DNA from: an uncultured Verrucomicrobiae bacterium
GTDB lineage: Bacteria > Verrucomicrobiota > Verrucomicrobiia > Limisphaerales > Palsa-1400
Length of the DNA stretch: 64,000 nucleotides
Assembly: GCA_963707025.1 (NCBI GenBank)
Contig: CAVPOM010000004.1
Span: 64,001-128,000 of the forward strand
Reading direction: 5' to 3'
Shown piece by piece: positions 1-64,000 of the stretch. Position 1 is the first letter of the stretch. Each line of letters starts with the position of its first letter. Under the pieces are notes generated by a model. It was given only the letters and a program-made list of their open reading frames with translations, searched no databases and was not told the origin of the DNA. The position numbers were made by a program, and so were the translations under genes.

Positions 1-958
1 GCATGAAAGTCGCGCAGGTGTAGCGCAGCGCATGAAAGTCGGCATACCGGCCTTGCTCATCCCGGTAGGCAACGCCAACCCGCTCCGAATCCACTTTGAG
101 CCGGGAGGCACGAGGAATTCCATTGCGGAAAACCAAATCCGACGGCGACCACTGCGCCGGGCGAAAGTCTTTCAATGCCCCGACGATTTCAGGCATCAGG
201 AAAACAGGCTCTTCTCTTTTGTTCTTTGCCGTTTCCGCACGAACCACGATCAGCGGATTTTGCGCGTCAAGCCGGACATCGCCCCATTGAAGCTGTTTCA
301 GTTCTTCCTGCCGCAATCCCGTTGCCGCCGCAGTGAAATAAATTATCCCGCGCGGCCCCGACCCCGCGATCAGTTTGCGCAATTCCTCATCCGTGAATGC
401 GCGGCGCACCCGTTTCTTCTTCCCGCGCTCATCCACCTTGCCGACGAATTTCAGCGGGTTGGACTTGATCCGCCCCGCCCGCTCCATCCAGTTGAGGAAC
501 GAAATCGTACCCTGCAAATAATGGTTCATTGTCCGCGCCGCCGCTTTCTGCTTGTTGCGCCAGGCGATGAATGAATCCGCCGTGACATTGCCGGCCAGCT
601 TCCAGCCGCAATCGTCCAGGAGCCGGAGAATCCGCGCCTTGAGCAACCGCGCCCCGCGCCCACCCCGACCAGCCCGCCCGCGCGTCAGCAGATCAGCTTC
701 GTAATCGTTCAAATGCTCGCGCAATGGGCGTTGCGCGGCGTCTCTCACAAGTTTTGGCTCGATGATGCCCGCCGCCTCACGCTCGCGCTCCTGGATGAAA
801 GCGTGCGCCTTTTTGTCGGCAACCTGGAAGTCGGTGACGCCAAGCGACACCCACTTGTCCACCGGCATGTCGCCCAGGCGATAACGCAAATAATAAAACC
901 GTGTTTCCAGAAGTTTTCCACGCCGCCGAGACCGTCGTTTTTCAATGGAGAAGATCAT
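1..958 (-). CDS. int: Tyrosine recombinase/integrase (3' end runs off window; not in ORF track)
   Basis: Manual minus-strand translation from ATG 958: MIFSIEKRR...RRAFTDEEL...TGLRQEEL...TAKNK...ADFHALRYTCATFM, showing the catalytic R, K and H-x-x-R motifs; ATGA overlap with xis. Confidence 0.93.
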   Translation of the reverse strand, partial: MIFSIEKRRSRRRGKLLETRFYYLRYRLGDMPVDKWVSLGVTDFQVADKKAHAFIQEREREAAGIIEPKLVRDAAQRPLREHLNDYEADLLTRGRAGRGGRGARLLKARILRLLDDCGWKLAGNVTADSFIAWRNKQKAAARTMNHYLQGTISFLNWMERAGRIKSNPLKFVGKVDERGKKKRVRRAFTDEELRKLIAGSGPRGIIYFTAAATGLRQEELKQLQWGDVRLDAQNPLIVVRAETAKNKREEPVFLMPEIVGALKDFRPAQWSPSDLVFRNGIPRASRLKVDSERVGVAYRDEQGRYADFHALRYTCATFM

Positions 959-1146
959 GCCGCTCCTTTCATCATAATTTGCTCAATGTCACTTGACCGA
1001 AACCGCACCGCACCGCGGATTTTAACCACCGCCAGTTTCCCCGACGCCACCAGTCTTTCCACGTTGCGGGTGGAACAGGCCAGCAGACGCGCTACTTCTT
1101 TCTTTGTCACCAATCGCAGCGATGCACGGTTAGATTCATTTTCCAT
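955..1146 (-). CDS. xis: Excisionase-like HTH_17 DNA-binding protein
   Basis: LVTKKEVARLLACSTRNVERLVASGKLAVVKIRGAVRF; stop overlaps int start. Confidence 0.85.
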   Translation of the reverse strand: MENESNRASLRLVTKKEVARLLACSTRNVERLVASGKLAVVKIRGAVRFRSSDIEQIMMKGAA

Positions 1147-1157
1147 ATTCTTTCCTC

Positions 1158-1541
1158 TCAAGCATCGGAAGCCTCTTGGTCCATCTCCGCGACCTCATCA
1201 TCCGGCATCCCCTTCGTGTAAACGCGGTAAACCGCATTGTTATCCGCCGCCACGCCGTTCTGCGTCAGCCATTCCGCAATTTCCCGGAAGGTGAAGCCCT
1301 TGTCCTTCCGAAGGACGGTAATCGTCTCATGGTAATCTGCAAGCAGCTTCCGGTTGGATTCCTTTTCCGCTTGTTCCAACAGGAAATGCGGCGGTGGGAA
1401 TTCCAGATGCGTAACCACATCACCCGGAGGAGATGCGGCCTTCTGTTCACCTTTTGCGCTCTTATCACTCAGAGAAGCCGCAGGGGATGGCGCGACCGCC
1501 ACGACTTCTTTACCTTTTGATTTGAATTGTTTTTTCTTCAT
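1158..1541 (-). CDS. Small HTH-like DNA-binding protein
   Basis: LRKDKGFTFREIAEWLTQNG...NAVYR; co-oriented with xis-int. Confidence 0.65.
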   Translation of the reverse strand: MKKKQFKSKGKEVVAVAPSPAASLSDKSAKGEQKAASPPGDVVTHLEFPPPHFLLEQAEKESNRKLLADYHETITVLRKDKGFTFREIAEWLTQNGVAADNNAVYRVYTKGMPDDEVAEMDQEASDA

Positions 1542-1646
1542 GCGGGGAATCTAAATGAATAAAGTAATTAAAGCAAGCAATAAAATGAGAAAAAGCAAAA
1601 GCATCCCAAATTGGACCCAAAAACCACAAACCGTGAGGCATTCCCC

Positions 1647-1800
1647 GCTGAGTTTTCCCGTGTCGTCATCCGGCTTGCTCAAGGCAGGAAGGCCAAGCCG
1701 AACGCCAACACGCGAAAACTCAGCCCCGACAAGTGCCTGGTCGTGCCGTCATTGTCCGCAGGATTGCGCCCCGGCTGCCCTCGCAACACTGCGGTCAATG
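1647..1800. other. Two tandem long imperfect hairpins (candidate single-strand origin)
   Basis: GCTGAGTTTTC 1647-1657 pairs with GAAAACTCAGC 1714-1724, with inner CGTGT/ACACG and CGGCTTG/CAAGCCG; CATTG-CCGCAG-TTGCG 1750-1768 pairs with CGCAA-CTGCGG-CAATG 1782-1800. Confidence 0.55.
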
Positions 1801-2242
1801 CCGTCACCGCCAGGGAGGGCTTCGCCAGTTCCGTTCGCGTCGGATTTATTCGGAGTGCCCGCATCACAAGTTCGGGTGCCGTGTCAATTTGAGATTCAGT
1901 TCAGTAAAGGTACGCAATTCAGGGTGAACATTTGCCATCAAATGGTGAGTATTCTCGCGCCTCGTTCACTATTTTTTATGGGTTATGCTGGCGATTCGAT
2001 CAGACGAGGCGTTTAGGATTGTGCCAAACATTACACTTCGTCTCGCATGGTCCCTCCTAATCTCGCGAAGGATGTTGCAGGTTCGCCATGTGACCTTAAC
2101 CCAATTGTTACGGCCAATTTCGGGGTTCTTGCTTGACACGCGCCAAGCCAGTGAAACAATCGGTGCAAGGGCAGGGTAGCTGTCTTAGACAATGAGAAAG
2201 GCATTTGACAGTCCGGCGGTTGGGTATCAGGCCGACACACGG

Positions 2243-2497
2243 CTAACGATGCCTTGCGATTTTGGGTGGCAGCAATTCCCGCACCTCGGCTCTCAGGGCC
2301 TCAGCCAGGATCATCAGTTCCGAATCCGACACGCATCGCAGTTGCGCCTCAATTTTCGAGAGCGTCGCCCGGCTCAACTCCAATCCCAAAACGGAGCATC
2401 GCGCCGCAAACATCTCCTGCGTCAGCTTCATTTGATAACGCAGCCTTCTGACTTGCGGCCCGACGACATTGCGCGGACTTTTTTTTCTTTCTGCCAT
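2243..2497 (-). CDS. XRE-family HTH transcriptional regulator
   Basis: NVVGPQVRRLRYQMKLTQEMFAARC...LSRATLSKIEAQLRCVSDSEL; divergent from cargo operon. Confidence 0.88.
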   Translation of the reverse strand: MAERKKSPRNVVGPQVRRLRYQMKLTQEMFAARCSVLGLELSRATLSKIEAQLRCVSDSELMILAEALRAEVRELLPPKIARHR

Positions 2498-2623
2498 GCT
2501 CCGATTTTGGAGCGTGACAGTACCGAGAATTGGCGGCGCATTTGCTCCAATTTTGGAGCCACTTTTTGAGGGAGAAATCCAGAGCAAAAACTAGGCAGTC
2601 AACCACAAACAAAAGGACACGAA

Positions 2624-4873
2624 ATGAAAATGAGATTCAGCAGTAATCAATTGAGCATCGGCGGAGCATTGTCGTTATGGCTTTTATTAGTTCCATCTGT
2701 AATCGCCCAACCGACCTTGCCCGACCCCGGAACGAACACCTTCAACCAACCATCCCAAGCGCAAATCGCGGCGGCAGAGGCGGCACAGGCCGCGCAGCAG
2801 GCGTCAAATTACGCAACCTTTTACGCGCCCTGGGTCGTCCAGGATTTGCAGATGGGCGATGGTTCGCAACTGACGGGGGGCGCTCTCCAAATACAAGCGC
2901 AGAGCGATTTGCTGGTTTTGTCCACCAACCTCGCTGTTTTTCAGGCGGCGCAACAAACAGCGGTGACGGCCTATCTCGCCAGCGCCCCCTTTTCCTTCGT
3001 CCAGTCGTGGATTGACACCAATGGCGTCATGAGTTACATTGACCGCATTGATGAAGGTGGAGCGATGGCCATTAAACAAACACATAATCTCGAATCGGCG
3101 CAGACCGTGGGCGCTCAGAAATTATGGCCAGGCGGCAGCACAGGTCTCAATCTTGCAGGAACCAATGTTCTTATGGCGCAATGGGACGGTGGGGATTTGC
3201 TTACCAATCATTCTGAATTTGCAACCAATGGCCAACGGGCTTTCCTGCTTGACGGGCCAAGCGGATACGGAGTCCAAGACCACCCAACGCATGTCGCCGG
3301 AACAATGATGGCATGGGGGGTTAATGCGAGTGCGAAAGGCTTCTCGAATCGGGGCAAGGTTACTGAATCGTATTTCGGCAAAGACCTTGCGGAGATGCCG
3401 CGAGTGGCCGCAACCAACGGGGTGCGCGAAAGCAATCACAGCTACGGTTATACCGGAGGATGGGGAATCATTCAAATTAGTGGAAATTATTACTGGTTGT
3501 GGAACGGCGATGTCGTTGTTAGCACCAGCCAGGATTGGCATTTTGGATTCTACACCGGCGTCTCACAAACTAACGACCAGATCATTTACACGGCGCAAAC
3601 ATATCTGCCAGTTTTTTCGGCTGGAAATGAAAACGGCCCCGGTCAGGACGGCCCGGCCACCCAACCTTTCGGCCATTATGAATACTCGAATGGTGTAGTG
3701 GTGAGTGACACCACGCACGTTCGCCCGTTAAATGACGCGCAAGGCGGATTCAACACTTTGACAGGGTATCAGGTCTCAAAAAACGAGCTTGTGGTTGGCG
3801 CGGTGGGCCAAAACACAAATGGATATACCAGCACGAACAGCGTTACGAATGCCATTTTTTCATCAATGGGGCCGACCGCCGATGGCCGCATCAAACCGGA
3901 TGTGGTTGCCGACGGCGTAAATGTATATTCCACCTATTCGAGCAACACGGCCTCGTATGGCCTGGATTCAGGCACGAGCATGGCTGCGCCCGCCGTGACT
4001 GGTACGCTTGGACTTCTCACCGGATTCTATAATCAGCTTTATCCGACCAACGCCCCGCTGCTTTCCGGCACAAATGCGCCCCTATCTTCAACGCTCCGGG
4101 GCATTCTAATCCACACCGCAGACCAACTCGGCACCAACATTGGGCCAAGCTACATTTATGGATGGGGATTGCTTGACGCGGTAGCCGCCGCCAATTTGAT
4201 CACCAATAATTACGCCAGCGCTTCTCTCGCCCACATTAAGGAAGTCCGGCTAATCAGCGGCGACCATATCGAATTCCCGGTGACGCTGACCAACGGCGTG
4301 CCTTTCCGCGCCACGACTGCTTGGACTGACCCGCCTGGCTCACCCACTGCCGTCAGTGTCAATCCGACCAACCGCATGTTGGTCAACGACCTTGATTTGC
4401 GGGTCATCAGTCCGAACGGAACAACAAATTTCCCTTATGTTTTGAATCGAAATTCGCCCGCGAGCGCGGCGACAAAGGCGGACAACGCGGTGGACAATGT
4501 GGAACAGGTTTACATCCCGACTCCGACCAACGGAACATACACGGTCCGCATCACTCACAAGGGCAATCTTGTGAACGACCACGGCCAGACAAGTTACCAG
4601 AACCTCTCGATAATGCTCTCAGGAAATATCGCGCTTCCCCCGACGACGCCGAATATTTTCTCGATCTATCCGATTACCACGTCCAACACGGTGGCCCTTG
4701 CTTGGTCCTCAGATGTGGGTAGGGTTTATCGCGTGCAATACGTGGACAACATTACCTCCGGTGTCTGGCAAAATGCGACAGGCGAACTGAGCGCAACCAA
4801 GACGAACACGGTGGCGACGATTCCGGTCTCCGGTGTGACCAATCGGTTTTACCGCATCGCTCAGGTTCGATGA
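2624..4873 (+). CDS. Secreted S8 family serine peptidase (subtilase) with C-terminal FYR domain
   Basis: Signal peptide; triad motifs WDGG, DHPTHVAGT, GTSMAAP; GRIKPDVVA; ends RFYRIAQVR. Confidence 0.92.
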   Translation: MKMRFSSNQLSIGGALSLWLLLVPSVIAQPTLPDPGTNTFNQPSQAQIAAAEAAQAAQQASNYATFYAPWVVQDLQMGDGSQLTGGALQIQAQSDLLVLSTNLAVFQAAQQTAVTAYLASAPFSFVQSWIDTNGVMSYIDRIDEGGAMAIKQTHNLESAQTVGAQKLWPGGSTGLNLAGTNVLMAQWDGGDLLTNHSEFATNGQRAFLLDGPSGYGVQDHPTHVAGTMMAWGVNASAKGFSNRGKVTESYFGKDLAEMPRVAATNGVRESNHSYGYTGGWGIIQISGNYYWLWNGDVVVSTSQDWHFGFYTGVSQTNDQIIYTAQTYLPVFSAGNENGPGQDGPATQPFGHYEYSNGVVVSDTTHVRPLNDAQGGFNTLTGYQVSKNELVVGAVGQNTNGYTSTNSVTNAIFSSMGPTADGRIKPDVVADGVNVYSTYSSNTASYGLDSGTSMAAPAVTGTLGLLTGFYNQLYPTNAPLLSGTNAPLSSTLRGILIHTADQLGTNIGPSYIYGWGLLDAVAAANLITNNYASASLAHIKEVRLISGDHIEFPVTLTNGVPFRATTAWTDPPGSPTAVSVNPTNRMLVNDLDLRVISPNGTTNFPYVLNRNSPASAATKADNAVDNVEQVYIPTPTNGTYTVRITHKGNLVNDHGQTSYQNLSIMLSGNIALPPTTPNIFSIYPITTSNTVALAWSSDVGRVYRVQYVDNITSGVWQNATGELSATKTNTVATIPVSGVTNRFYRIAQVR

Positions 4874-5766
4874 AAATTGCCCCACCCACCCCGAACGGCC
4901 GGTGTTGGCTTTGGCAGGCACTGGCCGTTTTATCGGCATTGCCGATAATTGGTGAGGCGCACGGAATTATTTATGAACAGTTGCCACCTTCACCCAGCCT
5001 GGGTTTGGTGCAAGATACGAACGGCAACTTCACCGATCCCTTTGCACCGTATGATGCCCAAGGCTTGAGGTTATGGGGCAATGCGGGAACTCCGGCTATT
5101 TACAATCTCGTTTTTAATGGGCAAGCGGCTTTCACTTTCACCTCACAAGACACTGGTTTTGACATTGACCCGATAGGAAGCAACAAAGTGATCGGTGGCT
5201 ATCTTGACAATTTTGGCGCGGCTGGGGCATATCCGCTGTCAGGTGGCGCTTTAATCGGACCGGATACCGGGACCAACTATACTTGGATTGGCCATGACCC
5301 AGTATTGGGGGGATTGGTTCTGGCGACCGAAAGAGACAGTGGCACCATTGGAAGCCCCATTTTATTCACCGGGCCTTTCGCCGGAATAACAGCCGCGTAT
5401 ATTGGACTTCAATTTTACTCTGACAATCAGGTCTATTACGGCTGGGTTCGAGTTGGCGCACCCGCTACCATCAATGGCGGCTGGATTTACGATTATGCGT
5501 ACCAAACTCAACCCAACACACCGATTCTCGCGGGCGCGGTGCCGCTCGCGCCATTAGCGACACCCCACATTGTTCGACCGGGGAATCTCCGGCTTAACTG
5601 GCAATCACAGACCAACATGGCTTATCAGGTGCAATTCAAGGAAGAACTGGATTCACTGTTTTGGACCAATCTGGACCTCACCATCATCGCCACCGCCACC
5701 AATACGTCAGCCGATGTCCCGATGGTCGGCACTTCCAGGTTTTACCGCGTGGTACAAAATCAATGA
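4870..5766 (+). CDS. Secreted protein (YIGLQF...YGWVRV...DYAY domain) with C-terminal FYR domain
   Basis: Signal peptide; ATGA overlaps on both sides; ends RFYRVVQNQ. Confidence 0.8.
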   Translation: MKIAPPTPNGRCWLWQALAVLSALPIIGEAHGIIYEQLPPSPSLGLVQDTNGNFTDPFAPYDAQGLRLWGNAGTPAIYNLVFNGQAAFTFTSQDTGFDIDPIGSNKVIGGYLDNFGAAGAYPLSGGALIGPDTGTNYTWIGHDPVLGGLVLATERDSGTIGSPILFTGPFAGITAAYIGLQFYSDNQVYYGWVRVGAPATINGGWIYDYAYQTQPNTPILAGAVPLAPLATPHIVRPGNLRLNWQSQTNMAYQVQFKEELDSLFWTNLDLTIIATATNTSADVPMVGTSRFYRVVQNQ

Positions 5767-6734
5767 AGGCAATACCGATTCCGTCTGCAAAACTCATGCG
5801 CGTCATGCTCCTTGCGTTCGGCTGCATTTTCGCGGCGCAGGTGTCGCAGGCGCAGTCCTCGTTTGCCGGGGTTTTACTCGCAGGCAACGGCTCAGGAATC
5901 GTTGCGGGCACCGTCCAACTCAGCGTGAATGGCGGGCAGATAACATTTCAGTCAACCCTCTATGAGCCTTGGGTCACAAACACCACCCTTGCGACGATTT
6001 TGGAAGTGCAGGGCAACCATATCTGCTTTGATCTTGGAACCGGCACACCAGGCACTTGGCCTGTGCAAGAGTTTGTCGGGCCGCTTCCCGGCCTCAGCAC
6101 AGCCCCGGCCCCAAGCGAACGGTTTCCGGGTCTTGAGCAAATGCCGGGGCCACAAACGCTTTCCGCAGGCAGGCGCTTTGCCGGTGCATTCACCGCGTTT
6201 CCTAGTTTGGAGAATGCGTTATTGACCAGCGGCGGAAAAATTTCGCTCCACGTAAGAGGAACGGTGAACGGCATGGAAAACCCGACTGCCGTAGAGGTAT
6301 TGGTAACAACAAGCCCGCGAATCTCCAATCAGTTTGCGGCGATTCTCAGCGCCACTAACGAAATTCCACCCCACACAAGCCCGTATCACGGCACCGGGTC
6401 GTTCACGCTTGAGAGCAATTTCCTCACTTACAATCTGGCCCTGGACGCCGGTTTGCGCCCAACGCACGTAAGTATATTCGGCCCGGCCAGCCCGCCGCCA
6501 AACGAACTGGCACTCGCTGCCGACTCCCCCGGCAATTCCGGTTTCGTGATTTATCGCGGTCAGATCAATCTGACCGGCGCAAAGGTTGAGGAACTCCGGC
6601 GCGGCGAGCTTTATGTCAATGTTTTTACAGCCCTACATCCGCATGGAGAGTTGCGCGGCTCCATTCTTCCGATTCCAATACCCGTCCCAAACGCCCCCGG
6701 CATTCAGCCTGTTATCAGCGTCTCTCCAAAATAG
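5763..6734 (+). CDS. Secreted CHRD-domain protein
   Basis: Start ATG 5763 overlaps upstream stop; FAAILSATNEIPP...GTGSF...GELYVNVFTALHPHGELRG is the CHRD signature. Confidence 0.8.
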   Translation: MKAIPIPSAKLMRVMLLAFGCIFAAQVSQAQSSFAGVLLAGNGSGIVAGTVQLSVNGGQITFQSTLYEPWVTNTTLATILEVQGNHICFDLGTGTPGTWPVQEFVGPLPGLSTAPAPSERFPGLEQMPGPQTLSAGRRFAGAFTAFPSLENALLTSGGKISLHVRGTVNGMENPTAVEVLVTTSPRISNQFAAILSATNEIPPHTSPYHGTGSFTLESNFLTYNLALDAGLRPTHVSIFGPASPPPNELALAADSPGNSGFVIYRGQINLTGAKVEELRRGELYVNVFTALHPHGELRGSILPIPIPVPNAPGIQPVISVSPK

Positions 6735-6884
6735 GCCAAGCAGCCGCGCAATGCTTGACCGTCTGCTTGCGGCACACAATTTCCTCACTCACCCGCCGTC
6801 TTCGATAGCGGCCTGTCCCACCGATTCACATCAGGAAACTTGTGAATCTTCCACCCCCGCGCCGTCAGCCATTTCTCCATGCCC

Positions 6885-8288
6885 TTACGCATCGGCCACG
6901 ACCACCGGACGTTCCCATCCGTCAGTAGCGGAAACTCGATCATGCACTCGTCGAGAACCCCGCCTTTTGTTATTCGCCATTATTCCATCTTGCTCACCTC
7001 CTTTCCAAAAATCATCCTGTGTCAGGACGCGCTGCCATGCGGCCTCTCTTTCCAATTCCGCCCGCCGCTTCCCGGACACCTTCTTTTTCGAGTGCCGCAC
7101 ATCCTCCAGTGTCAATTCAGAGACATGCAGCCATAATGGCAGGCGCGTCACCCCGTACAAGGCCACCTGTCGCCCAGGTACCTGCAAATTGTGCATCTTG
7201 ATGGCATCCACCAGAGCGGGGGCCATGCCTTCCTCATCCTCGCGGAAAACCACCGCCGGAAACAGATTCCCAAACCGAAACGCCCATTTCGGCCCGACCA
7301 ACTCCGCAATGTTGTCCTCCGTGATCCTGTTCCCATCCAGATTCAAGACCTCGACACTCTGGCGCACCATCTCCCGCCATAGTTGGCCACCTTGCGTTTT
7401 CTTGTTCCAGCCAAACTTGCAAGCCCACGGCGGACTTCTCATCTTGACCGCGCCAGGCAAATTCGGCCCATATTTGCAGCGAGGCAAAAGGGGTGCTTTT
7501 CTCCAATGCCCCCAATAACTGACCCGGCGCGCACCTTTATCCTCTGGCGTCCGGTTTTGGAAATCCTTCATCATGTATTTCGCGCAATAGCGTCCGGCTG
7601 CTTGCCCATCGCCTTTGACCGGCTGGCTTTCGCACCGACCAAACCCATAGTTTGGAGCATTGACACGAAGCCACTCCCACACTTCGCGCAAAGCCGCATT
7701 TGCTGTGTCATAGACCGGCGGGCGCACCGGCTTTCCGTCTTTCCCTTTCGGCGGGAAACAGGCGTCCCAATCAATGTTGCCCCGGATGTCGCGCTCGAAA
7801 ACGGCGACCAGGTGCGCGTGCATGGTTTGGTCTTTATGGCGCTCCCGCATGGTGATGCCCAACTGGAATTTTCGGGTGAAGGCCGACATGAAGGAATGCA
7901 AGCGCCGTTGGAATTCGTGCCGGTCTTTCACCTTGACAAACTTTCCGTTGTGGAATTCACCGCAGGTGATCGTAATCAAAAGCAAATGTTCCGGGCCGAA
8001 AGTGTCTGCCATCCATGCAACATTGCGCATGAAGGCTTCCATCTGTTTTGGCAGAGTGCCGGGCAGGACCGTCTTAGCTGCTCCATTCTCCTGAGTGGTT
8101 GCAGATGTTTCAGAAGGACAAGGAAGAGGAAGGGGAAGGCCGGGGCGGGCGGCCCTGAAGGGCCGCGCCGCCCCCGGCCTTTCCGCTTCGCCAGTTCGCT
8201 CCACATCTGACCGCAGAACCGGCGAGCAGTGGTGCTCGCTGTCCGGTTCTGCTCGCTCTACTTCGCCGCCGTGCCGCTCCGGTGTCAC
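6885..8288 (-). CDS. rep: HUH-superfamily rolling-circle replication initiator
   Basis: Motif I LLITIT, motif II ERHKDQTMHAHLV, motif III YCAKYMMK; exact start uncertain. Confidence 0.8.
   Translation of the reverse strand: MTPERHGGEVERAEPDSEHHCSPVLRSDVERTGEAERPGAARPFRAARPGLPLPLPCPSETSATTQENGAAKTVLPGTLPKQMEAFMRNVAWMADTFGPEHLLLITITCGEFHNGKFVKVKDRHEFQRRLHSFMSAFTRKFQLGITMRERHKDQTMHAHLVAVFERDIRGNIDWDACFPPKGKDGKPVRPPVYDTANAALREVWEWLRVNAPNYGFGRCESQPVKGDGQAAGRYCAKYMMKDFQNRTPEDKGARRVSYWGHWRKAPLLPRCKYGPNLPGAVKMRSPPWACKFGWNKKTQGGQLWREMVRQSVEVLNLDGNRITEDNIAELVGPKWAFRFGNLFPAVVFREDEEGMAPALVDAIKMHNLQVPGRQVALYGVTRLPLWLHVSELTLEDVRHSKKKVSGKRRAELEREAAWQRVLTQDDFWKGGEQDGIMANNKRRGSRRVHDRVSATDGWERPVVVADA
8136..8181. 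other. GC-rich inverted repeat within rep 5' region (candidate double-strand origin)
   Basis: AAGGCCGGGG-CGG-GCGGCCC-tgaa-GGGCCGC-g-CCG-CCCCCGGCCTT, next to minus-strand CTTCCTTGTC. Confidence 0.4.
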
Positions 8289-8515
8289 TGGCCCCCTTTA
8301 CTTGTGGCCGTGTCAACAATGGCGAGGATTGCGACCTTGAGCGCGGCAGGTAATTCACCCCAGGCAGCGACTACTTGCGACAGGTTTCGCCAGTCGTTGC
8401 CCTGAATCTGTGCGCGTGGTTGTGTATAGTCCCTTTCACCTTCGTTCGTAACAGGTTGATTTTCGGCAGGTTGTGGATTTTGCGGGGAAGGTTCGAATCC
8501 CTTCGCTCGCTCCAT
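8285..8515 (-). CDS. Short ORF reading through attR; probable integrase C-terminal tail
   Basis: MERAKGFEPS (antisense of the tRNA end)...LSQVVAAWGELPAALKVAILAIV; its TGA overlaps rep GTG (GTGA 8285-8288). Confidence 0.6.
   Translation of the reverse strand: MERAKGFEPSPQNPQPAENQPVTNEGERDYTQPRAQIQGNDWRNLSQVVAAWGELPAALKVAILAIVDTATSKGGQ
8490..8514 (+). repeat. attR core: 3' fragment of tRNA-Gly
   Basis: GGTTCGAATCCCTTCGCTCGCTCCA = T-loop, 3' acceptor strand CGCTCGC, U discriminator, CCA; no 5' half (GCGAGCG) upstream. Confidence 0.85.
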
Positions 8516-8697
8516 CTCCATCAACGACTTACGTCGATGGACATGGTTTTGCAACAGGTTTGCAACATCTCCGCCCCCCCGCCGGCCAAAAACCGGTCCC
8601 GACCCCGGAAGGTCCAAAAACTCGGTAGTGGTACAGTTTGAGGGGTGAGGCGTTACTTTCCACTTGATTCCGCCAGGCAGGGGCGCAAGGTTGCGCC

Positions 8698-8859
8698 ATG
8701 CAAAAACGAGATTTGAATGAAACCGCCTTCGCGGTGGTCCAGCAGGCGACACGGCAGCCCCAAGCCCCAGCAAAACATCCCATCAGAGCCGTATCAGGCG
8801 AAAGGGTCGGGGCCTTAAAACCCGTCAAGCCCGGCAGAGTGAATCGAAAAGCTCGGTAG
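8698..8859 (+). CDS. Small basic IS-associated protein (53 aa)
   Basis: Manual translation MQKRDLNETAFAVVQQATRQ...KPGRVNRKAR; resembles small proteins recalled beside this IS1 subgroup. Confidence 0.5.
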   Translation: MQKRDLNETAFAVVQQATRQPQAPAKHPIRAVSGERVGALKPVKPGRVNRKAR

Positions 8860-8873
8860 AAGCTCGGTAGATG

Positions 8874-9338
8874 CTATTTTTCAGGCTCCACTGTGAGCGC
8901 CCAAACAAGGGCAATGACCCAGCCAACACCAGTCCAGCCGAGCAAAAGATTTAAGACGAGTATCGCCATGTGGTTGCGTTTCTTTCGTCCAATGTAGGCA
9001 GGGATGAAATAAATACAAAATGCCACGGCCAACATGACTAGGGTGAGAACCAGGCTGAAAACGAGAGCCATCGTCCGGCCCATTATCATCCCAATCGTTT
9101 CCTCCTCGTCTGATCTGTCAAAAAACGCCCCGCAGAACGCAATCGCGAAAATTGCAGCCACACCCAAAATAGTCCAGGTTTTCTTGGAGATGGGCTTTTT
9201 GGGTAATTCAACGTGGAGCGGTGTGGCCTTTCGGCAATGTGGGCAGACGATGACTATTCCACGCTGATAGTTGGCGGCTTCAAATTCAATTCCGCCTTCG
9301 CAATGGACACACCAAGCTCGCAGCAACGGTTCTGACAT
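8874..9338 (-). CDS. Superinfection immunity-type membrane protein with N-terminal zinc ribbon
   Basis: CVHC...CPHC, then YFIPAYIGRKKRNHMAILVLNLLLGWTGVGWVIALVWAL (T4 Imm-like signature). Confidence 0.85.
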   Translation of the reverse strand: MSEPLLRAWCVHCEGGIEFEAANYQRGIVIVCPHCRKATPLHVELPKKPISKKTWTILGVAAIFAIAFCGAFFDRSDEEETIGMIMGRTMALVFSLVLTLVMLAVAFCIYFIPAYIGRKKRNHMAILVLNLLLGWTGVGWVIALVWALTVEPEK

Positions 9339-9368
9339 AATTCCTTTCGCAAGCGGGAAGGAAAAAGG

Positions 9369-9464
9369 CGCGGACCCAGCGCACCCGAACGAGGCACTGC
9401 GAAGCGCCTTGAGGAGAATGCGCCGAGCCGCGGGTCTCCTCTGAAATTTCGCAGTTTTCGTTCG
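9369..9464 (-). ncRNA. C4-like antisense/leader structured RNA
   Basis: Minus-strand ~17-bp stem with several G-U pairs enclosing hairpin AGGCGC-UUCGCA-GUGCCU; complementary boxes lie upstream and at the imm RBS. Confidence 0.55.
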
Positions 9465-9702
9465 ACCCTTACCGCTACGCTAAAATATCAATCGCAACTT
9501 TTAATCCCCGCTTTTTTTGAGTCAAGAAATTCCCATCAACAAAATGAAACCTCCAAACCTTACAGTCGCGCAAAAAGCCCAAATTCTTGGCGATCCGTTG
9601 CCCGGCGTCACCGGCGATAAATTGCTTGCCGCTGCCGCAATCCGTCAATATCCTCCCATAATCCGCACCAATCCTCGAATTATTAGGCCGCGGTATGACC
9701 GT

Positions 9703-10476
9703 ATGACGATATTGGCTGGTATAATCTGCAAGAGGTTCATCGTTCTTGGCGCGGACAGCCTATGGACAAATTCCACAGATGGAAGCATGGTCGAGGCTGA
9801 TAAAATCAGCATTGTAAATTTCAACGACGATCAGGTCCTGGTCGGGCAGGCCGGATTAAGGCCCATCACGATGGAGGTCGTGGAAACCTTACGCAAAAAG
9901 GCAAGGGGCAAAAAGATCACAGAACCTCGCGCCGTGACCAAAATTGTCAAGGACGCCATCCGCGAAACAAAAACCTCTTTGGACGAGGCCGCAACAGGCT
10001 TTGGGACAACGCATGGTGCAGCGCTTATGATTGCGTTTTACGCGCAGAACCGGCCCCAGCTTTATATATGCCACCTCTTTAATACTGGCGTCCCAGAACC
10101 AGCGCCGTCGCATTATGCGACTGCGGGCTGCGCCGATCTCCTTGCGAATTATTTTCTTAGGGAGTTTTCTGAACCAGGCGCGGAGGATGAATTGCAACTC
10201 GCGGCTTTGATCTACACCATCGCAAAGGTGAAGGAATATAGCGTGTATTGCGGGGGTCCAACCACTATAAAATATCTGACAACATTTTCGACTGGGCTGG
10301 ATTCTCCGCGTGTTGCAAAGGCAACCGCCCTTGCCCCCGAATTCATCGAGCGGGTCGAGAAGAAATTGGCGTCCGTGGATTTGAACACCAAGAACGCAAG
10401 AAACAGAGAAATATACGCCGCCTTGCGGGAAGCCTCGGATGAATTTGCCAAGGAGAATTGGAAGTCACCAAAATGA
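9703..10476 (+). CDS. Proteasome-beta-subunit-like Ntn hydrolase
   Basis: M-T1-ILAGIICKRFIVLGADS...KI...GQAG...YATAGCAD...YCGG; true start is ATG 9703, not 9517. Confidence 0.75.
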   Translation: MTILAGIICKRFIVLGADSLWTNSTDGSMVEADKISIVNFNDDQVLVGQAGLRPITMEVVETLRKKARGKKITEPRAVTKIVKDAIRETKTSLDEAATGFGTTHGAALMIAFYAQNRPQLYICHLFNTGVPEPAPSHYATAGCADLLANYFLREFSEPGAEDELQLAALIYTIAKVKEYSVYCGGPTTIKYLTTFSTGLDSPRVAKATALAPEFIERVEKKLASVDLNTKNARNREIYAALREASDEFAKENWKSPK

Positions 10477-11309
10477 ACAAACTGAGCGTGGAGGCACGGG
10501 TGATGATCGTCAGATGTTTAGTGGAGGGCAATTCGCTCCGGTCCACCGTCCGAATGACGGACATTCACCGCACAACGATTCAAAAGCTCTTGGTGGAGCT
10601 TGGTGTGGTCTGTTCCGCATATCAGGACAAGGCTTTTCGCAACCTGAAGTGCAGGCGGTTGCAGTGCGATGAAATTTGGGCATTCGTGGGCTGCAAGCAA
10701 AAGAACACGACGCCGGAAACCCGGATGGTTAAACAATGGGGTGATGTTTGGACTTGGACGGCGATGGACGCGGAAACAAAGCTCGTGCCGTGCTGGTTCG
10801 TCGGCAACCGGGACAGCAGTTCTGCCTATCATTTCATCAACGATCTGGCCGGAAGGCTCGCCAGCCGCATCCAGTTGACCACAGACGGCCATAAGCCTTA
10901 CCTGGAGGCCGTGGAAGGTGCATTTGGGGCGGACATTGATTATGCGCAATTGCAGAAGATTTATGGGGTTCAGGGCGGCCCGAAAGAGAGCGCGGAAGTC
11001 CGGTATAGCCCAGCCCAGTGCATGGGGGCGCGCCGGGCGATCATCTCCGGTCATCCCGATTATGACCACATTTCCACCAGCTTCACGGAGCGTCAAAACC
11101 TCACAATGAGGATGTCCATGCGCCGGTTCACGCGCCTGACCAACGCCTTCTCAAAGAAGGTCGAGAACCATGAGGCGGCGGTGGCTCTCCACTTCATGCA
11201 CTACAATTTCGCCAGGATTCACATGTCGCTTCGCGTCACCCCTGCGATGGAGGCCGGCGTGGCCGATCACGTTTGGAGCGTCGAGGAAATTATCCGCCTT
11301 TTAGGGTGA
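10473..11309 (+). CDS. IS1-family DDE transposase
   Basis: MNKLS..LVEGNSLRS, QCDEIWAFV, LTTDGHKPY, ERQNLTMRMSMRRFTRLTNAFSKK. Confidence 0.92.
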   Translation: MNKLSVEARVMIVRCLVEGNSLRSTVRMTDIHRTTIQKLLVELGVVCSAYQDKAFRNLKCRRLQCDEIWAFVGCKQKNTTPETRMVKQWGDVWTWTAMDAETKLVPCWFVGNRDSSSAYHFINDLAGRLASRIQLTTDGHKPYLEAVEGAFGADIDYAQLQKIYGVQGGPKESAEVRYSPAQCMGARRAIISGHPDYDHISTSFTERQNLTMRMSMRRFTRLTNAFSKKVENHEAAVALHFMHYNFARIHMSLRVTPAMEAGVADHVWSVEEIIRLLG

Positions 11310-11415
11310 AAATCCAAACTGTACCACTACCAAAAACTCGAATCAGTTGATTTGCAACGATTTGGAGGGTATCATGTCTTGAACGCCGACATGAGCGCTG
11401 TTTCACTTTAGCTCT

Positions 11416-12486
11416 ATGAATTGGAAACGTTTGCTGGCTTATATCACCGGGTCTGCCGACCAAGAACTCCTCTTGCGAAATGAGTATTTGGCCATCGAGA
11501 ATCGCCTCCTCAGGAAGCAGCTCAAAGGTCGGCCCCGCCTGACGGACGACGAGCGCATCACCCTGGCCGAGATCGGGCAGCGGTTGGGCAGAAAAGCCCT
11601 GGCCGAAGTGGCGTAGATGGTGAGGCCAGAAACCATCCTGGCTTGGCACCGGAAGCTGGTGGCCAAGAAATTCGACGGTGCAAAGAATCGTTCCACGCTT
11701 GGGCCTCCGTCCACTCTCAAGTCCCTGGAAGATTTGGTGTTGCAAATGGCCCGGGACAACCGCACCTGGGGCTATAAACGGATTACGGGCGCGCTGGAAA
11801 ACCTTGGGCACAAAATCAGTCGCGAAAGCGTGGTCAACATTTTGAAGCGCCACGGCGTGGCGCCGGCCCCGGAACGGGGCAAGAGAATGCTCTGGAAGGA
11901 TTTCATCCAGTCCCATTTGGAAGTGTTGGCGGCGGTGGATTTCTTCACGGCCGAGGTCTGGACGCCAAGTGGATTGATGACCTACTGCGTGCTGGTCTTC
12001 ATGCGGGTTGGATTGAGACAGATCTGCCTGGCCGGTTTCACTCTGGCCCCGGATTGTGAATGGATGAAGCAGATGGCCCGGAACTGGACGATGGCCGGGG
12101 AGGGGATGTTGCAGGGTTGCCGTTATCTGCTGCACGATCGCGATACCAAGTTCTGCGCCGCCTTTGACGAGGTTCTGCGGTCGGCCGGCATCGAACCGCT
12201 CACGCTGCCGCCCCGAAGTCCGAATTTGAACGCACACTTGGAGCGCTGGGATCGCTCGGTCAAGGAGGAGTGTTTATCGAAGATGATCTTCTTCGGCGAG
12301 CCTTCGCTCCGGCATGTGCTTTCAAATTATGCCCAACATTATCACGGCGAAAGAAACCATCAAGGAAGGGGGAATGTGATCTTGTTTCCAGCGGCCGCAG
12401 ATCGAATTGGCGAAGTAACCGGGGAGATTCGCACCCGTCAGCGACCGGGAGGGTTGCTCAAATTTTATTACCAGGAAGCTGCATGA
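11416..12486 (+). pseudogene. HTH + rve integrase-core transposase with in-frame TAG at 11614-11616
   Basis: ORFs 11416-11616 and 11617-12486 are in one frame; DFF, HDRDTKF, LER motifs. Confidence 0.85.
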
Positions 12487-12599
12487 ATATTTTGACCCTG
12501 CGCCGATGAAAGGCTGCCGGCATTACATGGAGGAGACGTTGCCGCCGATGGAGGCTTTTCATGCCGTCGCGGTCGTCAATCCGAATGACCGATAGCGAA

Positions 12600-14153
12600 T
12601 CACTTCAAGACTTGGATTCGCTGGGGACCGGGTTGGGAGGCTTGCACCCGATAGAAGGCTTCAGCGGACAGTGGCGTGGGGTCGGTGAGTGAGATGCCGC
12701 CACCGTTGGTGGCGAGGAGTGCGTCGGCCACCTGCATCCATGCCGGTGGAGTTAGTTGCGCGGCGCGCCACAGCGAGTAGTTCAGGCCGGCGCGGAAGTT
12801 GGCGGACACGATGACGGCGTTGTTGCTCCATTGCAAACAGAAGATATTGGGGAGCGTCGCGGCGGCGGCGGCGGCGGCGGCCCCAAAATCAACGCGGCCC
12901 CAGCCGTAATACTCGTCCCAGCCCGGAGCGCCCAAATCCACGGCGGTATTGGTCAGAATTCCGATGACGTCGCCGGGAGCCAAGGTGGGATTGAAACTGA
13001 ATATCCATGCGACGATGCCGGCGACCAGCGGCGCGGCGAAGCTGCATCCTGTGGCTGTGGCATAGCCGCCGCCGGTGGTAGTGGAGTAAATTTGATAGCC
13101 TGGCGCGGAGAAATCAATGTAGGGGCCGTACAGGGTACCTTGGAAATTGTCGGCGGCGTCGGTCATTGCAACACAGTAAACGTCGGGCTGATTGGGGCCG
13201 TTGAGAAGGCCGCTGCCATCAATGGCGGACATCACCAGGATGCCATTGGCGTTGGTTTTGAGGAAAAGGCCGGCGGCTTCGAGCACCGAGTTGGTGCCGC
13301 CGCTCCAACTGATGTTGACCACGCGCACGCCATTGGTCGCGGCCCAGAGGGTGGCGTTGTACATCTCGCTGATGGCGCCGTTGATGTTGATGGGCAACAC
13401 CTGGCAATTGGCCGTGCCGGCAACGCCGATCCCGTTGTTGATGACGGCCGCGGCCATGCCTGCGCAGAGGGTGGAATGGGCGATGCCGGGACTGGAGGTC
13501 ACCGGCTGGTTTGCAACGACGTCCCAGCCGGCGACGGTGTTGGCAGCGAGGTCCGGATGATCCATTTGAAAGGGTGAATCCACAATGGCCACTTGCACCG
13601 ACGGCAGGCCCAGGCTGTAGTTCCACGCTTGAAAGCTGCCGATGACCCGATGGTGCCATTGGTTGGTTAGCTGCGGATCGTTGGGTGTGAACTCTCGGCG
13701 CTCGAAGGTGTCCAGTTCGGCGAATTCCACATCCGCGCGCCGGCGCAAGGTCTGGACGGCGTCCCACTCACGCAACGGTTCGACGCGCAGAGCCGAAACC
13801 AACGGCTGGCCGCGGAATTTTACGAGGACGATTTCGGGGTTGAAAAACTGGATGGAACCCTGCCCGGTGTCCAGGCGTCCGAAGTGGCGCGCCTGATAAT
13901 TGACGTGCGCCAATGTGTTGGCCTGGGGCAGGGGCACGGCGCGGTCCGCCAAATCCGCCGCGGACAGGCTGGGGAAGGTCGTGAGAGCAGGGATGCGCCG
14001 ACCGGGAATGTCATCCGGCAGCTTGGCGGCAGGCCGGCGCGCCAGGTTACCAGGGAGGCCCAAATCCTCGTCGGAAGCGGAGGAGTAGGACAATTGCGCG
14101 CCCGCGGCGGCGGCGAGCGCCAGGAGCGATGCAAGACAAAGCAGGCCTTTCAC
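12600..14153 (-). CDS. Secreted S8 subtilase (atypical motifs) with C-terminal FYR domain
   Basis: GTG 14153 overlaps upstream TGA; signal peptide; AIVDSP, AHSTLCAG, GCSFAAP; YYGWGRVD; AFYRVQ. Confidence 0.88.
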   Translation of the reverse strand: MKGLLCLASLLALAAAAGAQLSYSSASDEDLGLPGNLARRPAAKLPDDIPGRRIPALTTFPSLSAADLADRAVPLPQANTLAHVNYQARHFGRLDTGQGSIQFFNPEIVLVKFRGQPLVSALRVEPLREWDAVQTLRRRADVEFAELDTFERREFTPNDPQLTNQWHHRVIGSFQAWNYSLGLPSVQVAIVDSPFQMDHPDLAANTVAGWDVVANQPVTSSPGIAHSTLCAGMAAAVINNGIGVAGTANCQVLPININGAISEMYNATLWAATNGVRVVNISWSGGTNSVLEAAGLFLKTNANGILVMSAIDGSGLLNGPNQPDVYCVAMTDAADNFQGTLYGPYIDFSAPGYQIYSTTTGGGYATATGCSFAAPLVAGIVAWIFSFNPTLAPGDVIGILTNTAVDLGAPGWDEYYGWGRVDFGAAAAAAAATLPNIFCLQWSNNAVIVSANFRAGLNYSLWRAAQLTPPAWMQVADALLATNGGGISLTDPTPLSAEAFYRVQASQPGPQRIQVLK

Positions 14154-15799
14154 TGTTTCTTGATGCGGTAAAAGGAGGGTGAACTGGCCCCGAGGTTTGT
14201 GAAAAACTGGAACGAGTTGGTCAGCGTGTAATTTAGCAACGGGAGCCAGGCGATGGTTCCGGAAAGATTCCTCAACGTCTGCAGCGTGTAGTTTGTGCCA
14301 GCCAGTCCAAAAACCAGGAGAGTGAAGTTGGTTCCAGAAAGCGAGCCTTGGAGAATAGGCGGGTCGGCATTGAGGACATAGGCCCGGAAAAAGGCGGCGG
14401 GAGGGGCCGGGACCAAATTGGGAATGGCCTGCATCAGGCCGGACATGGGCACGCTGAGGAAATTGGACCAGCCGCCGGACTGGGCAAGATTGGTCTCCGC
14501 TTGGATTTGGTAGCTCTGGCCCGGGATGCCGTAAAGGACCAGGTTGGGGCTGCCGGCCACAAGCTGCATATCCAGGAGCGGCTGCGGGCCGACGATGACC
14601 GCCCGGCCCGGTTGCAGGGAAAACACCGTGGCAGCGCCCGCGCCGGCGTTGGTGCCTTGCGGCGCCTGCGGCGTCAGCGCCACGAAAGCGGAGGATTGAT
14701 TGGAGGCGGCGGTGAGGTTCAATTGGGCGATTTGTTGGCTGCCTTGAAGGTTCATTCCGGTCGCGGCAGTGAAGGAGAGTTGAACGGTGTTGGACGAAAG
14801 CGCGTTCAACGATGCCGTACTCAAAGCCGGGGTGGCGGCCTGCACAGAGATGGCGGTGAACAAATTGGTGGGGAAGTTCAGCACAAAGGAAAGGCCGGTG
14901 AGCGCGCCCTGGGAGTAGAGTGTGATGGGCGCGGAACCGCTGCCACCCGCCAGCATCACGGCGCCGCCAACAGAAATCGTCGTGGCAAGCGCGCCCAACG
15001 AAACCGAGCCAGCCTGGCCAACGAAAAAGTTGTTTGAAAGAACCAGCGTGTAGGTTTGCATGGGACCGGATGAGGAGGTGCCGACAACGGCGGCCGTGAA
15101 CAATTCGCTGCCAACAGGCGAATAATTGGTGCCGCCCGCGGCGGCGAGCAAGTCGTTGACGTTGAAAAAAGCCTGGTTGGTGGCCGCGCCGTCGCCCACC
15201 ACCGCCGCCAGGACGGAGGAACTGTTGGAGGCGGTGAGAGTAATGATCGAGCCGGGCGGGTTGGCGTCGTTGAGCGTCACCAGCAGTTGCTGCGACTGCA
15301 AAACAAAGGAATTCTCCTGCGCGGTGGCGACCGAGGGCAAAGGCCCGCTCGGAGGCCACACGGCTGACTGGCCGTTGGTATTGGTCACGGTCATCCGGTA
15401 ATAATAGGTTGTGCCCGGGGCGCAGTACGAAACGCGGGCGTAGATCAGCCCCAGGCTCATCGAATCCCGGCGCAAGGCGGCCTGGCTCAAAAGGTCCTGA
15501 TAAGAATTGGCTGCGCTGGGATCGCCGGAGTTCAAGGGATATAACTCGATCCCCACCTGCCCCGCCAGGCTGGCTGTCCCGGCGGGATCGGAAAAAACGG
15601 AAATGGCAACATTGGTCGTGGCCATGATGGCGCGCGAAACCGCCGCCACCAGGGAAAATCCACCGGGGGTGACGTTGACCGCTGCCACGTTCGTCAGAAG
15701 AATTTGCGCGCCGGCGAACCGCAGGCCGAGAAGAAGGCAGGCCAAGCCTGCGCCGAGGCGCGCCGCGCCGCGAATCTTTTGTTTTGACAGCATGGTCAT
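14150..15799 (-). CDS. Secreted FN3/cohesin-like domain protein with two tandem FYR domains
   Basis: ATG 15799 overlaps rhodanese stop; signal peptide; PGTTYYYR; cohesin-like APITL..LTGLSFVLNF; FFRAY and SFYRIKKQ. Confidence 0.75.
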   Translation of the reverse strand: MTMLSKQKIRGAARLGAGLACLLLGLRFAGAQILLTNVAAVNVTPGGFSLVAAVSRAIMATTNVAISVFSDPAGTASLAGQVGIELYPLNSGDPSAANSYQDLLSQAALRRDSMSLGLIYARVSYCAPGTTYYYRMTVTNTNGQSAVWPPSGPLPSVATAQENSFVLQSQQLLVTLNDANPPGSIITLTASNSSSVLAAVVGDGAATNQAFFNVNDLLAAAGGTNYSPVGSELFTAAVVGTSSSGPMQTYTLVLSNNFFVGQAGSVSLGALATTISVGGAVMLAGGSGSAPITLYSQGALTGLSFVLNFPTNLFTAISVQAATPALSTASLNALSSNTVQLSFTAATGMNLQGSQQIAQLNLTAASNQSSAFVALTPQAPQGTNAGAGAATVFSLQPGRAVIVGPQPLLDMQLVAGSPNLVLYGIPGQSYQIQAETNLAQSGGWSNFLSVPMSGLMQAIPNLVPAPPAAFFRAYVLNADPPILQGSLSGTNFTLLVFGLAGTNYTLQTLRNLSGTIAWLPLLNYTLTNSFQFFTNLGASSPSFYRIKKQ

Positions 15800-16612
15800 G
15801 GGCCTGTTTGTCCTCTGGAGGAGAGCGGGTTTTGGCTCCGAATTGTTCCCTGATAGCGAGGGCCGCTGCGTTCCAAACCCGGCCGGCCTTTGCGGGCAAT
15901 GGCCAATTCTCCGCCGGCCAGGACGGCGTAGCGGTGAACGCCCTTGGCCTTCAGGAGGCGGGCTTGCGCTTCGGCGCTTCCGTCCGCGGAATCTATCAGG
16001 ACCACCAGCGGCGCAGCACCCGAACTCACTTCCGTCTGCGTCAAAGCAGTCTCGCTCACGCAGGCCTGGGAATTCGCGGCTCAAGTCCGTCAGTCCGGAG
16101 GAGTTTTTCAGCACCGCCCGGGTCGGTTGGCGCAAATCAACCAGGACAACGTCGCCGGGGTCCATGGCCTGCAATTGGGCGTAGGTGATATAGTTGATGG
16201 CTTCCGGCCTCAGGCCGCGCCCGGCTGTGGTCAGGGCCTGGGCCGACAGCCAGGCGGCATAACCTCCGGATAAAGTATCCACTGTAATGCCGGGCTTCCT
16301 GGCTAGGGCGGCGGCGGCGGTTTGAAGATCCTGATTGCCACTGCGGCCGAGGCCATCGTCATACACCACCACTTTGCCCAGCGGCGGCATATTCTTGACC
16401 GGGCAGAGCGCGGCCGGAATGTTGATGGCGCCCGGGATGTGGTCTTTGGAATAAACACTGGTCTGGCGAATGTCAATGACCATCACCTTGTCCCCCGCGG
16501 CCAGGGCGCGCTGCAAAGCGGCCACGGTCATCGTTCCGGCCTGGAGCGCAAGACTTGGGCAAAGGGCCATTGCGCCCGTCCAACAAATGCAAATTGAAAC
16601 GATGCGGCGCAT
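15796..16612 (-). CDS. Secreted tandem rhodanese-like protein (frameshift near 16060)
   Basis: IDIRQ..Y...HIPGAINIP, LSGGYAAW; second domain VDLR continues in another frame (LVVLIDSADG...VLAGGE) to TGA 15796. Confidence 0.8.
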
Positions 16613-16615
16613 AGG

Positions 16616-19600
16616 CTATGGGGGTTGCGGGGAAAACTGATTCACAGGATTGGCCATGCTCACCATGAGAACGGCCGTGCCGGGAATCGGAAAATCATCC
16701 CCGGCCAGGACTCCGCCCTGGACGAGTGCGACGCGCCAGCGGCCCGATTCTGAATCAAGCATACGAACGGCCAGGGCGTTGCTCAGGCCAAGCTGGCGCA
16801 GGAGCTGGAAGGCGCTGTAGGCGTCCGGAAACGGCGTGTAGCCAAAGACATTGGGCCCGGCGGCCAGGTTGATGGGCGAACTGTTGTTGAGGCCGAGGTC
16901 CAGCACCTGGGAGGTGTTGAACTTGATCCAGAGAAAACTGCCGGCCACGAGACTGAAATTCTGCCCCGAAAACACCCCGGCGGAGACGGACGCCGTTTGC
17001 GTGACCACTTGCGGCACCAGCGAGGCGTATGCGGTGACGGATTGGACGCCGCTGCCCGCCCAAAGAGAGAGCAATCCGTAAGCGTTCTGGGCATACGAAA
17101 CCATGGCAGGAGTGACCAGGACGACATTGCGGTTCTGAAACACCGCTTGGAGCGAGGGCAGCGCGGCGGAGACAATCTGCGATTGATTGCTCACCGTTTC
17201 CTGCCACACCCCCCACCCATCCGCCAGAGACGGGAAGGTCTTCAGGGTGGGCGTGCCGGTCAGGGGGACGGCCAGCAGGCTGGGCAGGTAAATCAACCGG
17301 GCGTTGCCGGTTTGCGGCCCAAGCCCGTCCTGCATGCAAACCAGCCACGGGCCGTCCAGAGTTGGCTGGCTTGCGTTTTGGGCGCCGCTGGTGATGCGGA
17401 TTTCCGCGTTGCGCAAAAGATCGAAGCCATAGATGTCAAGCTCGACATTGCGATTGTCGTCCCAAACGATCCAATTGCCGTAGATCGCGGGGTTGAACTG
17501 CTCGTAAATATTGGTGGTGATGCGCCGCACCTGCTGTGATTGGAGATCACAGAAATAGATTTCTCCCGGACCCTGGTCGCGAAAGTCCTGCCAGACGACG
17601 CGCGCCGCCTGGACTTCAGGATCCAGTTCATCCTGGGTGGATGGGGAGACGGTGAAAATCTGGCCGCTGCTCAGGTTGGTGGCGATGAGCAGCCAGGGAG
17701 TATTGGAGTTCCCGGTGGCGCGGGATTGATAGACCACCCAGGGCCAGTCAATGGCCGGTTTGATTTCATCGGTTGCGGAGGTGCTGGTCAACTGGGTCAG
17801 GCTGTTGGTCGTCTCCATGTCATACATGAAGAGGTCCCAATTGCCGTTGGCTTCCTGCCCCTGCCAGACGACGTAGCGGCCATCGGTGCGGGGGTTTTCC
17901 TGGCTCAATGGAGTGTGGGTCAACTGGGCGATGGATCCGCTGGCGGAAGCGATATCCCGCGCGTAAATCTCCCAGTTGCCATCGCTTTGGTCCTGCCAGA
18001 CGGCCCAACGGCCGCGCGCGCGCGGATTGGCCGGGCCGCGATTGAAGCCGGCGAGCAGACCGGTGTTGCCGGAAAGGTTTCCAACCTGGGCCAACCCGAC
18101 AAAGAAGTTGGTGTTGCCGAGGGTGTCAGCCAGCGTGATGCGAACGGTGTACCAGCCGGGCGGTTCGACAACTCCCCCGTTTCCCAGCCCGTTCCAGTTG
18201 AAGGTGACCGGTCCGGCGCCAATGTTGGTGTAGTCCATTGTCAGAACGTCCGGCAGCGCGCTCTGGTCATAGCCGTAAAGAGGATTCACGGTCCAATCCA
18301 CTGTGGTCGGGACATTGGTGGGTTGATAGACGCCAGCCACTTCGCCCAGCACGCCGATGACGTGCGGGCCGGGGCTGAGGTTGGAAAGAACGAGCGCGGA
18401 GGCGGAGTTGGTGGGAGGGCGGAAGTAGCCGCTGTCAATCGTCCACTCGTAATTTGTGACCGATGCGCCGCCGATCATCAATTGGGCGGAAGTCCCCGCC
18501 GCGGGTGTGGCGGGCGCGCCGGCAATGGTGGCGGGCGGAGCCGCCGGACTGACGACCCAGCTTGCCGTTACCGCGTCGCTGGCGGCCAAATAGGTCCCAT
18601 AGCGCGAGCGGCCCAAAACGGCAACCGTGTTGGTGCCTGCCGGAAGGCCCGACAACGACAACGGCGTGGAAACCGTCGTTTCGGCGCTCCAAGGGCTGCC
18701 GTTTAATTGGTACATGTAGAAGTCAACGTTCTGTCCGGCGATGTTCAGCGCGGCCGTCGTGCTGGCAGTGGGCGAAGAAGGAGTGTTGGAGATGGTGGCC
18801 CAGCCGGTCACGCCCTGGAAGATGCCAATCTGCGCGTTGACAGCGTTGGGGTTGGGCGCGGCCTGGAAAGTGATCGGGACGCTGCCCGGGCGGATGGAAA
18901 GGGCGTTGCCGGGATTGACGACGGGCTGGGATGGCACCAGGGCGGAGGAGAAGCCGAGCGAACCCGGGCCGGGCAGAACGAGCGTGGCGGTGTGAGTGCC
19001 TTCCTGGTTCAAACTGGTGTCAATCGCATAGTAGGACAGTTCGTAGGAGCCTGGAGTGCTCAGACTGAAAGGCAGAGCGGGTGCAAACGGAGCGCCGCCC
19101 AGGCTGTCGTAAATGGTCACCGGCACGGCGTCCTGCGAAAGGAAGTACATTTGCGTCTGGGGTGTGACGTAATAAATGCCATTGGTATAAGTGGATGCGC
19201 CGGCAAACATCAGCGTTGTCACCGGCGCGTTGGTGCTGGCCGGAGGATTGGTATAGGTGATGGTGTAGGTGTAGGTCCCCAGGTTGACCAAATCGAAAAG
19301 GTTCAGGTAAGTGTCCTTGAAGTTGCTCACCGGTTCGTAATGGAGGCTGGTCCAAAAATTATTCGTATTCAGCGCCTTGCCATCCGAACGCACCACGCTG
19401 GCGATGGGAAGCTTGGCCTGGTTGGGATCGTTGAGCCGCAGGTAGCCCCAGCCGGAAACCGTCGCATTGAGGCTTACCTGGCAGGTTAAGCCCGAGCCTG
19501 AAACCGAGGCATTGGTCAGCATGTTGACCGGATAAACCCCTCCCTGGCTTTCGTAGAGCGAGTCCGGGATGAGATTGTCAATGGCGTCCAGAGTCCCGGT

Positions 19601-20584
19601 GGTATCGGCCAGAAAATCGCGGATGCTGTCCCGTCCCAGCTGGTCGTCCAGAACCTCATGGAGGAAGAGACAGGCGTTGACCGACTTGATCAGCGAGGTC
19701 TCAGCGCCGCCCAAAGCCGTCGAGTGGCTGTAGGTCGCGCTCACGGACAGGAAGGTCCCCGACAGAGTGACCACCATGTCCCAGGCGCCCTTGGTGGCCT
19801 GGCCGGGCGACAAATTGCCGAGATTGACCGTGAGGTTGGCGTTGGAAAGCGGCGAATCATTGACCCGGGAACCGAGCAGTTGGGCGACGAGCGGCAGATT
19901 CTGCACATTGGAGGCAATCTTGGGCTGCTGGGCGTTGATGAATACGTTTCTGGCCACACCATAGCCGGCATTTTGCACCAGCACGCCAAAGGTAAATGGA
20001 ATCGGAGCACCCAATCCTGTGTAAGGATCCATGCCGGTGACATCGCGCGGCTGGAAGTAGGTGATTTGTAATTGCGCGTCCGGAAGCACCGTGATGGGGG
20101 CTGGAATGACCACCAGCGAGGAAGCCGGGATGGGCGTGCCGTTGATTTGCCCGCCGACGTTGGCGCCGACCTGGTAAAGAAGGCCGCCGGGGGAAGTTCC
20201 CCCGGCGTTGACCGTGGGGATCAGGAACCAGGTAATAGTCGCCGTTTGTCCTGGCGCAATGACTCCCGCGCCGCTGACGTCGGAAATGTTTTGCAGGGTC
20301 GGCGGCTGCACAAAAAAGAGGCTGGAAGAATCATTGACAGTCCCGTTGGTCGAAAGAGCGGCATTCTGGAAAGTCAGATTGGCCGAAAAGCCGGTGATAG
20401 GGTTGTTGGGATCGTTGTCCGTAATCTGCATGGTGGCTTGAAAGCCGGTCTGCTCCAGCGTCAACTGCTGGGAGAGCACAATTTGAACGGGGGCGCACAG
20501 GCCTTGAAATTGTTCCTGTGCCAGGGCCGGCCGGGCCGGAAGGCCGGCGCAGAGGATCGCCAGAAATGACTTCCAGCGGTTCAT
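16616..20584 (-). CDS. Large secreted Ig-like/FlgD-like/beta-propeller repeat protein
   Basis: Signal peptide, then QEQFQGLCAPVQIVLSQQLTLEQ; FNWNG...PPGWYTVRI; repeated VWQD..GNWEIY propeller blades. Confidence 0.85.
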   Translation of the reverse strand: MNRWKSFLAILCAGLPARPALAQEQFQGLCAPVQIVLSQQLTLEQTGFQATMQITDNDPNNPITGFSANLTFQNAALSTNGTVNDSSSLFFVQPPTLQNISDVSGAGVIAPGQTATITWFLIPTVNAGGTSPGGLLYQVGANVGGQINGTPIPASSLVVIPAPITVLPDAQLQITYFQPRDVTGMDPYTGLGAPIPFTFGVLVQNAGYGVARNVFINAQQPKIASNVQNLPLVAQLLGSRVNDSPLSNANLTVNLGNLSPGQATKGAWDMVVTLSGTFLSVSATYSHSTALGGAETSLIKSVNACLFLHEVLDDQLGRDSIRDFLADTTGTLDAIDNLIPDSLYESQGGVYPVNMLTNASVSGSGLTCQVSLNATVSGWGYLRLNDPNQAKLPIASVVRSDGKALNTNNFWTSLHYEPVSNFKDTYLNLFDLVNLGTYTYTITYTNPPASTNAPVTTLMFAGASTYTNGIYYVTPQTQMYFLSQDAVPVTIYDSLGGAPFAPALPFSLSTPGSYELSYYAIDTSLNQEGTHTATLVLPGPGSLGFSSALVPSQPVVNPGNALSIRPGSVPITFQAAPNPNAVNAQIGIFQGVTGWATISNTPSSPTASTTAALNIAGQNVDFYMYQLNGSPWSAETTVSTPLSLSGLPAGTNTVAVLGRSRYGTYLAASDAVTASWVVSPAAPPATIAGAPATPAAGTSAQLMIGGASVTNYEWTIDSGYFRPPTNSASALVLSNLSPGPHVIGVLGEVAGVYQPTNVPTTVDWTVNPLYGYDQSALPDVLTMDYTNIGAGPVTFNWNGLGNGGVVEPPGWYTVRITLADTLGNTNFFVGLAQVGNLSGNTGLLAGFNRGPANPRARGRWAVWQDQSDGNWEIYARDIASASGSIAQLTHTPLSQENPRTDGRYVVWQGQEANGNWDLFMYDMETTNSLTQLTSTSATDEIKPAIDWPWVVYQSRATGNSNTPWLLIATNLSSGQIFTVSPSTQDELDPEVQAARVVWQDFRDQGPGEIYFCDLQSQQVRRITTNIYEQFNPAIYGNWIVWDDNRNVELDIYGFDLLRNAEIRITSGAQNASQPTLDGPWLVCMQDGLGPQTGNARLIYLPSLLAVPLTGTPTLKTFPSLADGWGVWQETVSNQSQIVSAALPSLQAVFQNRNVVLVTPAMVSYAQNAYGLLSLWAGSGVQSVTAYASLVPQVVTQTASVSAGVFSGQNFSLVAGSFLWIKFNTSQVLDLGLNNSSPINLAAGPNVFGYTPFPDAYSAFQLLRQLGLSNALAVRMLDSESGRWRVALVQGGVLAGDDFPIPGTAVLMVSMANPVNQFSPQPP

Positions 20585-23500
20585 TTGGGCACCTCCGCAG
20601 TTCGAATTGGGACATCCAGTGGCAGCGGGCCAGGCCCACACTTATCATGCACCAGCACGTTATTGGCGTAAAATGCGTTATCGAGTGCAAGCCCCAAAGT
20701 AAACATCTCTCTGCCGCCCGATAATACACGGTTTCCGGTCACTTCGAGGCGCTGTCCGTGGGAGTTAAAGAGCCAGTCCCCCGCTTTCAAATCGGCCGCC
20801 CGTCTCCAGCCTTTGCCATCCACCCAGAACTGGTGCTCGATCGTGGCTGTCACCGCTGGCGCAGGCTCGCCGCGCGCTGTGGTCAGTTGGATTTCACGCG
20901 CGTCCGAAGAAACCACGGAGCGGACTTCCCTGACAATGGCAACATTCTGCGGGCGCTCCCCGCTGCGAACCATGTCGTTGGTTTTGACTTCGGCAATCGG
21001 TTTGCTGGTGCCGTCAGCCATCAAGACCAGCGTTTCGGGATCCAGACAACCGCCGCCCGTGACGGAGAAACCCGGACCGGATTGAGGCGCGCTGGGGGGA
21101 TTGGGCAGATTGGGTATGGGATAGTTGAGGCCGGAGCCCAGACCGAGGGCCACGGTTTGAAAACCCAGGAACATGCCTTGGATGACGCAGCCCTCCAGCC
21201 CGCCGCTTAATCCCCCGTTGGGTCCAATATCGAGCAAGGAACTGATCAGCACAGCGCCGTTGGCGGTGATGTTGACCTCGTTTTGCGTCACCGGGCAGAT
21301 GCCGCCGCCGTTCAAAATGGCATTCAGTTCATCCGCATAGGCGTTGGGGTTTGAGCTCGTGCCCAGGCAGGTTTGGAACCCGCTTTGCTGCCGGGTTGGA
21401 TCACTGGTGCCTGTATAGGTGACGGTGAAAGGAACATCCACCGTCTGTTGCGGAAGCAGCACCGGAATGAAGGTGATCAGGGGTTGATAACTGGCGGTTT
21501 CGTCCTGTTGTCCGCTGATGGTGACATTGGTCATTTGCACCAGGCCTTGATTTTGCACGGTGACGGTGTAGGTGGCTTGGAATCCGGGGGTCACATTTTC
21601 AAATGTCTGCAAGACCGGTGTTACCACCAGCACCGGCAAGGGCACGAAGGTTTGATAGTTTTCCGTCACTGCGATCGTGTAGTTATCCGAGAACGCCACC
21701 GGGACAACGGTAAAGTTGATGGTCACCAGGCTGCGATTAAGGCTGACCGCCTGGGAAACGGTTTGATCGGCGGTAATCGTCACAAGGCCCGCATTGGCCG
21801 AGCATCCGGGCGCCGATGCCTGCCAGCTCCAGGCCCCTTCCATCAGGTTGCTCACTGTGCAATAACCATTGCTGTCGGTCAGGAACGGCCCTTCGCTGGC
21901 TGAAATCAGGCTGTTGTTCAAGCGGATGCTCGCCCCCGACAAAGCCGTGCCCAGAATATCATTGACATAAAACTGCACGGCGCCGGTCAGGTCTGAAGTC
22001 ACGATGGCGGCCACGCTCACCGGAAAAGGCACTGACAGGTTTGTTCCTTGGATGGTCACCGTGTCCTGGTAAAAGGCCAGTGGCGTCGAGGAGGGCGGAT
22101 TGAAGACGACACCAAAAGTGAAGGTTTGACCGGGAGCCAGGTCGGGCAGTTGAATCAGGCCGTTGCTCGAAACGGGCAAATTGACCTGCATCCAGGCATA
22201 GTTGGTCGGCGGGAGCAAGGTCACACCCTGCAAACTGTTCAACCCGTGGTTGGCCATGGTGATTTGCCCGCTGACCTGCTCGCCCCGGTTCACATTGACT
22301 TCCAAGTAGCCGACGGCCGGCTGGGTGACGGCCAAAACCGGAACCGCCGGCAGCAGACTGACCGTCCCGGTGAACGTCGTCGTGGCCCCCTCGGCGGAAG
22401 CAAAGGTAAAGACCACCTGGGCCGAATTGGGCGCGTCGCTCGTGGCCGCCAATTCCAGATTAACAGTCAGCGATTGATTGGGGGCAATGGTCAGACTGGA
22501 GCTTGTGAGATTTGTCCCCGTGATTTTGGCCAGTGGAACCAGATTGGTGCCGGAGACTTCATACGCCGCAAAGCTGGTGCTGACAGCCGTCAACGACATG
22601 TTTCCCGGATTGAACACTTGCACCGAGAAGCTGAGGGTGCCATTTTTCGACATGACAATGTCACCCGACGAAGGGGTTGCGTAAAGGCGGTCAATCTCAA
22701 CCATCGCCTGGTTTAATTGATCAACGACCAGCGGGTTGGCCGCCCACAAGCTCAAGGTTCCTCCAAAGCCGGGCGGCGGGTTGTAGGTGTAAGCGTAATT
22801 GCCGTTGCTGTCGGTCGTAACAGGCTGATCCCAGACATAGCCGCGGGTGGCAAAACCGAGGTTCAAAGCCGCGTTGGGCGCGGGTAGCCCGCTTGAATAG
22901 TAGATGGCCTGGCCGCTAATGAGGACCGGCTCGTCATTGTCATAAATGAGCTTGTCTGTTTGCGCCGTTCCGTAATAGGGCGTCTCCGCCAGGCTGGAAA
23001 TCATGCTGCCGGTTAAGGGTCCGGATTGGGTTTGGCTGCTGGTGCCGATTTGATTATAGATGGCGCTGGCGACCGCGACAAAGGCGGTGTTGGTGGCTCC
23101 GGTCAGCGCGAGCGGCGCCAGAACATTGGGCACGGTCAAACTCAGGGAGGAGCCTGCCGGAATATCCACGTAGCCCGTGCCGTCGGCCAGGAACACCGTC
23201 CCGGCGGGAGCACCTTCGAAGCTGGTGCGGCTGACTTCCTGCCCAAGGTTGTTTTGGACAGAAATATATACATCGCCAGGTTGTGCCCCAAAACCCCTCG
23301 CCACAATCACCTGCATGTCCACCCAGGCCTGGTTAAAAATCTGGACTTGAATCGGCGACATTCCACCCGCCAAAGGGAGTTGGTTGGCGGAAACCGCGAT
23401 TTCAAGGCCCGGCAACTGGCTGTTGGTCACGCTGAACGTCTGTTGATAGGTTACCACCGCCCCTTCGCTCTCCGCCTGTTGGGAGACGCTGATTTGAATC

Positions 23501-26500
23501 GTCTGCGCGGCCACAACGTTGGCTTCGGGCACGACGACGGACAGTTGCTGGCTGGCGCCGGCGTTGATGGAAACGGTCCATGCGTTGGTCACCGTCAGCG
23601 GCGATGCGCCTGCCGCTGAACGAGTCAGCGTCAACTGCGCCAGCGGCAGCGCGGCCCTGGAACTCAGGTTCGTCAGACCTATCTGGAATTGGTCGAAGTA
23701 GGCGGTCAGCACCGGATGACTCGTCCCGCCCCCATTGGGATTGACCAAAAGGCCCAACGATACGGGATAAACCGAAACCACGCGTTGCGGACCTTCCTGT
23801 CCGCTGCCATTGACGGTGCTGACGCCATACTGGACGACGTCCGTCATCGGCAGGCTGTCCGTGTAGGTCAGCAAGGAGAGCAGCGACGTGTTTTGTTTGA
23901 CGCCGTTCCGATAGACGTTGAATCCGACCACCGTGGAATCCGACGAGGTCCAGTTTAAAACGGGAGCCTGTGACGGGACAACCAAGGCCGAAAGGTTGCT
24001 GACCGGGCCGACCAAAAGTTGAATTGCGGCTGGAGCACTTGGGTTCTCGTTGCCGATGGCGTCGGACGCGGCAACGATGTAGGTGCTGGTGCCGCGCGGC
24101 GGATAGTCTATGACGGGCTGCACGCTCGAAACCGTCTGGATCAGCGAACCGTTGCGGTAGATGTTGTAATGATCGGGGACTTCTCCCGACGGTTCCTGCC
24201 AGATGATTTGGACGCCGGCGGCGGCCAGTTGCACCTGCACGTTGGTGGGCGCGGGCGGCGGGGTGCGGTCTGACAAAGCAACGACGACGTTGGAGATGGC
24301 GCTCTCTGATCCGAGGCGGCTGGCGCTGATGCCATAGCTATACAGTCCGTCGGTCGGCGGCAGGTCGGTCACAGTGGTGGAACTGAGGTTGTCAAGGTCG
24401 AGCGTGGCCGGAGTCGTGAAATTGCTGCCCGGCTCACGGTAGAGCCGGTAAATCTGGGCGCTTCCGACGGCATTCCAGGAAAGCGCGACAAAGCCGCCGG
24501 GAAAGCTCGTGACCGCGAGGTTGGTGGGCGATGGCGGCGGCGAGGGAAAAGTGGTATTGTAGAGCTCCAGCCGCGCCCCAACGGTGATATTGGTGCCGAC
24601 ATTCCCGACGCTGTCCTGGGAACTGAAAGCAAAATTGCCGAACCCAGAGCCCATGGCCGCCGTCAGTGGGAGATTCGCAGTCCAATTGGTGCCGCTGCCA
24701 GTCAACGAAAGAATCACATCGGTTCCTTGAGGCGGCGCAAATGACAGGCTGGGCGTCGTCCCTTGCGCCGGAGGTTTGGTCAGCGTGAGATTTACGGCCA
24801 CCGTGGCGCCGCTGATGGTTTGGACCGGGCCCGGCGGAGCGGCCACGATGACAGCGGAAGGCGGCGTGGTATCAATGACCAGCAGCGTCCCGGAAGGCGC
24901 GCCGCTAAAAACATTGCCGGCCTGATCCTGGGCGGTGGCGAAGACCGCGGCGACTCCGGAAGGCGTCGAGGCGGTAACCGCGAAAGCGGACTGCCAGGTG
25001 TTGAGCGCCACGTTGGTCAGCGCGAGCAAGGCAGGCGAAGGTGCGCCGTTCGGCTGGATGGTCAGGGCAGGTGCCGCCGCCAGGGCCTTGCTGGAGGCCA
25101 CCGTGATGCCCACAGTGCCGACGCCGACCGGGGAAGGCGAACCGTAGGCGATGCTGATGCCCGGCGGAGTCGCGTCATAGACAATCGAGACCAGGCTGGA
25201 AAGCGGGCTGGGGTTGCCCGGCGGCATCGTATCCAACGACGCCGAAATAGTAGGTTCCGTTCGCCAGGCCCTGGGCCGTGTAGGACATGGCTGTCAAAGA
25301 AATCGAATGGCCGGTGGCCTGGCTGACAGTGGAGAACGGGGCATTGGCCCAGAACAATTGGAACGTGGCCGCCTGTTTGCCCGGCGGCGCAAACTGCCAG
25401 GCCAGATTGATTCCGGTGCCGGGAACATAGACGGGCTTATTCATGACCAGCGCCGCCGGCGGAATGGTTTCCACCGTGACTTGCCGCGCCTGCGACGAAG
25501 TTTGTCCCGTGCTGTCCGAAGCGACGGCGATAATCGGGTTGACGCCTTCGGTCAATGTGACGTTGGACAGGCTGAAATACCCGGAACTGTCCGCCGTCGT
25601 CGTTCCCAAAACCTGGCCGCTGTCAGTCACCTGGATGCCAATGTTCGCTTCGGCCGTGCCGGCGATGCTGATGTTGTCATTATTGGTGACATAATTGGAA
25701 GCCGGCATGGCAATGACCGGCGCCAGGGGCGGTGTCACGGCTACCACCACGTCTTCCTCAAGGGTGGCGATGTTGCCGGCGGCGTCGCGAGCGAGCAATT
25801 CGACTTGATGGACGGCGTTGTTCAGTGGCCGCACGTCGAAGTAGCAGGAGAAGCTGCCGCCCGTGTTGGTGGCCACACCGGCCCCGTCCACGTAAAACTC
25901 AATATCCTGCATTCCAAGGACCGCCGTGGCCGAGCCTGTGACCGTCACGGGCCGGTGCAACGTCTCACCCTCCGAGAGGCTGAACGACTGGATGACCGGG
26001 CCGGCGGTGATATAGTTGACATCCACTTCGACCGGGCTGTTGGTTTCGCCTGTGACGCTGCGGAATTGGGCGAAAATGTGCTTGAAGCCGGCCCCGGCGG
26101 AGAGCGGGAAAACGGTGTAATTGGAGAAGGCGGTAAAGAAGACGTTGCTGAACGTGAAATCTTCGCTCAGGCGCATCGCCGTGGCGGTGCGGCAGGCCAG
26201 TTGCAGGACGACGGAGCGGGCGCCGACTTGGGTAACGCCGTTGGACGCGCCGATGGCTGGGGTGAGCACCGGCTCGTAAGACAGAAACGGCGAGTAGGAG
26301 ACATTGCCGGCCAAGAGTGGCGTCAAACTGCCTTGCGCGGCGGTGCCCCACCAATTGGAAGAAGCGTTCAGAACAGCGCCGCCGGCAGCCCAGGCATTGG
26401 TTTGATTGTTCTGGATGACTGATCCCTCGAGGTTCAACGCTGCGGTGTCGGACTGCCGCACGCCGGTCTGGTTGCCCGAAAACAAGGCGCTGACGGTGGT

Positions 26501-29500
26501 CAGGGTTGCGCCGTTTTCCAGGAGCAGACCGGACGGGGTGTTGAAATTGGCCGTCAACGCCTGGACGGACGGGGCGCAGCCGTTAATCGTCAGCCCGGTG
26601 CCGTAGAGGATCTCAACAAACTGCAGACTGGAGGATCCGGCCCCGCTGCCGAGCGTGACCCCGCCCCAATCGCCGGGCGCGGGCAGGCCGCCGGAAACGT
26701 CCTTTGCCGAATCGAATATTATCGGCGCGAGGCCCGTGCCGTTGGCCGCCAGGCTTCCCTGGGCCACCGTCAGGCTCGTCCCCGGGGCGAAAAGCAAGGT
26801 GGTGCCGGGCTGAATGGTGAGCGTGGCATTACTGACCACAACCATGCTCTGATAAATGGGCACCACGACGGGCGCGCTGCCGCCTATGGTGGTGTTGACA
26901 CTGAGCGTGCCCGCGTAGGGATCGGTCCAGGCCTCGGTGGAGACGTTGGGGTTGAAGTTGTTGGCCGCGTTGAATCCGACGACTGCAAAATAATTGGTCT
27001 TGGTGCGGTCAAGACCATTGACTTGGAACGACGTTTGCGTCGGTCCCAAGGTGGCTTGCGGCGTCAGACCGGCCGCGGACGTGAAGTTGGCTTGCTGGTA
27101 ATAGACATAGAAGCCGGCGAAGCCGAGCAAGCCCGCCGTGCTGTAGCCATTCCAGGAAACAAGGGCGGAGGAGGCACCCACCGACGACACGGCAATGCTG
27201 ACCGCCGGCGGGAGGGAACTGGGCAAAATGATTTCCAGCGGCGTCAGTGTCGAAAGGCTGTTGCCGGCGGTATCCACCGCCTGCACCGCCGCGTAATAAG
27301 GAGTATCGAGCGACAGGCCGTTGAATTGCCAGCTTCTCGCTGCGGAGCCTAACCCTGTCAGGATAGGAAGCCCGGCCGCCGACGTGTAATTGGTCGTCTG
27401 AAGATAGACGTGGAATCCGGCCAAATCCGCCGGCGCATTGTAGCTGCTCCAGCCCACAGTGATGGACGAACTGTTGGACGCCACCAGCGTCAAGAGAGGA
27501 TTGGGCGGCGGAGTGGCCTCAACGGTGAACTGCGCCGCATTGGTCAAAGCCATGGTGTTGCCGTTGGTGTCCTGCGCGCCGGATACGTATAGTTGCATGA
27601 TGCCATCCATGCCGGGCGCAATCGTGACGGGCGGCGTGGAATAAGTATCGTTGTTCAGGACGGTGGCCGACCAGAAGCCACCGGCGGGCACGGCCGGCTG
27701 GATCGCGGCGGCGCTGTTGGTCAGGACCACCAGGGGCGAAACATTGGTTTGCATCGAGCGGTCGAACTGAAGGCGGACAACAAAATTGGTCGTGGATGGG
27801 ACAAGCGGAGAATAATTGACGCTGACGCTGGCCAGGATCGGCAGGATGCTCTTGCCGGCATAGACGGCCACGTATTCCAGGTTGGTGGGATCCAGCGTGG
27901 ATAAAGTCTTGGTGAAAGGATCGGCAAAACTGGCCGGCGTGTTGCTCAGAGCAAACTGCTGGAACGTGAAGACATCCGGTGCGTTGGTGACCAGGAGCGG
28001 CGCGCTGAAACTGGCGGTCTGGCCGTTCGTGTAGGTTCCCGCGCCCGCCACCAAGGCCAGCCCCGGCGGCGAAGTGGCGGTGGTGACAACATGGATCAGA
28101 TTGGCGGCGGCGTAATTGGCTACGAAGGTGTGGCTGGCAAAAATTACGCTGGTGAGCGCGGGGCTGGTGCCCACAATGACCGCGCCTTCCGTCCAATTGG
28201 AGAAGCTGTAGCCGAAACCCGGATAGGCGGTCAGCACGTTGGTCGTGCCATAGGAAAAAGATCCGGCGCCCACAACGGTTCCAGCCCCGGGCGGATTGTT
28301 GCTGACCGCAATGCTGAAGACGGGCAGGACAAAGTTCGCCACCAGGTCGCGATCACGGGTCGCGGTGAAGGCGTAGGTTGCATTGGCGCTTTGGAAAACG
28401 CCATTCTCCGTCCAAGTGGAGAAGCTATAGGGGAGCGTACTCGTGTTCGCTGAAGCGGTGAGCGTGATCAGGCTGCCCGCCAAAAACACCCCGCCACCCG
28501 CCGCCGAACCGCCACCTGGCGGGCTGGCCGTCACCGTGATGGTGTAGCTTTGGCTGGTGAAGGGCTGCACGGCGAAGTTGGCCGTTTGGTTGGAATTGTT
28601 CACAACCACCTGCTGCGCCGGCACCGTGTTGTAACCGCGCGCCACCAAACCTTGAACGCCAACGGTCCAGACTCCGTTGGTGACGTTCAACACGTAATTG
28701 CCGCCGGCATCCGTGACCGTGCTGAGGTATATGGAGGTGTTGAGATTGGTCAGGATGGCGAAGACCGTAATGTTGGTCACAGGAGCGCCCTGGTTGTTCG
28801 TGACCGAGCCGGTGATTTGCGCCGTGGCCCCGCCGGTGGAAATCGCGGTCAGCGACACTCCGCCGGCCGCGTAGTTGAGCAGCCAGCCGAGGTTGTTGCC
28901 CGGCAATGGAAGGTTGAGGGAATCGAACGCGTTTGTAAGAGCGCCGCACGAGATCAGCGGAATCGCGTCACCCGCGTTCGGCATGTAGCCGTTCAACAGG
29001 CTCACGTCCAGGGTGCCGTCAAGGCTCAGATTGCCGTTGACGATCAGCGGAGCGGGTTGCCCCGCGCCGCCGATGCCGAAATCCAATGTCGCGCCCGTTT
29101 GGGCGTAGCCATTGGCCATGCTGAAGTCAATCACGCCAGTCAAAATCTCCAAATCGCCGGCGTTGACGCATGAAACGGAAATGGAGGTCGTGCCTGTGCT
29201 GGCGGACTTTTCCAACGTGCCCACGTTGTGGAAATAGGCGTTGGTGGTGGAATAAAAGTTGATCATGCTCTGGTCGCACTGGATGCCCCACACGGCTCCC
29301 GCCAGGTTTTCCACCGCTCCGGCGTAGGGCGTATTGGTGTTGTTGAACACATACACGGTTCCACCCAGCCAGTTCACCGTCCCCGCGTTGGTCAGCGGGT
29401 TCTCCAAATACACCGTCCCACCGCCGTTAATGTTCAGCACCGCGTTGCTGGCGATGGCCAGGGGCCCGTTTGCAGTCCCCCCGGTCCAATTGACCAAAGC

Positions 29501-32500
29501 CCCTGCCGCTTCGCTCACACTGCCCGAAATTGTCCCCCCGCTCCAGTTGAACGTCCCTCCGCTCAACACTTGCAAGGCGCCCGACACGCCGCCCCCGCAA
29601 TTGAGAAGGCCGCTGACCGTGTAGTTGCCAGCCAGGGCCACCGCACCCAGAGTGAGGTTGGTGATGGCGCCCCCTTGAAAATTCGCGCCCAGACTCACGG
29701 TGCCGCCGGTCATTTGCAGATTCGGTATCGTGTTGTCGAGCAGCGTGAGCGTGCCGCCGGTGAATTCAATCGTTCCAGGCCCAGTCAAGGTTGGCGGCGT
29801 GCCATAACGGAAGGCGCCGCCCGAAAAGTTGATCTCCGCCCCGCTGGCCGCCGAGAACGCGCCTTCCATGGTGCCGCCACCTTCGAAATTCAACATGCCT
29901 TGGTTGGCGGCTACGGTTCCCGCATTGTCAAGGGCCACCGAAATGGTGGTCGTGCCCGTGGCCGCGGACTTTTGCAACGTGCCCAGGTTGTGAAAATAGG
30001 CGTTGGTGGTGGAATAAAAGTTGATCATGCTCTGGTCGCACTGGATGTCCCACAAGGCTCCAGCCAGGTTTTCCACCGCTCCAGCGTAGGGCGTGTTGGT
30101 GTTGTTGAACACATACACGGTTCCACCCAGCCAATTCACCGTCCCCGCGTTGGTCAGCGGGTTGTCCAAATACACCGTCCCACTGCCGTTAATGTTCAGC
30201 ACCGCGTTGCTGGCGAGGCTCGTGGGACAACCCACGGTTCCACCGGTAAAATTAAAATTACTGTAAACCGTCAAGCCTCCGATGCCATTGACCGTCCCAG
30301 AACTCAGGTTCAGGAAAGCAACGCTGGCACTGTTCGTCAGGGTTGCGGTGCCGCCGTTCGTGACGTTCACAGTATCATACAGGGACGGCACTCCCGCTGG
30401 ATTCCAGTTGCCCGGTGTAAACCAGTCGCTGGAGACGCCGCCCACCCAAAAGAAATTCGTGCCTGGATGGATGTTGGAATAAACACTGATGCTCACCGGG
30501 ATGGATATGGCCGTCGCTCCCGCGGCATCCGTGGCCTTGGCTGTCAACGAGTAAAAGCCAGGAACCACATTGTTCCAAGTAAAGCTGTAGGGGCTGGACA
30601 AGCTTTGGCCCAGCTTGTTGGTTCCCTGGAAGAACTCCACTTTGACAACTGCGGCGTTGGTGTCGGTAGACGTGGCGTTGATCGTGATATTCACCGGCAC
30701 CACGAAACCCTCTCCGTTCGTGGGGCTGGTGATGCTGACATTGGGCGCGGCATAATTGGTCGCCAGCAGGATCAAAGAACTGGCCCCGTAGTTGAGTTGC
30801 CAGGACAGTCCTTCCGTCGGCAGGCTGACATTGGCAAAGGCGCCGCTTTCCGCCGCGTAGGTCAGAATGGTGAAGGAATTGCTCACGGCCGGCACGTATC
30901 CGCCGTTCAAGGTGACCAGAAGAGTCCCTGCTTGCGCCAGGTCCAACGCCGTGCTTTCGTTCCAGGCGAAGGTGCCGAAATCAGTCGAGCTGTTGAGGCC
31001 GACACTCAGAGTTTCCGAAGACTCCAAACTCAAGTGAGCGCCTCCCAACCGCAGCGTCCCATGCTGGGCGCTCAAGGTCGCCGCGTTGGTAAAATTGTCC
31101 ACACTGATCGTGCTGGTATTGTTGGTGCTGAATGCACTGATCGTCCCCTGGTTCACCAGATAATCAAACCCACTTTCGCCCATGATCCCGGCCGCGCTGA
31201 TGAGGTTGATCACCCCTCCCGCCAGATTGACCAACCCCCCGTCCTGACCGGCCGTGTTGTTGTTGTAAACATAGAACCCCTCGTTGGTCATGGAGCACGT
31301 CCCGGAATTGGTCATGGGAGACCACAAGTACAAATAAGCGCTGGAGGCCGCGCTCATCTGCGCCCCGCTTTGCAGCCACAGCCAGCAATTGGTGTTGCCG
31401 GCATAGCCGTTCTGGCCAAGGTCGGAACTGGAACCCGCCAGCAGCATCTGCCCGCCATTCTTCACCGTCACCTGCGCCTCCATGGCCACCCCGTTGACAC
31501 TGAGCACCGCCCCGCTGGCCACCACGAATGACCCGGACAGCGTGCCATTGGTCGCGACCAGCGTCCCCGTCACCGGCAGCGTGTTGGATAGGCTGCTTCC
31601 GTCCACCGTTAAATTGGTGATGGCCCCGCCTTGAAAACCCGGCCCCAACACCACCGTCCCGCCAGCATACTCCAGATGGGCAATCGGGTTGTCCGCCAGG
31701 GTGAGCACACCGGTGGTAAATTGATACTGGCCGCCACCGCCCAGCGTCAGACCCGCACCCGCGCTCGTGCCCGGACTGGCGCTGGCCCCGAATTGGATCG
31801 TCGTCCCCGCCGCCGCACTGAAATTGCCTGTCAGCGAGCCCAACCCGCTGAAAGACTCGATCCGCAAAGTACCCGCCCCCGCCAGCGTGGCCACCGCGCC
31901 CGGGTTGGTCAATTGGTCCATGCTGATGGTGCTGCTCCCGGCGGAAACATTGATCGTCCCCTGGTTCACCAGATAATCAAACCCACTTTCGCCCATGATC
32001 CCGGCCGCGCTGATGAGGTTGATCACCCCTCCCGCCAGATTGACCAACCCCCCGTCCTGACCGGCCGTGTTGTTGTTGTAAACATAGAACCCCTCGTTGG
32101 TCATGTAGCACGTCCCGGAATTGGTCATGGGAGACCACAAGTACAAATAAGCGCTGGAGGCCGCGCTCATCTGCGCCCCGCTTTGCAGCCACAGCCAGCA
32201 ATTGGTGTTGCCGGCATAGCCGTTCTGGCCAATGCTGGAACTGGAACCCGCCAGCAGCATCTGCCCGCCATTCTCCACCGTTACCTGCGCCTCCATAGCC
32301 ACCCCGTTCACACTAAGCACCGCCCCGTCAGCCACAAGGAAAGACCCGGACAGGATGCCATTAGTCGCAACGAGCGTCCCCGTCACCGGCAGCGTGTTGG
32401 AAAGGGTGCTTCCGTCCACCGTTAAATTGGTGATGGCCCCGCCTTGAAAACCCGGCCCCAACACCACCGTCCCGCCAGCATACTCCAGATGGGCAATCGG

Positions 32501-33622
32501 GTTGTCCGCCAGGGTGAGCACACCGGTGGTAAATTGATACTGGCCGCCACCGCCCAGCGTCAGACCCGCACCCGCGCTCGTGCCCGGACTGGCGCTGGCC
32601 CCGAATTGGATCGTCGTCCCCGCCGCCGCACTGAAATTGCCTGTCAGCGAGCCCAACCCGCTGAAAGACTCGATCCGCAAAGTACCCGCCCCCGCCAGCG
32701 TGGCCACCGCGCCCGGGTTGGTCAATTGGTCCATGCTGATGGTGCTGCTCCCGGCGGAAACATTGATCGTCCCCTGGTTCACCAGATAATCAAACCCACT
32801 TTCGCCCATGATCCCGGCCGCGCTGATGAGGTTGATCACCCCTCCCGCCAGATTGACCAACCCCCCGTCCTGACCGGCCGTGTTGTTGTTGTAAACATAG
32901 AACCCCTCGTTGGTCATGTAGCACGTCCCGGAATTGGTCATGGGAGACCACAAGTACAAATAAGCGCTGGAGGCCGCGCTCATCTGCGCCCCGCTTTGCA
33001 GCCACAGCCAGCAATTGGTGTTGCCGGCATAGCCGTTCTGGCCAATGCTGGAACTGGAACCCGCCGGCAGCATCTGCCCGCCACTCTCCACCGTCACCTG
33101 GGCCTCCACAACCACTCCGTTCACACTAAGCACCGCCCCATCGGTGACGCCAATTGCCCCGGTGAGCTTTGAGTTCGTCAAACTGAGGATGCCGCCGCTG
33201 TTGATCAGGGCGTTCGTTGCAGTCAGGTTAAAAGTGTTCGCCTGGAGGGTTTGCACGCCCGAGGCCGCGCCGCCAAGGCTCAGATTGCTCAGAGTGACGC
33301 TGACATTGAGGGTGACGGCGTAGGTGCCCGGCGTGGTGACAAGGGCGGTGTCCGCCGCGCCCGGAACCTGGTTTGGACTCCAGTTTGCCGGCACGTTCCA
33401 GTTTCCGCCGCCGGTGTTCGTCCATGTGATGGATGCCGCACGGCTCGCCAGGCTGCCAACCAACAAACTGGCGGCAAACAATGCGATCCCTGACAAACGA
33501 ACGCCCACGAAAAGCCCCGTCCAAACTCTTCGAGGGGTTGGAGACCACGCGATGCGCCGGCCCGGTCTCAACAACCGGGGCGGAAATAAAGGCGCCGGCC
33601 GGCTGTCAGGATTGTTCAACAT
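20581..33622 (-). CDS. Giant (~4,350 aa) adhesin-like surface protein with C-terminal Hint domain; one frameshift near 25217
   Basis: ORFs 25175-33622 and 20581-25236 join (YDAAG|NPSPLS) on removing one G; beta-helix passenger repeats, Ig, FN3, carboxypeptidase-regulatory-like domains; Hint CLDPETLVLMADG...VLVHDKC. Confidence 0.88.
20638..21048 (-). other. Hint (Hedgehog/intein) autoprocessing domain
   Basis: Block A G/CLDPETLVLMADG, block B TATIEHQFW, W..A.DLK.GD.L, terminal FYANNVLVHD-K-C. Confidence 0.88.
29215..30215. repeat. Two-copy intragenic repeat (~240 bp, 762 bp apart)
   Basis: NPLTNAGTVNWLGGTVYVFNNTNTPYAGAVENLAGA...YFHN encoded twice. Confidence 0.85.
31138..33138. repeat. 813-bp (271-aa) near-identical tandem repeat, ~2.5 copies
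   Basis: Identical shadow ORFs at 31164, 31977 and 32790 (period 813). Confidence 0.95.
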
Positions 33623-33960
33623 CCAAGCCTTTGTTGAGTGAGTGACGGATGGAAAACAGCGAATTGGCCTCCGGCCTGAAGATTCTCTCCCAAACAGATT
33701 CTATTGACATGGGGATGCGGGAGGCCCGATCATTTTGCAATCGTTTTGTCACGGCATCTGACTGCGAGCAAGTGAACATAGGAAACTGCTGACAAGCATC
33801 AGTTTAATCGCAGGCCTTCCCGTTTGCAAGTTGAATCCATTGAATATTACCTGTATAATGCACCGCAGGGCTATGCCGGGTCGAAAGCCTGTCGCTTAGA
33901 GGGAAAACTCACGTCATCCGGCATTATCCGTTTCCCGGCAAAGCCGCTGAACTCGGAGCG

Positions 33961-34746
33961 TTACCGAGGCGGGCCACCATTTTGGGGCGTGCCCGGATGC
34001 ACTGCCTCCAGCCGGGGGCGTTTTGGGTGACATTGCCCTTCGACGGGGCTGCCTGGCCAAAGGCGGTCCAGCAAGTCGTGCCGGTACCACGACCAGGATT
34101 CGGCGACGCGAGTCCACCGGCTCCGCGCGCTCCGCTCCGGCAGGGGTTGAGGCCAGGCATCATCTGTCCCCGGCAAGCCGAGGGCCTGAGCCAGCGCCGC
34201 CGCGATCCGGGCGTGACCTTCGGCATTCGCGTGGAAACGGTCCTCGCTCCAGAGTCGCGGGTCGGAGCCGACCGGGTATGCGGCGAAGCCGATGAGACGG
34301 GCGCCGGTGGAAGTAGCGGCCTCGCGGATGGCGTCATTCATGGCCCGGACCCGGGGAGCCAGGAGACGGCCGATCGGCATGACGCCGGTGAGGTCCGGGA
34401 GCGTGAAAGTCAACACGACTGCTTTCCCGCCGATGAGCGCCCCCATCATGCACTCGAGTTCTGCCCGGAGCTTGCTCGCATCAAAACTGCGTTCGAGAAT
34501 ATCATTTGAGCCTGCGAAAACGGTTGCGAGGTCGGGCTTCATGGCGAGCGCTGGTCCAAGCTGCTCCTCGCGGATGTCCCGGGAGCGATTGCCGCGCACA
34601 CCCAGGTTCGCGTAGAGCAACCCGCCCTGCGCTTGCGCCACGCGTTCGGCCAGACGGTTCGCCCAGCCACGGTAACCACCCGCCCCATCCGGGTCTTGGA
34701 GACCTTTGCTATGCATCAATGTATCGCGGCGGCGATTTTTGCGCAT
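33961..34746 (-). pseudogene. SGNH/GDSL hydrolase lacking N-terminal GDS block
   Basis: GWANRL, YANLGVRG, AGSND, DRFHAN present; no GDS motif before GLQDPD. Confidence 0.65.
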
Positions 34747-34902
34747 GGACGGACGCGCGAGCCGGGTGCTTCCCCAACCCGAATCGTCAGACCGAAATCG
34801 CGAAAAGTTAGCGGCACCATCTCCCTGGCCCGCTCGCAGAGCTGAAATCCCGAATCTTAAGATGACAGGCCAAGCATGAGCGGAAACTCGCCCGATTCCT
34901 GG

Positions 34903-37071
34903 CTATTTCAAAAAAATATCCATTTCCTTGCCCTGCAGCATATCGGCGTAATTGACAAACCATCCGTCAAGCGGTTTGCCGCCGATGGTGATTTTATCAA
35001 TATTCTTGCCTTTGCCTCGTTTTACGATGGTGAACGTCTTGCCATTGCCAAGGGTTATTGCGATCTTATCGAATATCGGCACCGATACGATGTATTCAGG
35101 ATCGGCAGGCGAGTAAGGGTATATGCCAATGGCATTGAAGACATACCATCCCGTCAGAGAACCCTCGTCGTCCATCCCCGGCAAGGCCAGACCTTCGGGA
35201 CCCATGCCAAAGTAATGGGAGAGCAGTTTGGTAAGAACCGCCTGTGATTTCTCCGGCTTGTTTACGAAATAATAGAGGTAAGGATAGTTGAAATCGGGCT
35301 GGTTGCCCATGCAGAACTGCCCGAGAAAACACGACAGATTATCAACCGCATAGCCTTTCCAGGGAACGGTGAAGAGGGCGTCGAGCTTCTGTTCGAAATC
35401 CGCCGGGCTCTTGTAGAGGCTGATCAAGCCCTGCGGGTCCTGGGGCACGAAGAAAGATGCCTCCCAGGCATTGGCCTCGCGGTACATAAACTCGTAGTAG
35501 GGATAATACGGATCGAACGGCGAATACCAGGTTCCATCGGCCAGGCGGCCTCGCATCAGCTCCGTTTCCGGGTCGAATACGTTCTTGTAGTTCTTGCTGC
35601 GCTTCATCATCTGGGTGTAAACATTGGTATCGCCCAGCGCCTTGGCAAGCTGGGCTATGGAATAATCGGAATAGGCAAATTCAAGCGTCTTGGTGGTTCC
35701 GGCGGTGGATTTGGTTTCGGTTACCGGGTGGGCGATGTTGGCTTCGGAAATATAGCCGGCTTCCAGATACTCTTTGTTGTGAGGCCTGGCACGATTACCG
35801 TCGGCCGTGTTGGCATTGTTCAGCATATAGCGGTAGGCCTGCTGGACATCAAAGCCCCTTACGCCACGCAGATACGACCCCGTGATATACGTTGATCCAA
35901 AATCGCCGTGGAACGAGGTGGGCAGAAATCCCGAACGCGCGCTGCCGCGCAGCATGGAGTTGATAATGTCGTTGCTGACATCGGGAAGCAGCATGTCCAG
36001 CAGGACAAGCTGGGTGCGATGGACATCCCACAAAGCAGGACTCGCCAGGCTTTCGGACTCAGCGCCAGCGTCGCTGGAAAGGCTCGGAAACCAGAACTGC
36101 CGGAAGAGGCAGGAGTAGAACAGCTCTTTCTCCTTTGCGGTTCCGCCGGTTACCTGAATTCTGTTGAGAATCGCTTCCCAGCATTGGCCGGCCTCCTGGT
36201 GAACCTGATCGAAGCTTTTGCCGGCAATCTCAGCTTCCAGGTTATGTTTCGCCGCCTCAATACTGGTATAGGAAAGGGCGATCTTTACCTCCAAAGGCTT
36301 GTTTTCATTCTCGAAGCTGATGACGGGGACATCAATCTTGCCCCTGATTCCCCTTTGGCCGCCCGCCCCCTGGCCGGAGCGCGGAACATTGGGCAGGTTG
36401 GGATTGCGCTTGTAAGTGTCAACGCTTTTGATGCGGTGATTCATCACGGCATAAAAACACAAACCACCCTGCCTTCCCGAAACCGCATTGTCGCCCGCCT
36501 GTTGCAAATCCCAACTGCTGCTTCCGCCTCCTGCATGCACCAGGTCGAAGGCCAGTTTCTTCTCTTGTCCGCCCTGATACGTGTATCGGTAATAGGCACA
36601 CCGTCTGCTGGCGGTAAGTTCAGCATTGATTCGGTAGCGCTCCAGGAAAACCTGATAATAGCCGGGGTGGGCCGATTCGTTGGAATGGCTGAAGCTCGAT
36701 GCGAAATCATCGGCGGTGAAGCTGTTGCCTTCCAGCGGCATAACGGGAATGTTCTGTTTTCCCCACTGCGTGTTGCTCGTCTGCGCGAAAGCCTTGATCG
36801 TATTGACTTCGTACTCATATCCGCTGCCGCTGCCGTAGGTGGTGATCGGAACTGCCTGGACCATCGCAAAGGGGACGGTCGCGGCGGGTGCGTTCAGGCC
36901 GTTCCAAGTGCGCCAGGGAGGAACATAGCCGAGGTCGGCGCTGTTGGTCAGAACGGTTGTTCCGAGAAAGGGATTCACATAGTCCTTCGCGGCGCGATTT
37001 CTTTGGGTGAATTCGCTGCAACCGGCTGCAATCGTCATCACCGCTGCAATAAGGGCGTATTTCCGATTCAT
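34903..37071 (-). CDS. GH92 alpha-mannosidase family protein
   Basis: YVNPFLGT, ESAHPGYY, TLEFAYSD, YREAN, MGNQP, PGMDDEGSL; lipoprotein-like signal. Confidence 0.9.
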   Translation of the reverse strand: MNRKYALIAAVMTIAAGCSEFTQRNRAAKDYVNPFLGTTVLTNSADLGYVPPWRTWNGLNAPAATVPFAMVQAVPITTYGSGSGYEYEVNTIKAFAQTSNTQWGKQNIPVMPLEGNSFTADDFASSFSHSNESAHPGYYQVFLERYRINAELTASRRCAYYRYTYQGGQEKKLAFDLVHAGGGSSSWDLQQAGDNAVSGRQGGLCFYAVMNHRIKSVDTYKRNPNLPNVPRSGQGAGGQRGIRGKIDVPVISFENENKPLEVKIALSYTSIEAAKHNLEAEIAGKSFDQVHQEAGQCWEAILNRIQVTGGTAKEKELFYSCLFRQFWFPSLSSDAGAESESLASPALWDVHRTQLVLLDMLLPDVSNDIINSMLRGSARSGFLPTSFHGDFGSTYITGSYLRGVRGFDVQQAYRYMLNNANTADGNRARPHNKEYLEAGYISEANIAHPVTETKSTAGTTKTLEFAYSDYSIAQLAKALGDTNVYTQMMKRSKNYKNVFDPETELMRGRLADGTWYSPFDPYYPYYEFMYREANAWEASFFVPQDPQGLISLYKSPADFEQKLDALFTVPWKGYAVDNLSCFLGQFCMGNQPDFNYPYLYYFVNKPEKSQAVLTKLLSHYFGMGPEGLALPGMDDEGSLTGWYVFNAIGIYPYSPADPEYIVSVPIFDKIAITLGNGKTFTIVKRGKGKNIDKITIGGKPLDGWFVNYADMLQGKEMDIFLK

Positions 37072-37225
37072 TGTTGTAACTGTTCAGGTCTTTCGTTTAA
37101 CTGGCCGGCAATATGGGGGAATGGGGTGCTTGGGGTCGAGGAAATAGGGCGAAAAACAGTTTCATTTAGGGCTGAACTCTGGTCGGCGGCATGAGGAGAG
37201 CGTGAGCGTGGATCACAGTCTGATC

Positions 37226-37450
37226 CATGCACGGACGGCAAATTGCCCCGGTGGAGTTGGGGCGGTGCGCGGATTGCCGGCGGCCCATCCCGATTGGAGC
37301 CGGTATTTGCTCTCCCGCGAACTGTGCCAAGTGTGGAAGTGGCGCAACCCTGTCGGCCAGATCAGAGACATGGCGTCGCGTTCGCTGCTCCTCAAGCTGG
37401 CGGAACAGGGGTGGGTGGTCCTGCCCGTGTGCCGATGCCATTCGCCCAAC
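37226..37450 (+). pseudogene. DUF4338-like N-terminal fragment (mobile-element associated)
   Basis: HPDWSRYLLSRELCQVWKWRNPVGQIRDMASRSLLLKLAEQGWVVLP, then homology appears lost. Confidence 0.6.
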
Positions 37451-37764
37451 ATATCAGAGGGCCCGCGCCGTTTGCTCCAGGGCGCGTTCATTCCTCGAGA
37501 CGGGCGCGCCGGGACCGGCTCCTCGGCCCGTAACGATGGAAACCTCGAAATGCTTGCTGCCAAGCAACAGATCGTTTCCGTGTGAAAATCGGTGCGCTTC
37601 GACATTTTCATGGTCCGGGCTTTACATGGAGGGCGATTTGCCTTTTCCTTTCGAGCATGGCCCAAAATGTGAAAGCGTGCCGGAGTTTGCACGAAGAATC
37701 ACTCAAGGCCCACGAATAAAAGAATTAACGACAACACGTTCCCGGCTTCGACATAACTTCTCCA

Positions 37765-38745
37765 ATGCATTTATTTCTCACGCCTCGGCCGAGTTCCTTT
37801 TCGAACCCAAAACTTCCCGCGACTGAATTCGCCTTGGCGGCAGTGTTGCTGTGCGTCACGACCGTGCGGGCCGCGGCCCAGGCACCCGCCCCCAGCCCGA
37901 TCATCGCCGATGGCGCCCAAGTGGAAAAAGTGGGCAGGGGCTATGGATTCACGGAGGGTTGCACCGCCGACAAGGATGGCAATGTCTTCTTCACTGACCA
38001 GAATCACGAACCGGGCGGCCAGATCCTGCGCTGGTCGGCCGAGGACGGCAAAATCACCGTCTGGCTGGAGCCAACCGGACGGTCCAACGGGGAGCGATTC
38101 GCGCCCAACGGCGATCTGATCACCTGCGCGGACGAGCACAACCAGCTTTGGCGCATTACTCCCGACAAGAAAGTGACTGTCCTGGTCAAGGATTACAAGG
38201 GCAAGCTTTTGGACGGCCCCAACGACGTCTGGGTGTTGCCTAGCGGCGGAATGTATCTGACCGATCCCTACTACCACCGTCCCTGGTGGGGGCCGGAGCA
38301 TGCCTCTCCACAGCAGGACAAGCGGGCCGTTTACTATCTCACGCCCGACGCCAGGACCCTGGCGCGTGTGATTGATGATTTTCAGATGCCCAACGGCATT
38401 GGCGGCACTCCGGACGGGAAGATACTATATGCCGCCGATATCAACGGGCGGAAGACCTGGAAATATGACATTCAGGAGGACGGTTCGCTTAAGAACAAGA
38501 CCCTGTTCTGCAACGCCGGGTCCGATGGCATGACCATGGACAATCAAGGCAATGTTTACTGTACGCAAAGCGGGATTCAGGTTTTCGACAAAACCGGCAG
38601 GCAGATCGAGCGAATTCCCTCCCCGGAAGGCCAGCAGCCGGCCAACATTGCCATTGGGGGCAAGGAACACAACATCCTGTTCATGGCCGCCCGCAACAGT
38701 GTTTACACGTTGAAGTTGAAGGTAAAGAATTGGGACCAAAAGTAA
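37765..38745 (+). CDS. SMP-30/gluconolactonase/LRE family protein
   Basis: FTEG, SNG, GPND, MPNGI, SDGMTMD motifs. Confidence 0.92.
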   Translation: MHLFLTPRPSSFSNPKLPATEFALAAVLLCVTTVRAAAQAPAPSPIIADGAQVEKVGRGYGFTEGCTADKDGNVFFTDQNHEPGGQILRWSAEDGKITVWLEPTGRSNGERFAPNGDLITCADEHNQLWRITPDKKVTVLVKDYKGKLLDGPNDVWVLPSGGMYLTDPYYHRPWWGPEHASPQQDKRAVYYLTPDARTLARVIDDFQMPNGIGGTPDGKILYAADINGRKTWKYDIQEDGSLKNKTLFCNAGSDGMTMDNQGNVYCTQSGIQVFDKTGRQIERIPSPEGQQPANIAIGGKEHNILFMAARNSVYTLKLKVKNWDQK

Positions 38746-38774
38746 GAGTATAAAAACCATTTTGGCCGGTTTGG

Positions 38775-38993
38775 TCAGCGTCGCGTTCGTAGCCGCAGCC
38801 TTCGGAGCAGGTGGTCATAACCCGGGGCCGGCTTGAGGCAGTGGGAGCACCTGGCGGCTCTGGATGGGTGCGCCTGGACGGTGATTTCGAGGCAACGAGG
38901 CCGGCCCTCCCGATGGCGTTGGAGTCGGATGTCGTGGAAAACGAATCCGGGAAAAACTTGAATCGCGTTCGGAACGGTCTTAACTTGCGGTTG
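38775..38993 (-). pseudogene. ISL3-family transposase N-terminal remnant
   Basis: QVKTVPNAIQVFPGFVF...ARCSHCLKPAPGYDHL zinc-finger start. Confidence 0.65.
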
Positions 38994-39284
38994 AAAATCC
39001 GGTCTCCTTTTCGAGGGTTGGCGCTGTTTTGCAACTCGCACCTTTCTCGAACTTCCGGGGATCAGCTATTTGCTTTTGCCGCCCCGGACGACCTCGCGCC
39101 GTCTATGGGAGGGGGCGGCGTCTGCCGAACTTCAGTTCGCGCCGCCGCAGATCGCCACGCGTCACGGACTCGTCCGCCTCGCCCATGGGCGCGCCCGCGA
39201 CGTGCGAAAACTTCGTCAATCCGTCAAAAACACTGTCAAAAAAAGCTCGCACAAACCCTGAATTGGCCTTTAATCACAGAGATT

Positions 39285-40400
39285 ATGCCACGGACCCAAA
39301 TATCCAGGCCAGGCCAGGCCGCGCGTTTGGTGCTTTTGGCATGGCTGGCCGCCGTTTGCCTGCTGGCGGGTTGCAAGAGCGCGCCGCCGGGGGTTTTCAA
39401 ATCGGCGAGAGCGGACATCCTCTTCCAGGCGCACACTGCGGCCTTTTACCACGAAGAAAATGGGCTTGCCTGGTACAGAAAGAACACCGAAGGAGGGAAA
39501 GCGGATTATTGGAAGTGGGCGGAGCAGATGGAGATGATGCTGGACGCTTACGAACGCACGGGCAATGCGCAGCAACGGGTGATGTTCACCAAGCTGTTTC
39601 GCGGATTTCTTTTGCAACAGGGCACGAACTGGTCCCGCAATCCGTACAACGATGACATCATGTGGATGGCCATCGCCTGCACCCGGGCGCATCTGCTCAC
39701 CGGCAATCCTGAGTTTCGCGACGTGGCGCGGACGAATTTCGACCTCTGCTATGCGCGGGCGATCTCAACGAACTTGGGCGGCGGCCTTTTGTGGAAGGTG
39801 GGGCTGCAGACCAAAAATGCCTGTGTGAACGGTCCGGGGGCCATCGCGGCTTTTCTGCTGGGCCGGGCGACGGGCGAAAGGTCCTACTTCACCAAGGCCA
39901 CGAACATTTTCCTGTGGGAGCGCGCCACGCTGTTTGATCCGAGGACCGGCCGGATTTCTGACGCCATCGGCGGAGGCGGGCGGGTGAATCGCATGGCGCT
40001 GACCTATAATCAGGGCACCTTTGTCGGGGCGGCGAATTTCCTCGGATACACGAATGAAGCCATGCTGGCATCCACTTTTACGATGAACCAGCTTTGCTTG
40101 GATGGGATGCTGCCCGCGTCGGGAGAGAATGGCGATGGAGGCGGTTTCAATGGCATCGGGGTGCGGTGGATTGTGCGGTTCATGAACGAGCGCAAGGCGC
40201 AGGCCGTCTTTGAACCTTGGTTGCAGAAAAATGCCGATGCTGCGTGGCAAGCCCGCCGTCCGTCGGACAATCTTTCCTGGTGCCGCTGGCCGGAGCCGAC
40301 GCCGGGAGGGCGGAAAGCCTCGTGGGATTGCAGCTCGGCGGTGGTCATCACGCAGTTGGTTCGTCCAACGGCACAGGGCAAGGCGGATCGCCCCAAATGA
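39285..40400 (+). CDS. GH76 alpha-1,6-mannanase family lipoprotein
   Basis: LAGC lipobox; YNDDIMW, GGGLLW, KNACVNGP, TYNQGTF. Confidence 0.9.
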   Translation: MPRTQISRPGQAARLVLLAWLAAVCLLAGCKSAPPGVFKSARADILFQAHTAAFYHEENGLAWYRKNTEGGKADYWKWAEQMEMMLDAYERTGNAQQRVMFTKLFRGFLLQQGTNWSRNPYNDDIMWMAIACTRAHLLTGNPEFRDVARTNFDLCYARAISTNLGGGLLWKVGLQTKNACVNGPGAIAAFLLGRATGERSYFTKATNIFLWERATLFDPRTGRISDAIGGGGRVNRMALTYNQGTFVGAANFLGYTNEAMLASTFTMNQLCLDGMLPASGENGDGGGFNGIGVRWIVRFMNERKAQAVFEPWLQKNADAAWQARRPSDNLSWCRWPEPTPGGRKASWDCSSAVVITQLVRPTAQGKADRPK

Positions 40401-40552
40401 AGCATCCGATGCGAGACTCAATATTATTATAGTTGGATGAAGCCGTGATGGTTCAAGACTTCACCCGCACGGCGCCAATGATATTTGGCAGCGCGGAGAA
40501 AGGTAATTCATATCAAACAATAATGTTCAATTGGCAAAGGCGCAGACAAATT

Positions 40553-41219
40553 ATGAAAAAATTGTTAACGATCGCCATTGGAATCGTGTTTGCCTTCACG
40601 AGCGTCAACTCCGTCTATTCCCAACAATTGTGGAACCTGGCGAAAGATAACAAAGCCACCTTCGCACTCTCGGTCTGGTTCACCGCACGGAATGTGCGCG
40701 ATTCTCTATCCACGCCGGCCGGGTTGGATAGTGCGGTTACCTGGTGCAAACGTTATGGAGTTACCAAAGTATATCTTGAAGCCTTCGGGAGGGGTCTTTA
40801 TGCGGAGCGCAAGACTCTGGCAGATGCGAAGGCCAGGCTGCTGAAAGAGGGATTCGAAGTGCAGGGCGGTGTCACGACCAGTCAGTTCGGAAAAGACGGT
40901 GTCGGCAATGGGTGGAAGGGCGCCCAATGCTATACCGACAAAGGAACACAGGAAGAACTCCAGCGCATCTTCGAATTCGCCGCCTCCCTGTTCGATGAAA
41001 TCATTATTGACGATTGGTATTTCACGACGTGCCAGTGCGAGGCCTGTGCCGCCGCCCGCGGAAACCAGACCTGGCCGGAGTACTAATCGGGTACAATGCC
41101 TGCTTTAACATGCGCTGGCTGGCAAGTCTGGGCAACGCCGGCGGCGGCTGGTTCGATAGTGGCGGCACGAGAACGACGGTGAATACATACCTGGAGCAGG
41201 CCCGGCATTCTGTGTTGTC
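40553..41219 (+). pseudogene. Internally deleted secreted TIM-barrel-like hypothetical protein
   Basis: Signal peptide, KVYLE, EIIIDDWYFT; stops at 41086; further fragment (GGGWFD...TYLEQAR) in another frame. Confidence 0.55.
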
Positions 41220-41411
41220 ATGCCTGACAAGGATGCGGTGGTGGCCATCACTGCCGACACCGCCGACATGCAAGGCGAATTGAACGCGATTTGGAACAAC
41301 CTGTTTCCCGCATTTCAATCCGGGGCGCTGCCAGAGGATGCGGCCGGACAGGCAAAGCTGAAGCAAGTGATCGCCAATCTGCAAGCCCATCCGGCGAAGA
41401 AGGATAAATAA
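41220..41411 (+). pseudogene. C-terminal fragment of serine hydrolase (beta-lactamase-like)
   Basis: MPDKDAVVAITADTADMQGELNAIWNNLFPA resembles the C-terminus of that family. Confidence 0.55.
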
Positions 41412-41437
41412 AATGGAATCTTATTAATCCAATTCTT

Positions 41438-42760
41438 ATGAAACGAAATTCTTTGGTGGTCCTGCTTTTGCTGGCACTGGCACCCGTCGTTCAGGCTGAA
41501 ACTGCCACGGTGCGCGAGCGTTTGCTGCTCGATTTCGGCTGGCGCTTCCACCAGGGCGACCCGGAAGACGCGATCAGCAATGGCACGAACATCTTCGATT
41601 ACCCCGAGCCCGGCACACTCGACAAGACGCGAACGCGGGATCTGATCGCGGCCGCCGACCTGGCGGCGAACCGGGCTGACCCGGTGGCGATCAACCTGGG
41701 TGCCAAGGTTTCGTTTGTCCAGCCTGGTTTCGACGCCCGAAGCTGGCGGGAGCTGGACATCCCGCACGATTGGGCCGTGGAATTGCCGTTCGATCCCCAT
41801 GGCAACGCCGCGCACGGCAAGAAGGATCTCGATCCGAAGAACGGCACGACCATCGGCTGGTATCGGCGCGCCTTCGATCTGGCTCCCGCGGATTCGGGCA
41901 AAGCCGTCTGGCTCGAATTAGATGGGGTTTATCGCAATGCCGTGATCTGGCTCAATGGCCATTGCCTGGGCCGCCACATCAGCGGCTACGGCAGCTCTAT
42001 GTTGGATATTGGCAAGGTAGCAAATTTCGCCGGACGCAACACTTTGGTCGTGCGGGTTGATGCCACACGCTACGAAGGCTGGTTCTACGAAGGGGCGGGA
42101 ATTTACCGCCATGTCTTGCTGGTCAAAGCCAGCCCGCTCCACGTTGCCCACTGGGGCACTTCCGTCACCACCCTCGAAGTGACGGATAGGCAAGCGGTGG
42201 TCAAAGTGGAAACCACCCTCACCAACGATTCGGATACTGCCCGGGTCTGCATGGTGGAAATCCAGATCGTTGAGCCCGACGGCCGGCAGCTCAAGGGGGC
42301 GGGCGCAATTGGCTCCAACGCCGGCCGGAGCCTCTCTCCCGCCGAGATTCCCGCCCACAGCCAGAAAATCATCACGCAGTCCATTGAGGTGCCACAACCG
42401 CAGCTGTGGTCACCTGGGACGCCCCGCCTCTACCACGCGGACATCAGCGTGAAAGAGTGGGCGGGGAGCGTGGTGGACGCATGCGAGACGACCTTCGGCA
42501 TCCGCACATTCCGGTGGGACCCGAACGAGGGCTTTTTTCTCAACGGCAAGCACGTTGAGATTCAGGGCACTTGCAACCATCAGGATCACGCCGGCGTGGG
42601 TATCGCACTGCCGGACCGGATCCAGTCTTTCCGAATCGAGAAGCTCAGGGAAATGGGCGCCAACGCCTACCGGACGGCACATGGTCCACCGACGCCTGAG
42701 TTACTCGACGCCTGCGACCACCTTGGAATGATGGTGATGGACGAGATCCCAGCTATGTAA
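41438..42760 (+). pseudogene. GH2 beta-galactosidase, C-terminally truncated
   Basis: PHDWAVELPF, WFYEGAGIYR, HQDHAGVG, YRTAH; stops just after MDE, before the catalytic NE. Confidence 0.85.
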
Positions 42761-42762
42761 GT

Positions 42763-43542
42763 ATGGACGCCACTGGGCGCTACCTGATGATCGCCAACTT
42801 CCAGGGCGGCAGCATCGCCACGTTCGCGCTGGAGCCTGACGGCAGCATTGGCGAGCGCACCGCGTTCGTGCAGCACACTGGCACCAACGTCAATCCAGCT
42901 CATCCCATTCAGGCCCACGCTCACTCAATCCGGGTTGATCCGGCCAACCGGTTTGTCTTGGTGGCGGATCTCGGCTTGGACAAGTTGTTCACTTATCGGC
43001 TGGACTCCATGACTGGCGCGCTCCAGCCAAATGACCCGCCGTTCTCATCTGTGGCGGTGGGATCGGGCCCGCGTCATACCGCCTTTCTTCCCGATGGCCG
43101 CATTGTTTACCTGATCAATCAGATGGCCAGCACCATTATCCGTTTCGGTTGGGATTCAGCTACTGGCGCCCTCACGCAATTTGAGCCCGCTTCCACACTG
43201 CCGGAGGGATTCAAGGGTCAGAACGATACGGCTGAAATTCTCGTGCATCCTGGCGGGAAGTTCATTTACGCCACCAATCGCGGACACAACACGGTGGCAG
43301 TGTTTTCCGTCGAGGGGGAGACGGGGCGCCTGAAGTTGATTCAAGACATCTCGACCCAGGGCAAGACTCCGCGAAACTGTGAATTCGACCCCACTGCCCA
43401 CTGGCTGCTGGTGAGCAATCAAGATAGCAACAACGCGGTCGTCTTCGGCATAGATCCGAACACCGGACGGCTGACCCAGGCTGGGGAACCGATCAAGGTT
43501 TTGTCGCCTTTTTGCGAGCGTTTTCTCCCGGTGGAAAAATGA
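42763..43542 (+). pseudogene. 6-phosphogluconolactonase-family beta-propeller, N-terminally truncated
   Basis: HAHS, ADLGLD, GSGPRH, TNRGHN, TPRN; 259 aa, first blades missing. Confidence 0.8.
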
Positions 43543-43673
43543 TTCCCAAACGCTATTCTTTAATCCGGCATAAATTGAGCGGTGAAAACAACGGTATTCA
43601 ATCCATTTGTTTGGACAGCCGAAATGGCTGCCCAAGACCGTGCCAAATCCGATGAACCCCGGTTCCAAAAATC

Positions 43674-44780
43674 ATGAATCCAAAACTTCCTTGTTGGCTG
43701 GCGATATCTTCGACCATTGGCCTTTTCGCGATATTAACCGGCTGCCACACCTCTGAAGTGTCTAAGCTGGGCGCGGCGACGCCGTGCATGGCTGTGCTCG
43801 ACCGCTTCACCGCTGCTGATGTGCCGGCAATGGGTCCGGACGAAACTGCTTCGCCAGCCGGTCGTTGGACGAACGGCGTCAAGCCCCCTAATCTTCCGGG
43901 CAACGGCCTGGCGCAACATTCAATGCTCGTGGTTAGTGAAAACTACGATAAAATGTTCCTCGTCAAGGATGGCAAAGTCATCTGGACCTATTCCACTGGC
44001 ACCAGCTTCGAATACAACGATGTCTGGATGCTTTCCAACGGTAATATTCTTTTCTCGCGCATGGAATACGCCGAGGAAATCACACCGGAAAAAAAGGTGG
44101 TGTGGCGTTACGATTGCAGCAAAGCCACCGGCGCCAGTCATACGGAGATTCACACCTGTCAGCCCATTGGCCTGGACAAGGTCATGATCGTGGTGAACGG
44201 CCTGCCGCCGAAATTGAAAATAATCAATACCAGGACCGGGGCCGTGGAAGTGGAGCACGAACTGCCTTTTAGCCAGCCGCCCAACCCCAGTGGCATTCAT
44301 GGGCAGTTCCGCCGGACTCGTGTCACCGCCCATGGAACCTACCTTGTTCCGGTCTTTGGGATGGGCTACGTCGTGGAATACGACAAGAACTTCCAGGAAA
44401 TCTGGAGATACAAAATCAAATCGCCGTGGGCCGCCCTTCGTCTCAAGAACGGCAATACGCTGATCACCGATGAAGCGGACAGCCTGACGCGTGAAGTCAA
44501 TCCCAAGGGCGAGACGATCTGGGAATGCAACACGAAGAAGGACCTGCCTGCGGAATTCCAGTTCAGTTCCGCGCCGCAGAGCTGCACCCGCCTGGCCAAC
44601 GGCAATACCATCTTCACTTCCCGCGGTGACAATGGCAAAGGCCCGCAGCTCATCGAGGTGACCCCGGACAAGAAAGTCGTTTGGGTGTTGCAAGACTGGA
44701 AGACCTTTGATGGCATTAGCGCGGTGCAGATCCTGGACGATCCGGGCATCCCCGAAATCCCCGGGCAATCGGAGCACTGA
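43674..44780 (+). CDS. Secreted beta-propeller (PQQ-like repeat) protein
   Basis: Lipobox LTGC; repeats L.NGN.L and E.TP.KKVVW. Confidence 0.8.
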   Translation: MNPKLPCWLAISSTIGLFAILTGCHTSEVSKLGAATPCMAVLDRFTAADVPAMGPDETASPAGRWTNGVKPPNLPGNGLAQHSMLVVSENYDKMFLVKDGKVIWTYSTGTSFEYNDVWMLSNGNILFSRMEYAEEITPEKKVVWRYDCSKATGASHTEIHTCQPIGLDKVMIVVNGLPPKLKIINTRTGAVEVEHELPFSQPPNPSGIHGQFRRTRVTAHGTYLVPVFGMGYVVEYDKNFQEIWRYKIKSPWAALRLKNGNTLITDEADSLTREVNPKGETIWECNTKKDLPAEFQFSSAPQSCTRLANGNTIFTSRGDNGKGPQLIEVTPDKKVVWVLQDWKTFDGISAVQILDDPGIPEIPGQSEH

Positions 44781-44878
44781 ATCGCCATCGGAAGTGGGGC
44801 GGTTCGAGCGGTGCCTGTACTGCCGAATAACTCGGAGGACCGGGTCAATTTGGACGGAATTCCTTTATGATGGACTAA

Positions 44879-48273
<3,395 letters not shown>

Positions 48274-48377
48274 CCTGGCAAACGGGCTTGTGAATAACAT
48301 GTCAAAGAAATACTTGCAAACGAGTGTAATCTGTTTTTCCCGGAAACCTGCCAGTCAGAATCATGAACTGCGCGCTC

Positions 48378-49763
48378 CTATTTCATGAACTGAATATTGT
48401 AGGCGCGATGGTCTCTGGGGAGTTGCAGCGGTCCGGCTGTCGGTTTGCCGTCCACCACGATTTTAGTCCAACCGGACTGGACCTCGATTGTGAAACGGAT
48501 GCCGGCCAATTCCACATCGTTTAGCGTGAAGTCAATCGTCTTAAACGGTTTCAGGTAAACGTTGTGGGCGTCCATTTTGAGTCCGAGAATGGCCATGAGA
48601 TATTCCCAGCACGATTTGTAGCGGGGATAAGGAGGGAAGCGGGGCGTGTCTTTATTAGGTTCTTCCGGCAGAGTGCGGCTCAACCCGTCGGGACCGGCGG
48701 ATTTGTTCCATTCGCCCACGAAGAGGTGATTGTTGTGCAGGCTCGCTTCCAGCGAATTGAAAACGTCCAATGATTTGGCTTCGTCGCCAACATTCGCCAG
48801 CAGCGAGGCCAGCTCTTCCTGCGGGCCAAACCAAGCGGTCCGGGCATGATAGCCGGCCTGCATTTCTGGCTGGTGGCCGGGCCTCATGCCATTAGCCCAG
48901 CCGCGAAAACCCTTTCCCGGATCGTCAATGAGATTGTTAGTGAAGAGAGTGTGGAGCGCGGCGGAAACTTTTTCCTGAGGCAGCACACTCTCTGCTCGCG
49001 GATCCAGGAGCGTGAGCCATTTGCCGAAGAGCTGGTCGTTGAATGTGTCCTGCCCGTCGGTGCGTCTGAGGGCATCCGGGTTTTCGCTGCGGTTGGTGGG
49101 AACAAAAAAAGTGTTCCAGTAATTTCCATCCTTGTTCCAGAGCAACTCGTCCAGGCTCTGTCGCGCCTTGGGCAACATTTCCCCGGCAGGCAGCCCCTCG
49201 ATGACAGACGGCTGATGCAGCGTTCGCGACATCTGGTCCAGGCTGTAAAGCCCATAGACCCACATCACACTCACATAAGAGTTGACGCCGGGCATGTGCC
49301 AGATGTCGTAAGATTGATTGCCTTCGCGGTTGTGGAGTAGATATTGGTAATTATCGGCTTCGTAAACACGGTTGGCGGCCAGGGTGGCCAGCGGCAAACC
49401 TTTGGCCAGCCAATCCGCATCGTTGAACCACAATGAATCGCGATAAACACGGCCGATAAAGGTCGGTTCTTCCGCATAATCCGAGCTGTCATTCCACAAA
49501 GAGTGCCAGACGAATCCGGCCCTGCTCCCGCTGGTGGGAATCACCTTGAAGAATTGATCCATGTCCATTCGCTCCAGCTCGGGCCAGTTGATCATGTAAA
49601 GCCAGTTGTTATAGACGCAAACATCCATCGTATTAACCCAGCCGTGAGGAACTTCCTGCTCAAGAAAATATGGGTCGTCCGTCAGGATGGTCGAGGTGCA
49701 GACCGAACATAGCGACGAGAACCATAGCCGCTTGCAGGCGGGGGGAACGTTGTAACCCGACAC
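48378..49763 (-). pseudogene. GH116-like glycoside hydrolase C-terminal part (N-terminus missing)
   Basis: FLEQE...NTMDV.VY, NQSYDIW.M.G.NSY, LWN..GNYW, DQLFGKW. Confidence 0.6.
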
Positions 49764-49904
49764 GATTTCAGCAAGCTTACATCGATTCCATTGCAGGAAG
49801 TTCCAAGACCAGCACTACCGCAGGAGGTTTGGCACTCGGTGGTTTTAGAAATAAATGATCGGATGGCGCGAATGCAGCGCCTGTGGCGACCCTGATCCGT
49901 CCCG

Positions 49905-50603
49905 TTACGGAACTTTGGCGCCACGGACGATTTCCACGGGAATCCACATGTGCTTCATCAGCGCGCTTTCAATTTTGAAGCCCGCCTTTTCCAGGGCCAC
50001 CCGCACATAGATGGGGCGGCAGTCAAGAAAGTTCGGGAAGTGTTCATGCGTCCATTCAAAAGCACCGACCAGCGGGTCATGTTTGGCGTCTTTGGACATG
50101 CCCACCACCACGATGCGCCCACCCGGCCGCAGAACGCGCTTGCACTCGCGCAACGTCGTCGGGATATCCGGCGTGTCGAACAATTCCAGCGTAAAGCTCA
50201 TGAAGACCGCGTCCATGCTGTTGGCCTCGTAAGGAAGTTGCGTCGCGTCAGCGCAGCGCAGCCGGGCGCGTTCGAGGAGCTTGGACTTGGCGAGGTTCGC
50301 TTTTGCCCGCAGAAGCATTTTGTCCGACAAATCGAGGCCGAATACCATGCCTGTCGGTCCGACGGCTTTCGCGAGGGCCACGAGGCTGTGTCCAGTGCCG
50401 AAGCCGATTTCCAAAACGCTTTCCCCGGCGCGCATGCGCAACAACTCCAATCCCGCCTTGCGCATGGGGGCTTCGCTGCGTTCGGACAGCAAATCATAGA
50501 CGCGACTGATTTTGTTGTAAAACGCCCTGGTCTGGTCTTTCGATTGGAAAACTCTCAGAACGGGGGCAGGACTGGTTTTGCGGGTCGAGTTCATATAGAT
50601 CAT
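49905..50603 (-). CDS. Class I SAM-dependent methyltransferase (UbiE-like)
   Basis: VLEIGFGTG, GLDLS, RVLRPGG; TAATG overlap with ClC stop. Confidence 0.9.
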   Translation of the reverse strand: MIYMNSTRKTSPAPVLRVFQSKDQTRAFYNKISRVYDLLSERSEAPMRKAGLELLRMRAGESVLEIGFGTGHSLVALAKAVGPTGMVFGLDLSDKMLLRAKANLAKSKLLERARLRCADATQLPYEANSMDAVFMSFTLELFDTPDIPTTLRECKRVLRPGGRIVVVGMSKDAKHDPLVGAFEWTHEHFPNFLDCRPIYVRVALEKAGFKIESALMKHMWIPVEIVRGAKVP

Positions 50604-52477
50604 TAAGCGGACAGCGTTGGATCGAACGGACTGCGCTTCCGTTTCATTCCTTGCAAGCGGCCGGCCCGTCCCTCCTTGGCCGTTTCCAAAGCGGACCAGA
50701 GTCCTGAGCGGGTAATCAGCCCGATGGGGCAATCGGGTTTCTCACGCGTCACGACTGGCAAATTGCCGACATCCTTGGCGGCAAATCGCTTCAGAACGGT
50801 GAAAAGGTCTTCATCCGGAAAAGCCGTGGACCCATCGCGAGACATGATGTCCTTGACCTGCACTTTTTGACGCTCCGTCTCGGCGACCCGATGGATGGCC
50901 AAGAGCGTAACCCGTCCGGACAACTTGTTCTGCGCCACCACCGGCAAGCTGGCCAAGCCATAATCTCCCATCAAACTCATGGCGTCGCTCACGGACGCGT
51001 TCGCGTTCACATAGACCGGCATGTGAATCATGACATCGGCGGTCTTGACACGATGCAGCACAATCGGCTCGAACTCGTCGGCATGGAAAGGGGAGTCGAG
51101 ACGGCTGTTGACCTGGGCGGGAAAGATCGTTCGTTTCCCTGAAAGAATAAACGCCGTGACCACGGCGAACATGGCCGGGCCTAACAGCCCATAACCGCCG
51201 GTCATCTCGGAAATCATGATGATCGTGGATATGGGAGCTTTGGCGGCGGCGGCAAAGAAAGCAATCATTCCGACGATCGCATAAGTGCCCGGATGCGGCA
51301 CCGCGGATGGAAAGAGATAGGCGGCCCCATAACCAAACGCGCCGCCAAACATGCCGCCGGTGACCACGCACGGGCCGAATATGCCTCCCGAATTGCCTGA
51401 GCCTAACGTTAAGGACGCACCCACGATTTCAGCAACCGCCGCCAGCAACAGCATGAGCGGCGGCAACAACTGCAGGTCTTGGGATATGGCAAATTGGGCC
51501 CACCCATAGCCGGTTCCAATCACTGAAGGAACCAGGAGACCGATCATGCCGGTGCAAAAACCGCCAATGGCTGCGGCCGCCCACAGAGGGAAACGCTTAA
51601 AGAACTTTTCGAGTTGAAAATAGACCATGAACAAGAACCGCGCCAATAGAGCGCAGCCGACCCCCAACAGCGCATACAGGATCAAAGTCCACGGGTGATC
51701 GAACTGCGTCGCCTGCGGCGGGGGGGTGAATACGGGCTGAAATCCTACGGCGGCTCCGACAATGGAGTAGCCGACGACGGCAGCGATCAAAGCGGGCACC
51801 AAAGCCTCAACTTCGAAATCCTCCTTGTAAAAAATCTCCGCGGCAATGATGGCCCCGGCCAGCGGGGCCTTGAAAATCGCGGCAATGCCGGCACCCAGCC
51901 CTGCAGCCAGGGCAAGGTTCCGTTCCCGCGCAGATAGTTTCAGTAGGTTGGCAATGCTGGCGGCGGCGGAGGCTCCGATCTGGGCAATCGGTCCTTCCCG
52001 TCCAGAAGTGAGACCTCCGCCGATGGTGATGGCCGAAGTGATCAGCTTGAAGATCGAGGTCTTGAAGTTGAGCTTTTCGCTGTTGTGGAACGCCCGAATC
52101 GCGGCATTCGTGCCAATTCCTGCGGTCTGCGGAGCGAATTTCCAGGTGAGAAAGCCACCCACCAAGCCGGCCGCGGTTGTGACCAGGGGGAGCATCCAGG
52201 GACGGCTCATGTGAAATGGATACTGGCTCATACCCCCTTCTCCGCCTGGGAGCGGAGGAATGTATCCAACCAGAGTGCCGAGCACGAAATGCTTGACCAA
52301 GTTGATGCACCAGAGCAGCGCCAACGCCCCCAGGCCGGCCCCGACGCCAATCAGAATACCGATGAGCCCCATTTCCGAAGATAGGTGGCCCCTTCTCCCA
52401 TTTCCGGGATCTGCCTTAAACCAGGCCGTTGAGCTATCCGTTTCCACATAATTGAATTCGATGAACAGCACTGTCAT
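50603..52477 (-). CDS. ClC-family anion channel/transporter with CBS pair
   Basis: GREGP, FKAPLAG, GGIFGP, SEMTG; two C-terminal CBS domains; start uncertain. Confidence 0.92.
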   Translation of the reverse strand: MTVLFIEFNYVETDSSTAWFKADPGNGRRGHLSSEMGLIGILIGVGAGLGALALLWCINLVKHFVLGTLVGYIPPLPGGEGGMSQYPFHMSRPWMLPLVTTAAGLVGGFLTWKFAPQTAGIGTNAAIRAFHNSEKLNFKTSIFKLITSAITIGGGLTSGREGPIAQIGASAAASIANLLKLSARERNLALAAGLGAGIAAIFKAPLAGAIIAAEIFYKEDFEVEALVPALIAAVVGYSIVGAAVGFQPVFTPPPQATQFDHPWTLILYALLGVGCALLARFLFMVYFQLEKFFKRFPLWAAAAIGGFCTGMIGLLVPSVIGTGYGWAQFAISQDLQLLPPLMLLLAAVAEIVGASLTLGSGNSGGIFGPCVVTGGMFGGAFGYGAAYLFPSAVPHPGTYAIVGMIAFFAAAAKAPISTIIMISEMTGGYGLLGPAMFAVVTAFILSGKRTIFPAQVNSRLDSPFHADEFEPIVLHRVKTADVMIHMPVYVNANASVSDAMSLMGDYGLASLPVVAQNKLSGRVTLLAIHRVAETERQKVQVKDIMSRDGSTAFPDEDLFTVLKRFAAKDVGNLPVVTREKPDCPIGLITRSGLWSALETAKEGRAGRLQGMKRKRSPFDPTLSA

Positions 52478-52811
52478 TGCAAAGTTCGGCCGACATCATA
52501 ATGAAAGCGGGCTTCAAATAAACGGATTAAATCAAAATGTCTCTCGGTCCGTTTGCCAGGGGACGGTCCACCGCCGAGCTGTTTTCCTGGGATGGACGGA
52601 ACTAGTCTCCGACCGGCAGCGCGCGCGTGGGCGGCGGAGGGCTTCCGGCCTGCCATTGCCACCAACCTGCCGCCACCAACTTCTCTCCCGCGTAGCCCGC
52701 CACATCCCAGGGATCTCCCGCGGTCCACATGATGTGTGGCCCGATTATCTCAAACAGCACCGACCACCCCGCCCAATGCGCCGCGATTTCTCCGACCCTT
52801 TCTTCTTGCGT

Positions 52812-52837
52812 TGTAAGGTCGTGCCGCCAACCGCGAC
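52812..52837 (+). promoter_or_regulatory. Candidate ECF promoter TGTAAG-N16-CGAC
   Basis: Upstream of DUF1223 gene; same motif and spacing occur at two other sites. Confidence 0.7.
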
Positions 52838-52921
52838 AAATCTGCATGAGTTGAACGCTCGAAAGGCTTCACCCGCGCCGGCCAAAAACGATTTCCGCGC
52901 GTTAGGTGATTACTTTAATGC

Positions 52922-53683
52922 ATGAATCCAGTGCGCTATATTATTTTAGGAGTACTCGCGGGCATCGCGACCGAGGCCGCGCCCATCCAATTTCAGAGTC
53001 CCGAGCGGCAGGTGGCGCTGGTGGAGCTTTACACCTCCGAAGGGTGCCGCAGTTGCCCGCCGGCCGAGTCGTGGTTGAGCGGGCTGAAAGAAAAACCCGG
53101 TCTCTGGAACGAGTTTGTGCCCGTCGCTTTTCATGTGGATTATTGGAACTATCTCGGTTGGCGCGACAAATGGTCCAGCAAGCAGTATTCTGATCGTCAA
53201 CGCGATTATGCCGGACTTTGGGGCAGCGAGAATATTTACACGCCTGAGTTTGTTCTTAATGGTCAGGAGTGGCGCAACTGGCTTGGCCTGAGAGGCGCTC
53301 CCGGTTTGGCTGGAACCAGAATCGGCATCCTCCAGGTTACCTCTGAGGACACAAATCACTGGCAGGTAAATTTTAGACCTGAAGCCGCCGTTACAACCGC
53401 TCTCGAAGTCAATGCCGGCCTTTTGGCCAGCGGATTGGTTTCCGACGTGAAGGCTGGAGAAAACGCGGGGCGCCGTTTACAACACGATTTTGCGGTGCTC
53501 AAGCTCATCAAACAGCCGCTCGCCGGCAAGGACGGCGAGTACCATGGTGCTTTCACAATGACCGGCGGGCAGAATTCGCCGGAAGGAATTTTGGCGCTGG
53601 CCGTTTGGGTCACTCGCAGCGGAACTCTTGAGCCTGTGCAATCGGTTGGCGGCTGGCTGGTGCCGCCGGCGAAAGTCAAATGA
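52922..53683 (+). CDS. DUF1223 thioredoxin-like secreted protein
   Basis: VELYTSEGCRSCPPAE, FHVDYWNYLGWRD, YTPE. Confidence 0.92.
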   Translation: MNPVRYIILGVLAGIATEAAPIQFQSPERQVALVELYTSEGCRSCPPAESWLSGLKEKPGLWNEFVPVAFHVDYWNYLGWRDKWSSKQYSDRQRDYAGLWGSENIYTPEFVLNGQEWRNWLGLRGAPGLAGTRIGILQVTSEDTNHWQVNFRPEAAVTTALEVNAGLLASGLVSDVKAGENAGRRLQHDFAVLKLIKQPLAGKDGEYHGAFTMTGGQNSPEGILALAVWVTRSGTLEPVQSVGGWLVPPAKVK

Positions 53684-54073
53684 GAAGGGCGTGATTTCTT
53701 GGCCGTCCTCGCCGCTTCGAGGACTTTGGACGGTTCAAGGCGCACCTTGAAATCGGGATTAACGTGGACGAAACAGATGACTCCCTTGGTATTGACAACA
53801 AAAACTGCCGGATGAGGAAGGATATGGTTGCGGTTGCCCGTGGCGGCATCCAGATCCACGTTGTGAGTTTTCATCGCTTCGAGAGTGGCGTCGTCCACTT
53901 TGTAGGAGATGCCGAATGCCTTGACGGCCTTGGCATCGCTGTCGGAAAGCAGCGTGTAGTCGAGTTTGTCTTTCTGCATGGTTTCGCGCAGCTTGCTCGG
54001 CTGATCCATGCTGATGGCAATCAACTTTATGCCTTCCTTGGTCAGGTCGTTCGTGATGCTGGTAAGTGCCTGG

Positions 54074-55567
54074 TGAGCTGGACCCCTATTTTTAGACCAC
54101 AGGTAAGTTTCGATTTTTGCCGGTTTGCTGTAGATAAGAAAGAGCAGACTTATGAAAGCAAAATGGAAAAGACACAGTGCGGCCTTCAAGGCCAAAGTGG
54201 GATTCGAAGCCCTGGTGGGGCTGAAGACGGTCGCGCAATTGGCGCGAGAGTATGCGGTGCATCCGGCGCAGGTCACGCAGTGGCGGGCGACGATTCGGGA
54301 TCACATGCCCGAATTGTTTGAGCCCGGGCAACCCCGCACGGAGGATCAGGAACAGTTGATTGCCCAACTGCATGAGAAGATTGGCCAACTGACGGTGGAC
54401 TTGGACTGGCTTAAAAAAAAGTCCAGGCAACTGGGGCTTTAACATGTTTAATCGCTCCCGATCCGCAGCTCAGCGTGCGGCGCCAGTGCGAGCTGCTGGC
54501 GGTGTGCCGTGGCAGTTATTATTACCAGTGCTGTCCGGAGACAGAGGAGAACCTGGCGCTGATGCGGCGGTTGGACCAGATGCATTTGGACCACCCGGTT
54601 TATGGCAGCCGCAAACTGACCGTGCTGTTGCGCCGGGAGGGTTTGACCATCAATCGCAAACGGGTGGTGCGGCTGCTGCGGTTGATGGGGATCGAGGCGA
54701 TTTACGCCAAGCCCAAGACGAGTCTGCGGGAGATGGGGCACCAGATTTATCCGTATCTGTTACGCAATTTGGCAGTGACGGGACCGGATCAGGTTTGGTG
54801 TTCGGACATTACGTATGTGCCTATGGCAACTGGGTTTATGTATTTGGTGGCGGTGATGGATTGGTGGAGTCGTTACGTGCTGGGATGGCGCTTGAGCAAC
54901 ACGTTGGAGGCGGACTTTTGTGTGGACGCTTGGGAGGCGGCGTTGCGGGCGGGGCGTCAGGCGCCGTTGATTTCCAATACCGACCAGGGATCGCAGTTCA
55001 CCTCCCCGATGTTTATCGATGCGGTGGAATCGGCGGGGGTGGACGTGAGCATGGACGGACGGGGTCGCTGGATGGACAACCGGTTTATCGAGCGGCTGTG
55101 GCGGAGCGCCAAGTATGAGGACATTTATTTGCAAGACTATGGCGACGGGTTGGCGGCAGGGCGCGGACTGGGCCGGTGGTTTGACGGCTACAACCGGGAA
55201 CGACCGCACCAGGCGTTGGGCTATGCGACGCCGGCGGACGCGTATTTTGATCCCGGCACGCATGGAGCCCAACCGGCCAAATGGGAAGCGATGCAACCTG
55301 CCAGAGGCAGGAGCGATCGCAGCACTTGACAGAGAGGCAGGCGGCAGGAAAAGGCTTGAAATCAGACCGCCTGCGGCGGTAGAGTTGAGAACCCTAAGAA
55401 AACGGAGAGGGAGGACGGGCAGTGCTCCGCATCGCTCGTTCTCTCTTTTCGAAAGGGTTTTGAAACACGGAATGAACAGTAGTCAACTACAATTAGTAAT
55501 GACAGCAATCGGCAAAAGTCGCGCTTATTTCATGCGCTCCGTGGTCTAAAGGATGGGGTCCACCTCA
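54074..55567 (+). mobile_element. IS3-family insertion sequence
   Basis: TG...CA ends; imperfect IRs TGAGCTGGACCCC...TAGACCAC / GTGGTCTA...GGGGTCCACCTCA; 3-bp TSD TGG (54071-54073, 55568-55570). Confidence 0.95.
54152..55329 (+). CDS. IS3 transposase OrfA/OrfB with programmed -1 frameshift
   Basis: OrfA 54152-54442; A8G slip site 54413-54421 with open -1 frame; WCSDITY, NTDQGSQF, IERLW. Confidence 0.92.
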
Positions 55568-55852
55568 TGGAGATGGGCGTTGCAAAACGGGCACCAACCG
55601 CCGCGATAAAACACCAGCACGGCGGGTTTGTCTGAAACGAGCTTTCGGAGGCGCACTTCCTTGTCTTCCACCGTGCGTAAAGTCACATCGGGAATCGAAT
55701 CACCGACTTTTAGGGCGGAGGGAATGATTGCAGCGCGCGACAGCAGGGCGCCTGCCAGCAGAATGCAGAATATTGTTTTCATGGGTATTTGAGTTTCTGT
55801 TTTGAATAGGGAGAACTTTTGTCTCAATTCTGACCAAAGGTTGTGTCGTTGT

Positions 55853-56599
55853 TCAGCTTTGAGCCATGCCGCCATCAACCAGCAGTTCCGTGCCGGTCAC
55901 GAAGCTGGCATCAGGCGACGCGAGAAATGCGACCGCCTTGGCGATTTCGCCGGGTTGACCAATCCGGGCGAGCGGAACTTGGGCAACAATCGCTCCGCCC
56001 ATTTCCTGAACGGCGGCCTCTGGCAAACCCATCTTGCCAAAAATCGGCGTGGCAACCGGACCTGGGCTGACCACGTTGACGCGAATCTTACGGCTCGCAA
56101 CTTCAAGCGCCAGAGTCTTGACAAGGTTGTTTAACGCGGCTTTGCCCGCCGCGTAGATGCTCGCTCCCGGCATCCCGAAATGCGCCACGCTGGAGGATGT
56201 GAACACGACCGACGCTCCCTCGGTGAGCAACGGCATGGCGTACTTGGCGGTGAAATAAGCGCCCTTAAAATTCGTGTTGGTCATTTCATCGAAAAGCTCC
56301 TCGGTGGATTCCGCCAATGGCGCGAACTTCGCGATGCCCGCATTGGCAAACAGGATGTCTATGTGTCCGACTTTTTCGCGAATGGTTTGGAACACGCGCT
56401 CGATGTCCGCAATGCGTGACACATCGGCGACCAAGCCGAGCGTATCGCCGCCGAGTTCCCTGGCCGCAGACGCGACGGCCTCCGGTTTGCGCCCGATGAT
56501 GATGACCTGCGCGCCCTCCTGTTTTAATTCGTGAGCGGTGGCGAGGCCAATGCCGCTGTTCCCGCCGGTGATGACGGCTACTTTATTTTGGAGTTTCAT
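55853..56599 (-). CDS. SDR family oxidoreductase
   Basis: TGGNSGIG, NAG, YAAGK, VSPGP, VDGG. Confidence 0.95.
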   Translation of the reverse strand: MKLQNKVAVITGGNSGIGLATAHELKQEGAQVIIIGRKPEAVASAARELGGDTLGLVADVSRIADIERVFQTIREKVGHIDILFANAGIAKFAPLAESTEELFDEMTNTNFKGAYFTAKYAMPLLTEGASVVFTSSSVAHFGMPGASIYAAGKAALNNLVKTLALEVASRKIRVNVVSPGPVATPIFGKMGLPEAAVQEMGGAIVAQVPLARIGQPGEIAKAVAFLASPDASFVTGTELLVDGGMAQS

Positions 56600-56658
56600 G
56601 ATGTTTTCGCTGATTGATGTCTGGTTTGAATGATTATTTCAAGCTGTTGTCGTCAGAT

Positions 56659-57732
56659 TCAGTCCCGCAGCACATGGCAGGTGTAGCCGCCAGGATGTTT
56701 GACGAGATACTTTTGATGATATTCCTCCGCCGGGTAAAATGTCGTTGCCGCAGTAATCTCCGTCGTGATCGGCCGGTTGAATTTGCCCGACTTGTCCCAG
56801 CGCGTCTTCACGCGTTCGGCAGTCTGTTTCTGTTCGGCGCTCGTGTAGAAAATGGCCGAGCGATATTGCGTGCCCGCGTCGTTGTGCTGCCGGTTCAGCG
56901 TTGTCGGGTCGTGCATGCGAAAGAAATAATCCAGCAAAGACTCGTAGCTGAGCCGGGTGGAATCGAACACCACCTGAATTGATTCCGCATGGCCAGTGGC
57001 GCCGGTGCAAACATCCTCGTATGTCGGGTCCGGCGTCGCGCCCCCGGTGTAACCGACCGTCGTTTTGATGACACCGGGGATCTTGCGAATGATTTCCTCC
57101 ATGCCCCAAAAGCAACCACCCGCCAGGATAGCCGTTTCATGCGCCGGGGCCTTGATGACACCTGTTTTGACAAACGGCTCAAGATATTGGCCGTAGCCGG
57201 CTTGGTCCATGTCGTCCACCGGAATAAATTTCAGCGCGGCGGAATTGATGCAGTAACGCAAGCCGTTCGCGCCCGGCCCGTCGTCGAACACATGGCCGAG
57301 ATGCGAGTCCGCCACGCTCGAGCGGATCTCGGTCCGCACCATGCCCAGGGTGGAATCCTTTTTCTCGACGACAGCGCCGCTTTGCAGTGGCTGGGTGAAA
57401 CTCGGCCAGCCCGTGCCGGAATCAAACTTGTCCAGCGAACTGAACAACGGCTGGCCCGAAACCACGTCCACGTAGAGGCCGGGCTTATGATTGTCCCAAT
57501 ACGCGTTATGGAACGGCGGTTCCGTGCCGGATTGTTGGGTGACCGCGAACTGTTCGGAGGACAGCTTCTTTTTCAACTCCGCCAGATCCGGTTTCTTGAA
57601 ATCCTGCATATGTTCTGGTTCGTAGGTTGAAATCTCGGCCGGCTGCGCGCGCCCCTGGCGCGCCACAACGGCGAGACCGACCGCCAATAAGGCCGCCGCC
57701 GCCGCCACGGCTGCAGTTTTAATTGAGGGCAT
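56659..57732 (-). CDS. msrAB: Exported bifunctional methionine sulfoxide reductase MsrB-MsrA
   Basis: [20 protein letters not shown] (MsrB); [14 protein letters not shown] (MsrA); signal peptide. Confidence 0.95.
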
Positions 57733-57808
57733 AGGCTTTCCAATTATTCAGTTTCACTTTCATTTAATGCTCTTGGCGCCAGAACTCCAATCCGCGCCCT
57801 AAACATGA

Positions 57809-57834
57809 GTCGCGCGGCCCGCTGAAAGCTTACA
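57809..57834 (-). promoter_or_regulatory. Candidate ECF promoter TGTAAG-N16-CGAC
   Basis: Minus strand TGTAAG CTTTCAGCGGGCCGCG CGAC upstream of msrAB. Confidence 0.75.
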
Positions 57835-57921
57835 GAGGAAAATGAAAAGGCGTTGGTCTGCCTTCCACGGGCCAAAGCTGGGAGAGTTTGCTTTTCCCGC
57901 ATGAATCATTAGATTTTACCC

Positions 57922-58572
57922 GTGAACGCGGACAAAAATTCAACCGCAAGCCAGGCGTTGCCTCGAGAAAGCGCTCTCGCGGCTCCAGCCCTGTCCGACC
58001 CAGAGCGGTGGGTGGAACTTCACGGCGATTACCTTTTCAGGTACGCCATGATGCGCCTGCGCGACCCCAGCAAGGCGGAAGATGCTGTCCAGGAAACCTT
58101 TCTCGCCGCGCTAAAAGGAGGCAAGAGTTTCGCCGGACGGTCGGCGGAGAAGAGTTGGCTGGTCGGTATTCTTAAAAACAAGATTTCCGATTATTATCGC
58201 AAAGCCAGCCGCGAAACCTCGTTCACAGACCTGGAGTTTTACTCGGACGAAGAGAGTGACCGCTTTGTCGCGGACGGCCTGTTCAAAGACAGTTGGATTC
58301 ACGAACTCGGCCCGCAGGAGTGGTCTAGTCCCGGCGCCAGTCTGGACAGCGAGGTGTTTTGGCAGACTTTTCGCGATTGCTCGAGCAAACTGCCAAAGAA
58401 CGTCGGGACTGTATTCACTTTGCGGGAGGTTGATGGCATCGAGAGCAGGGAGATTTGTGCAATGCTGAACATTTCCGAGAGCAATCTTTGGGTGATGCTG
58501 CATCGCGCCCGCATGGCCTTGCGCCGCTGCCTGGAAACGAACTGGTTTGGAAAAAGGGACCCGCAGGAATGA
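57922..58572 (+). CDS. ECF sigma-70 factor
   Basis: AEDAVQETF, SWLVGILKNKI, EICAMLNISESNLWVMLHRAR. Confidence 0.95.
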   Translation: MNADKNSTASQALPRESALAAPALSDPERWVELHGDYLFRYAMMRLRDPSKAEDAVQETFLAALKGGKSFAGRSAEKSWLVGILKNKISDYYRKASRETSFTDLEFYSDEESDRFVADGLFKDSWIHELGPQEWSSPGASLDSEVFWQTFRDCSSKLPKNVGTVFTLREVDGIESREICAMLNISESNLWVMLHRARMALRRCLETNWFGKRDPQE

Positions 58573-58648
58573 AATTTGGCCAGGCACATCGCCCGGCGCC
58601 CGCGAGATGCGCGAGGCGGGTGAATCAAAAAGACGAAAAAAATCGGCT

Positions 58649-58674
58649 TGTAAGGTCTGTCCTTTTGGCGCGAC
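58649..58674 (+). promoter_or_regulatory. Candidate ECF promoter TGTAAG-N16-CGAC
   Basis: TGTAAG GTCTGTCCTTTTGGCG CGAC upstream of msrP. Confidence 0.75.
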
Positions 58675-58792
58675 CCATCCTGGACAGTTAAACCTGAACA
58701 ACAAAAACGAAAGAAACGAAAACAAGCTTATGAAATTAACACCGTGTCGGGTATGGACATGCCGGCACGCCCCGCTCAATAATTGATGGCCT

Positions 58793-59788
58793 TTGCTTTT
58801 GACTGATTTCGTGAACGATTCAAACAAAATATTGGCCCGTGAGATAACCGACCCCGGGGTTTACTTTAATCGCCGGAAATTCATCCGCGCGGGCATCCTT
58901 TCGGCCAGCGCCGTGGCTACCGGGTTGGTCTATCGGCGTCTCAATCATGCCGCGACGGGTACTGTTGACACGCCCTTGATCCAGGGACTGACAGCGCCCG
59001 CCGCGGCGGGGGATGCCGCCGGCTTTCGCGCCACCGATGCGGAGACCTCCCTCCAGAACATCACGCATTACAACAATTTCTATGAATTCTCGACCGACAA
59101 GGAAGGAGTCGCAGCGGCGTCGGCCAAATTTGAGACTAAAAGCTGGCGGGTGTCGGTTGAGGGCTTGGTGAGAAAGTCCAAGGTTTTCGACCTCGACGAA
59201 TTGTTGAAAATCAGTCCGCCCGAGGAACGAATTTACCGAATGCGTTGCGTGGAAGCATGGTCCATGGTCATTCCGTGGGTTGGTTTTTCGCTGTCTAAAC
59301 TTCTCAATGTGGTGGAGCCGACCAGCGATGCGAAGTATGTCGCCTTCGAGACTCTGCTGGACCCTCAGCGCCTGCCGGGACAACGCAGTGATGTGCTCGA
59401 CTGGCCTTATGTCGAGGGTTTGAGAATGGATGAGGCTATGCACCCGTTGACCCTGCTGGCCAGCGGGCTGTATGGGCGGGAATTGCCGCCCCAAGACGGC
59501 GCCCCGATCCGGCTGGTGGTGCCATGGAAGTACGGTTTCAAGGGGATCAAATCCATTGTCAAGATCAAGCTGGTGCCGACACAACCCCGCACGACCTGGA
59601 GCGCGCAGGCTCCGAATGAATACGGTTTCTACGCCAACGTGAACCCGCAGGTGGACCATCCCCGCTGGAGCCAGGCGACGGAACAGCGGATCGGCGAATC
59701 GGGGCGCCGTCCCACGCTGATGTTCAACGGCTACGCCGAACAAGTCGCCGGTTTATACAGCGGGATGGATCTGCGCGCGAATTTCTGA
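58793..59788 (+). CDS. msrP: Protein-methionine-sulfoxide reductase catalytic subunit (molybdoenzyme)
   Basis: Tat motif [38 protein letters not shown]. Confidence 0.95.
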
Positions 59789-59803
59789 CCGGAACACCAC
59801 GCC

Positions 59804-61513
59804 GTGAAAGACAACGACATTCGTTTCGCCAAGTTATTGGTGCTCGTCAATGCCGGCGTGCCGTTGGCCTTGCTGGGCTGGGATGCAGTGCATCACAAGC
59901 TGGGGGCTAACCCGGTCAATTTCGCGATCCTCACGACCGGCATGCTCGCGCTGGTTTTTTTGATCCTGACGTTATTGGTGACACCGTTGCGAAAAATCAC
60001 CGGCTGGAACTGGCTTATTTTCTCGCGGCGCACGCTCGGCCTCTACGCCTTTTTCTACGCCTCCCTGCACTTCCTGATCTTCTTCAGCCTCGACCGCTCG
60101 TTCAGCGTTTCCAGCACGTTGTCTGAAATGGTCAAGCGCAAATACCTGATCGTGGGAATCACCGGCCTCCTGGCCATGGTGCCGCTGGCCCTCACTTCCA
60201 CCAACGCCATGATCAAACGCCTGGGCGGCAAACGCTGGCGGGCGCTGCATCGGCTCGCTTATGTGGCCGCCATTGCGGGGGTGCTCCATTACTACATGCA
60301 GGTGAAGGCCGATGTGCGCCAGCCGCTCGCCTTTGCGGCAGTGCTGCTGGTCCTCTTCGCCTGCCGGCTCATTCCCAACCGCCTCCGCCGTGAGCCGGCG
60401 CCGGTGACCGCCGCCGCCAAGCCGAACCACTGGTCCGGCACGTTGCGCGTGGCGCGCATCGTCAACGAAACACCCGACGTTCGCACCTTCCGCCTCGCCT
60501 CGCCCGACGGCCATCGTCTCCCGTTCCAACATCTGCCCGGTCAGTACCTCGTGCTTTCCTTGCAGATTGACGGGAAAAGGGTCAACCGCACTTATACGAT
60601 CGCTTCTTCCCCGTCCCGTCCCGACTACTGCGAAATCACCGTCAAGCGCGAGGAAAACGGCCTCGCTTCGCGCCACCTTCATGACACCCTTCGCGAAGGC
60701 GACCTGCTCAATGTTTCCGCTCCCGCCGGTCGTTTCACCTTCGACGGCACGCAGTCCAACCGCATCGTGCTCATCGCCGGAGGCGTGGGCATTACGCCGC
60801 TGATGTCCATTTTGCGCTACCTGACCGATCAGAGTTGGAAAGGCGACATCCACTTCCTTTATAGCGCCAAATCTCCACAAGACATCATTTTCCACCAAGA
60901 ACTCGATGGTCTCCAAAGGGGGTTTCCGAACCTCCACCTCCACATCACTCTCACGCGGGCCGAAGGAACCAACTGGGACGGGCGAAAGGGGCGTATCACC
61001 TGCGAAATCCTGAGGCAAACCATACCCGATCTCGCCGGGGGGCCCGTCTATATTTGCGGACCCACCCCCATGATGGAACCAACCATCCAAATACTTCGCG
61101 AGTTGGGCGTTCCCGCGGAGCAAATCAAGTCCGAGGCGTTTGTCGCCGCGAAACGAGCCGAGACCGTCCTGGCATCCTCGGATTCCCCGGCAGCTCCAAC
61201 GCCGTCCGCGACCGGTGCGCTTTCATCAACCTCGCCGGCTGGCGATAAGACAGTCCCCATCTTGACCTTCGCGCGGTCGGTGAAGTCCGCTCCTCTGACA
61301 ACGGAGAAAACGCTGCTGGAAATAGCGGAAGAGGCCGGTATCAACATAGACTTCGAATGCCGCTCCGGGATTTGCGGCCGGTGCAAGACCCGGCTCCTGG
61401 CCGGTTCCGTCAACATGGAAGTCCAGGATGCCCTGGACGACGAGGACAAATCGGAAAAAGTCATTCTGCTCTGCCAGGCCAGGTCCACCGGGAACGCGAC
61501 CATCGAAGCATGA
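59804..61513 (+). CDS. msrQ: MsrQ heme membrane domain fused to FAD/NAD ferredoxin reductase and [2Fe-2S] ferredoxin
   Basis: RRTLGL, LH, ALTS, LHRL.Y, LHY; RTYTIAS, AGGVGITP, YICGP; CRSGICGRC...LLC. Confidence 0.9.
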   Translation: MKDNDIRFAKLLVLVNAGVPLALLGWDAVHHKLGANPVNFAILTTGMLALVFLILTLLVTPLRKITGWNWLIFSRRTLGLYAFFYASLHFLIFFSLDRSFSVSSTLSEMVKRKYLIVGITGLLAMVPLALTSTNAMIKRLGGKRWRALHRLAYVAAIAGVLHYYMQVKADVRQPLAFAAVLLVLFACRLIPNRLRREPAPVTAAAKPNHWSGTLRVARIVNETPDVRTFRLASPDGHRLPFQHLPGQYLVLSLQIDGKRVNRTYTIASSPSRPDYCEITVKREENGLASRHLHDTLREGDLLNVSAPAGRFTFDGTQSNRIVLIAGGVGITPLMSILRYLTDQSWKGDIHFLYSAKSPQDIIFHQELDGLQRGFPNLHLHITLTRAEGTNWDGRKGRITCEILRQTIPDLAGGPVYICGPTPMMEPTIQILRELGVPAEQIKSEAFVAAKRAETVLASSDSPAAPTPSATGALSSTSPAGDKTVPILTFARSVKSAPLTTEKTLLEIAEEAGINIDFECRSGICGRCKTRLLAGSVNMEVQDALDDEDKSEKVILLCQARSTGNATIEA

Positions 61514-61818
61514 ACCGGATCCTTAACATTTTGAAAACCCTCCTCCGCGGGGTTGGCGCGCTTTCCCCCACTTGCAAGCAGGCCGCTCAACTACAGTCGG
61601 TTGCGCTTGATCGCACGCTTACGCCTGTGGAAAGGTTCGGATTACGCTTTCACCTCCTCTTCTGCAAATGGTGCCGCGCCTATGGCAAACAGATAAAGTT
61701 CCTGAGCGCGGCGGCCAAAGAGCACGCATCAGACGATGACCAACCTTCACCCCATCTGGCCCTTTCATCTGAAGCCCGCGAGCGTATCAAACGAAGTCTG
61801 CAATCAGGCAAAGAATAA
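61510..61818 (+). CDS. zf-HC2 (ZAS) anti-sigma factor
   Basis: TCKQAAQL...LRFHLLFCKWC (HxxxCxxC); ATGA overlap with msrQ fusion. Confidence 0.85.
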   Translation: MNRILNILKTLLRGVGALSPTCKQAAQLQSVALDRTLTPVERFGLRFHLLFCKWCRAYGKQIKFLSAAAKEHASDDDQPSPHLALSSEARERIKRSLQSGKE

Positions 61819-61856
61819 TTACCTTCATAATTTTTTCGGCAACGATTCGCGTCTGC

Positions 61857-62303
61857 TTATTTGTGTGGCGCAACTTTCCGGATCTCCTGTTCCGCCTGCA
61901 CCCAGTCCTGAACCGCGTGGCCGTCGTGGCGGCCTTCCTGCTCATATAATTCATAGGCTCGCTTGGCGATCTGCGGGGTCAAATCGGGCGATGTCTTGGT
62001 TTTGGCAGGATCAAGAATTCGATAGGCGAGTATTTTCACGCGGTCATTCACGAGGAACCACACGAGCGCATAGCCCCACACGAACCCGGCCCAACCCCAG
62101 CCCAGGGGCGTCATGAACAGCCCGTAAACTGCGATCAACGTTGCCACGATTTGCGTGCCGACCACCGCCACCCATAGAACCCGCGCGGGGCGTATGGACC
62201 AGAACGGGCCGCGCGCGCGCGTCAGGAAAATCGTCAAATGTCCCGCCACGGACAGCTTCAGATACATCAGCGTTTGGATGTGCGCGTCCACAGAAAACAA
62301 CAC
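61857..62303 (-). pseudogene. C-terminal fragment of plasma-membrane H+ P-type ATPase with DUF2934 tail
   Basis: IQTLMYLKLSVAGHLTIFLTRARGPFWS; IAKRAYELYEQEGRHDG..VQDW.QAE. Confidence 0.8.
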
Positions 62304-62419
62304 GGCGCAGGCATCTCACCTGCGCCCTACAGTTGCCAGAGCACGCTTAGAACTGGTCGCAGGTCGGGAAGCCTGGCGAAGCCTTCACAAACCGTCGCTA
62401 ACTCAACATACCATTCTCG

Positions 62420-62862
62420 TCAGGACCTCAGGATTTCGAACAGCCTCGAAAAAGTGTTCCAGTTGCGGATGGTGATGGATCCGCCGAATTGCTTCTCAAG
62501 TTGGCCCAAGAAGCCAATCGTCCGCATAATTCTCCGGTAAAGACCGAAGACGAATCTTCCTCGAATTGCGACGATCCTGACCACCCAGTCCTCGACGGGC
62601 GGGAGATTGAGCGGGAAGGCAGGCAGGACACGCGGCCGTTTGGCCAGAATGCCGACGAAGCGAACTATGTCCGGCCCGCAAGGTTCTCCCGCATAAGATT
62701 CTGCCGAGACCAGGCGGACGATATCACTTCCTGAACAGATCATCGCCTGGGTTTCGAAGGAAGGACGGCGTCGGATCTCCAGGCGCAACTTTGCCTGGCT
62801 GATCGGCTTCCGAACGACAAAGGTTCCAGTGGCGCCAACGCTCATTACGCCGAGTTGGGCCA
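62420..62862 (-). pseudogene. DUF1697-like protein, 5' truncated
   Basis: SVGATGTFVV...TIRNWNT. Confidence 0.6.
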
Positions 62863-63852
62863 CGCGAGTCACCATTTTGAGCCGCTCCGAAGAGAGCGCG
62901 CGACGGCTGGCAAACCTGGCGAACTTTCGCGCCGCGGCACTGGGTTGCGAACTCGAATGCGAAGCGGCAGCCACAACCTGGGAAGAAGCGGATCTCGAAG
63001 AACACATTGCGAAATGCCTGGCCGCGCCTGGTTCTTCACGCGGCCAGTTTCCAATCCCCATGGCCCAAGGACGACGCCGATTCGCTCTGGCGCAAGGCCA
63101 TGCGTCAGCATGGGTTCGGCCTGACCACCGCTCTCCAGGCCGTGCTGGCCTTTCGCGTCGCGCGCGCCACGCACGCAGGCGCGCGCGGCGCGGCTTTTGT
63201 GAATTGTTGCTACCCGGACGCCGTCAATCCCCTGCTGGCGCAGGCGAAAATCCCCGTGACTTGCGGCGCCGGCAATGTCTCCATCATCGCCGCATTGTGG
63301 CGCTCCCGCGTGCGGTCCGCTGCGCCGGTGCGCATCCTGGCGCATCACGCGCACCTGATGCAGCTTGCCCGGCCCGGCACCGGCGACGGCGTCCTGCCGC
63401 GAGTCTGGGTCGGCGAAAAGGAATGTGACCGCGTTCGCGAGGTTTTGGGCAGCCTGCAGTTCCCGGAGGGTAAGGCGATGAATCATCTGACGGGAGCAGT
63501 AACCGCGACTCTGGCGCAGGCGTTGCTTGGCAAACGCGCGGTCCACACAAACGCGCCCGGTCCGTCCGGTTGGGTGGGCGGCTATCCTGTCGTGGTCCAT
63601 TCAGGCAAGGCAGCGCTCGACCTTCCGCGCGGCCTCTCGCCATCGCAAGCCCGGGCCTTCAACGAGGAAGCTCAACTCGCCGAAGGCATTGTGTCCATCG
63701 GCAGGGAAGGATTGCGCTACACGGAAGCCCTCGCGACGGAATTGCGCCTTTGCGGCAGCCAATTCGCGGAAGGCTTTGGGGTTGACAAAGTTGAGGAGGC
63801 CGCGCGAGACCTGCAAGAAGTTCGATTCCGTATGGGGGGCAACGCGCCTTGA
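62863..63852 (+). pseudogene. Rossmann-like hypothetical protein, 5' truncated, frameshift near 63015
   Basis: RVTILSRSEESARRL in one frame; LVLHAASFQSPW...VNCCYPDAVN...CGAGNV...GGYPV in the next. Confidence 0.55.
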
Positions 63853-64000
63853 ACGTTGGAATCAGCCCAGATCGGGCTGGAAAAACGACTTGCAAACCTG
63901 TGGAGAGGGTGGAGAATTACACAAAGGATCCATGCTGTTTCAATCGAGGTCTTGAAGGGCACATCACGAAACAATGTATGAGAAAAAGTCAATCAGTCGC

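Follow-up and report, generated by a model that had tools for sequence, protein, structure and literature searches.

We found that the left part of the window, a 64,000-nucleotide stretch of contig C4 from an uncultured Verrucomicrobiae bacterium, holds a mobile element that sits in a glycine tRNA gene and carries its attachment site inside its own integrase gene. The integrase (Int) almost certainly exchanges its C-terminal tail between the integrated and the excised state. We read the whole as an integrative rolling-circle element, one member of a large PVC family, in which attP lies in int, the tail is swapped on excision and the replication gene (rep) is licensed on the circle only, and we give this reading a probability of about 0.6.

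The host tRNA-Gly(GCC) is intact and lies where a preliminary description of this DNA had predicted it, to the left of the window (C4:63642-63718, + strand, 283 bp away); tRNA was the sole family matched in an Rfam search. Its 3′ end is identical to the 26-bp attR core at 8490..8515 (+ strand), and the attL core (C4:63694-63719) lies outside the window. Joining the cores in silico restores the tRNA exactly and releases an 8,796-bp circle (~8.8 kb); the element may still be able to excise. Two copies of a direct repeat, which are candidate arm-type or accessory binding sites, flank the core and lie 234 bp apart on the circle, one at 8375..8428 (no strand assigned) and the second in the int 3′ end (C4:63805-63866). 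Three minus-strand genes run leftward out of the window: a 127-aa hypothetical that is conserved in Verrucomicrobiota and is the first gene of the operon (1158..1541; homologue in L030), an excisionase-like HTH_17 gene (xis, 955..1161, E=1e-9) whose stop overlaps the int ATG at 958 (ATGA), and int (1..958, codons 1-319), which extends to G000:C4:63669. All three genes of the row previously described as HTH-xis-int are thus present; the HTH of the first was not confirmed, this ORF having no Pfam or PHROG match. An AT-rich putative promoter region with no consensus match lies upstream of it at ~1545-1620.

Int is a tyrosine integrase (PF00589, E=2e-12, 47.7 bits against a cut-off of 27.1). A search of 50,697 phage records gave a single weak match to it and none that was close, and a plasmid search gave only 7 weak matches. 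Its catalytic residues R216, K245, H309, R312, H335 and Y344, invariant in 23 sequences, all precede the core, which lies 210 nt from Y344; attP, that is the core with its flanking repeats, falls within a C-terminal extension of ~120 codons downstream of the catalytic tyrosine. The core is read in the int frame and int has no stop before attL, which strongly supports the earlier suggestion that attP lies inside the integrase ORF. When attL and attR are joined, int remains in frame into the detached tail, and the two C-termini differ as had been foreseen: integrated Int has 429 aa, the last 7 of them encoded by the antisense strand of the tRNA gene, and circle Int is an in-frame fusion of 489 aa in which 67 residues take the place of those 7 and which stops at the TGA at 8285-8287. 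An open 75-codon frame is by itself weak evidence, as 33% of frames drawn at random from this contig are open too; what goes beyond chance comes from comparison with related elements. We also considered a degron at the integrated C-terminus and dropped the idea: the ends vary from ~10 to 70 residues past the core start and share no common ending.

The same layout is common to many related soil and peat bacterial elements, which are non-viral, 2.5-14 kb in size and target many tDNAs. Integrases read into the tDNA in 75 of 81 cases in our genome set and in 31 of 31 in the metagenome set. All 28 read-through att pairs (the window's included; 9 lineages at 60% identity) carry the tail motif in the Int frame, and so do five of five additional pairs, although in one of these the motif is a variant that escaped the pattern. 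Three registers are used for the Int-tail frame, yet it is kept in all 33 pairs, including L202, where a frame change at the same tRNA-Gly(GCC) is compensated.

The tail itself comprises 76 codons from the core (8285..8515, − strand) and includes a conserved 23-residue helical motif at 8315-8383 in which W52 and L55 are invariant. The ORF reported here earlier is present, with its TGA overlapping the rep start; it runs 8515-8285 and not 8514-8285. The motif named at that time (VVAAW..LP.A.K..IL..V) was borne out by family comparisons as the detached C-terminal tail of PVC integrases. A tail profile matched 7,042 representatives at E ≤ 0.001 and had no Pfam or PDB match, and Atlas searches with the tail and the 127-aa ORF named no family at 0.9 or more. 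The pN/pS ratio of the motif is 0.32 in the Int frame versus 1.2 and 2.3 in the other sense frames, a substitution pattern that marks the tail as being under protein-level selection, although a value of 0.46 in one antisense frame counts against this. An in-frame start with an SD-like word could give 12 of the 28 detached tails a start of their own, the window's tail not being among them, and five have no in-frame start whatsoever. Additionally, natural ORFs fuse Int, core and tail, one at full length (P0002, 490 aa, PF00589) and four that include the catalytic Tyr region (P0143, P0045, P0098 and P0104); these lie on short contigs, where tandem copies could explain them instead of circles. A search with the P0002 tail region for full-length fusions returned, among 13 candidates, P0002 itself only. 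A single-sequence AlphaFold model of P0002 was unusable (pLDDT 38), and predicted self-association of two copies of tail residues 28-76 scored 0.30 (mark 0.42).

Immediately behind the tail, rep encodes an ORF2/G2P-like protein of 467 aa from GTG 8288 (6885..8288, − strand). Motif I (7962-7982), the HUH motif (7809-7820) and a YxxKY motif with two conserved tyrosines (7575-7589) are all on this strand, and H84, H86, Y161, Y165 and K168 (trimmed-query numbering) are invariant in 27 Rep sequences, which identifies Rep, as judged from its sequence, as a two-tyrosine HUH rolling-circle initiator. The window's Rep scores 21.7 against PF23343, where the gathering cut-off is 27.8; all 18 motif-selected Reps (a set that includes it) match this family and 10 reach the cut-off. 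The family matches, phrog_3419 and PF23343, point to viral replication initiators. A structure search against BFVD gave 87 matches at E ≤ 0.001, and among the best 50 of these the three named ones are all replication proteins; against PDB, HUH-domain matches appeared only at E > 0.01. Residues conserved among Rep homologues are found ahead of the first internal ATG. Just two in-frame ATG, GTG or TTG starts precede these residues: GTG 8288, with an SD-like word, and GTG 8204, without one. The usual third-position GC pattern is absent from the first 80 Rep codons, which counts against our reading. The tail-rep junction (8285..8296, − strand) consists of a G-rich SD-like word at 8292-8296 and a GTGA in which the rep start (8288-8286) and the tail stop (8287-8285) overlap, confirming the overlap noted before. 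A candidate double-strand origin lies in the rep 5′ end (8117..8250, − strand; z = -4.4), comprising a hairpin at 8215-8250, a GC-rich inverted repeat at ~8137-8179 and a conserved CTTGTC at 8117-8122, and may contain the nick site. A 52-aa ORF overlapping the end of rep (6785..6943, − strand) has no family match and may not be a gene.

We propose that integration into the tRNA-Gly 3′ end would split a hypothetical-xis-int/tail-rep operon. The left end would retain the promoter, xis and a catalytically complete Int with its tRNA-derived residues, and the right end would retain a headless tail and rep. Excision would restore the helical tail to Int and make rep, with its candidate origin, the last gene of the xis-int transcript; ribosomes that have completed Int could there re-initiate on the overlapping GTG of rep. 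One recombination would in this way change the form of Int and license rolling-circle replication on the circle only. By analogy with IntP and IntX of Mx8, the tailed form probably favours integration or synapsis on the circle, and the layout as a whole probably holds replication back for as long as the element remains in the chromosome.

Comparison of 70 tails bears on this proposal. A rep gene lies downstream of the tail on the same strand in 56 and on the opposite strand in none; no Rep was detected for the other 14. The RTGA overlap occurs at 49 of the 70 tail stops versus 639 of 2234 background stops. Of 18 overlapping starts that could be tested, 15 share the Rep frame and read through to the HUH domain without a stop (3 are out of frame). 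Only 27 tails have a Rep start that falls -12 to +25 nt from the tail stop, and in 29 the Rep lies 0.3-2 kb beyond it. At 10 loci an antisense type II TA cassette stands between tail and rep, and because it intervenes, direct translational coupling is broken there. A relay of translation across the cassettes through chained antisense ORFs was rejected (6/12 by a lenient count, null ~0.6; 1/12 by a strict one). Since a Rep-less 2.2-kb element retains the tail, the tail is not there just for Rep.

The earlier claim that Rep is silent when integrated and switched on after excision stands in part: the orientation, the conserved SD-like word and the RTGA overlap fit it, and Rep's own SD-like word, the TA cassettes and the possible starts in 12/28 tails do not. 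Altogether, the evidence leans toward Rep expression that depends on excision, with rep transcribed from the xis-int promoter and silent in the integrated element. From attR to rep the minus strand shows nothing that resembles a promoter, and neither hypothetical-xis-int nor the tail shows a terminator-like site; this is weak evidence, promoter and terminator counts being at shuffle level (7 vs 5.2 and 14 vs 12.3). Neither a circle nor an int-rep transcript was seen in four of 20 listed public runs, all of them contigs of relatives and none with as much as half of the sequence words. One joint, from 12523 to 3804 in L002 coordinates, has attP geometry, but its 32-nt short side is the core plus a few bases, and it is ambiguous because an ordinary attL contig explains that side equally. 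IMG/VR scans for free viral forms turned up 4 distant integrases and 3 DNA-pattern loci, of which one has a tail; none showed an int-tail fusion.

The arrangement of tail and rep can also be read differently. The tail swap may be real and rep may be served by a weak or repressible promoter of its own, located within the tail or at the junction; the overlap would then be compact packing handed down by an ancestor resembling a plasmid, and Rep would not be gated by excision. The SD-like word at the Rep start suits such an arrangement, as does the junction that reappears behind TA cassettes, where 4/5 have the GTG in the Rep frame. In C12 the same rep start overlaps the stop of another gene in place of the tail, and Rep modules swap at the junction: an int 91% identical goes with another Rep in L187, and this Rep (84%) goes with a different tail in L021. 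We nevertheless consider this reading rather unlikely, given that rep, wherever detected, follows the tail and shares the strand of int, that the stretch from attR to rep contains no promoter consensus, and that, by the analogy of Tn916, Rep made from an integrated copy should harm the host (PMC11658703).

Two further readings concern the roles of Rep and of the tail. The HUH protein may be mainly a relaxase with which a helper conjugative element or phage mobilises the circle, a role suggested for the relaxases of streptococcal IMEs that resemble RCR initiators. The switch would then gate transfer and not copy number, which is compatible with the circle-licensing reading. Virion genes, as expected of an inovirus or other prophage, are lacking: family searches found no virion or morphogenesis genes in the window's element and no capsid, morphogenesis or T4SS family in 76 interior ORFs of at least 150 aa from relatives, so that spread needs a helper; IMEs with a tyrosine integrase and an RCR-type relaxase have been described (PMC5357655). 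The same two sets of ORFs contain no match to a TcpA or VirD4 coupling protein, and the two tyrosines with the PF23343 and phrog_3419 matches indicate viral replication initiators, which makes a relaxase role improbable. That the stretch behind attR is DNA only, carrying arm-type sites, or a small stand-alone gene, with the fusion to Int incidental, we regard as very improbable. The repeat part does behave as DNA, its copies having a fixed spacing of 234, 222 or 221 bp and falling in different frames at 221 bp, and gene callers list most tails as stand-alone proteins; frame retention in 33/33 pairs, compensated shift included, protein-level selection, tails without any start and the natural fusions all argue for a part of Int.

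Both halves of the circle-licensing reading have precedents, attP inside int in Mx8 and replication genes turned on by circularisation in SNJ2 and Tn916; their union in this PVC family was not found in print. Mx8 targets a tRNA gene and has attP at a C-terminal position in its integrase, whose two forms are named IntP and IntX. Its tyrosine integrase, like that of Mx9, has attP in the coding sequence, and integration creates a new int 3′ end and leaves an active enzyme of altered specificity (PMC6070905, PMC4383910). The likeness is one of layout, with the core in the int frame 3′ of the catalytic Tyr of a tyrosine integrase and a tail at the other end. Mx8, however, is a tailed phage of ~50 kb, whereas the elements here are small and non-viral, use many tDNAs and three registers, and have a helical tail that matches no Pfam family and ends in a stop overlapping the gene behind it; we saw no report of a replication gene coupled to the Mx8 tail. 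For the pleolipovirus SNJ2, excision joins the int end and the other end into an operon ending in a rolling-circle initiator, an ORF spans attP, and circularisation is needed for replication (PMC13107129). There, as here, co-oriented int and rep ends are joined without a gap. SNJ2 is archaeal with a Rep_trans-like Rep (Rep-Arvir); its attP falls not in int but in a new ORF of its own, orf26, that lies downstream, and it has a start site inside int and an origin after rep, in contrast to a bacterial element with HUH motifs and fold, attP in int itself and a candidate origin in the rep 5′ end.

To our knowledge, int of Tn916 stays intact and no reading frame crosses its joint. Its nicking and rolling-circle genes are promoterless in the integrated state, and once the element has circularised, Porf7 drives their transcription across the joint; premature expression or rolling-circle replication from the integrated element harms the host (PMC11658703); unlike the element here it is described as conjugative, with a terminator and antiterminator. 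The 'suicidal' integrases of SSV1, pTN3 and pT26-2 have an att site within the integrase gene that in the SSV type parts Int(N) from the catalytic Int(C), and such enzymes were called exclusively archaeal (PMC8371274), whereas here all catalytic residues stay on one side and the tail alone is exchanged. In BPs-type mycobacteriophage immunity, attP lies in a gene co-transcribed with int and integration alters a C-terminus (PMC9262239). That gene is the repressor, which loses an ssrA-like tag, and the system is described as lacking both an excisionase and arm sites. The element here differs in having its attP in int, in carrying xis and in having arm-like repeats within the coding sequence. Streptococcal IMEs are small, with tyrosine integrase, excisionase and RCR-type protein in a compact row (PMC5357655). 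In their description relaxase, xis and int are successive, mostly with TcpA, in contrast to rep and int at opposite ends when integrated, another Rep family and no coupling protein found here.

The element would be a minimal bacterial form of both tricks that can readily be cloned and tested. It accounts for a large protein family that lacks annotation, as many of the 7,042 representatives appear to be integrase fragments called hypothetical. Integrases mined from these genomes for engineering would be the tail-less form, which may be the wrong one for integration, and the several natural Rep and frame swaps open the function of the post-catalytic Int tail to comparative study. More tentatively, the attP region (~250 bp) may serve three roles in a phylum-scale PVC mini-element family, as recombination site, as coding linker of Int and as restart point onto a plugged-in Rep module drawn from several HUH Rep families. 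Closing it would add a helical domain that converts Int from its excision form to its integration form; the junction would also be a slot for antisense TA pairs. If so, integrase state, replication and addiction modules would all depend on one recombination, without a dedicated regulator.

The interior of the element holds an HTH_3 (Cro/CI-type) regulator (2243..2518, − strand), divergent from a cargo block (2624..6734, + strand) that is convergent with rep. The cargo comprises an S8 subtilase (2624-4873), a 298-aa hypothetical (4870-5766) and a CHRD-domain protein ending at 6734, all on the + strand.

The preliminary description had proposed that int lacks a stop of its own before attL, that circularisation fuses it in frame to a detached tail, and that a tRNA-Gly with the 3′ end seen at attR lies left of the window; the sequence agrees with each of these. 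ARAGORN calls an intact tRNA-Gly(GCC) 283 bp left of the window (C4:63642-63718, C4 being the source contig and the window C4:64001-128000), and the 26-bp sequence of its 3′ end (C4:63694-63719) has an exact second copy at 8490-8515. The tyrosine integrase frame (minus strand, from 958) is open through the attL core, continues on the antisense strand of the tRNA and ends only at C4:63669-63671, yielding 429 aa; all catalytic residues are encoded upstream of the core, with Y344 210 nt before it. Joining the cores in silico yields an 8,796-bp circle and regenerates the tRNA letter for letter. In the joined form Int exchanges 7 C-terminal residues for 67 encoded in the tail (8515-8285, minus strand), and the lengthened 489-aa protein stops at 8285-8287, overlapping the GTG at 8288 that starts the 467-aa HUH ORF, rep (8288-6885, minus strand). 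Since an equally long open frame has a 33% chance of occurring here, the case for fusion rests on comparison.

The closest Int homologues belong to genomes with Verrucomicrobiota or Limisphaerales in their titles, and the less close ones to Spartobacteria, Opitutae and Planctomycetota, so that the host is presumably a verrucomicrobium. Two sets of related genomes held relatives of the tail or Int in 19 of 41 and 17 of 31 members, and a set of 301 from the order held them in 29. The 191 Int matches in fetched loci collapsed to 115 distinct proteins. In 81 of these a tRNA or tmRNA 3′ end soon follows the catalytic Tyr, and 75 of the 81 read past it, as do 31/31 in a separate metagenome set. We proposed att pairs for 32 elements and removed four (a false repeat in one case, and an Int frame ending ahead of the core in the other three). 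All 28 remaining pairs, the window element included, carry a 23-residue helical motif in the Int frame of the detached tail; the motif pattern was composed after viewing the tails, and the reading frame was not chosen. These pairs represent nine lineages at 60% identity, with elements of 2.5-14.2 kb that target tRNA-Gly, Asp, Pro, Ser, Lys, Ala and Met and tmRNA in all three registers; an additional five pairs are consistent with an in-frame tail. At one relative, L202, the tRNA-Gly(GCC) core is the same as that of the window, Int enters it in another register and the tail is shifted correspondingly, a compensated frame change that is the strongest single sign of selection for the fusion. Within the 23-codon motif, variation is highest at third positions, and pN/pS is 0.32 in frame, whereas the two remaining sense frames give 1.2 and 2.3, as calculated from 65 non-independent pairs, with one antisense frame also low (0.46). 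The tail had no match in Pfam or PDB. We put the probability that the tail swap is real at about 93%.

Natural fusions of Int and tail were also observed. Of 7,999 longer proteins scored in a search, 3 matched. One 490-aa protein (P0002, PF00589) has the tail at its C-terminus, with tRNA-antisense-like residues and both direct repeats in between. Among the best 150 of 7,042 tail-profile matches, P0143, P0045, P0098 and P0104 extend from the Int catalytic region through into the tail, and about eight more take in the C-terminal arm of Int. The nine fusion proteins that we looked up all lie on short contigs, so that a circle and a tandem copy fit them equally.

The direct repeats flank the core on both sides at a spacing of 234, 222 or 221 bp (310 bp in a single planctomycete case), and in this behave as DNA-binding sites would. 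The fixed spacing is kept while the frame differs at 221, and an attP of lambda-like size therefore appears to be written inside int; a review indicates that an attP of this kind would severely constrain an overlapping protein (PMC9262239). In one remnant (L023:2430-2945, the same as L104), the core was apparently lost by recombination between the two arm-like repeats, and the catalytic end of Int now runs straight into the tail helix.

An ATGA or GTGA overlap ends 49 of 70 distinct tails vs 639 of 2,234 background stops. Rep starts -12 to +25 nt from the tail stop in 27/70 and lies 0.3-2 kb beyond it on the same strand in 29/70; it was not detected in 14/70, and was on the opposite strand in none of the 70. 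In loci that have the overlap, the origin motif and Rep near one another, 15 of 18 overlapping starts share the frame of Rep and are open (one further case was set aside). Modules are also exchanged at the tail-rep junction: L187 has an int 91% identical to that of the window with a different Rep family, and L021 has a window-type Rep with a different tail. Because L202 has the tail without any Rep, we conclude that the tail serves Int and that direct translational coupling is frequent without being required; the conserved feature is rep downstream of attP on the int strand.

The spacers between tail and rep consist either of small co-oriented ORFs in series or, at 10 loci, of type II toxin-antitoxin pairs in antisense orientation (ParE, HicAB, PemK, DUF433/DUF5615). 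These pairs lie exactly at the junction (L003, G000:C13:6824-7359 in the source assembly; L005, L028, L029, L032, L083, L085, L092, L023, L238), several bordered by duplicates of the last 15-45 nt of the tail; at five of these junctions the tail 3′ end is repeated before rep, up to ~45 nt. The junction looks like a cassette slot for such pairs. Conserved co-oriented ORFs of 90-125 aa without a Pfam match occur between tail and rep in L014, L020, L066, L081, L083, L086, L122, L130, L153, L200, L238 and L259; from position and size, our guess is that they encode single-strand DNA binding proteins. In two tRNA-Pro elements from different genomes (L004:9468-9797 and L025), the overlapping start yields 52 codons and the Rep frame opens 30 nt later, an identical break that reflects decay common to both, or else a different start or a frameshift.

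The 467-aa Rep matches PF23343 below cut-off; all 18 motif-selected Reps, that of the window included, match this family, 10 of them at or above cut-off, and 13 of 27 homologues match phrog_3419 (rolling-circle initiation). The HUH and two tyrosines are invariant in the alignment, and the structure model (pLDDT 78) resembles viral replication proteins and, weakly, solved HUH domains. Upstream of the first internal ATG there are already conserved residues, and the only ATG/GTG/TTG starts ahead of these are GTG 8288, which has a G-rich SD-like word, and GTG 8204, which has none. The 5′ end of rep folds much more strongly than shuffled sequences (z = -4.4). Of 27 coupled Reps, 24 have CTTGTC or a near variant within their first 420 nt, in most cases directly after a strong hairpin; this word resembles the nick consensus of phiX174/pC194-type origins and is a candidate nick site.

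On the circle the genes would form a row without gaps: a 127-aa hypothetical ORF, xis, ATGA, int-tail, GTGA, rep. Scans that overall stayed at shuffle level gave nothing resembling a terminator in hypothetical-xis-int or the tail, and nothing resembling a promoter from attR to rep. A single transcript would cross attP on the circle and be cut by integration. Keeping Rep off while integrated has an experimental precedent for its rationale in Tn916, whose report describes reduced host fitness from rolling-circle replication in the integrated state and replication genes read only once circularised (PMC11658703). Public contigs gave no usable attP joint and no usable transcript. We favour, with moderate confidence, gating of Rep expression by excision. 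By eye, a weak -35/-10-like pattern below scan threshold lies at 1541-1580 and leaves ~6 nt ahead of the ATG that opens the operon; were it the promoter, the transcript would be leaderless.

The tail exchange is like that of Mx8, described as having attP within int and gaining a new 3′ end (PMC6070905, PMC4383910); SSV is also reported to have attP within int (PMC8371274). The predicted replication control is like that of Tn916 and of the archaeal virus SNJ2, for which a 2026 report describes restoration on excision of a replication operon ending in a rolling-circle initiator (PMC13107129). The feature is real and well supported, and combines what is known separately from Mx8, SNJ2 and Tn916. 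The element lacks the defining features of prophages and of SSV-type suicidal integrases, and its Rep those of Rep-Arvir; no virion, T4SS or coupling-protein family was matched in it or in 76 interior ORFs of relatives. Neither this PVC family nor the coupling of an Int tail to rep was described in the full-text literature searched, which comprised mainly open-access main texts, with most matches screened by their entries; tables of island-mapping papers could contain such elements.

At least three more sister elements bounded by att sites are present in the source assembly: one of tRNA-Gly type at the edge of a contig, one at tRNA-Pro, and one at tRNA-Asp whose int is frameshifted. These and several partial modules of tail or rep lie at C13:1-7587, C2:97438-103972, C5:270100-277630, C6:820150, C6:496700, C12:232481, C9:386020 and C18:304500. 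Among the cargo of related elements (L066:6587-14432 and L071:3408-11552) are CRISPR genes (Cas12b-like RuvC domain, Cas4-Cas1) and Kdp potassium-uptake genes. A planctomycete member with its tail in frame (L167:8421-9557), in which no HUH Rep was detected, has a Prim-Pol gene instead. The tRNA-Gly 3′ end occurs a third time 98.6 kb beyond attR, and a 10-bp motif is present just inside both ends (C4:171057-171088 and window 8516-8560); this is probably the trace of an island of greater age and size at this tRNA, which holds a five-tRNA cluster (C4:150761-153834), and no integrase of the window-element family was found in it. To the right of attR, 8874-11309 encodes a superinfection-immunity-domain protein, a proteasome-fold protein and an IS1-like transposase.

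Follow-up and report, generated by a model that had tools for sequence, protein, structure and literature searches.

The giant protein A encoded in a window of 64,000 nucleotides from an uncultured Verrucomicrobiae bacterium (GCA_963707025.1 CAVPOM010000004.1:64001-128000) ends in a Hint domain that probably attaches A covalently to something else, because the residues for thioester formation are kept and those for cutting at the far end are lost. Judged by sequence, this domain belongs to a conserved bacterial class, a variant of the Hint/BIL systems, with a Hedgehog-type catalytic layout and dedicated partner genes. Thioester transfer to some acceptor other than water, including the product of the next gene (B), has a little better than an even chance. 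Our preferred but tentative reading, based on sequence, predicted structure and analogy, is that the Hint may be specialised for Hedgehog-like acyl transfer to an outside molecule, and not to B.

Gene A and its operon

Gene A, coding for ~4,350 aa, is broken into two ORFs in the present assembly by a one-base insertion near 25217 (Table 1), a frameshift that is probably an assembly error. The extra base was missing from one independent contig (run X1), which gives weak evidence at a depth of 2.6, and from a relative (L133), in which A is a single ORF. Across the class, A proteins comprise 4,000-6,800 residues.

The C-terminal ORF ends with ...TGGG|CLDPET...TIEH...VLVHD-K-C-G and the tail. The domain that we call 'pre' was found in 93 of the 93 class loci having at least 300 aa upstream of the Hint, and its hairpin was of low confidence in a structure prediction made without a partner chain. 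No match for the payload was found in Pfam or the ESM Atlas; a 19-residue window of mean hydropathy of at least 1.6 was present in 38 of 87 payloads. The tether, with a median content of 60% G/S/P, ends at the scissile G|C.

Table 1. Features of the operon, in positions of the window.
Feature	Position	Strand	Description
Gene A, N-terminal part	25175..33622	-	2815-aa ORF; signal-peptide-like start, repeated passenger-like units, Ig and fn3
Gene A, C-terminal part	20581..25236	-	about 1550 aa; Ig/fn3, carboxypeptidase-regulatory-like, 'pre', payload, tether, Hint, tail
'pre' domain of A	21406..21735	-	VTINFTVVP...YQTFVP hairpin and beta-sandwich; common to fused and RHS-type relatives
Payload, then tether, of A	21049..21405	-	payload variable, usually 3-Cys, moderately hydrophobic; tether Gly/Ser/Pro-rich
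Hint domain of A	20644..21048	-	Cys1 (21048-21046), Thr69 (20844), His72 (20835), His134-Asp135 (20649-20644)
Tail of A	20581..20643	-	Lys136, invariant Cys137 (+2; 20640-20638), Gly138, then variable stretch
Gene B	16616..20584	-	1322 aa; signal peptide, Bn region, Ig repeats, FlgD-like Ig, beta-propeller
'Bn' region of B	20518-19205	-	about 430 aa; three beta-sandwich domains; mature N-terminus Q-E-Q-F-Q-G-L-C, Gln1 20518, Cys8 20497
Secreted tandem rhodanese-like protein	15796..16612	-	both active-site loops have Asp/Gly at the place of the catalytic Cys
Gene C	14150..15799	-	about 550 aa; signal peptide; no Pfam match
Subtilase (Peptidase_S8), secreted	12600..14153	-	optional operon member

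A search with the Hint profile fetched 160 loci, 114 of which formed one class, mostly from Verrucomicrobiota; Pontiellaceae and Opitutales records carry the operon, and a paralogous operon lies at G000:C4:533527-559117. This paralogue and the 114-locus class argue that the layout of the Hint of A is not due to chance. The operon order is fixed (A, B, a Cys-less rhodanese and C), with B next after the Hint gene in 112 of 114 loci. Neither a toxin domain nor an adjacent immunity gene was found in the class loci, where a short tail is followed by B. The wider family, which has no Pfam name, comprises 2,789 clusters at 50% identity, with fused, RHS-toxin or Hint versions.

The terminal Hint domain

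The domain is assigned to the Hint superfamily by its predicted fold, its block A nucleophile and the Thr-x-x-His of block B. In a Foldseek search, the predicted structure matched the gp41-1 intein (E 4e-10, target-normalised TM of 0.84), and the corresponding TM was 0.80 for 2LWY and 0.71 for 1AT0. The G|C at the Hint start, the block-B TxxH, the VHD-K-C end and the short tail listed in a preliminary description of this DNA were all confirmed. A terminal His-Asp replaces His-Asn, with the stop at 20581, 20 residues past the Asp; the block-F His is absent and F:4 is Thr (Thr/Ser in the class). In a profile alignment, the terminal Asp fell on the N143A position of Tetrahymena BIL2, and block G aligned with BIL2 and 2LWY through the last residue.

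Conservation was assessed on 98 distinct class Hints versus 45 more distant Hints. Cys1 and His72 were found in 98 of 98 class Hints and Thr69 in 96, whereas the terminal Asn was present in none of them versus 42 of the 45 distant Hints, being replaced by Asp (89), His (6) or Glu (3). The block-F His (12/98 versus 34/45) and the penultimate His (68/98 versus 44/45; R/E/Q/S in 30/98 class Hints) were also reduced, whereas Cys occupied the +2 column in 98 of 98 class Hints versus 10 of 45 distant ones. The preliminary description shows this Cys (VHD-K-C) but says nothing of its invariance. Close homologues ending in His-Asn and followed by a toxin, named there as evidence against its reading, numbered 0 of 98, and the two other sequence-level signs that it named against that reading, a lack of fused homologues and a variable partner Cys, did not appear either; its Hedgehog-like framing gains strength, on the sequence evidence, from the invariant Cys+2 and the loss of the block-F His, penultimate His and Asn. 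The ending HQ/RQ/YQ-x-C is found in deep members bearing Dadabacteria and Deltaproteobacteria names and in one that falls into a cluster with a record from Gammaproteobacteria, so the terminal residue is free and the Cys fixed. The +1 residue was Leu (49), Ser (12), Met (12), Arg (7) or others, and never Cys. Position 46, numbered by position and not by superposition, was Asp in only 16 of 98; a class-specific Asp123, present in 87 of 98, could stand in for Hedgehog D46. The -1 residue was variable across 96 class Hints (Pro in 2, Val in 5); in intein work, Pro at -1 blocks the N-S shift.

The Hint is under purifying selection (dN/dS 0.21 over 29 pairs), and constraint is lowest in the tail (dN/dS 0.44). 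Pairwise identity was 0.46-0.88 for the Hint versus 0.78-0.97 for Bn, and the Hint surface evolves faster than pre or Bn. Constant tail length was rejected as a functional signal, since the tail, 16-40 residues long across the class, overlaps the ribosome-binding site and start of B.

Pfam PT-HINT scored 23.9 bits on the window Hint and 28.8 bits on L133, with a curated cut-off of 27.7. At E<=0.01, PT-HINT matched 59 of 60 class members, the eukaryotic Vint 55 and Hint_2 (PF13403) only 21. In a tree, a 98/97 branch set the class apart from 43 canonical Hint rows; this tree and that of Bn (below) are midpoint-rooted, without a one-clade test.

Among known systems, PT-HINT/type A BIL (PF07591; C. 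thermocellum BIL 2LWY; PDB 8W20 chain A) is the best sequence family. It shares Cys1, a TxEHxFW-type block B, a hydrophobic segment before the Hint and RHS-toxin sister loci; the class differs in having no His-Asn and mostly no block-F His, and in its tail, its invariant Cys+2 and the absence of a toxin/immunity gene. Hedgehog Hog, matched in fold by 1AT0, is likewise the C-terminal Hint of a secreted precursor, with C1, T69 and H72 at the same numbers, no terminal Asn and a second invariant Cys at the Hint end (C137 as a candidate counterpart of C143, the class Cys being at +2 and C143 being described as the +1 equivalent). Hedgehog processing needs C143, which carries a branched thioester and is also able to pair with C1 in a disulfide (PMC12054796). 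Unlike Hog, the class has a short variable tail instead of a sterol-recognition region, no conserved D46, a sequence nearer PT-HINT/BIL, and a bacterial operon with three partner genes.

The top PDB profile match was Tetrahymena BUBL BIL2 (6TMM/6Y75; E 4e-18), which, like A, has Gly at -1 and is described as conjugating its N-extein to other proteins through isopeptides (PMC8616854); unlike the class, it retains the terminal Asn, mutated to Ala in the structures (N143A), and has ubiquitin-like domains on its flanks. Type B BILs (Hint_2) resemble the class in lacking the intein block-G Asn and in cleavage without coupled splicing, but block G can still be recognised in the class and aligns with that of type A. 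It differs from class 1 inteins in that +1 is never Cys and the domain is terminal rather than inserted in a conserved host protein. C-terminal Hint-like domains in secreted bacterial proteins with an upstream Cys, as in the class, have been noted (Burglin 2008, PMC2362128; Dassa and Pietrokovski); the proteins named are from myxobacteria and gammaproteobacteria, and the main text of Burglin, through which they were compared, does not contain 'Verrucomicrobi'. A literature search, with subscription papers mostly outside its scope, returned no paper on the class Hint/rhodanese system.

Partner genes and relatives

The stop of A overlaps the ATG of B (ATGA) in the window, and ATGA/GTGA overlaps in 72 of 80 loci indicate translational coupling. 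The Cys reported in the preliminary description near the mature N-terminus of B (QEQFQGL-C-APV) was confirmed and is conserved in 97 of 97 class B proteins. It is equally invariant in free B proteins outside the class (130/130), so it did not originate as an acceptor for the Hint. The arm before this Cys is fixed at 7 residues in class B (Gln1 93/97, Gln3 95/97, Gly6 96/97) and of low confidence in the structure prediction of B alone, whereas free B mostly has ~4 variable residues. The Cys, often the sole one of Bn, had no obvious partner by parity count in 22 of 24 fused proteins; parity counts gave no partner for the Cys of B, which is retained even where the payload has only two Cys. The N-terminal Gln has probably been converted to pyroglutamate: the genome codes for a glutaminyl cyclase, and a crude scan of signal peptides gave Gln at +1 more often than any other residue (122/490). 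A fold search with Bn returned generic beta-sandwich matches only (best Z 8.2, rmsd 2.6, 101 aligned); no Pfam or NCBIfam family was found, and the ESM Atlas gave unnamed clusters only. A complex prediction of Hint, Bn and rhodanese from L133 (score 0.18, mark 0.32) was weighed neither way.

The rhodanese gene, missed in the preliminary description, is frameshifted near 16058 in the present assembly and intact in the paralogue and in relatives. Loop 1 reads Y-[D/G]-[D/E]-G, with a Cys one place earlier in 8 of 60 sequences, and loop 2 has Asp in 60 of 60; from these loops, the protein is predicted to be catalytically dead. A role as persulfide donor making a C-terminal thiocarboxylate was rejected, since there is no catalytic Cys. 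The gene comes after B in 85 of 86 class loci, and 0 of 29 other loci contained a member of the family; in a 401-genome sample of the phylum it occurred, besides G000, in exactly 4 genomes, those with class B. In 2 free-B loci, in which no Hint was seen, there is near B a fusion of DUF1573 with a rhodanese that is distantly related and also lacks the Cys.

Of the 67 class loci that extend 3 kb or more beyond B, 63 have gene C. The C-terminal half of C is similar to the C-terminal ends of the fused homologues, and C is likely an anchoring subunit. The subtilase was found in only 14 of the 59 class loci that run at least 5 kb past B; it is not a steady part of the operon, and its role as a required trimming enzyme was rejected.

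In 13 of the first 20 regions fetched, a single ORF without a Hint joins the pre-Hint domain to the B N-domain, and 29 ORFs encode fused pre-payload-Bn proteins without a Hint; the preliminary description had stated, correctly, that the 'VTINFTVVP...YQTFVP' and B N-domain segments are contiguous in single giant proteins. No ORF with both Hint and Bn occurred among all fetched proteins, where a Hint between pre and Bn was sought as a cis-splicing link. Free B adjoins RHS proteins that have either a canonical Hint or no Hint, so A and B are also made as separate chains where the class Hint is absent; in G376, the neighbour of B is an RHS toxin whose Hint is of the canonical HN type, together with its toxin and immunity gene. 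Among 301 genomes of another phylum, 2 were positive, with fused and free forms only. In a Bn tree of 112 selected rows (30 of the 110 class rows and 35 sampled free-B representatives; quick method), class B grouped with the free-B (split) forms, apart from the fused ones (SH-aLRT 100, midpoint root only). A secreted Transglut_core protein, a thioester-type enzyme, lies directly upstream of B in sister free-B loci; none was seen in 144 class loci read ~6 kb past B. The transglutaminase link rests on 3 loci.

Possible fates of the thioester

Under Hedgehog-like transfer to an outside molecule, Cys1 would, after export, become linked as a thioester to the end of the Gly-rich tether, and the acyl group would shift to Cys137 as a branched thioester, or a Cys1-Cys137 disulfide would be held until reduced. 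With no Asn for resolution in cis, an outside nucleophile would attack the thioester, freeing the Hint and leaving the C-terminus of A covalently capped. The acceptor may, by conjecture, be a small molecule, an envelope molecule (also an alternative in the preliminary description) or an amine exposed by an adjacent surface; equally conjecturally, the Cys-less rhodanese could shield the thioester or present the acceptor, replacing the sterol-recognition region of Hedgehog. B would hold A non-covalently or by a disulfide through the pre/Bn module and tether it to the cell via C. It is possible, if doubtful, that the operon is a split counterpart of Hedgehog, in which an Asn-less Hint with a branched Cys+2 thioester and a dead rhodanese acting in trans as acceptor-recognition subunit fix A to envelope lipid, B or another cell without ATP or sortase.

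The residue pattern of the class Hints with its fixed Cys+2, the purifying selection on them, the chemistry of Hedgehog C143 and the close association with the rhodanese speak for outside transfer. Removal of the terminal domain by water would give the same product as a stop codon, an economy argument that would favour transfer, and the Transglut_core enzyme near sister free B also counts for it. Several observations speak against outside transfer: the fast-changing Hint surface fits poorly with a large conserved docking surface; Cys+2 may be inherited, since 26 of 45 ordinary toxin Hints have Cys at +1 or +2; and the rhodanese may serve B or secretion, as one occurs near free B without a Hint. 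The Pro or Val at -1 in some members, the Cys at +2 and not +1, the lack of a sterol-recognition region, the variable position 46 and the Thr/Ser at F:4 are also unfavourable.

Shedding of the Hint by thioester hydrolysis alone, as a removable pro-domain that caps or chaperones a hydrophobic payload, is a less probable but serious alternative. Bacterial BILs are described as cleaving or splicing, with cleavage products predominating (PMC4031507, PMC7765530), many payloads contain hydrophobic helices, and a variable -1 residue and fast Hint surface need no specific acceptor; by itself, however, hydrolysis leaves the invariant Cys+2 and the near-perfect rhodanese link unexplained, and fused and RHS-type relatives have comparable payloads without a Hint. 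Passage of the thioester in trans to B, at the Cys8 thiol, at a Lys or at an N-terminal Cys that trimming would uncover, appears unlikely; the product would be a covalent A-B chain resembling the fused homologues. The 29 fused ORFs, the coupling of A and B, the fixed arm of class B, the often lone, unpaired Bn Cys and the BIL2 isopeptides (PMC8616854) favour it. Against it stand the family-wide Cys, the grouping of class B with free forms, split systems with a canonical Hint or none, the absence of any fetched ORF with both Hint and Bn, and the fact that an internal Cys would yield only a labile thioester. The probable pyroglutamate led us to reject the alpha-amine of B as acceptor and, with the Cys of free B, the split grouping and the infrequent subtilase, weakens the earlier proposal of ligation to the B Cys after subtilase trimming.

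The Hint might also be chemically parked, as a structural or binding module, by a stable Cys1-Cys137 or Cys137-B Cys8 disulfide in an oxidising envelope. The signal peptides of A and B, the documented C1-C143 disulfide of Hedgehog (PMC12054796), the Pro or Val at -1 in 7 of 96 members and the retention of B Cys8 beside two-Cys payloads are in line with this, but the N-S shift residues Thr69 and His72 are kept, and we consider it rather improbable. Cis-splicing via Asp cyclisation, adding the short Cys-containing tail to A, is very unlikely: 6 of 98 members have a terminal His, R/E/Q/S is common at the penultimate position, most members have lost the block-F His, and constraint is weakest on the tail. 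In its favour, type A BILs ligate via aminolysis without a +1 nucleophile. Inteins with a terminal Asp, Gln or Glu are also described as able to splice (PMC4031507). The least probable reading, that A is what remains of a polymorphic toxin, decaying after loss of the toxin domain, is largely refuted. Toxin ancestry is plausible because the sister systems are RHS toxins, as in G376, but the 114 loci form one class with invariant Cys1, His72 and Cys+2, which argues that A is not a decayed toxin gene; the catalytic residues are invariant across several classes of the phylum, the dN/dS of the Hint is low, the operon is fixed, and a Hint lies upstream in 20 of 20 B-anchored loci, a set that overlaps the Hint-anchored one and is not independent.

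Hint thioester transfer to an outside acceptor is described for Hedgehog (cholesterol) and a ciliate BIL (PMC8616854). If the Hint only hydrolyses, the class would be a conserved pro-domain of lesser interest. If Hedgehog-like transfer is correct, it would be a new route to anchor or cross-link bacterial surface proteins, could serve as a ligation tool, and would provide a small, testable model of Hedgehog chemistry arising from toxin-type Hints through loss of the Asn and fixation of a second Cys.

Operon organization in the window

In the window, five minus-strand genes overlap one another, in the order A (the giant surface protein ending in the Hint domain), B, a rhodanese-like gene, C, and a subtilase gene; the names A, B, and C, like pre and Bn below, are ours. 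Its Ig/fn3 content would make A an adhesin. The C-terminus of A reads GGG|C-Hint-VLVHD-K-C-G, followed by a short tail. Structure prediction gave a Hint fold for this last domain, with inteins, BILs, and Hedgehog as structural matches, and sequence alignment placed the Hint Asp at the position of the intein terminal Asn. As stated in the preliminary description, no toxin or immunity gene was found downstream of A in the window. A second operon copy was observed on the same contig, with an unbroken A of 5,759 codons ending in VHD-L-C.

Features of the operon and of the mobile-element-like stretch past it (window 6885-12486)
Feature	Position	Strand	Remark
Giant A	33622-20581	minus	~4,350 aa, one frameshift
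B	20584-16616	minus	
Rhodanese-like gene	16612-15796	minus	one frameshift
C	15799-14150	minus	
Subtilase	14153-12600	minus	
Weak Rep-like ORF	6885-8288		
Proteasome-subunit-like ORF	9517-10476		
IS1-like transposase	10458-11309		
Probable transposase/integrase ORF	11617-12486		

One-base frameshifts in A (25217), the rhodanese gene (about 16058), and the paralogous B (G000:C4 about 540400, same genome) suggest indel errors of the assembly. That of A is probably such an error, since a relative carries one ORF (C-terminal part 82% identical) and one contig of sequencing run X1 (depth 2.6) lacks the base at 25217. GDSL lipase and GH92 genes (33961-37071) precede A on its strand, with no sign of operon membership. 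A lone fragment of pre, the domain ahead of the payload of A, adjoins transposase-like sequence elsewhere in the genome (G000:C12:304388-304846; 89% identical to the window's pre).

A class of Asn-less Hints and its partner genes

A profile built from 11 Hints was used to search species genomes and metagenomes, and 160 loci were analysed (80 of the 199 confirmed in species genomes and 80 of the 129 in metagenomes). One class comprised 114 of these. B was the next gene in 112 class loci, the other two stopping within 165 bases, and pre was present in all 93 having at least 300 residues upstream. The 46 non-class loci, mostly ordinary HN Hints with C-terminal domains of about 100 residues, had neither pre nor B (36 with at least 2 kb downstream). 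Starting from B, a Hint of class type was found upstream in all 20 top-scoring B loci fetched, which overlap the Hint-anchored set. The class is real and conserved, apparently undescribed, and bears out the earlier view of the terminal Hint as special.

Among 98 distinct class Hints, Cys1, His72, and Cys+2 were present in all, Thr69 in 96, and Gly+3 in 95; six class loci missing Cys1 were each cut by a contig edge. The terminal residue was Asp (89), His (6), or Glu (3). Three residues are named as helpers of C-terminal cleavage (PMC4031507, in part): the block-F His (12/98 class versus 34/45 other Hints), the penultimate His (68/98 versus 44/45), and the terminal Asn (0/98 versus 42/45). Judged from sequence, they have decayed together in the class, and C-terminal cleavage is unlikely. 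In the Hint tree, a 98/97 branch split 26 class rows, with two long-branch HD Hints lying among them, from 43 canonical rows. L200 and L201, on long branches inside the class, are small stand-alone ORFs ending in HD-E-N, with tails of 20-25 residues and no Cys+2. Over 29 close pairs, dN/dS was 0.10 for Bn (the N-terminal region of B), 0.12 for pre, 0.21 for the Hint, 0.24 for the payload, and 0.44 for the tail.

Record titles were mostly from Verrucomicrobiota, including Opitutia, plus Kiritimatiellota; the few others may be mis-binned. Deeper members with Gln-x-Cys ends were named from Dadabacteria and Deltaproteobacteria, and a further one clustered with a Gammaproteobacteria record.

A secreted tandem rhodanese, missed by the preliminary description, came after B in 85 of the 86 class loci whose flank spans 1.5 kb or more; both its active-site loops lack the catalytic Cys. 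Among 401 genomes sampled from the phylum, only the four that have class B carried this family besides the window's own genome, each time adjoining B (at most seven candidates were scored per genome). Two free-B loci (B separate, outside the class) carry near B a distantly related rhodanese, likewise Cys-less and joined to DUF1573, which counts against exclusivity to the class. C was present in 63 of 67 loci with at least 3 kb of flank. Of the 59 loci with 5 kb or more, just 14 had the subtilase, which argues against the earlier idea that its trimming exposes the Cys of B.

The wider pre/Bn family

Pre and Bn were found in three layouts: fused in one ORF, as an RHS-type A with separate B, and as the Hint class. 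Fused homologues, anticipated earlier, indeed exist (29 pre-payload-Bn giants without Hint). Bn (P0004-P0153, L020-L052; 2,789 clusters at 50% identity) consists of three beta-sandwich domains without a family or Pfam name, paired with the pre hairpin domain around payloads that vary and are rich in Cys, or around RHS cores. Half of one Atlas cluster is eukaryotic. The N-terminal Cys of Bn, present in 130/130 free-B representatives and 24/29 fused proteins, is often its sole Cys and apparently unpaired.

Among RHS-type systems, locus L037:2-15006 (G376) encodes an RHS protein whose Hint is of the canonical HN type and whose end resembles a toxin. A probable immunity gene, a B ending in dockerin, and then a PEP-CTERM-like gene accompany it, which suggests that B anchors A at the cell surface; in the other RHS-type systems, no Hint was seen. 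In the Bn tree (quick method, midpoint root), the branch of the class was long, had full support, and arose among free-B proteins, and 25 of 27 fused rows lay across another fully supported branch. The simplest history would start from a split system of toxin type that shed its RHS and toxin parts and whose Hint was re-tuned; the splitting of a fused gene would be less simple.

Two giants, in L253 (G767:C68) and L255 (G803:C53), have two pre domains, one joined to Bn by a very short linker; a separate B gene follows that of L253. In three free-B loci (L041:5820-8149, L042:5863-8063, L049:6348-7562), a secreted Transglut_core gene lies directly upstream of B, preceded in two by a DUF1573 and Cys-less rhodanese gene. 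Of six genomes with this subfamily, four were free-B and none class; we regard this gene as a lead only.

Putative activity and relation to known Hint systems

The invariance of C1/T69/H72, which carry identical numbers in Hedgehog, makes a thioester at Cys1 likely. Hedgehog requires its C143, which enters a branched thioester and is able to pair with C1 (PMC12054796, in part); Cys137 would play this role, and an outside nucleophile would resolve the thioester. The Hedgehog-type signature favours the transfer of A proposed earlier, and an acceptor other than B is our tentative choice. The Cys of B itself was probably too specific a proposal. Translational coupling of A and B (72/80), the class-specific Gln-x-Gln-x-x-Gly-x-Cys arm of B, of fixed length and unstructured in the fold of B alone, and the example set by Tetrahymena BIL2 (PMC8616854, in part) speak for B. 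However, its Cys is equally present in free-B proteins, among which class B falls in the tree, and the subtilase is optional. Moreover, glutaminyl cyclases block N-terminal Gln, and Gln1 of B is probably pyroglutamate. Transfer to B is therefore unlikely.

Hydrolysis only is somewhat less improbable than transfer to B, while a parked disulfide or structural role of the Hint is more doubtful. Pro or Val at -1 (7 of 96 class Hints), a fast-changing Hint surface, and the absence of Asp46 and of a sterol-recognition region count against any activity; Pro at -1 blocks the N-S shift of inteins. A relic is the least credible reading, with cis-splicing hardly more so.

The class Hint would work most like that of Hedgehog, yet those two absences set it apart from a Hog domain. 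It belongs neither to inteins nor to type B BILs (PMC7765530, in part). PT-HINT/type A BILs are its most plausible ancestor, although it lacks their His-Asn and toxin. Four alpha-2-macroglobulin-family proteins (P0329, P0331, P0336, P0345), one named from Candidatus Nomurabacteria, carry a mid-protein Hint (GGG|C...HN-x-KG where seen). C-terminal Hints of secreted bacterial proteins were noted earlier in other taxa (PMC2362128, in part). The word 'rhodanese' was not found in the first 300,000 characters of a polymorphic-toxin survey (PMC3482391), nor was a description of the operon in literature searches. The class apparently represents a previously undescribed form of Hint system, which combines a Hedgehog-type catalytic signature with a fixed partner set.
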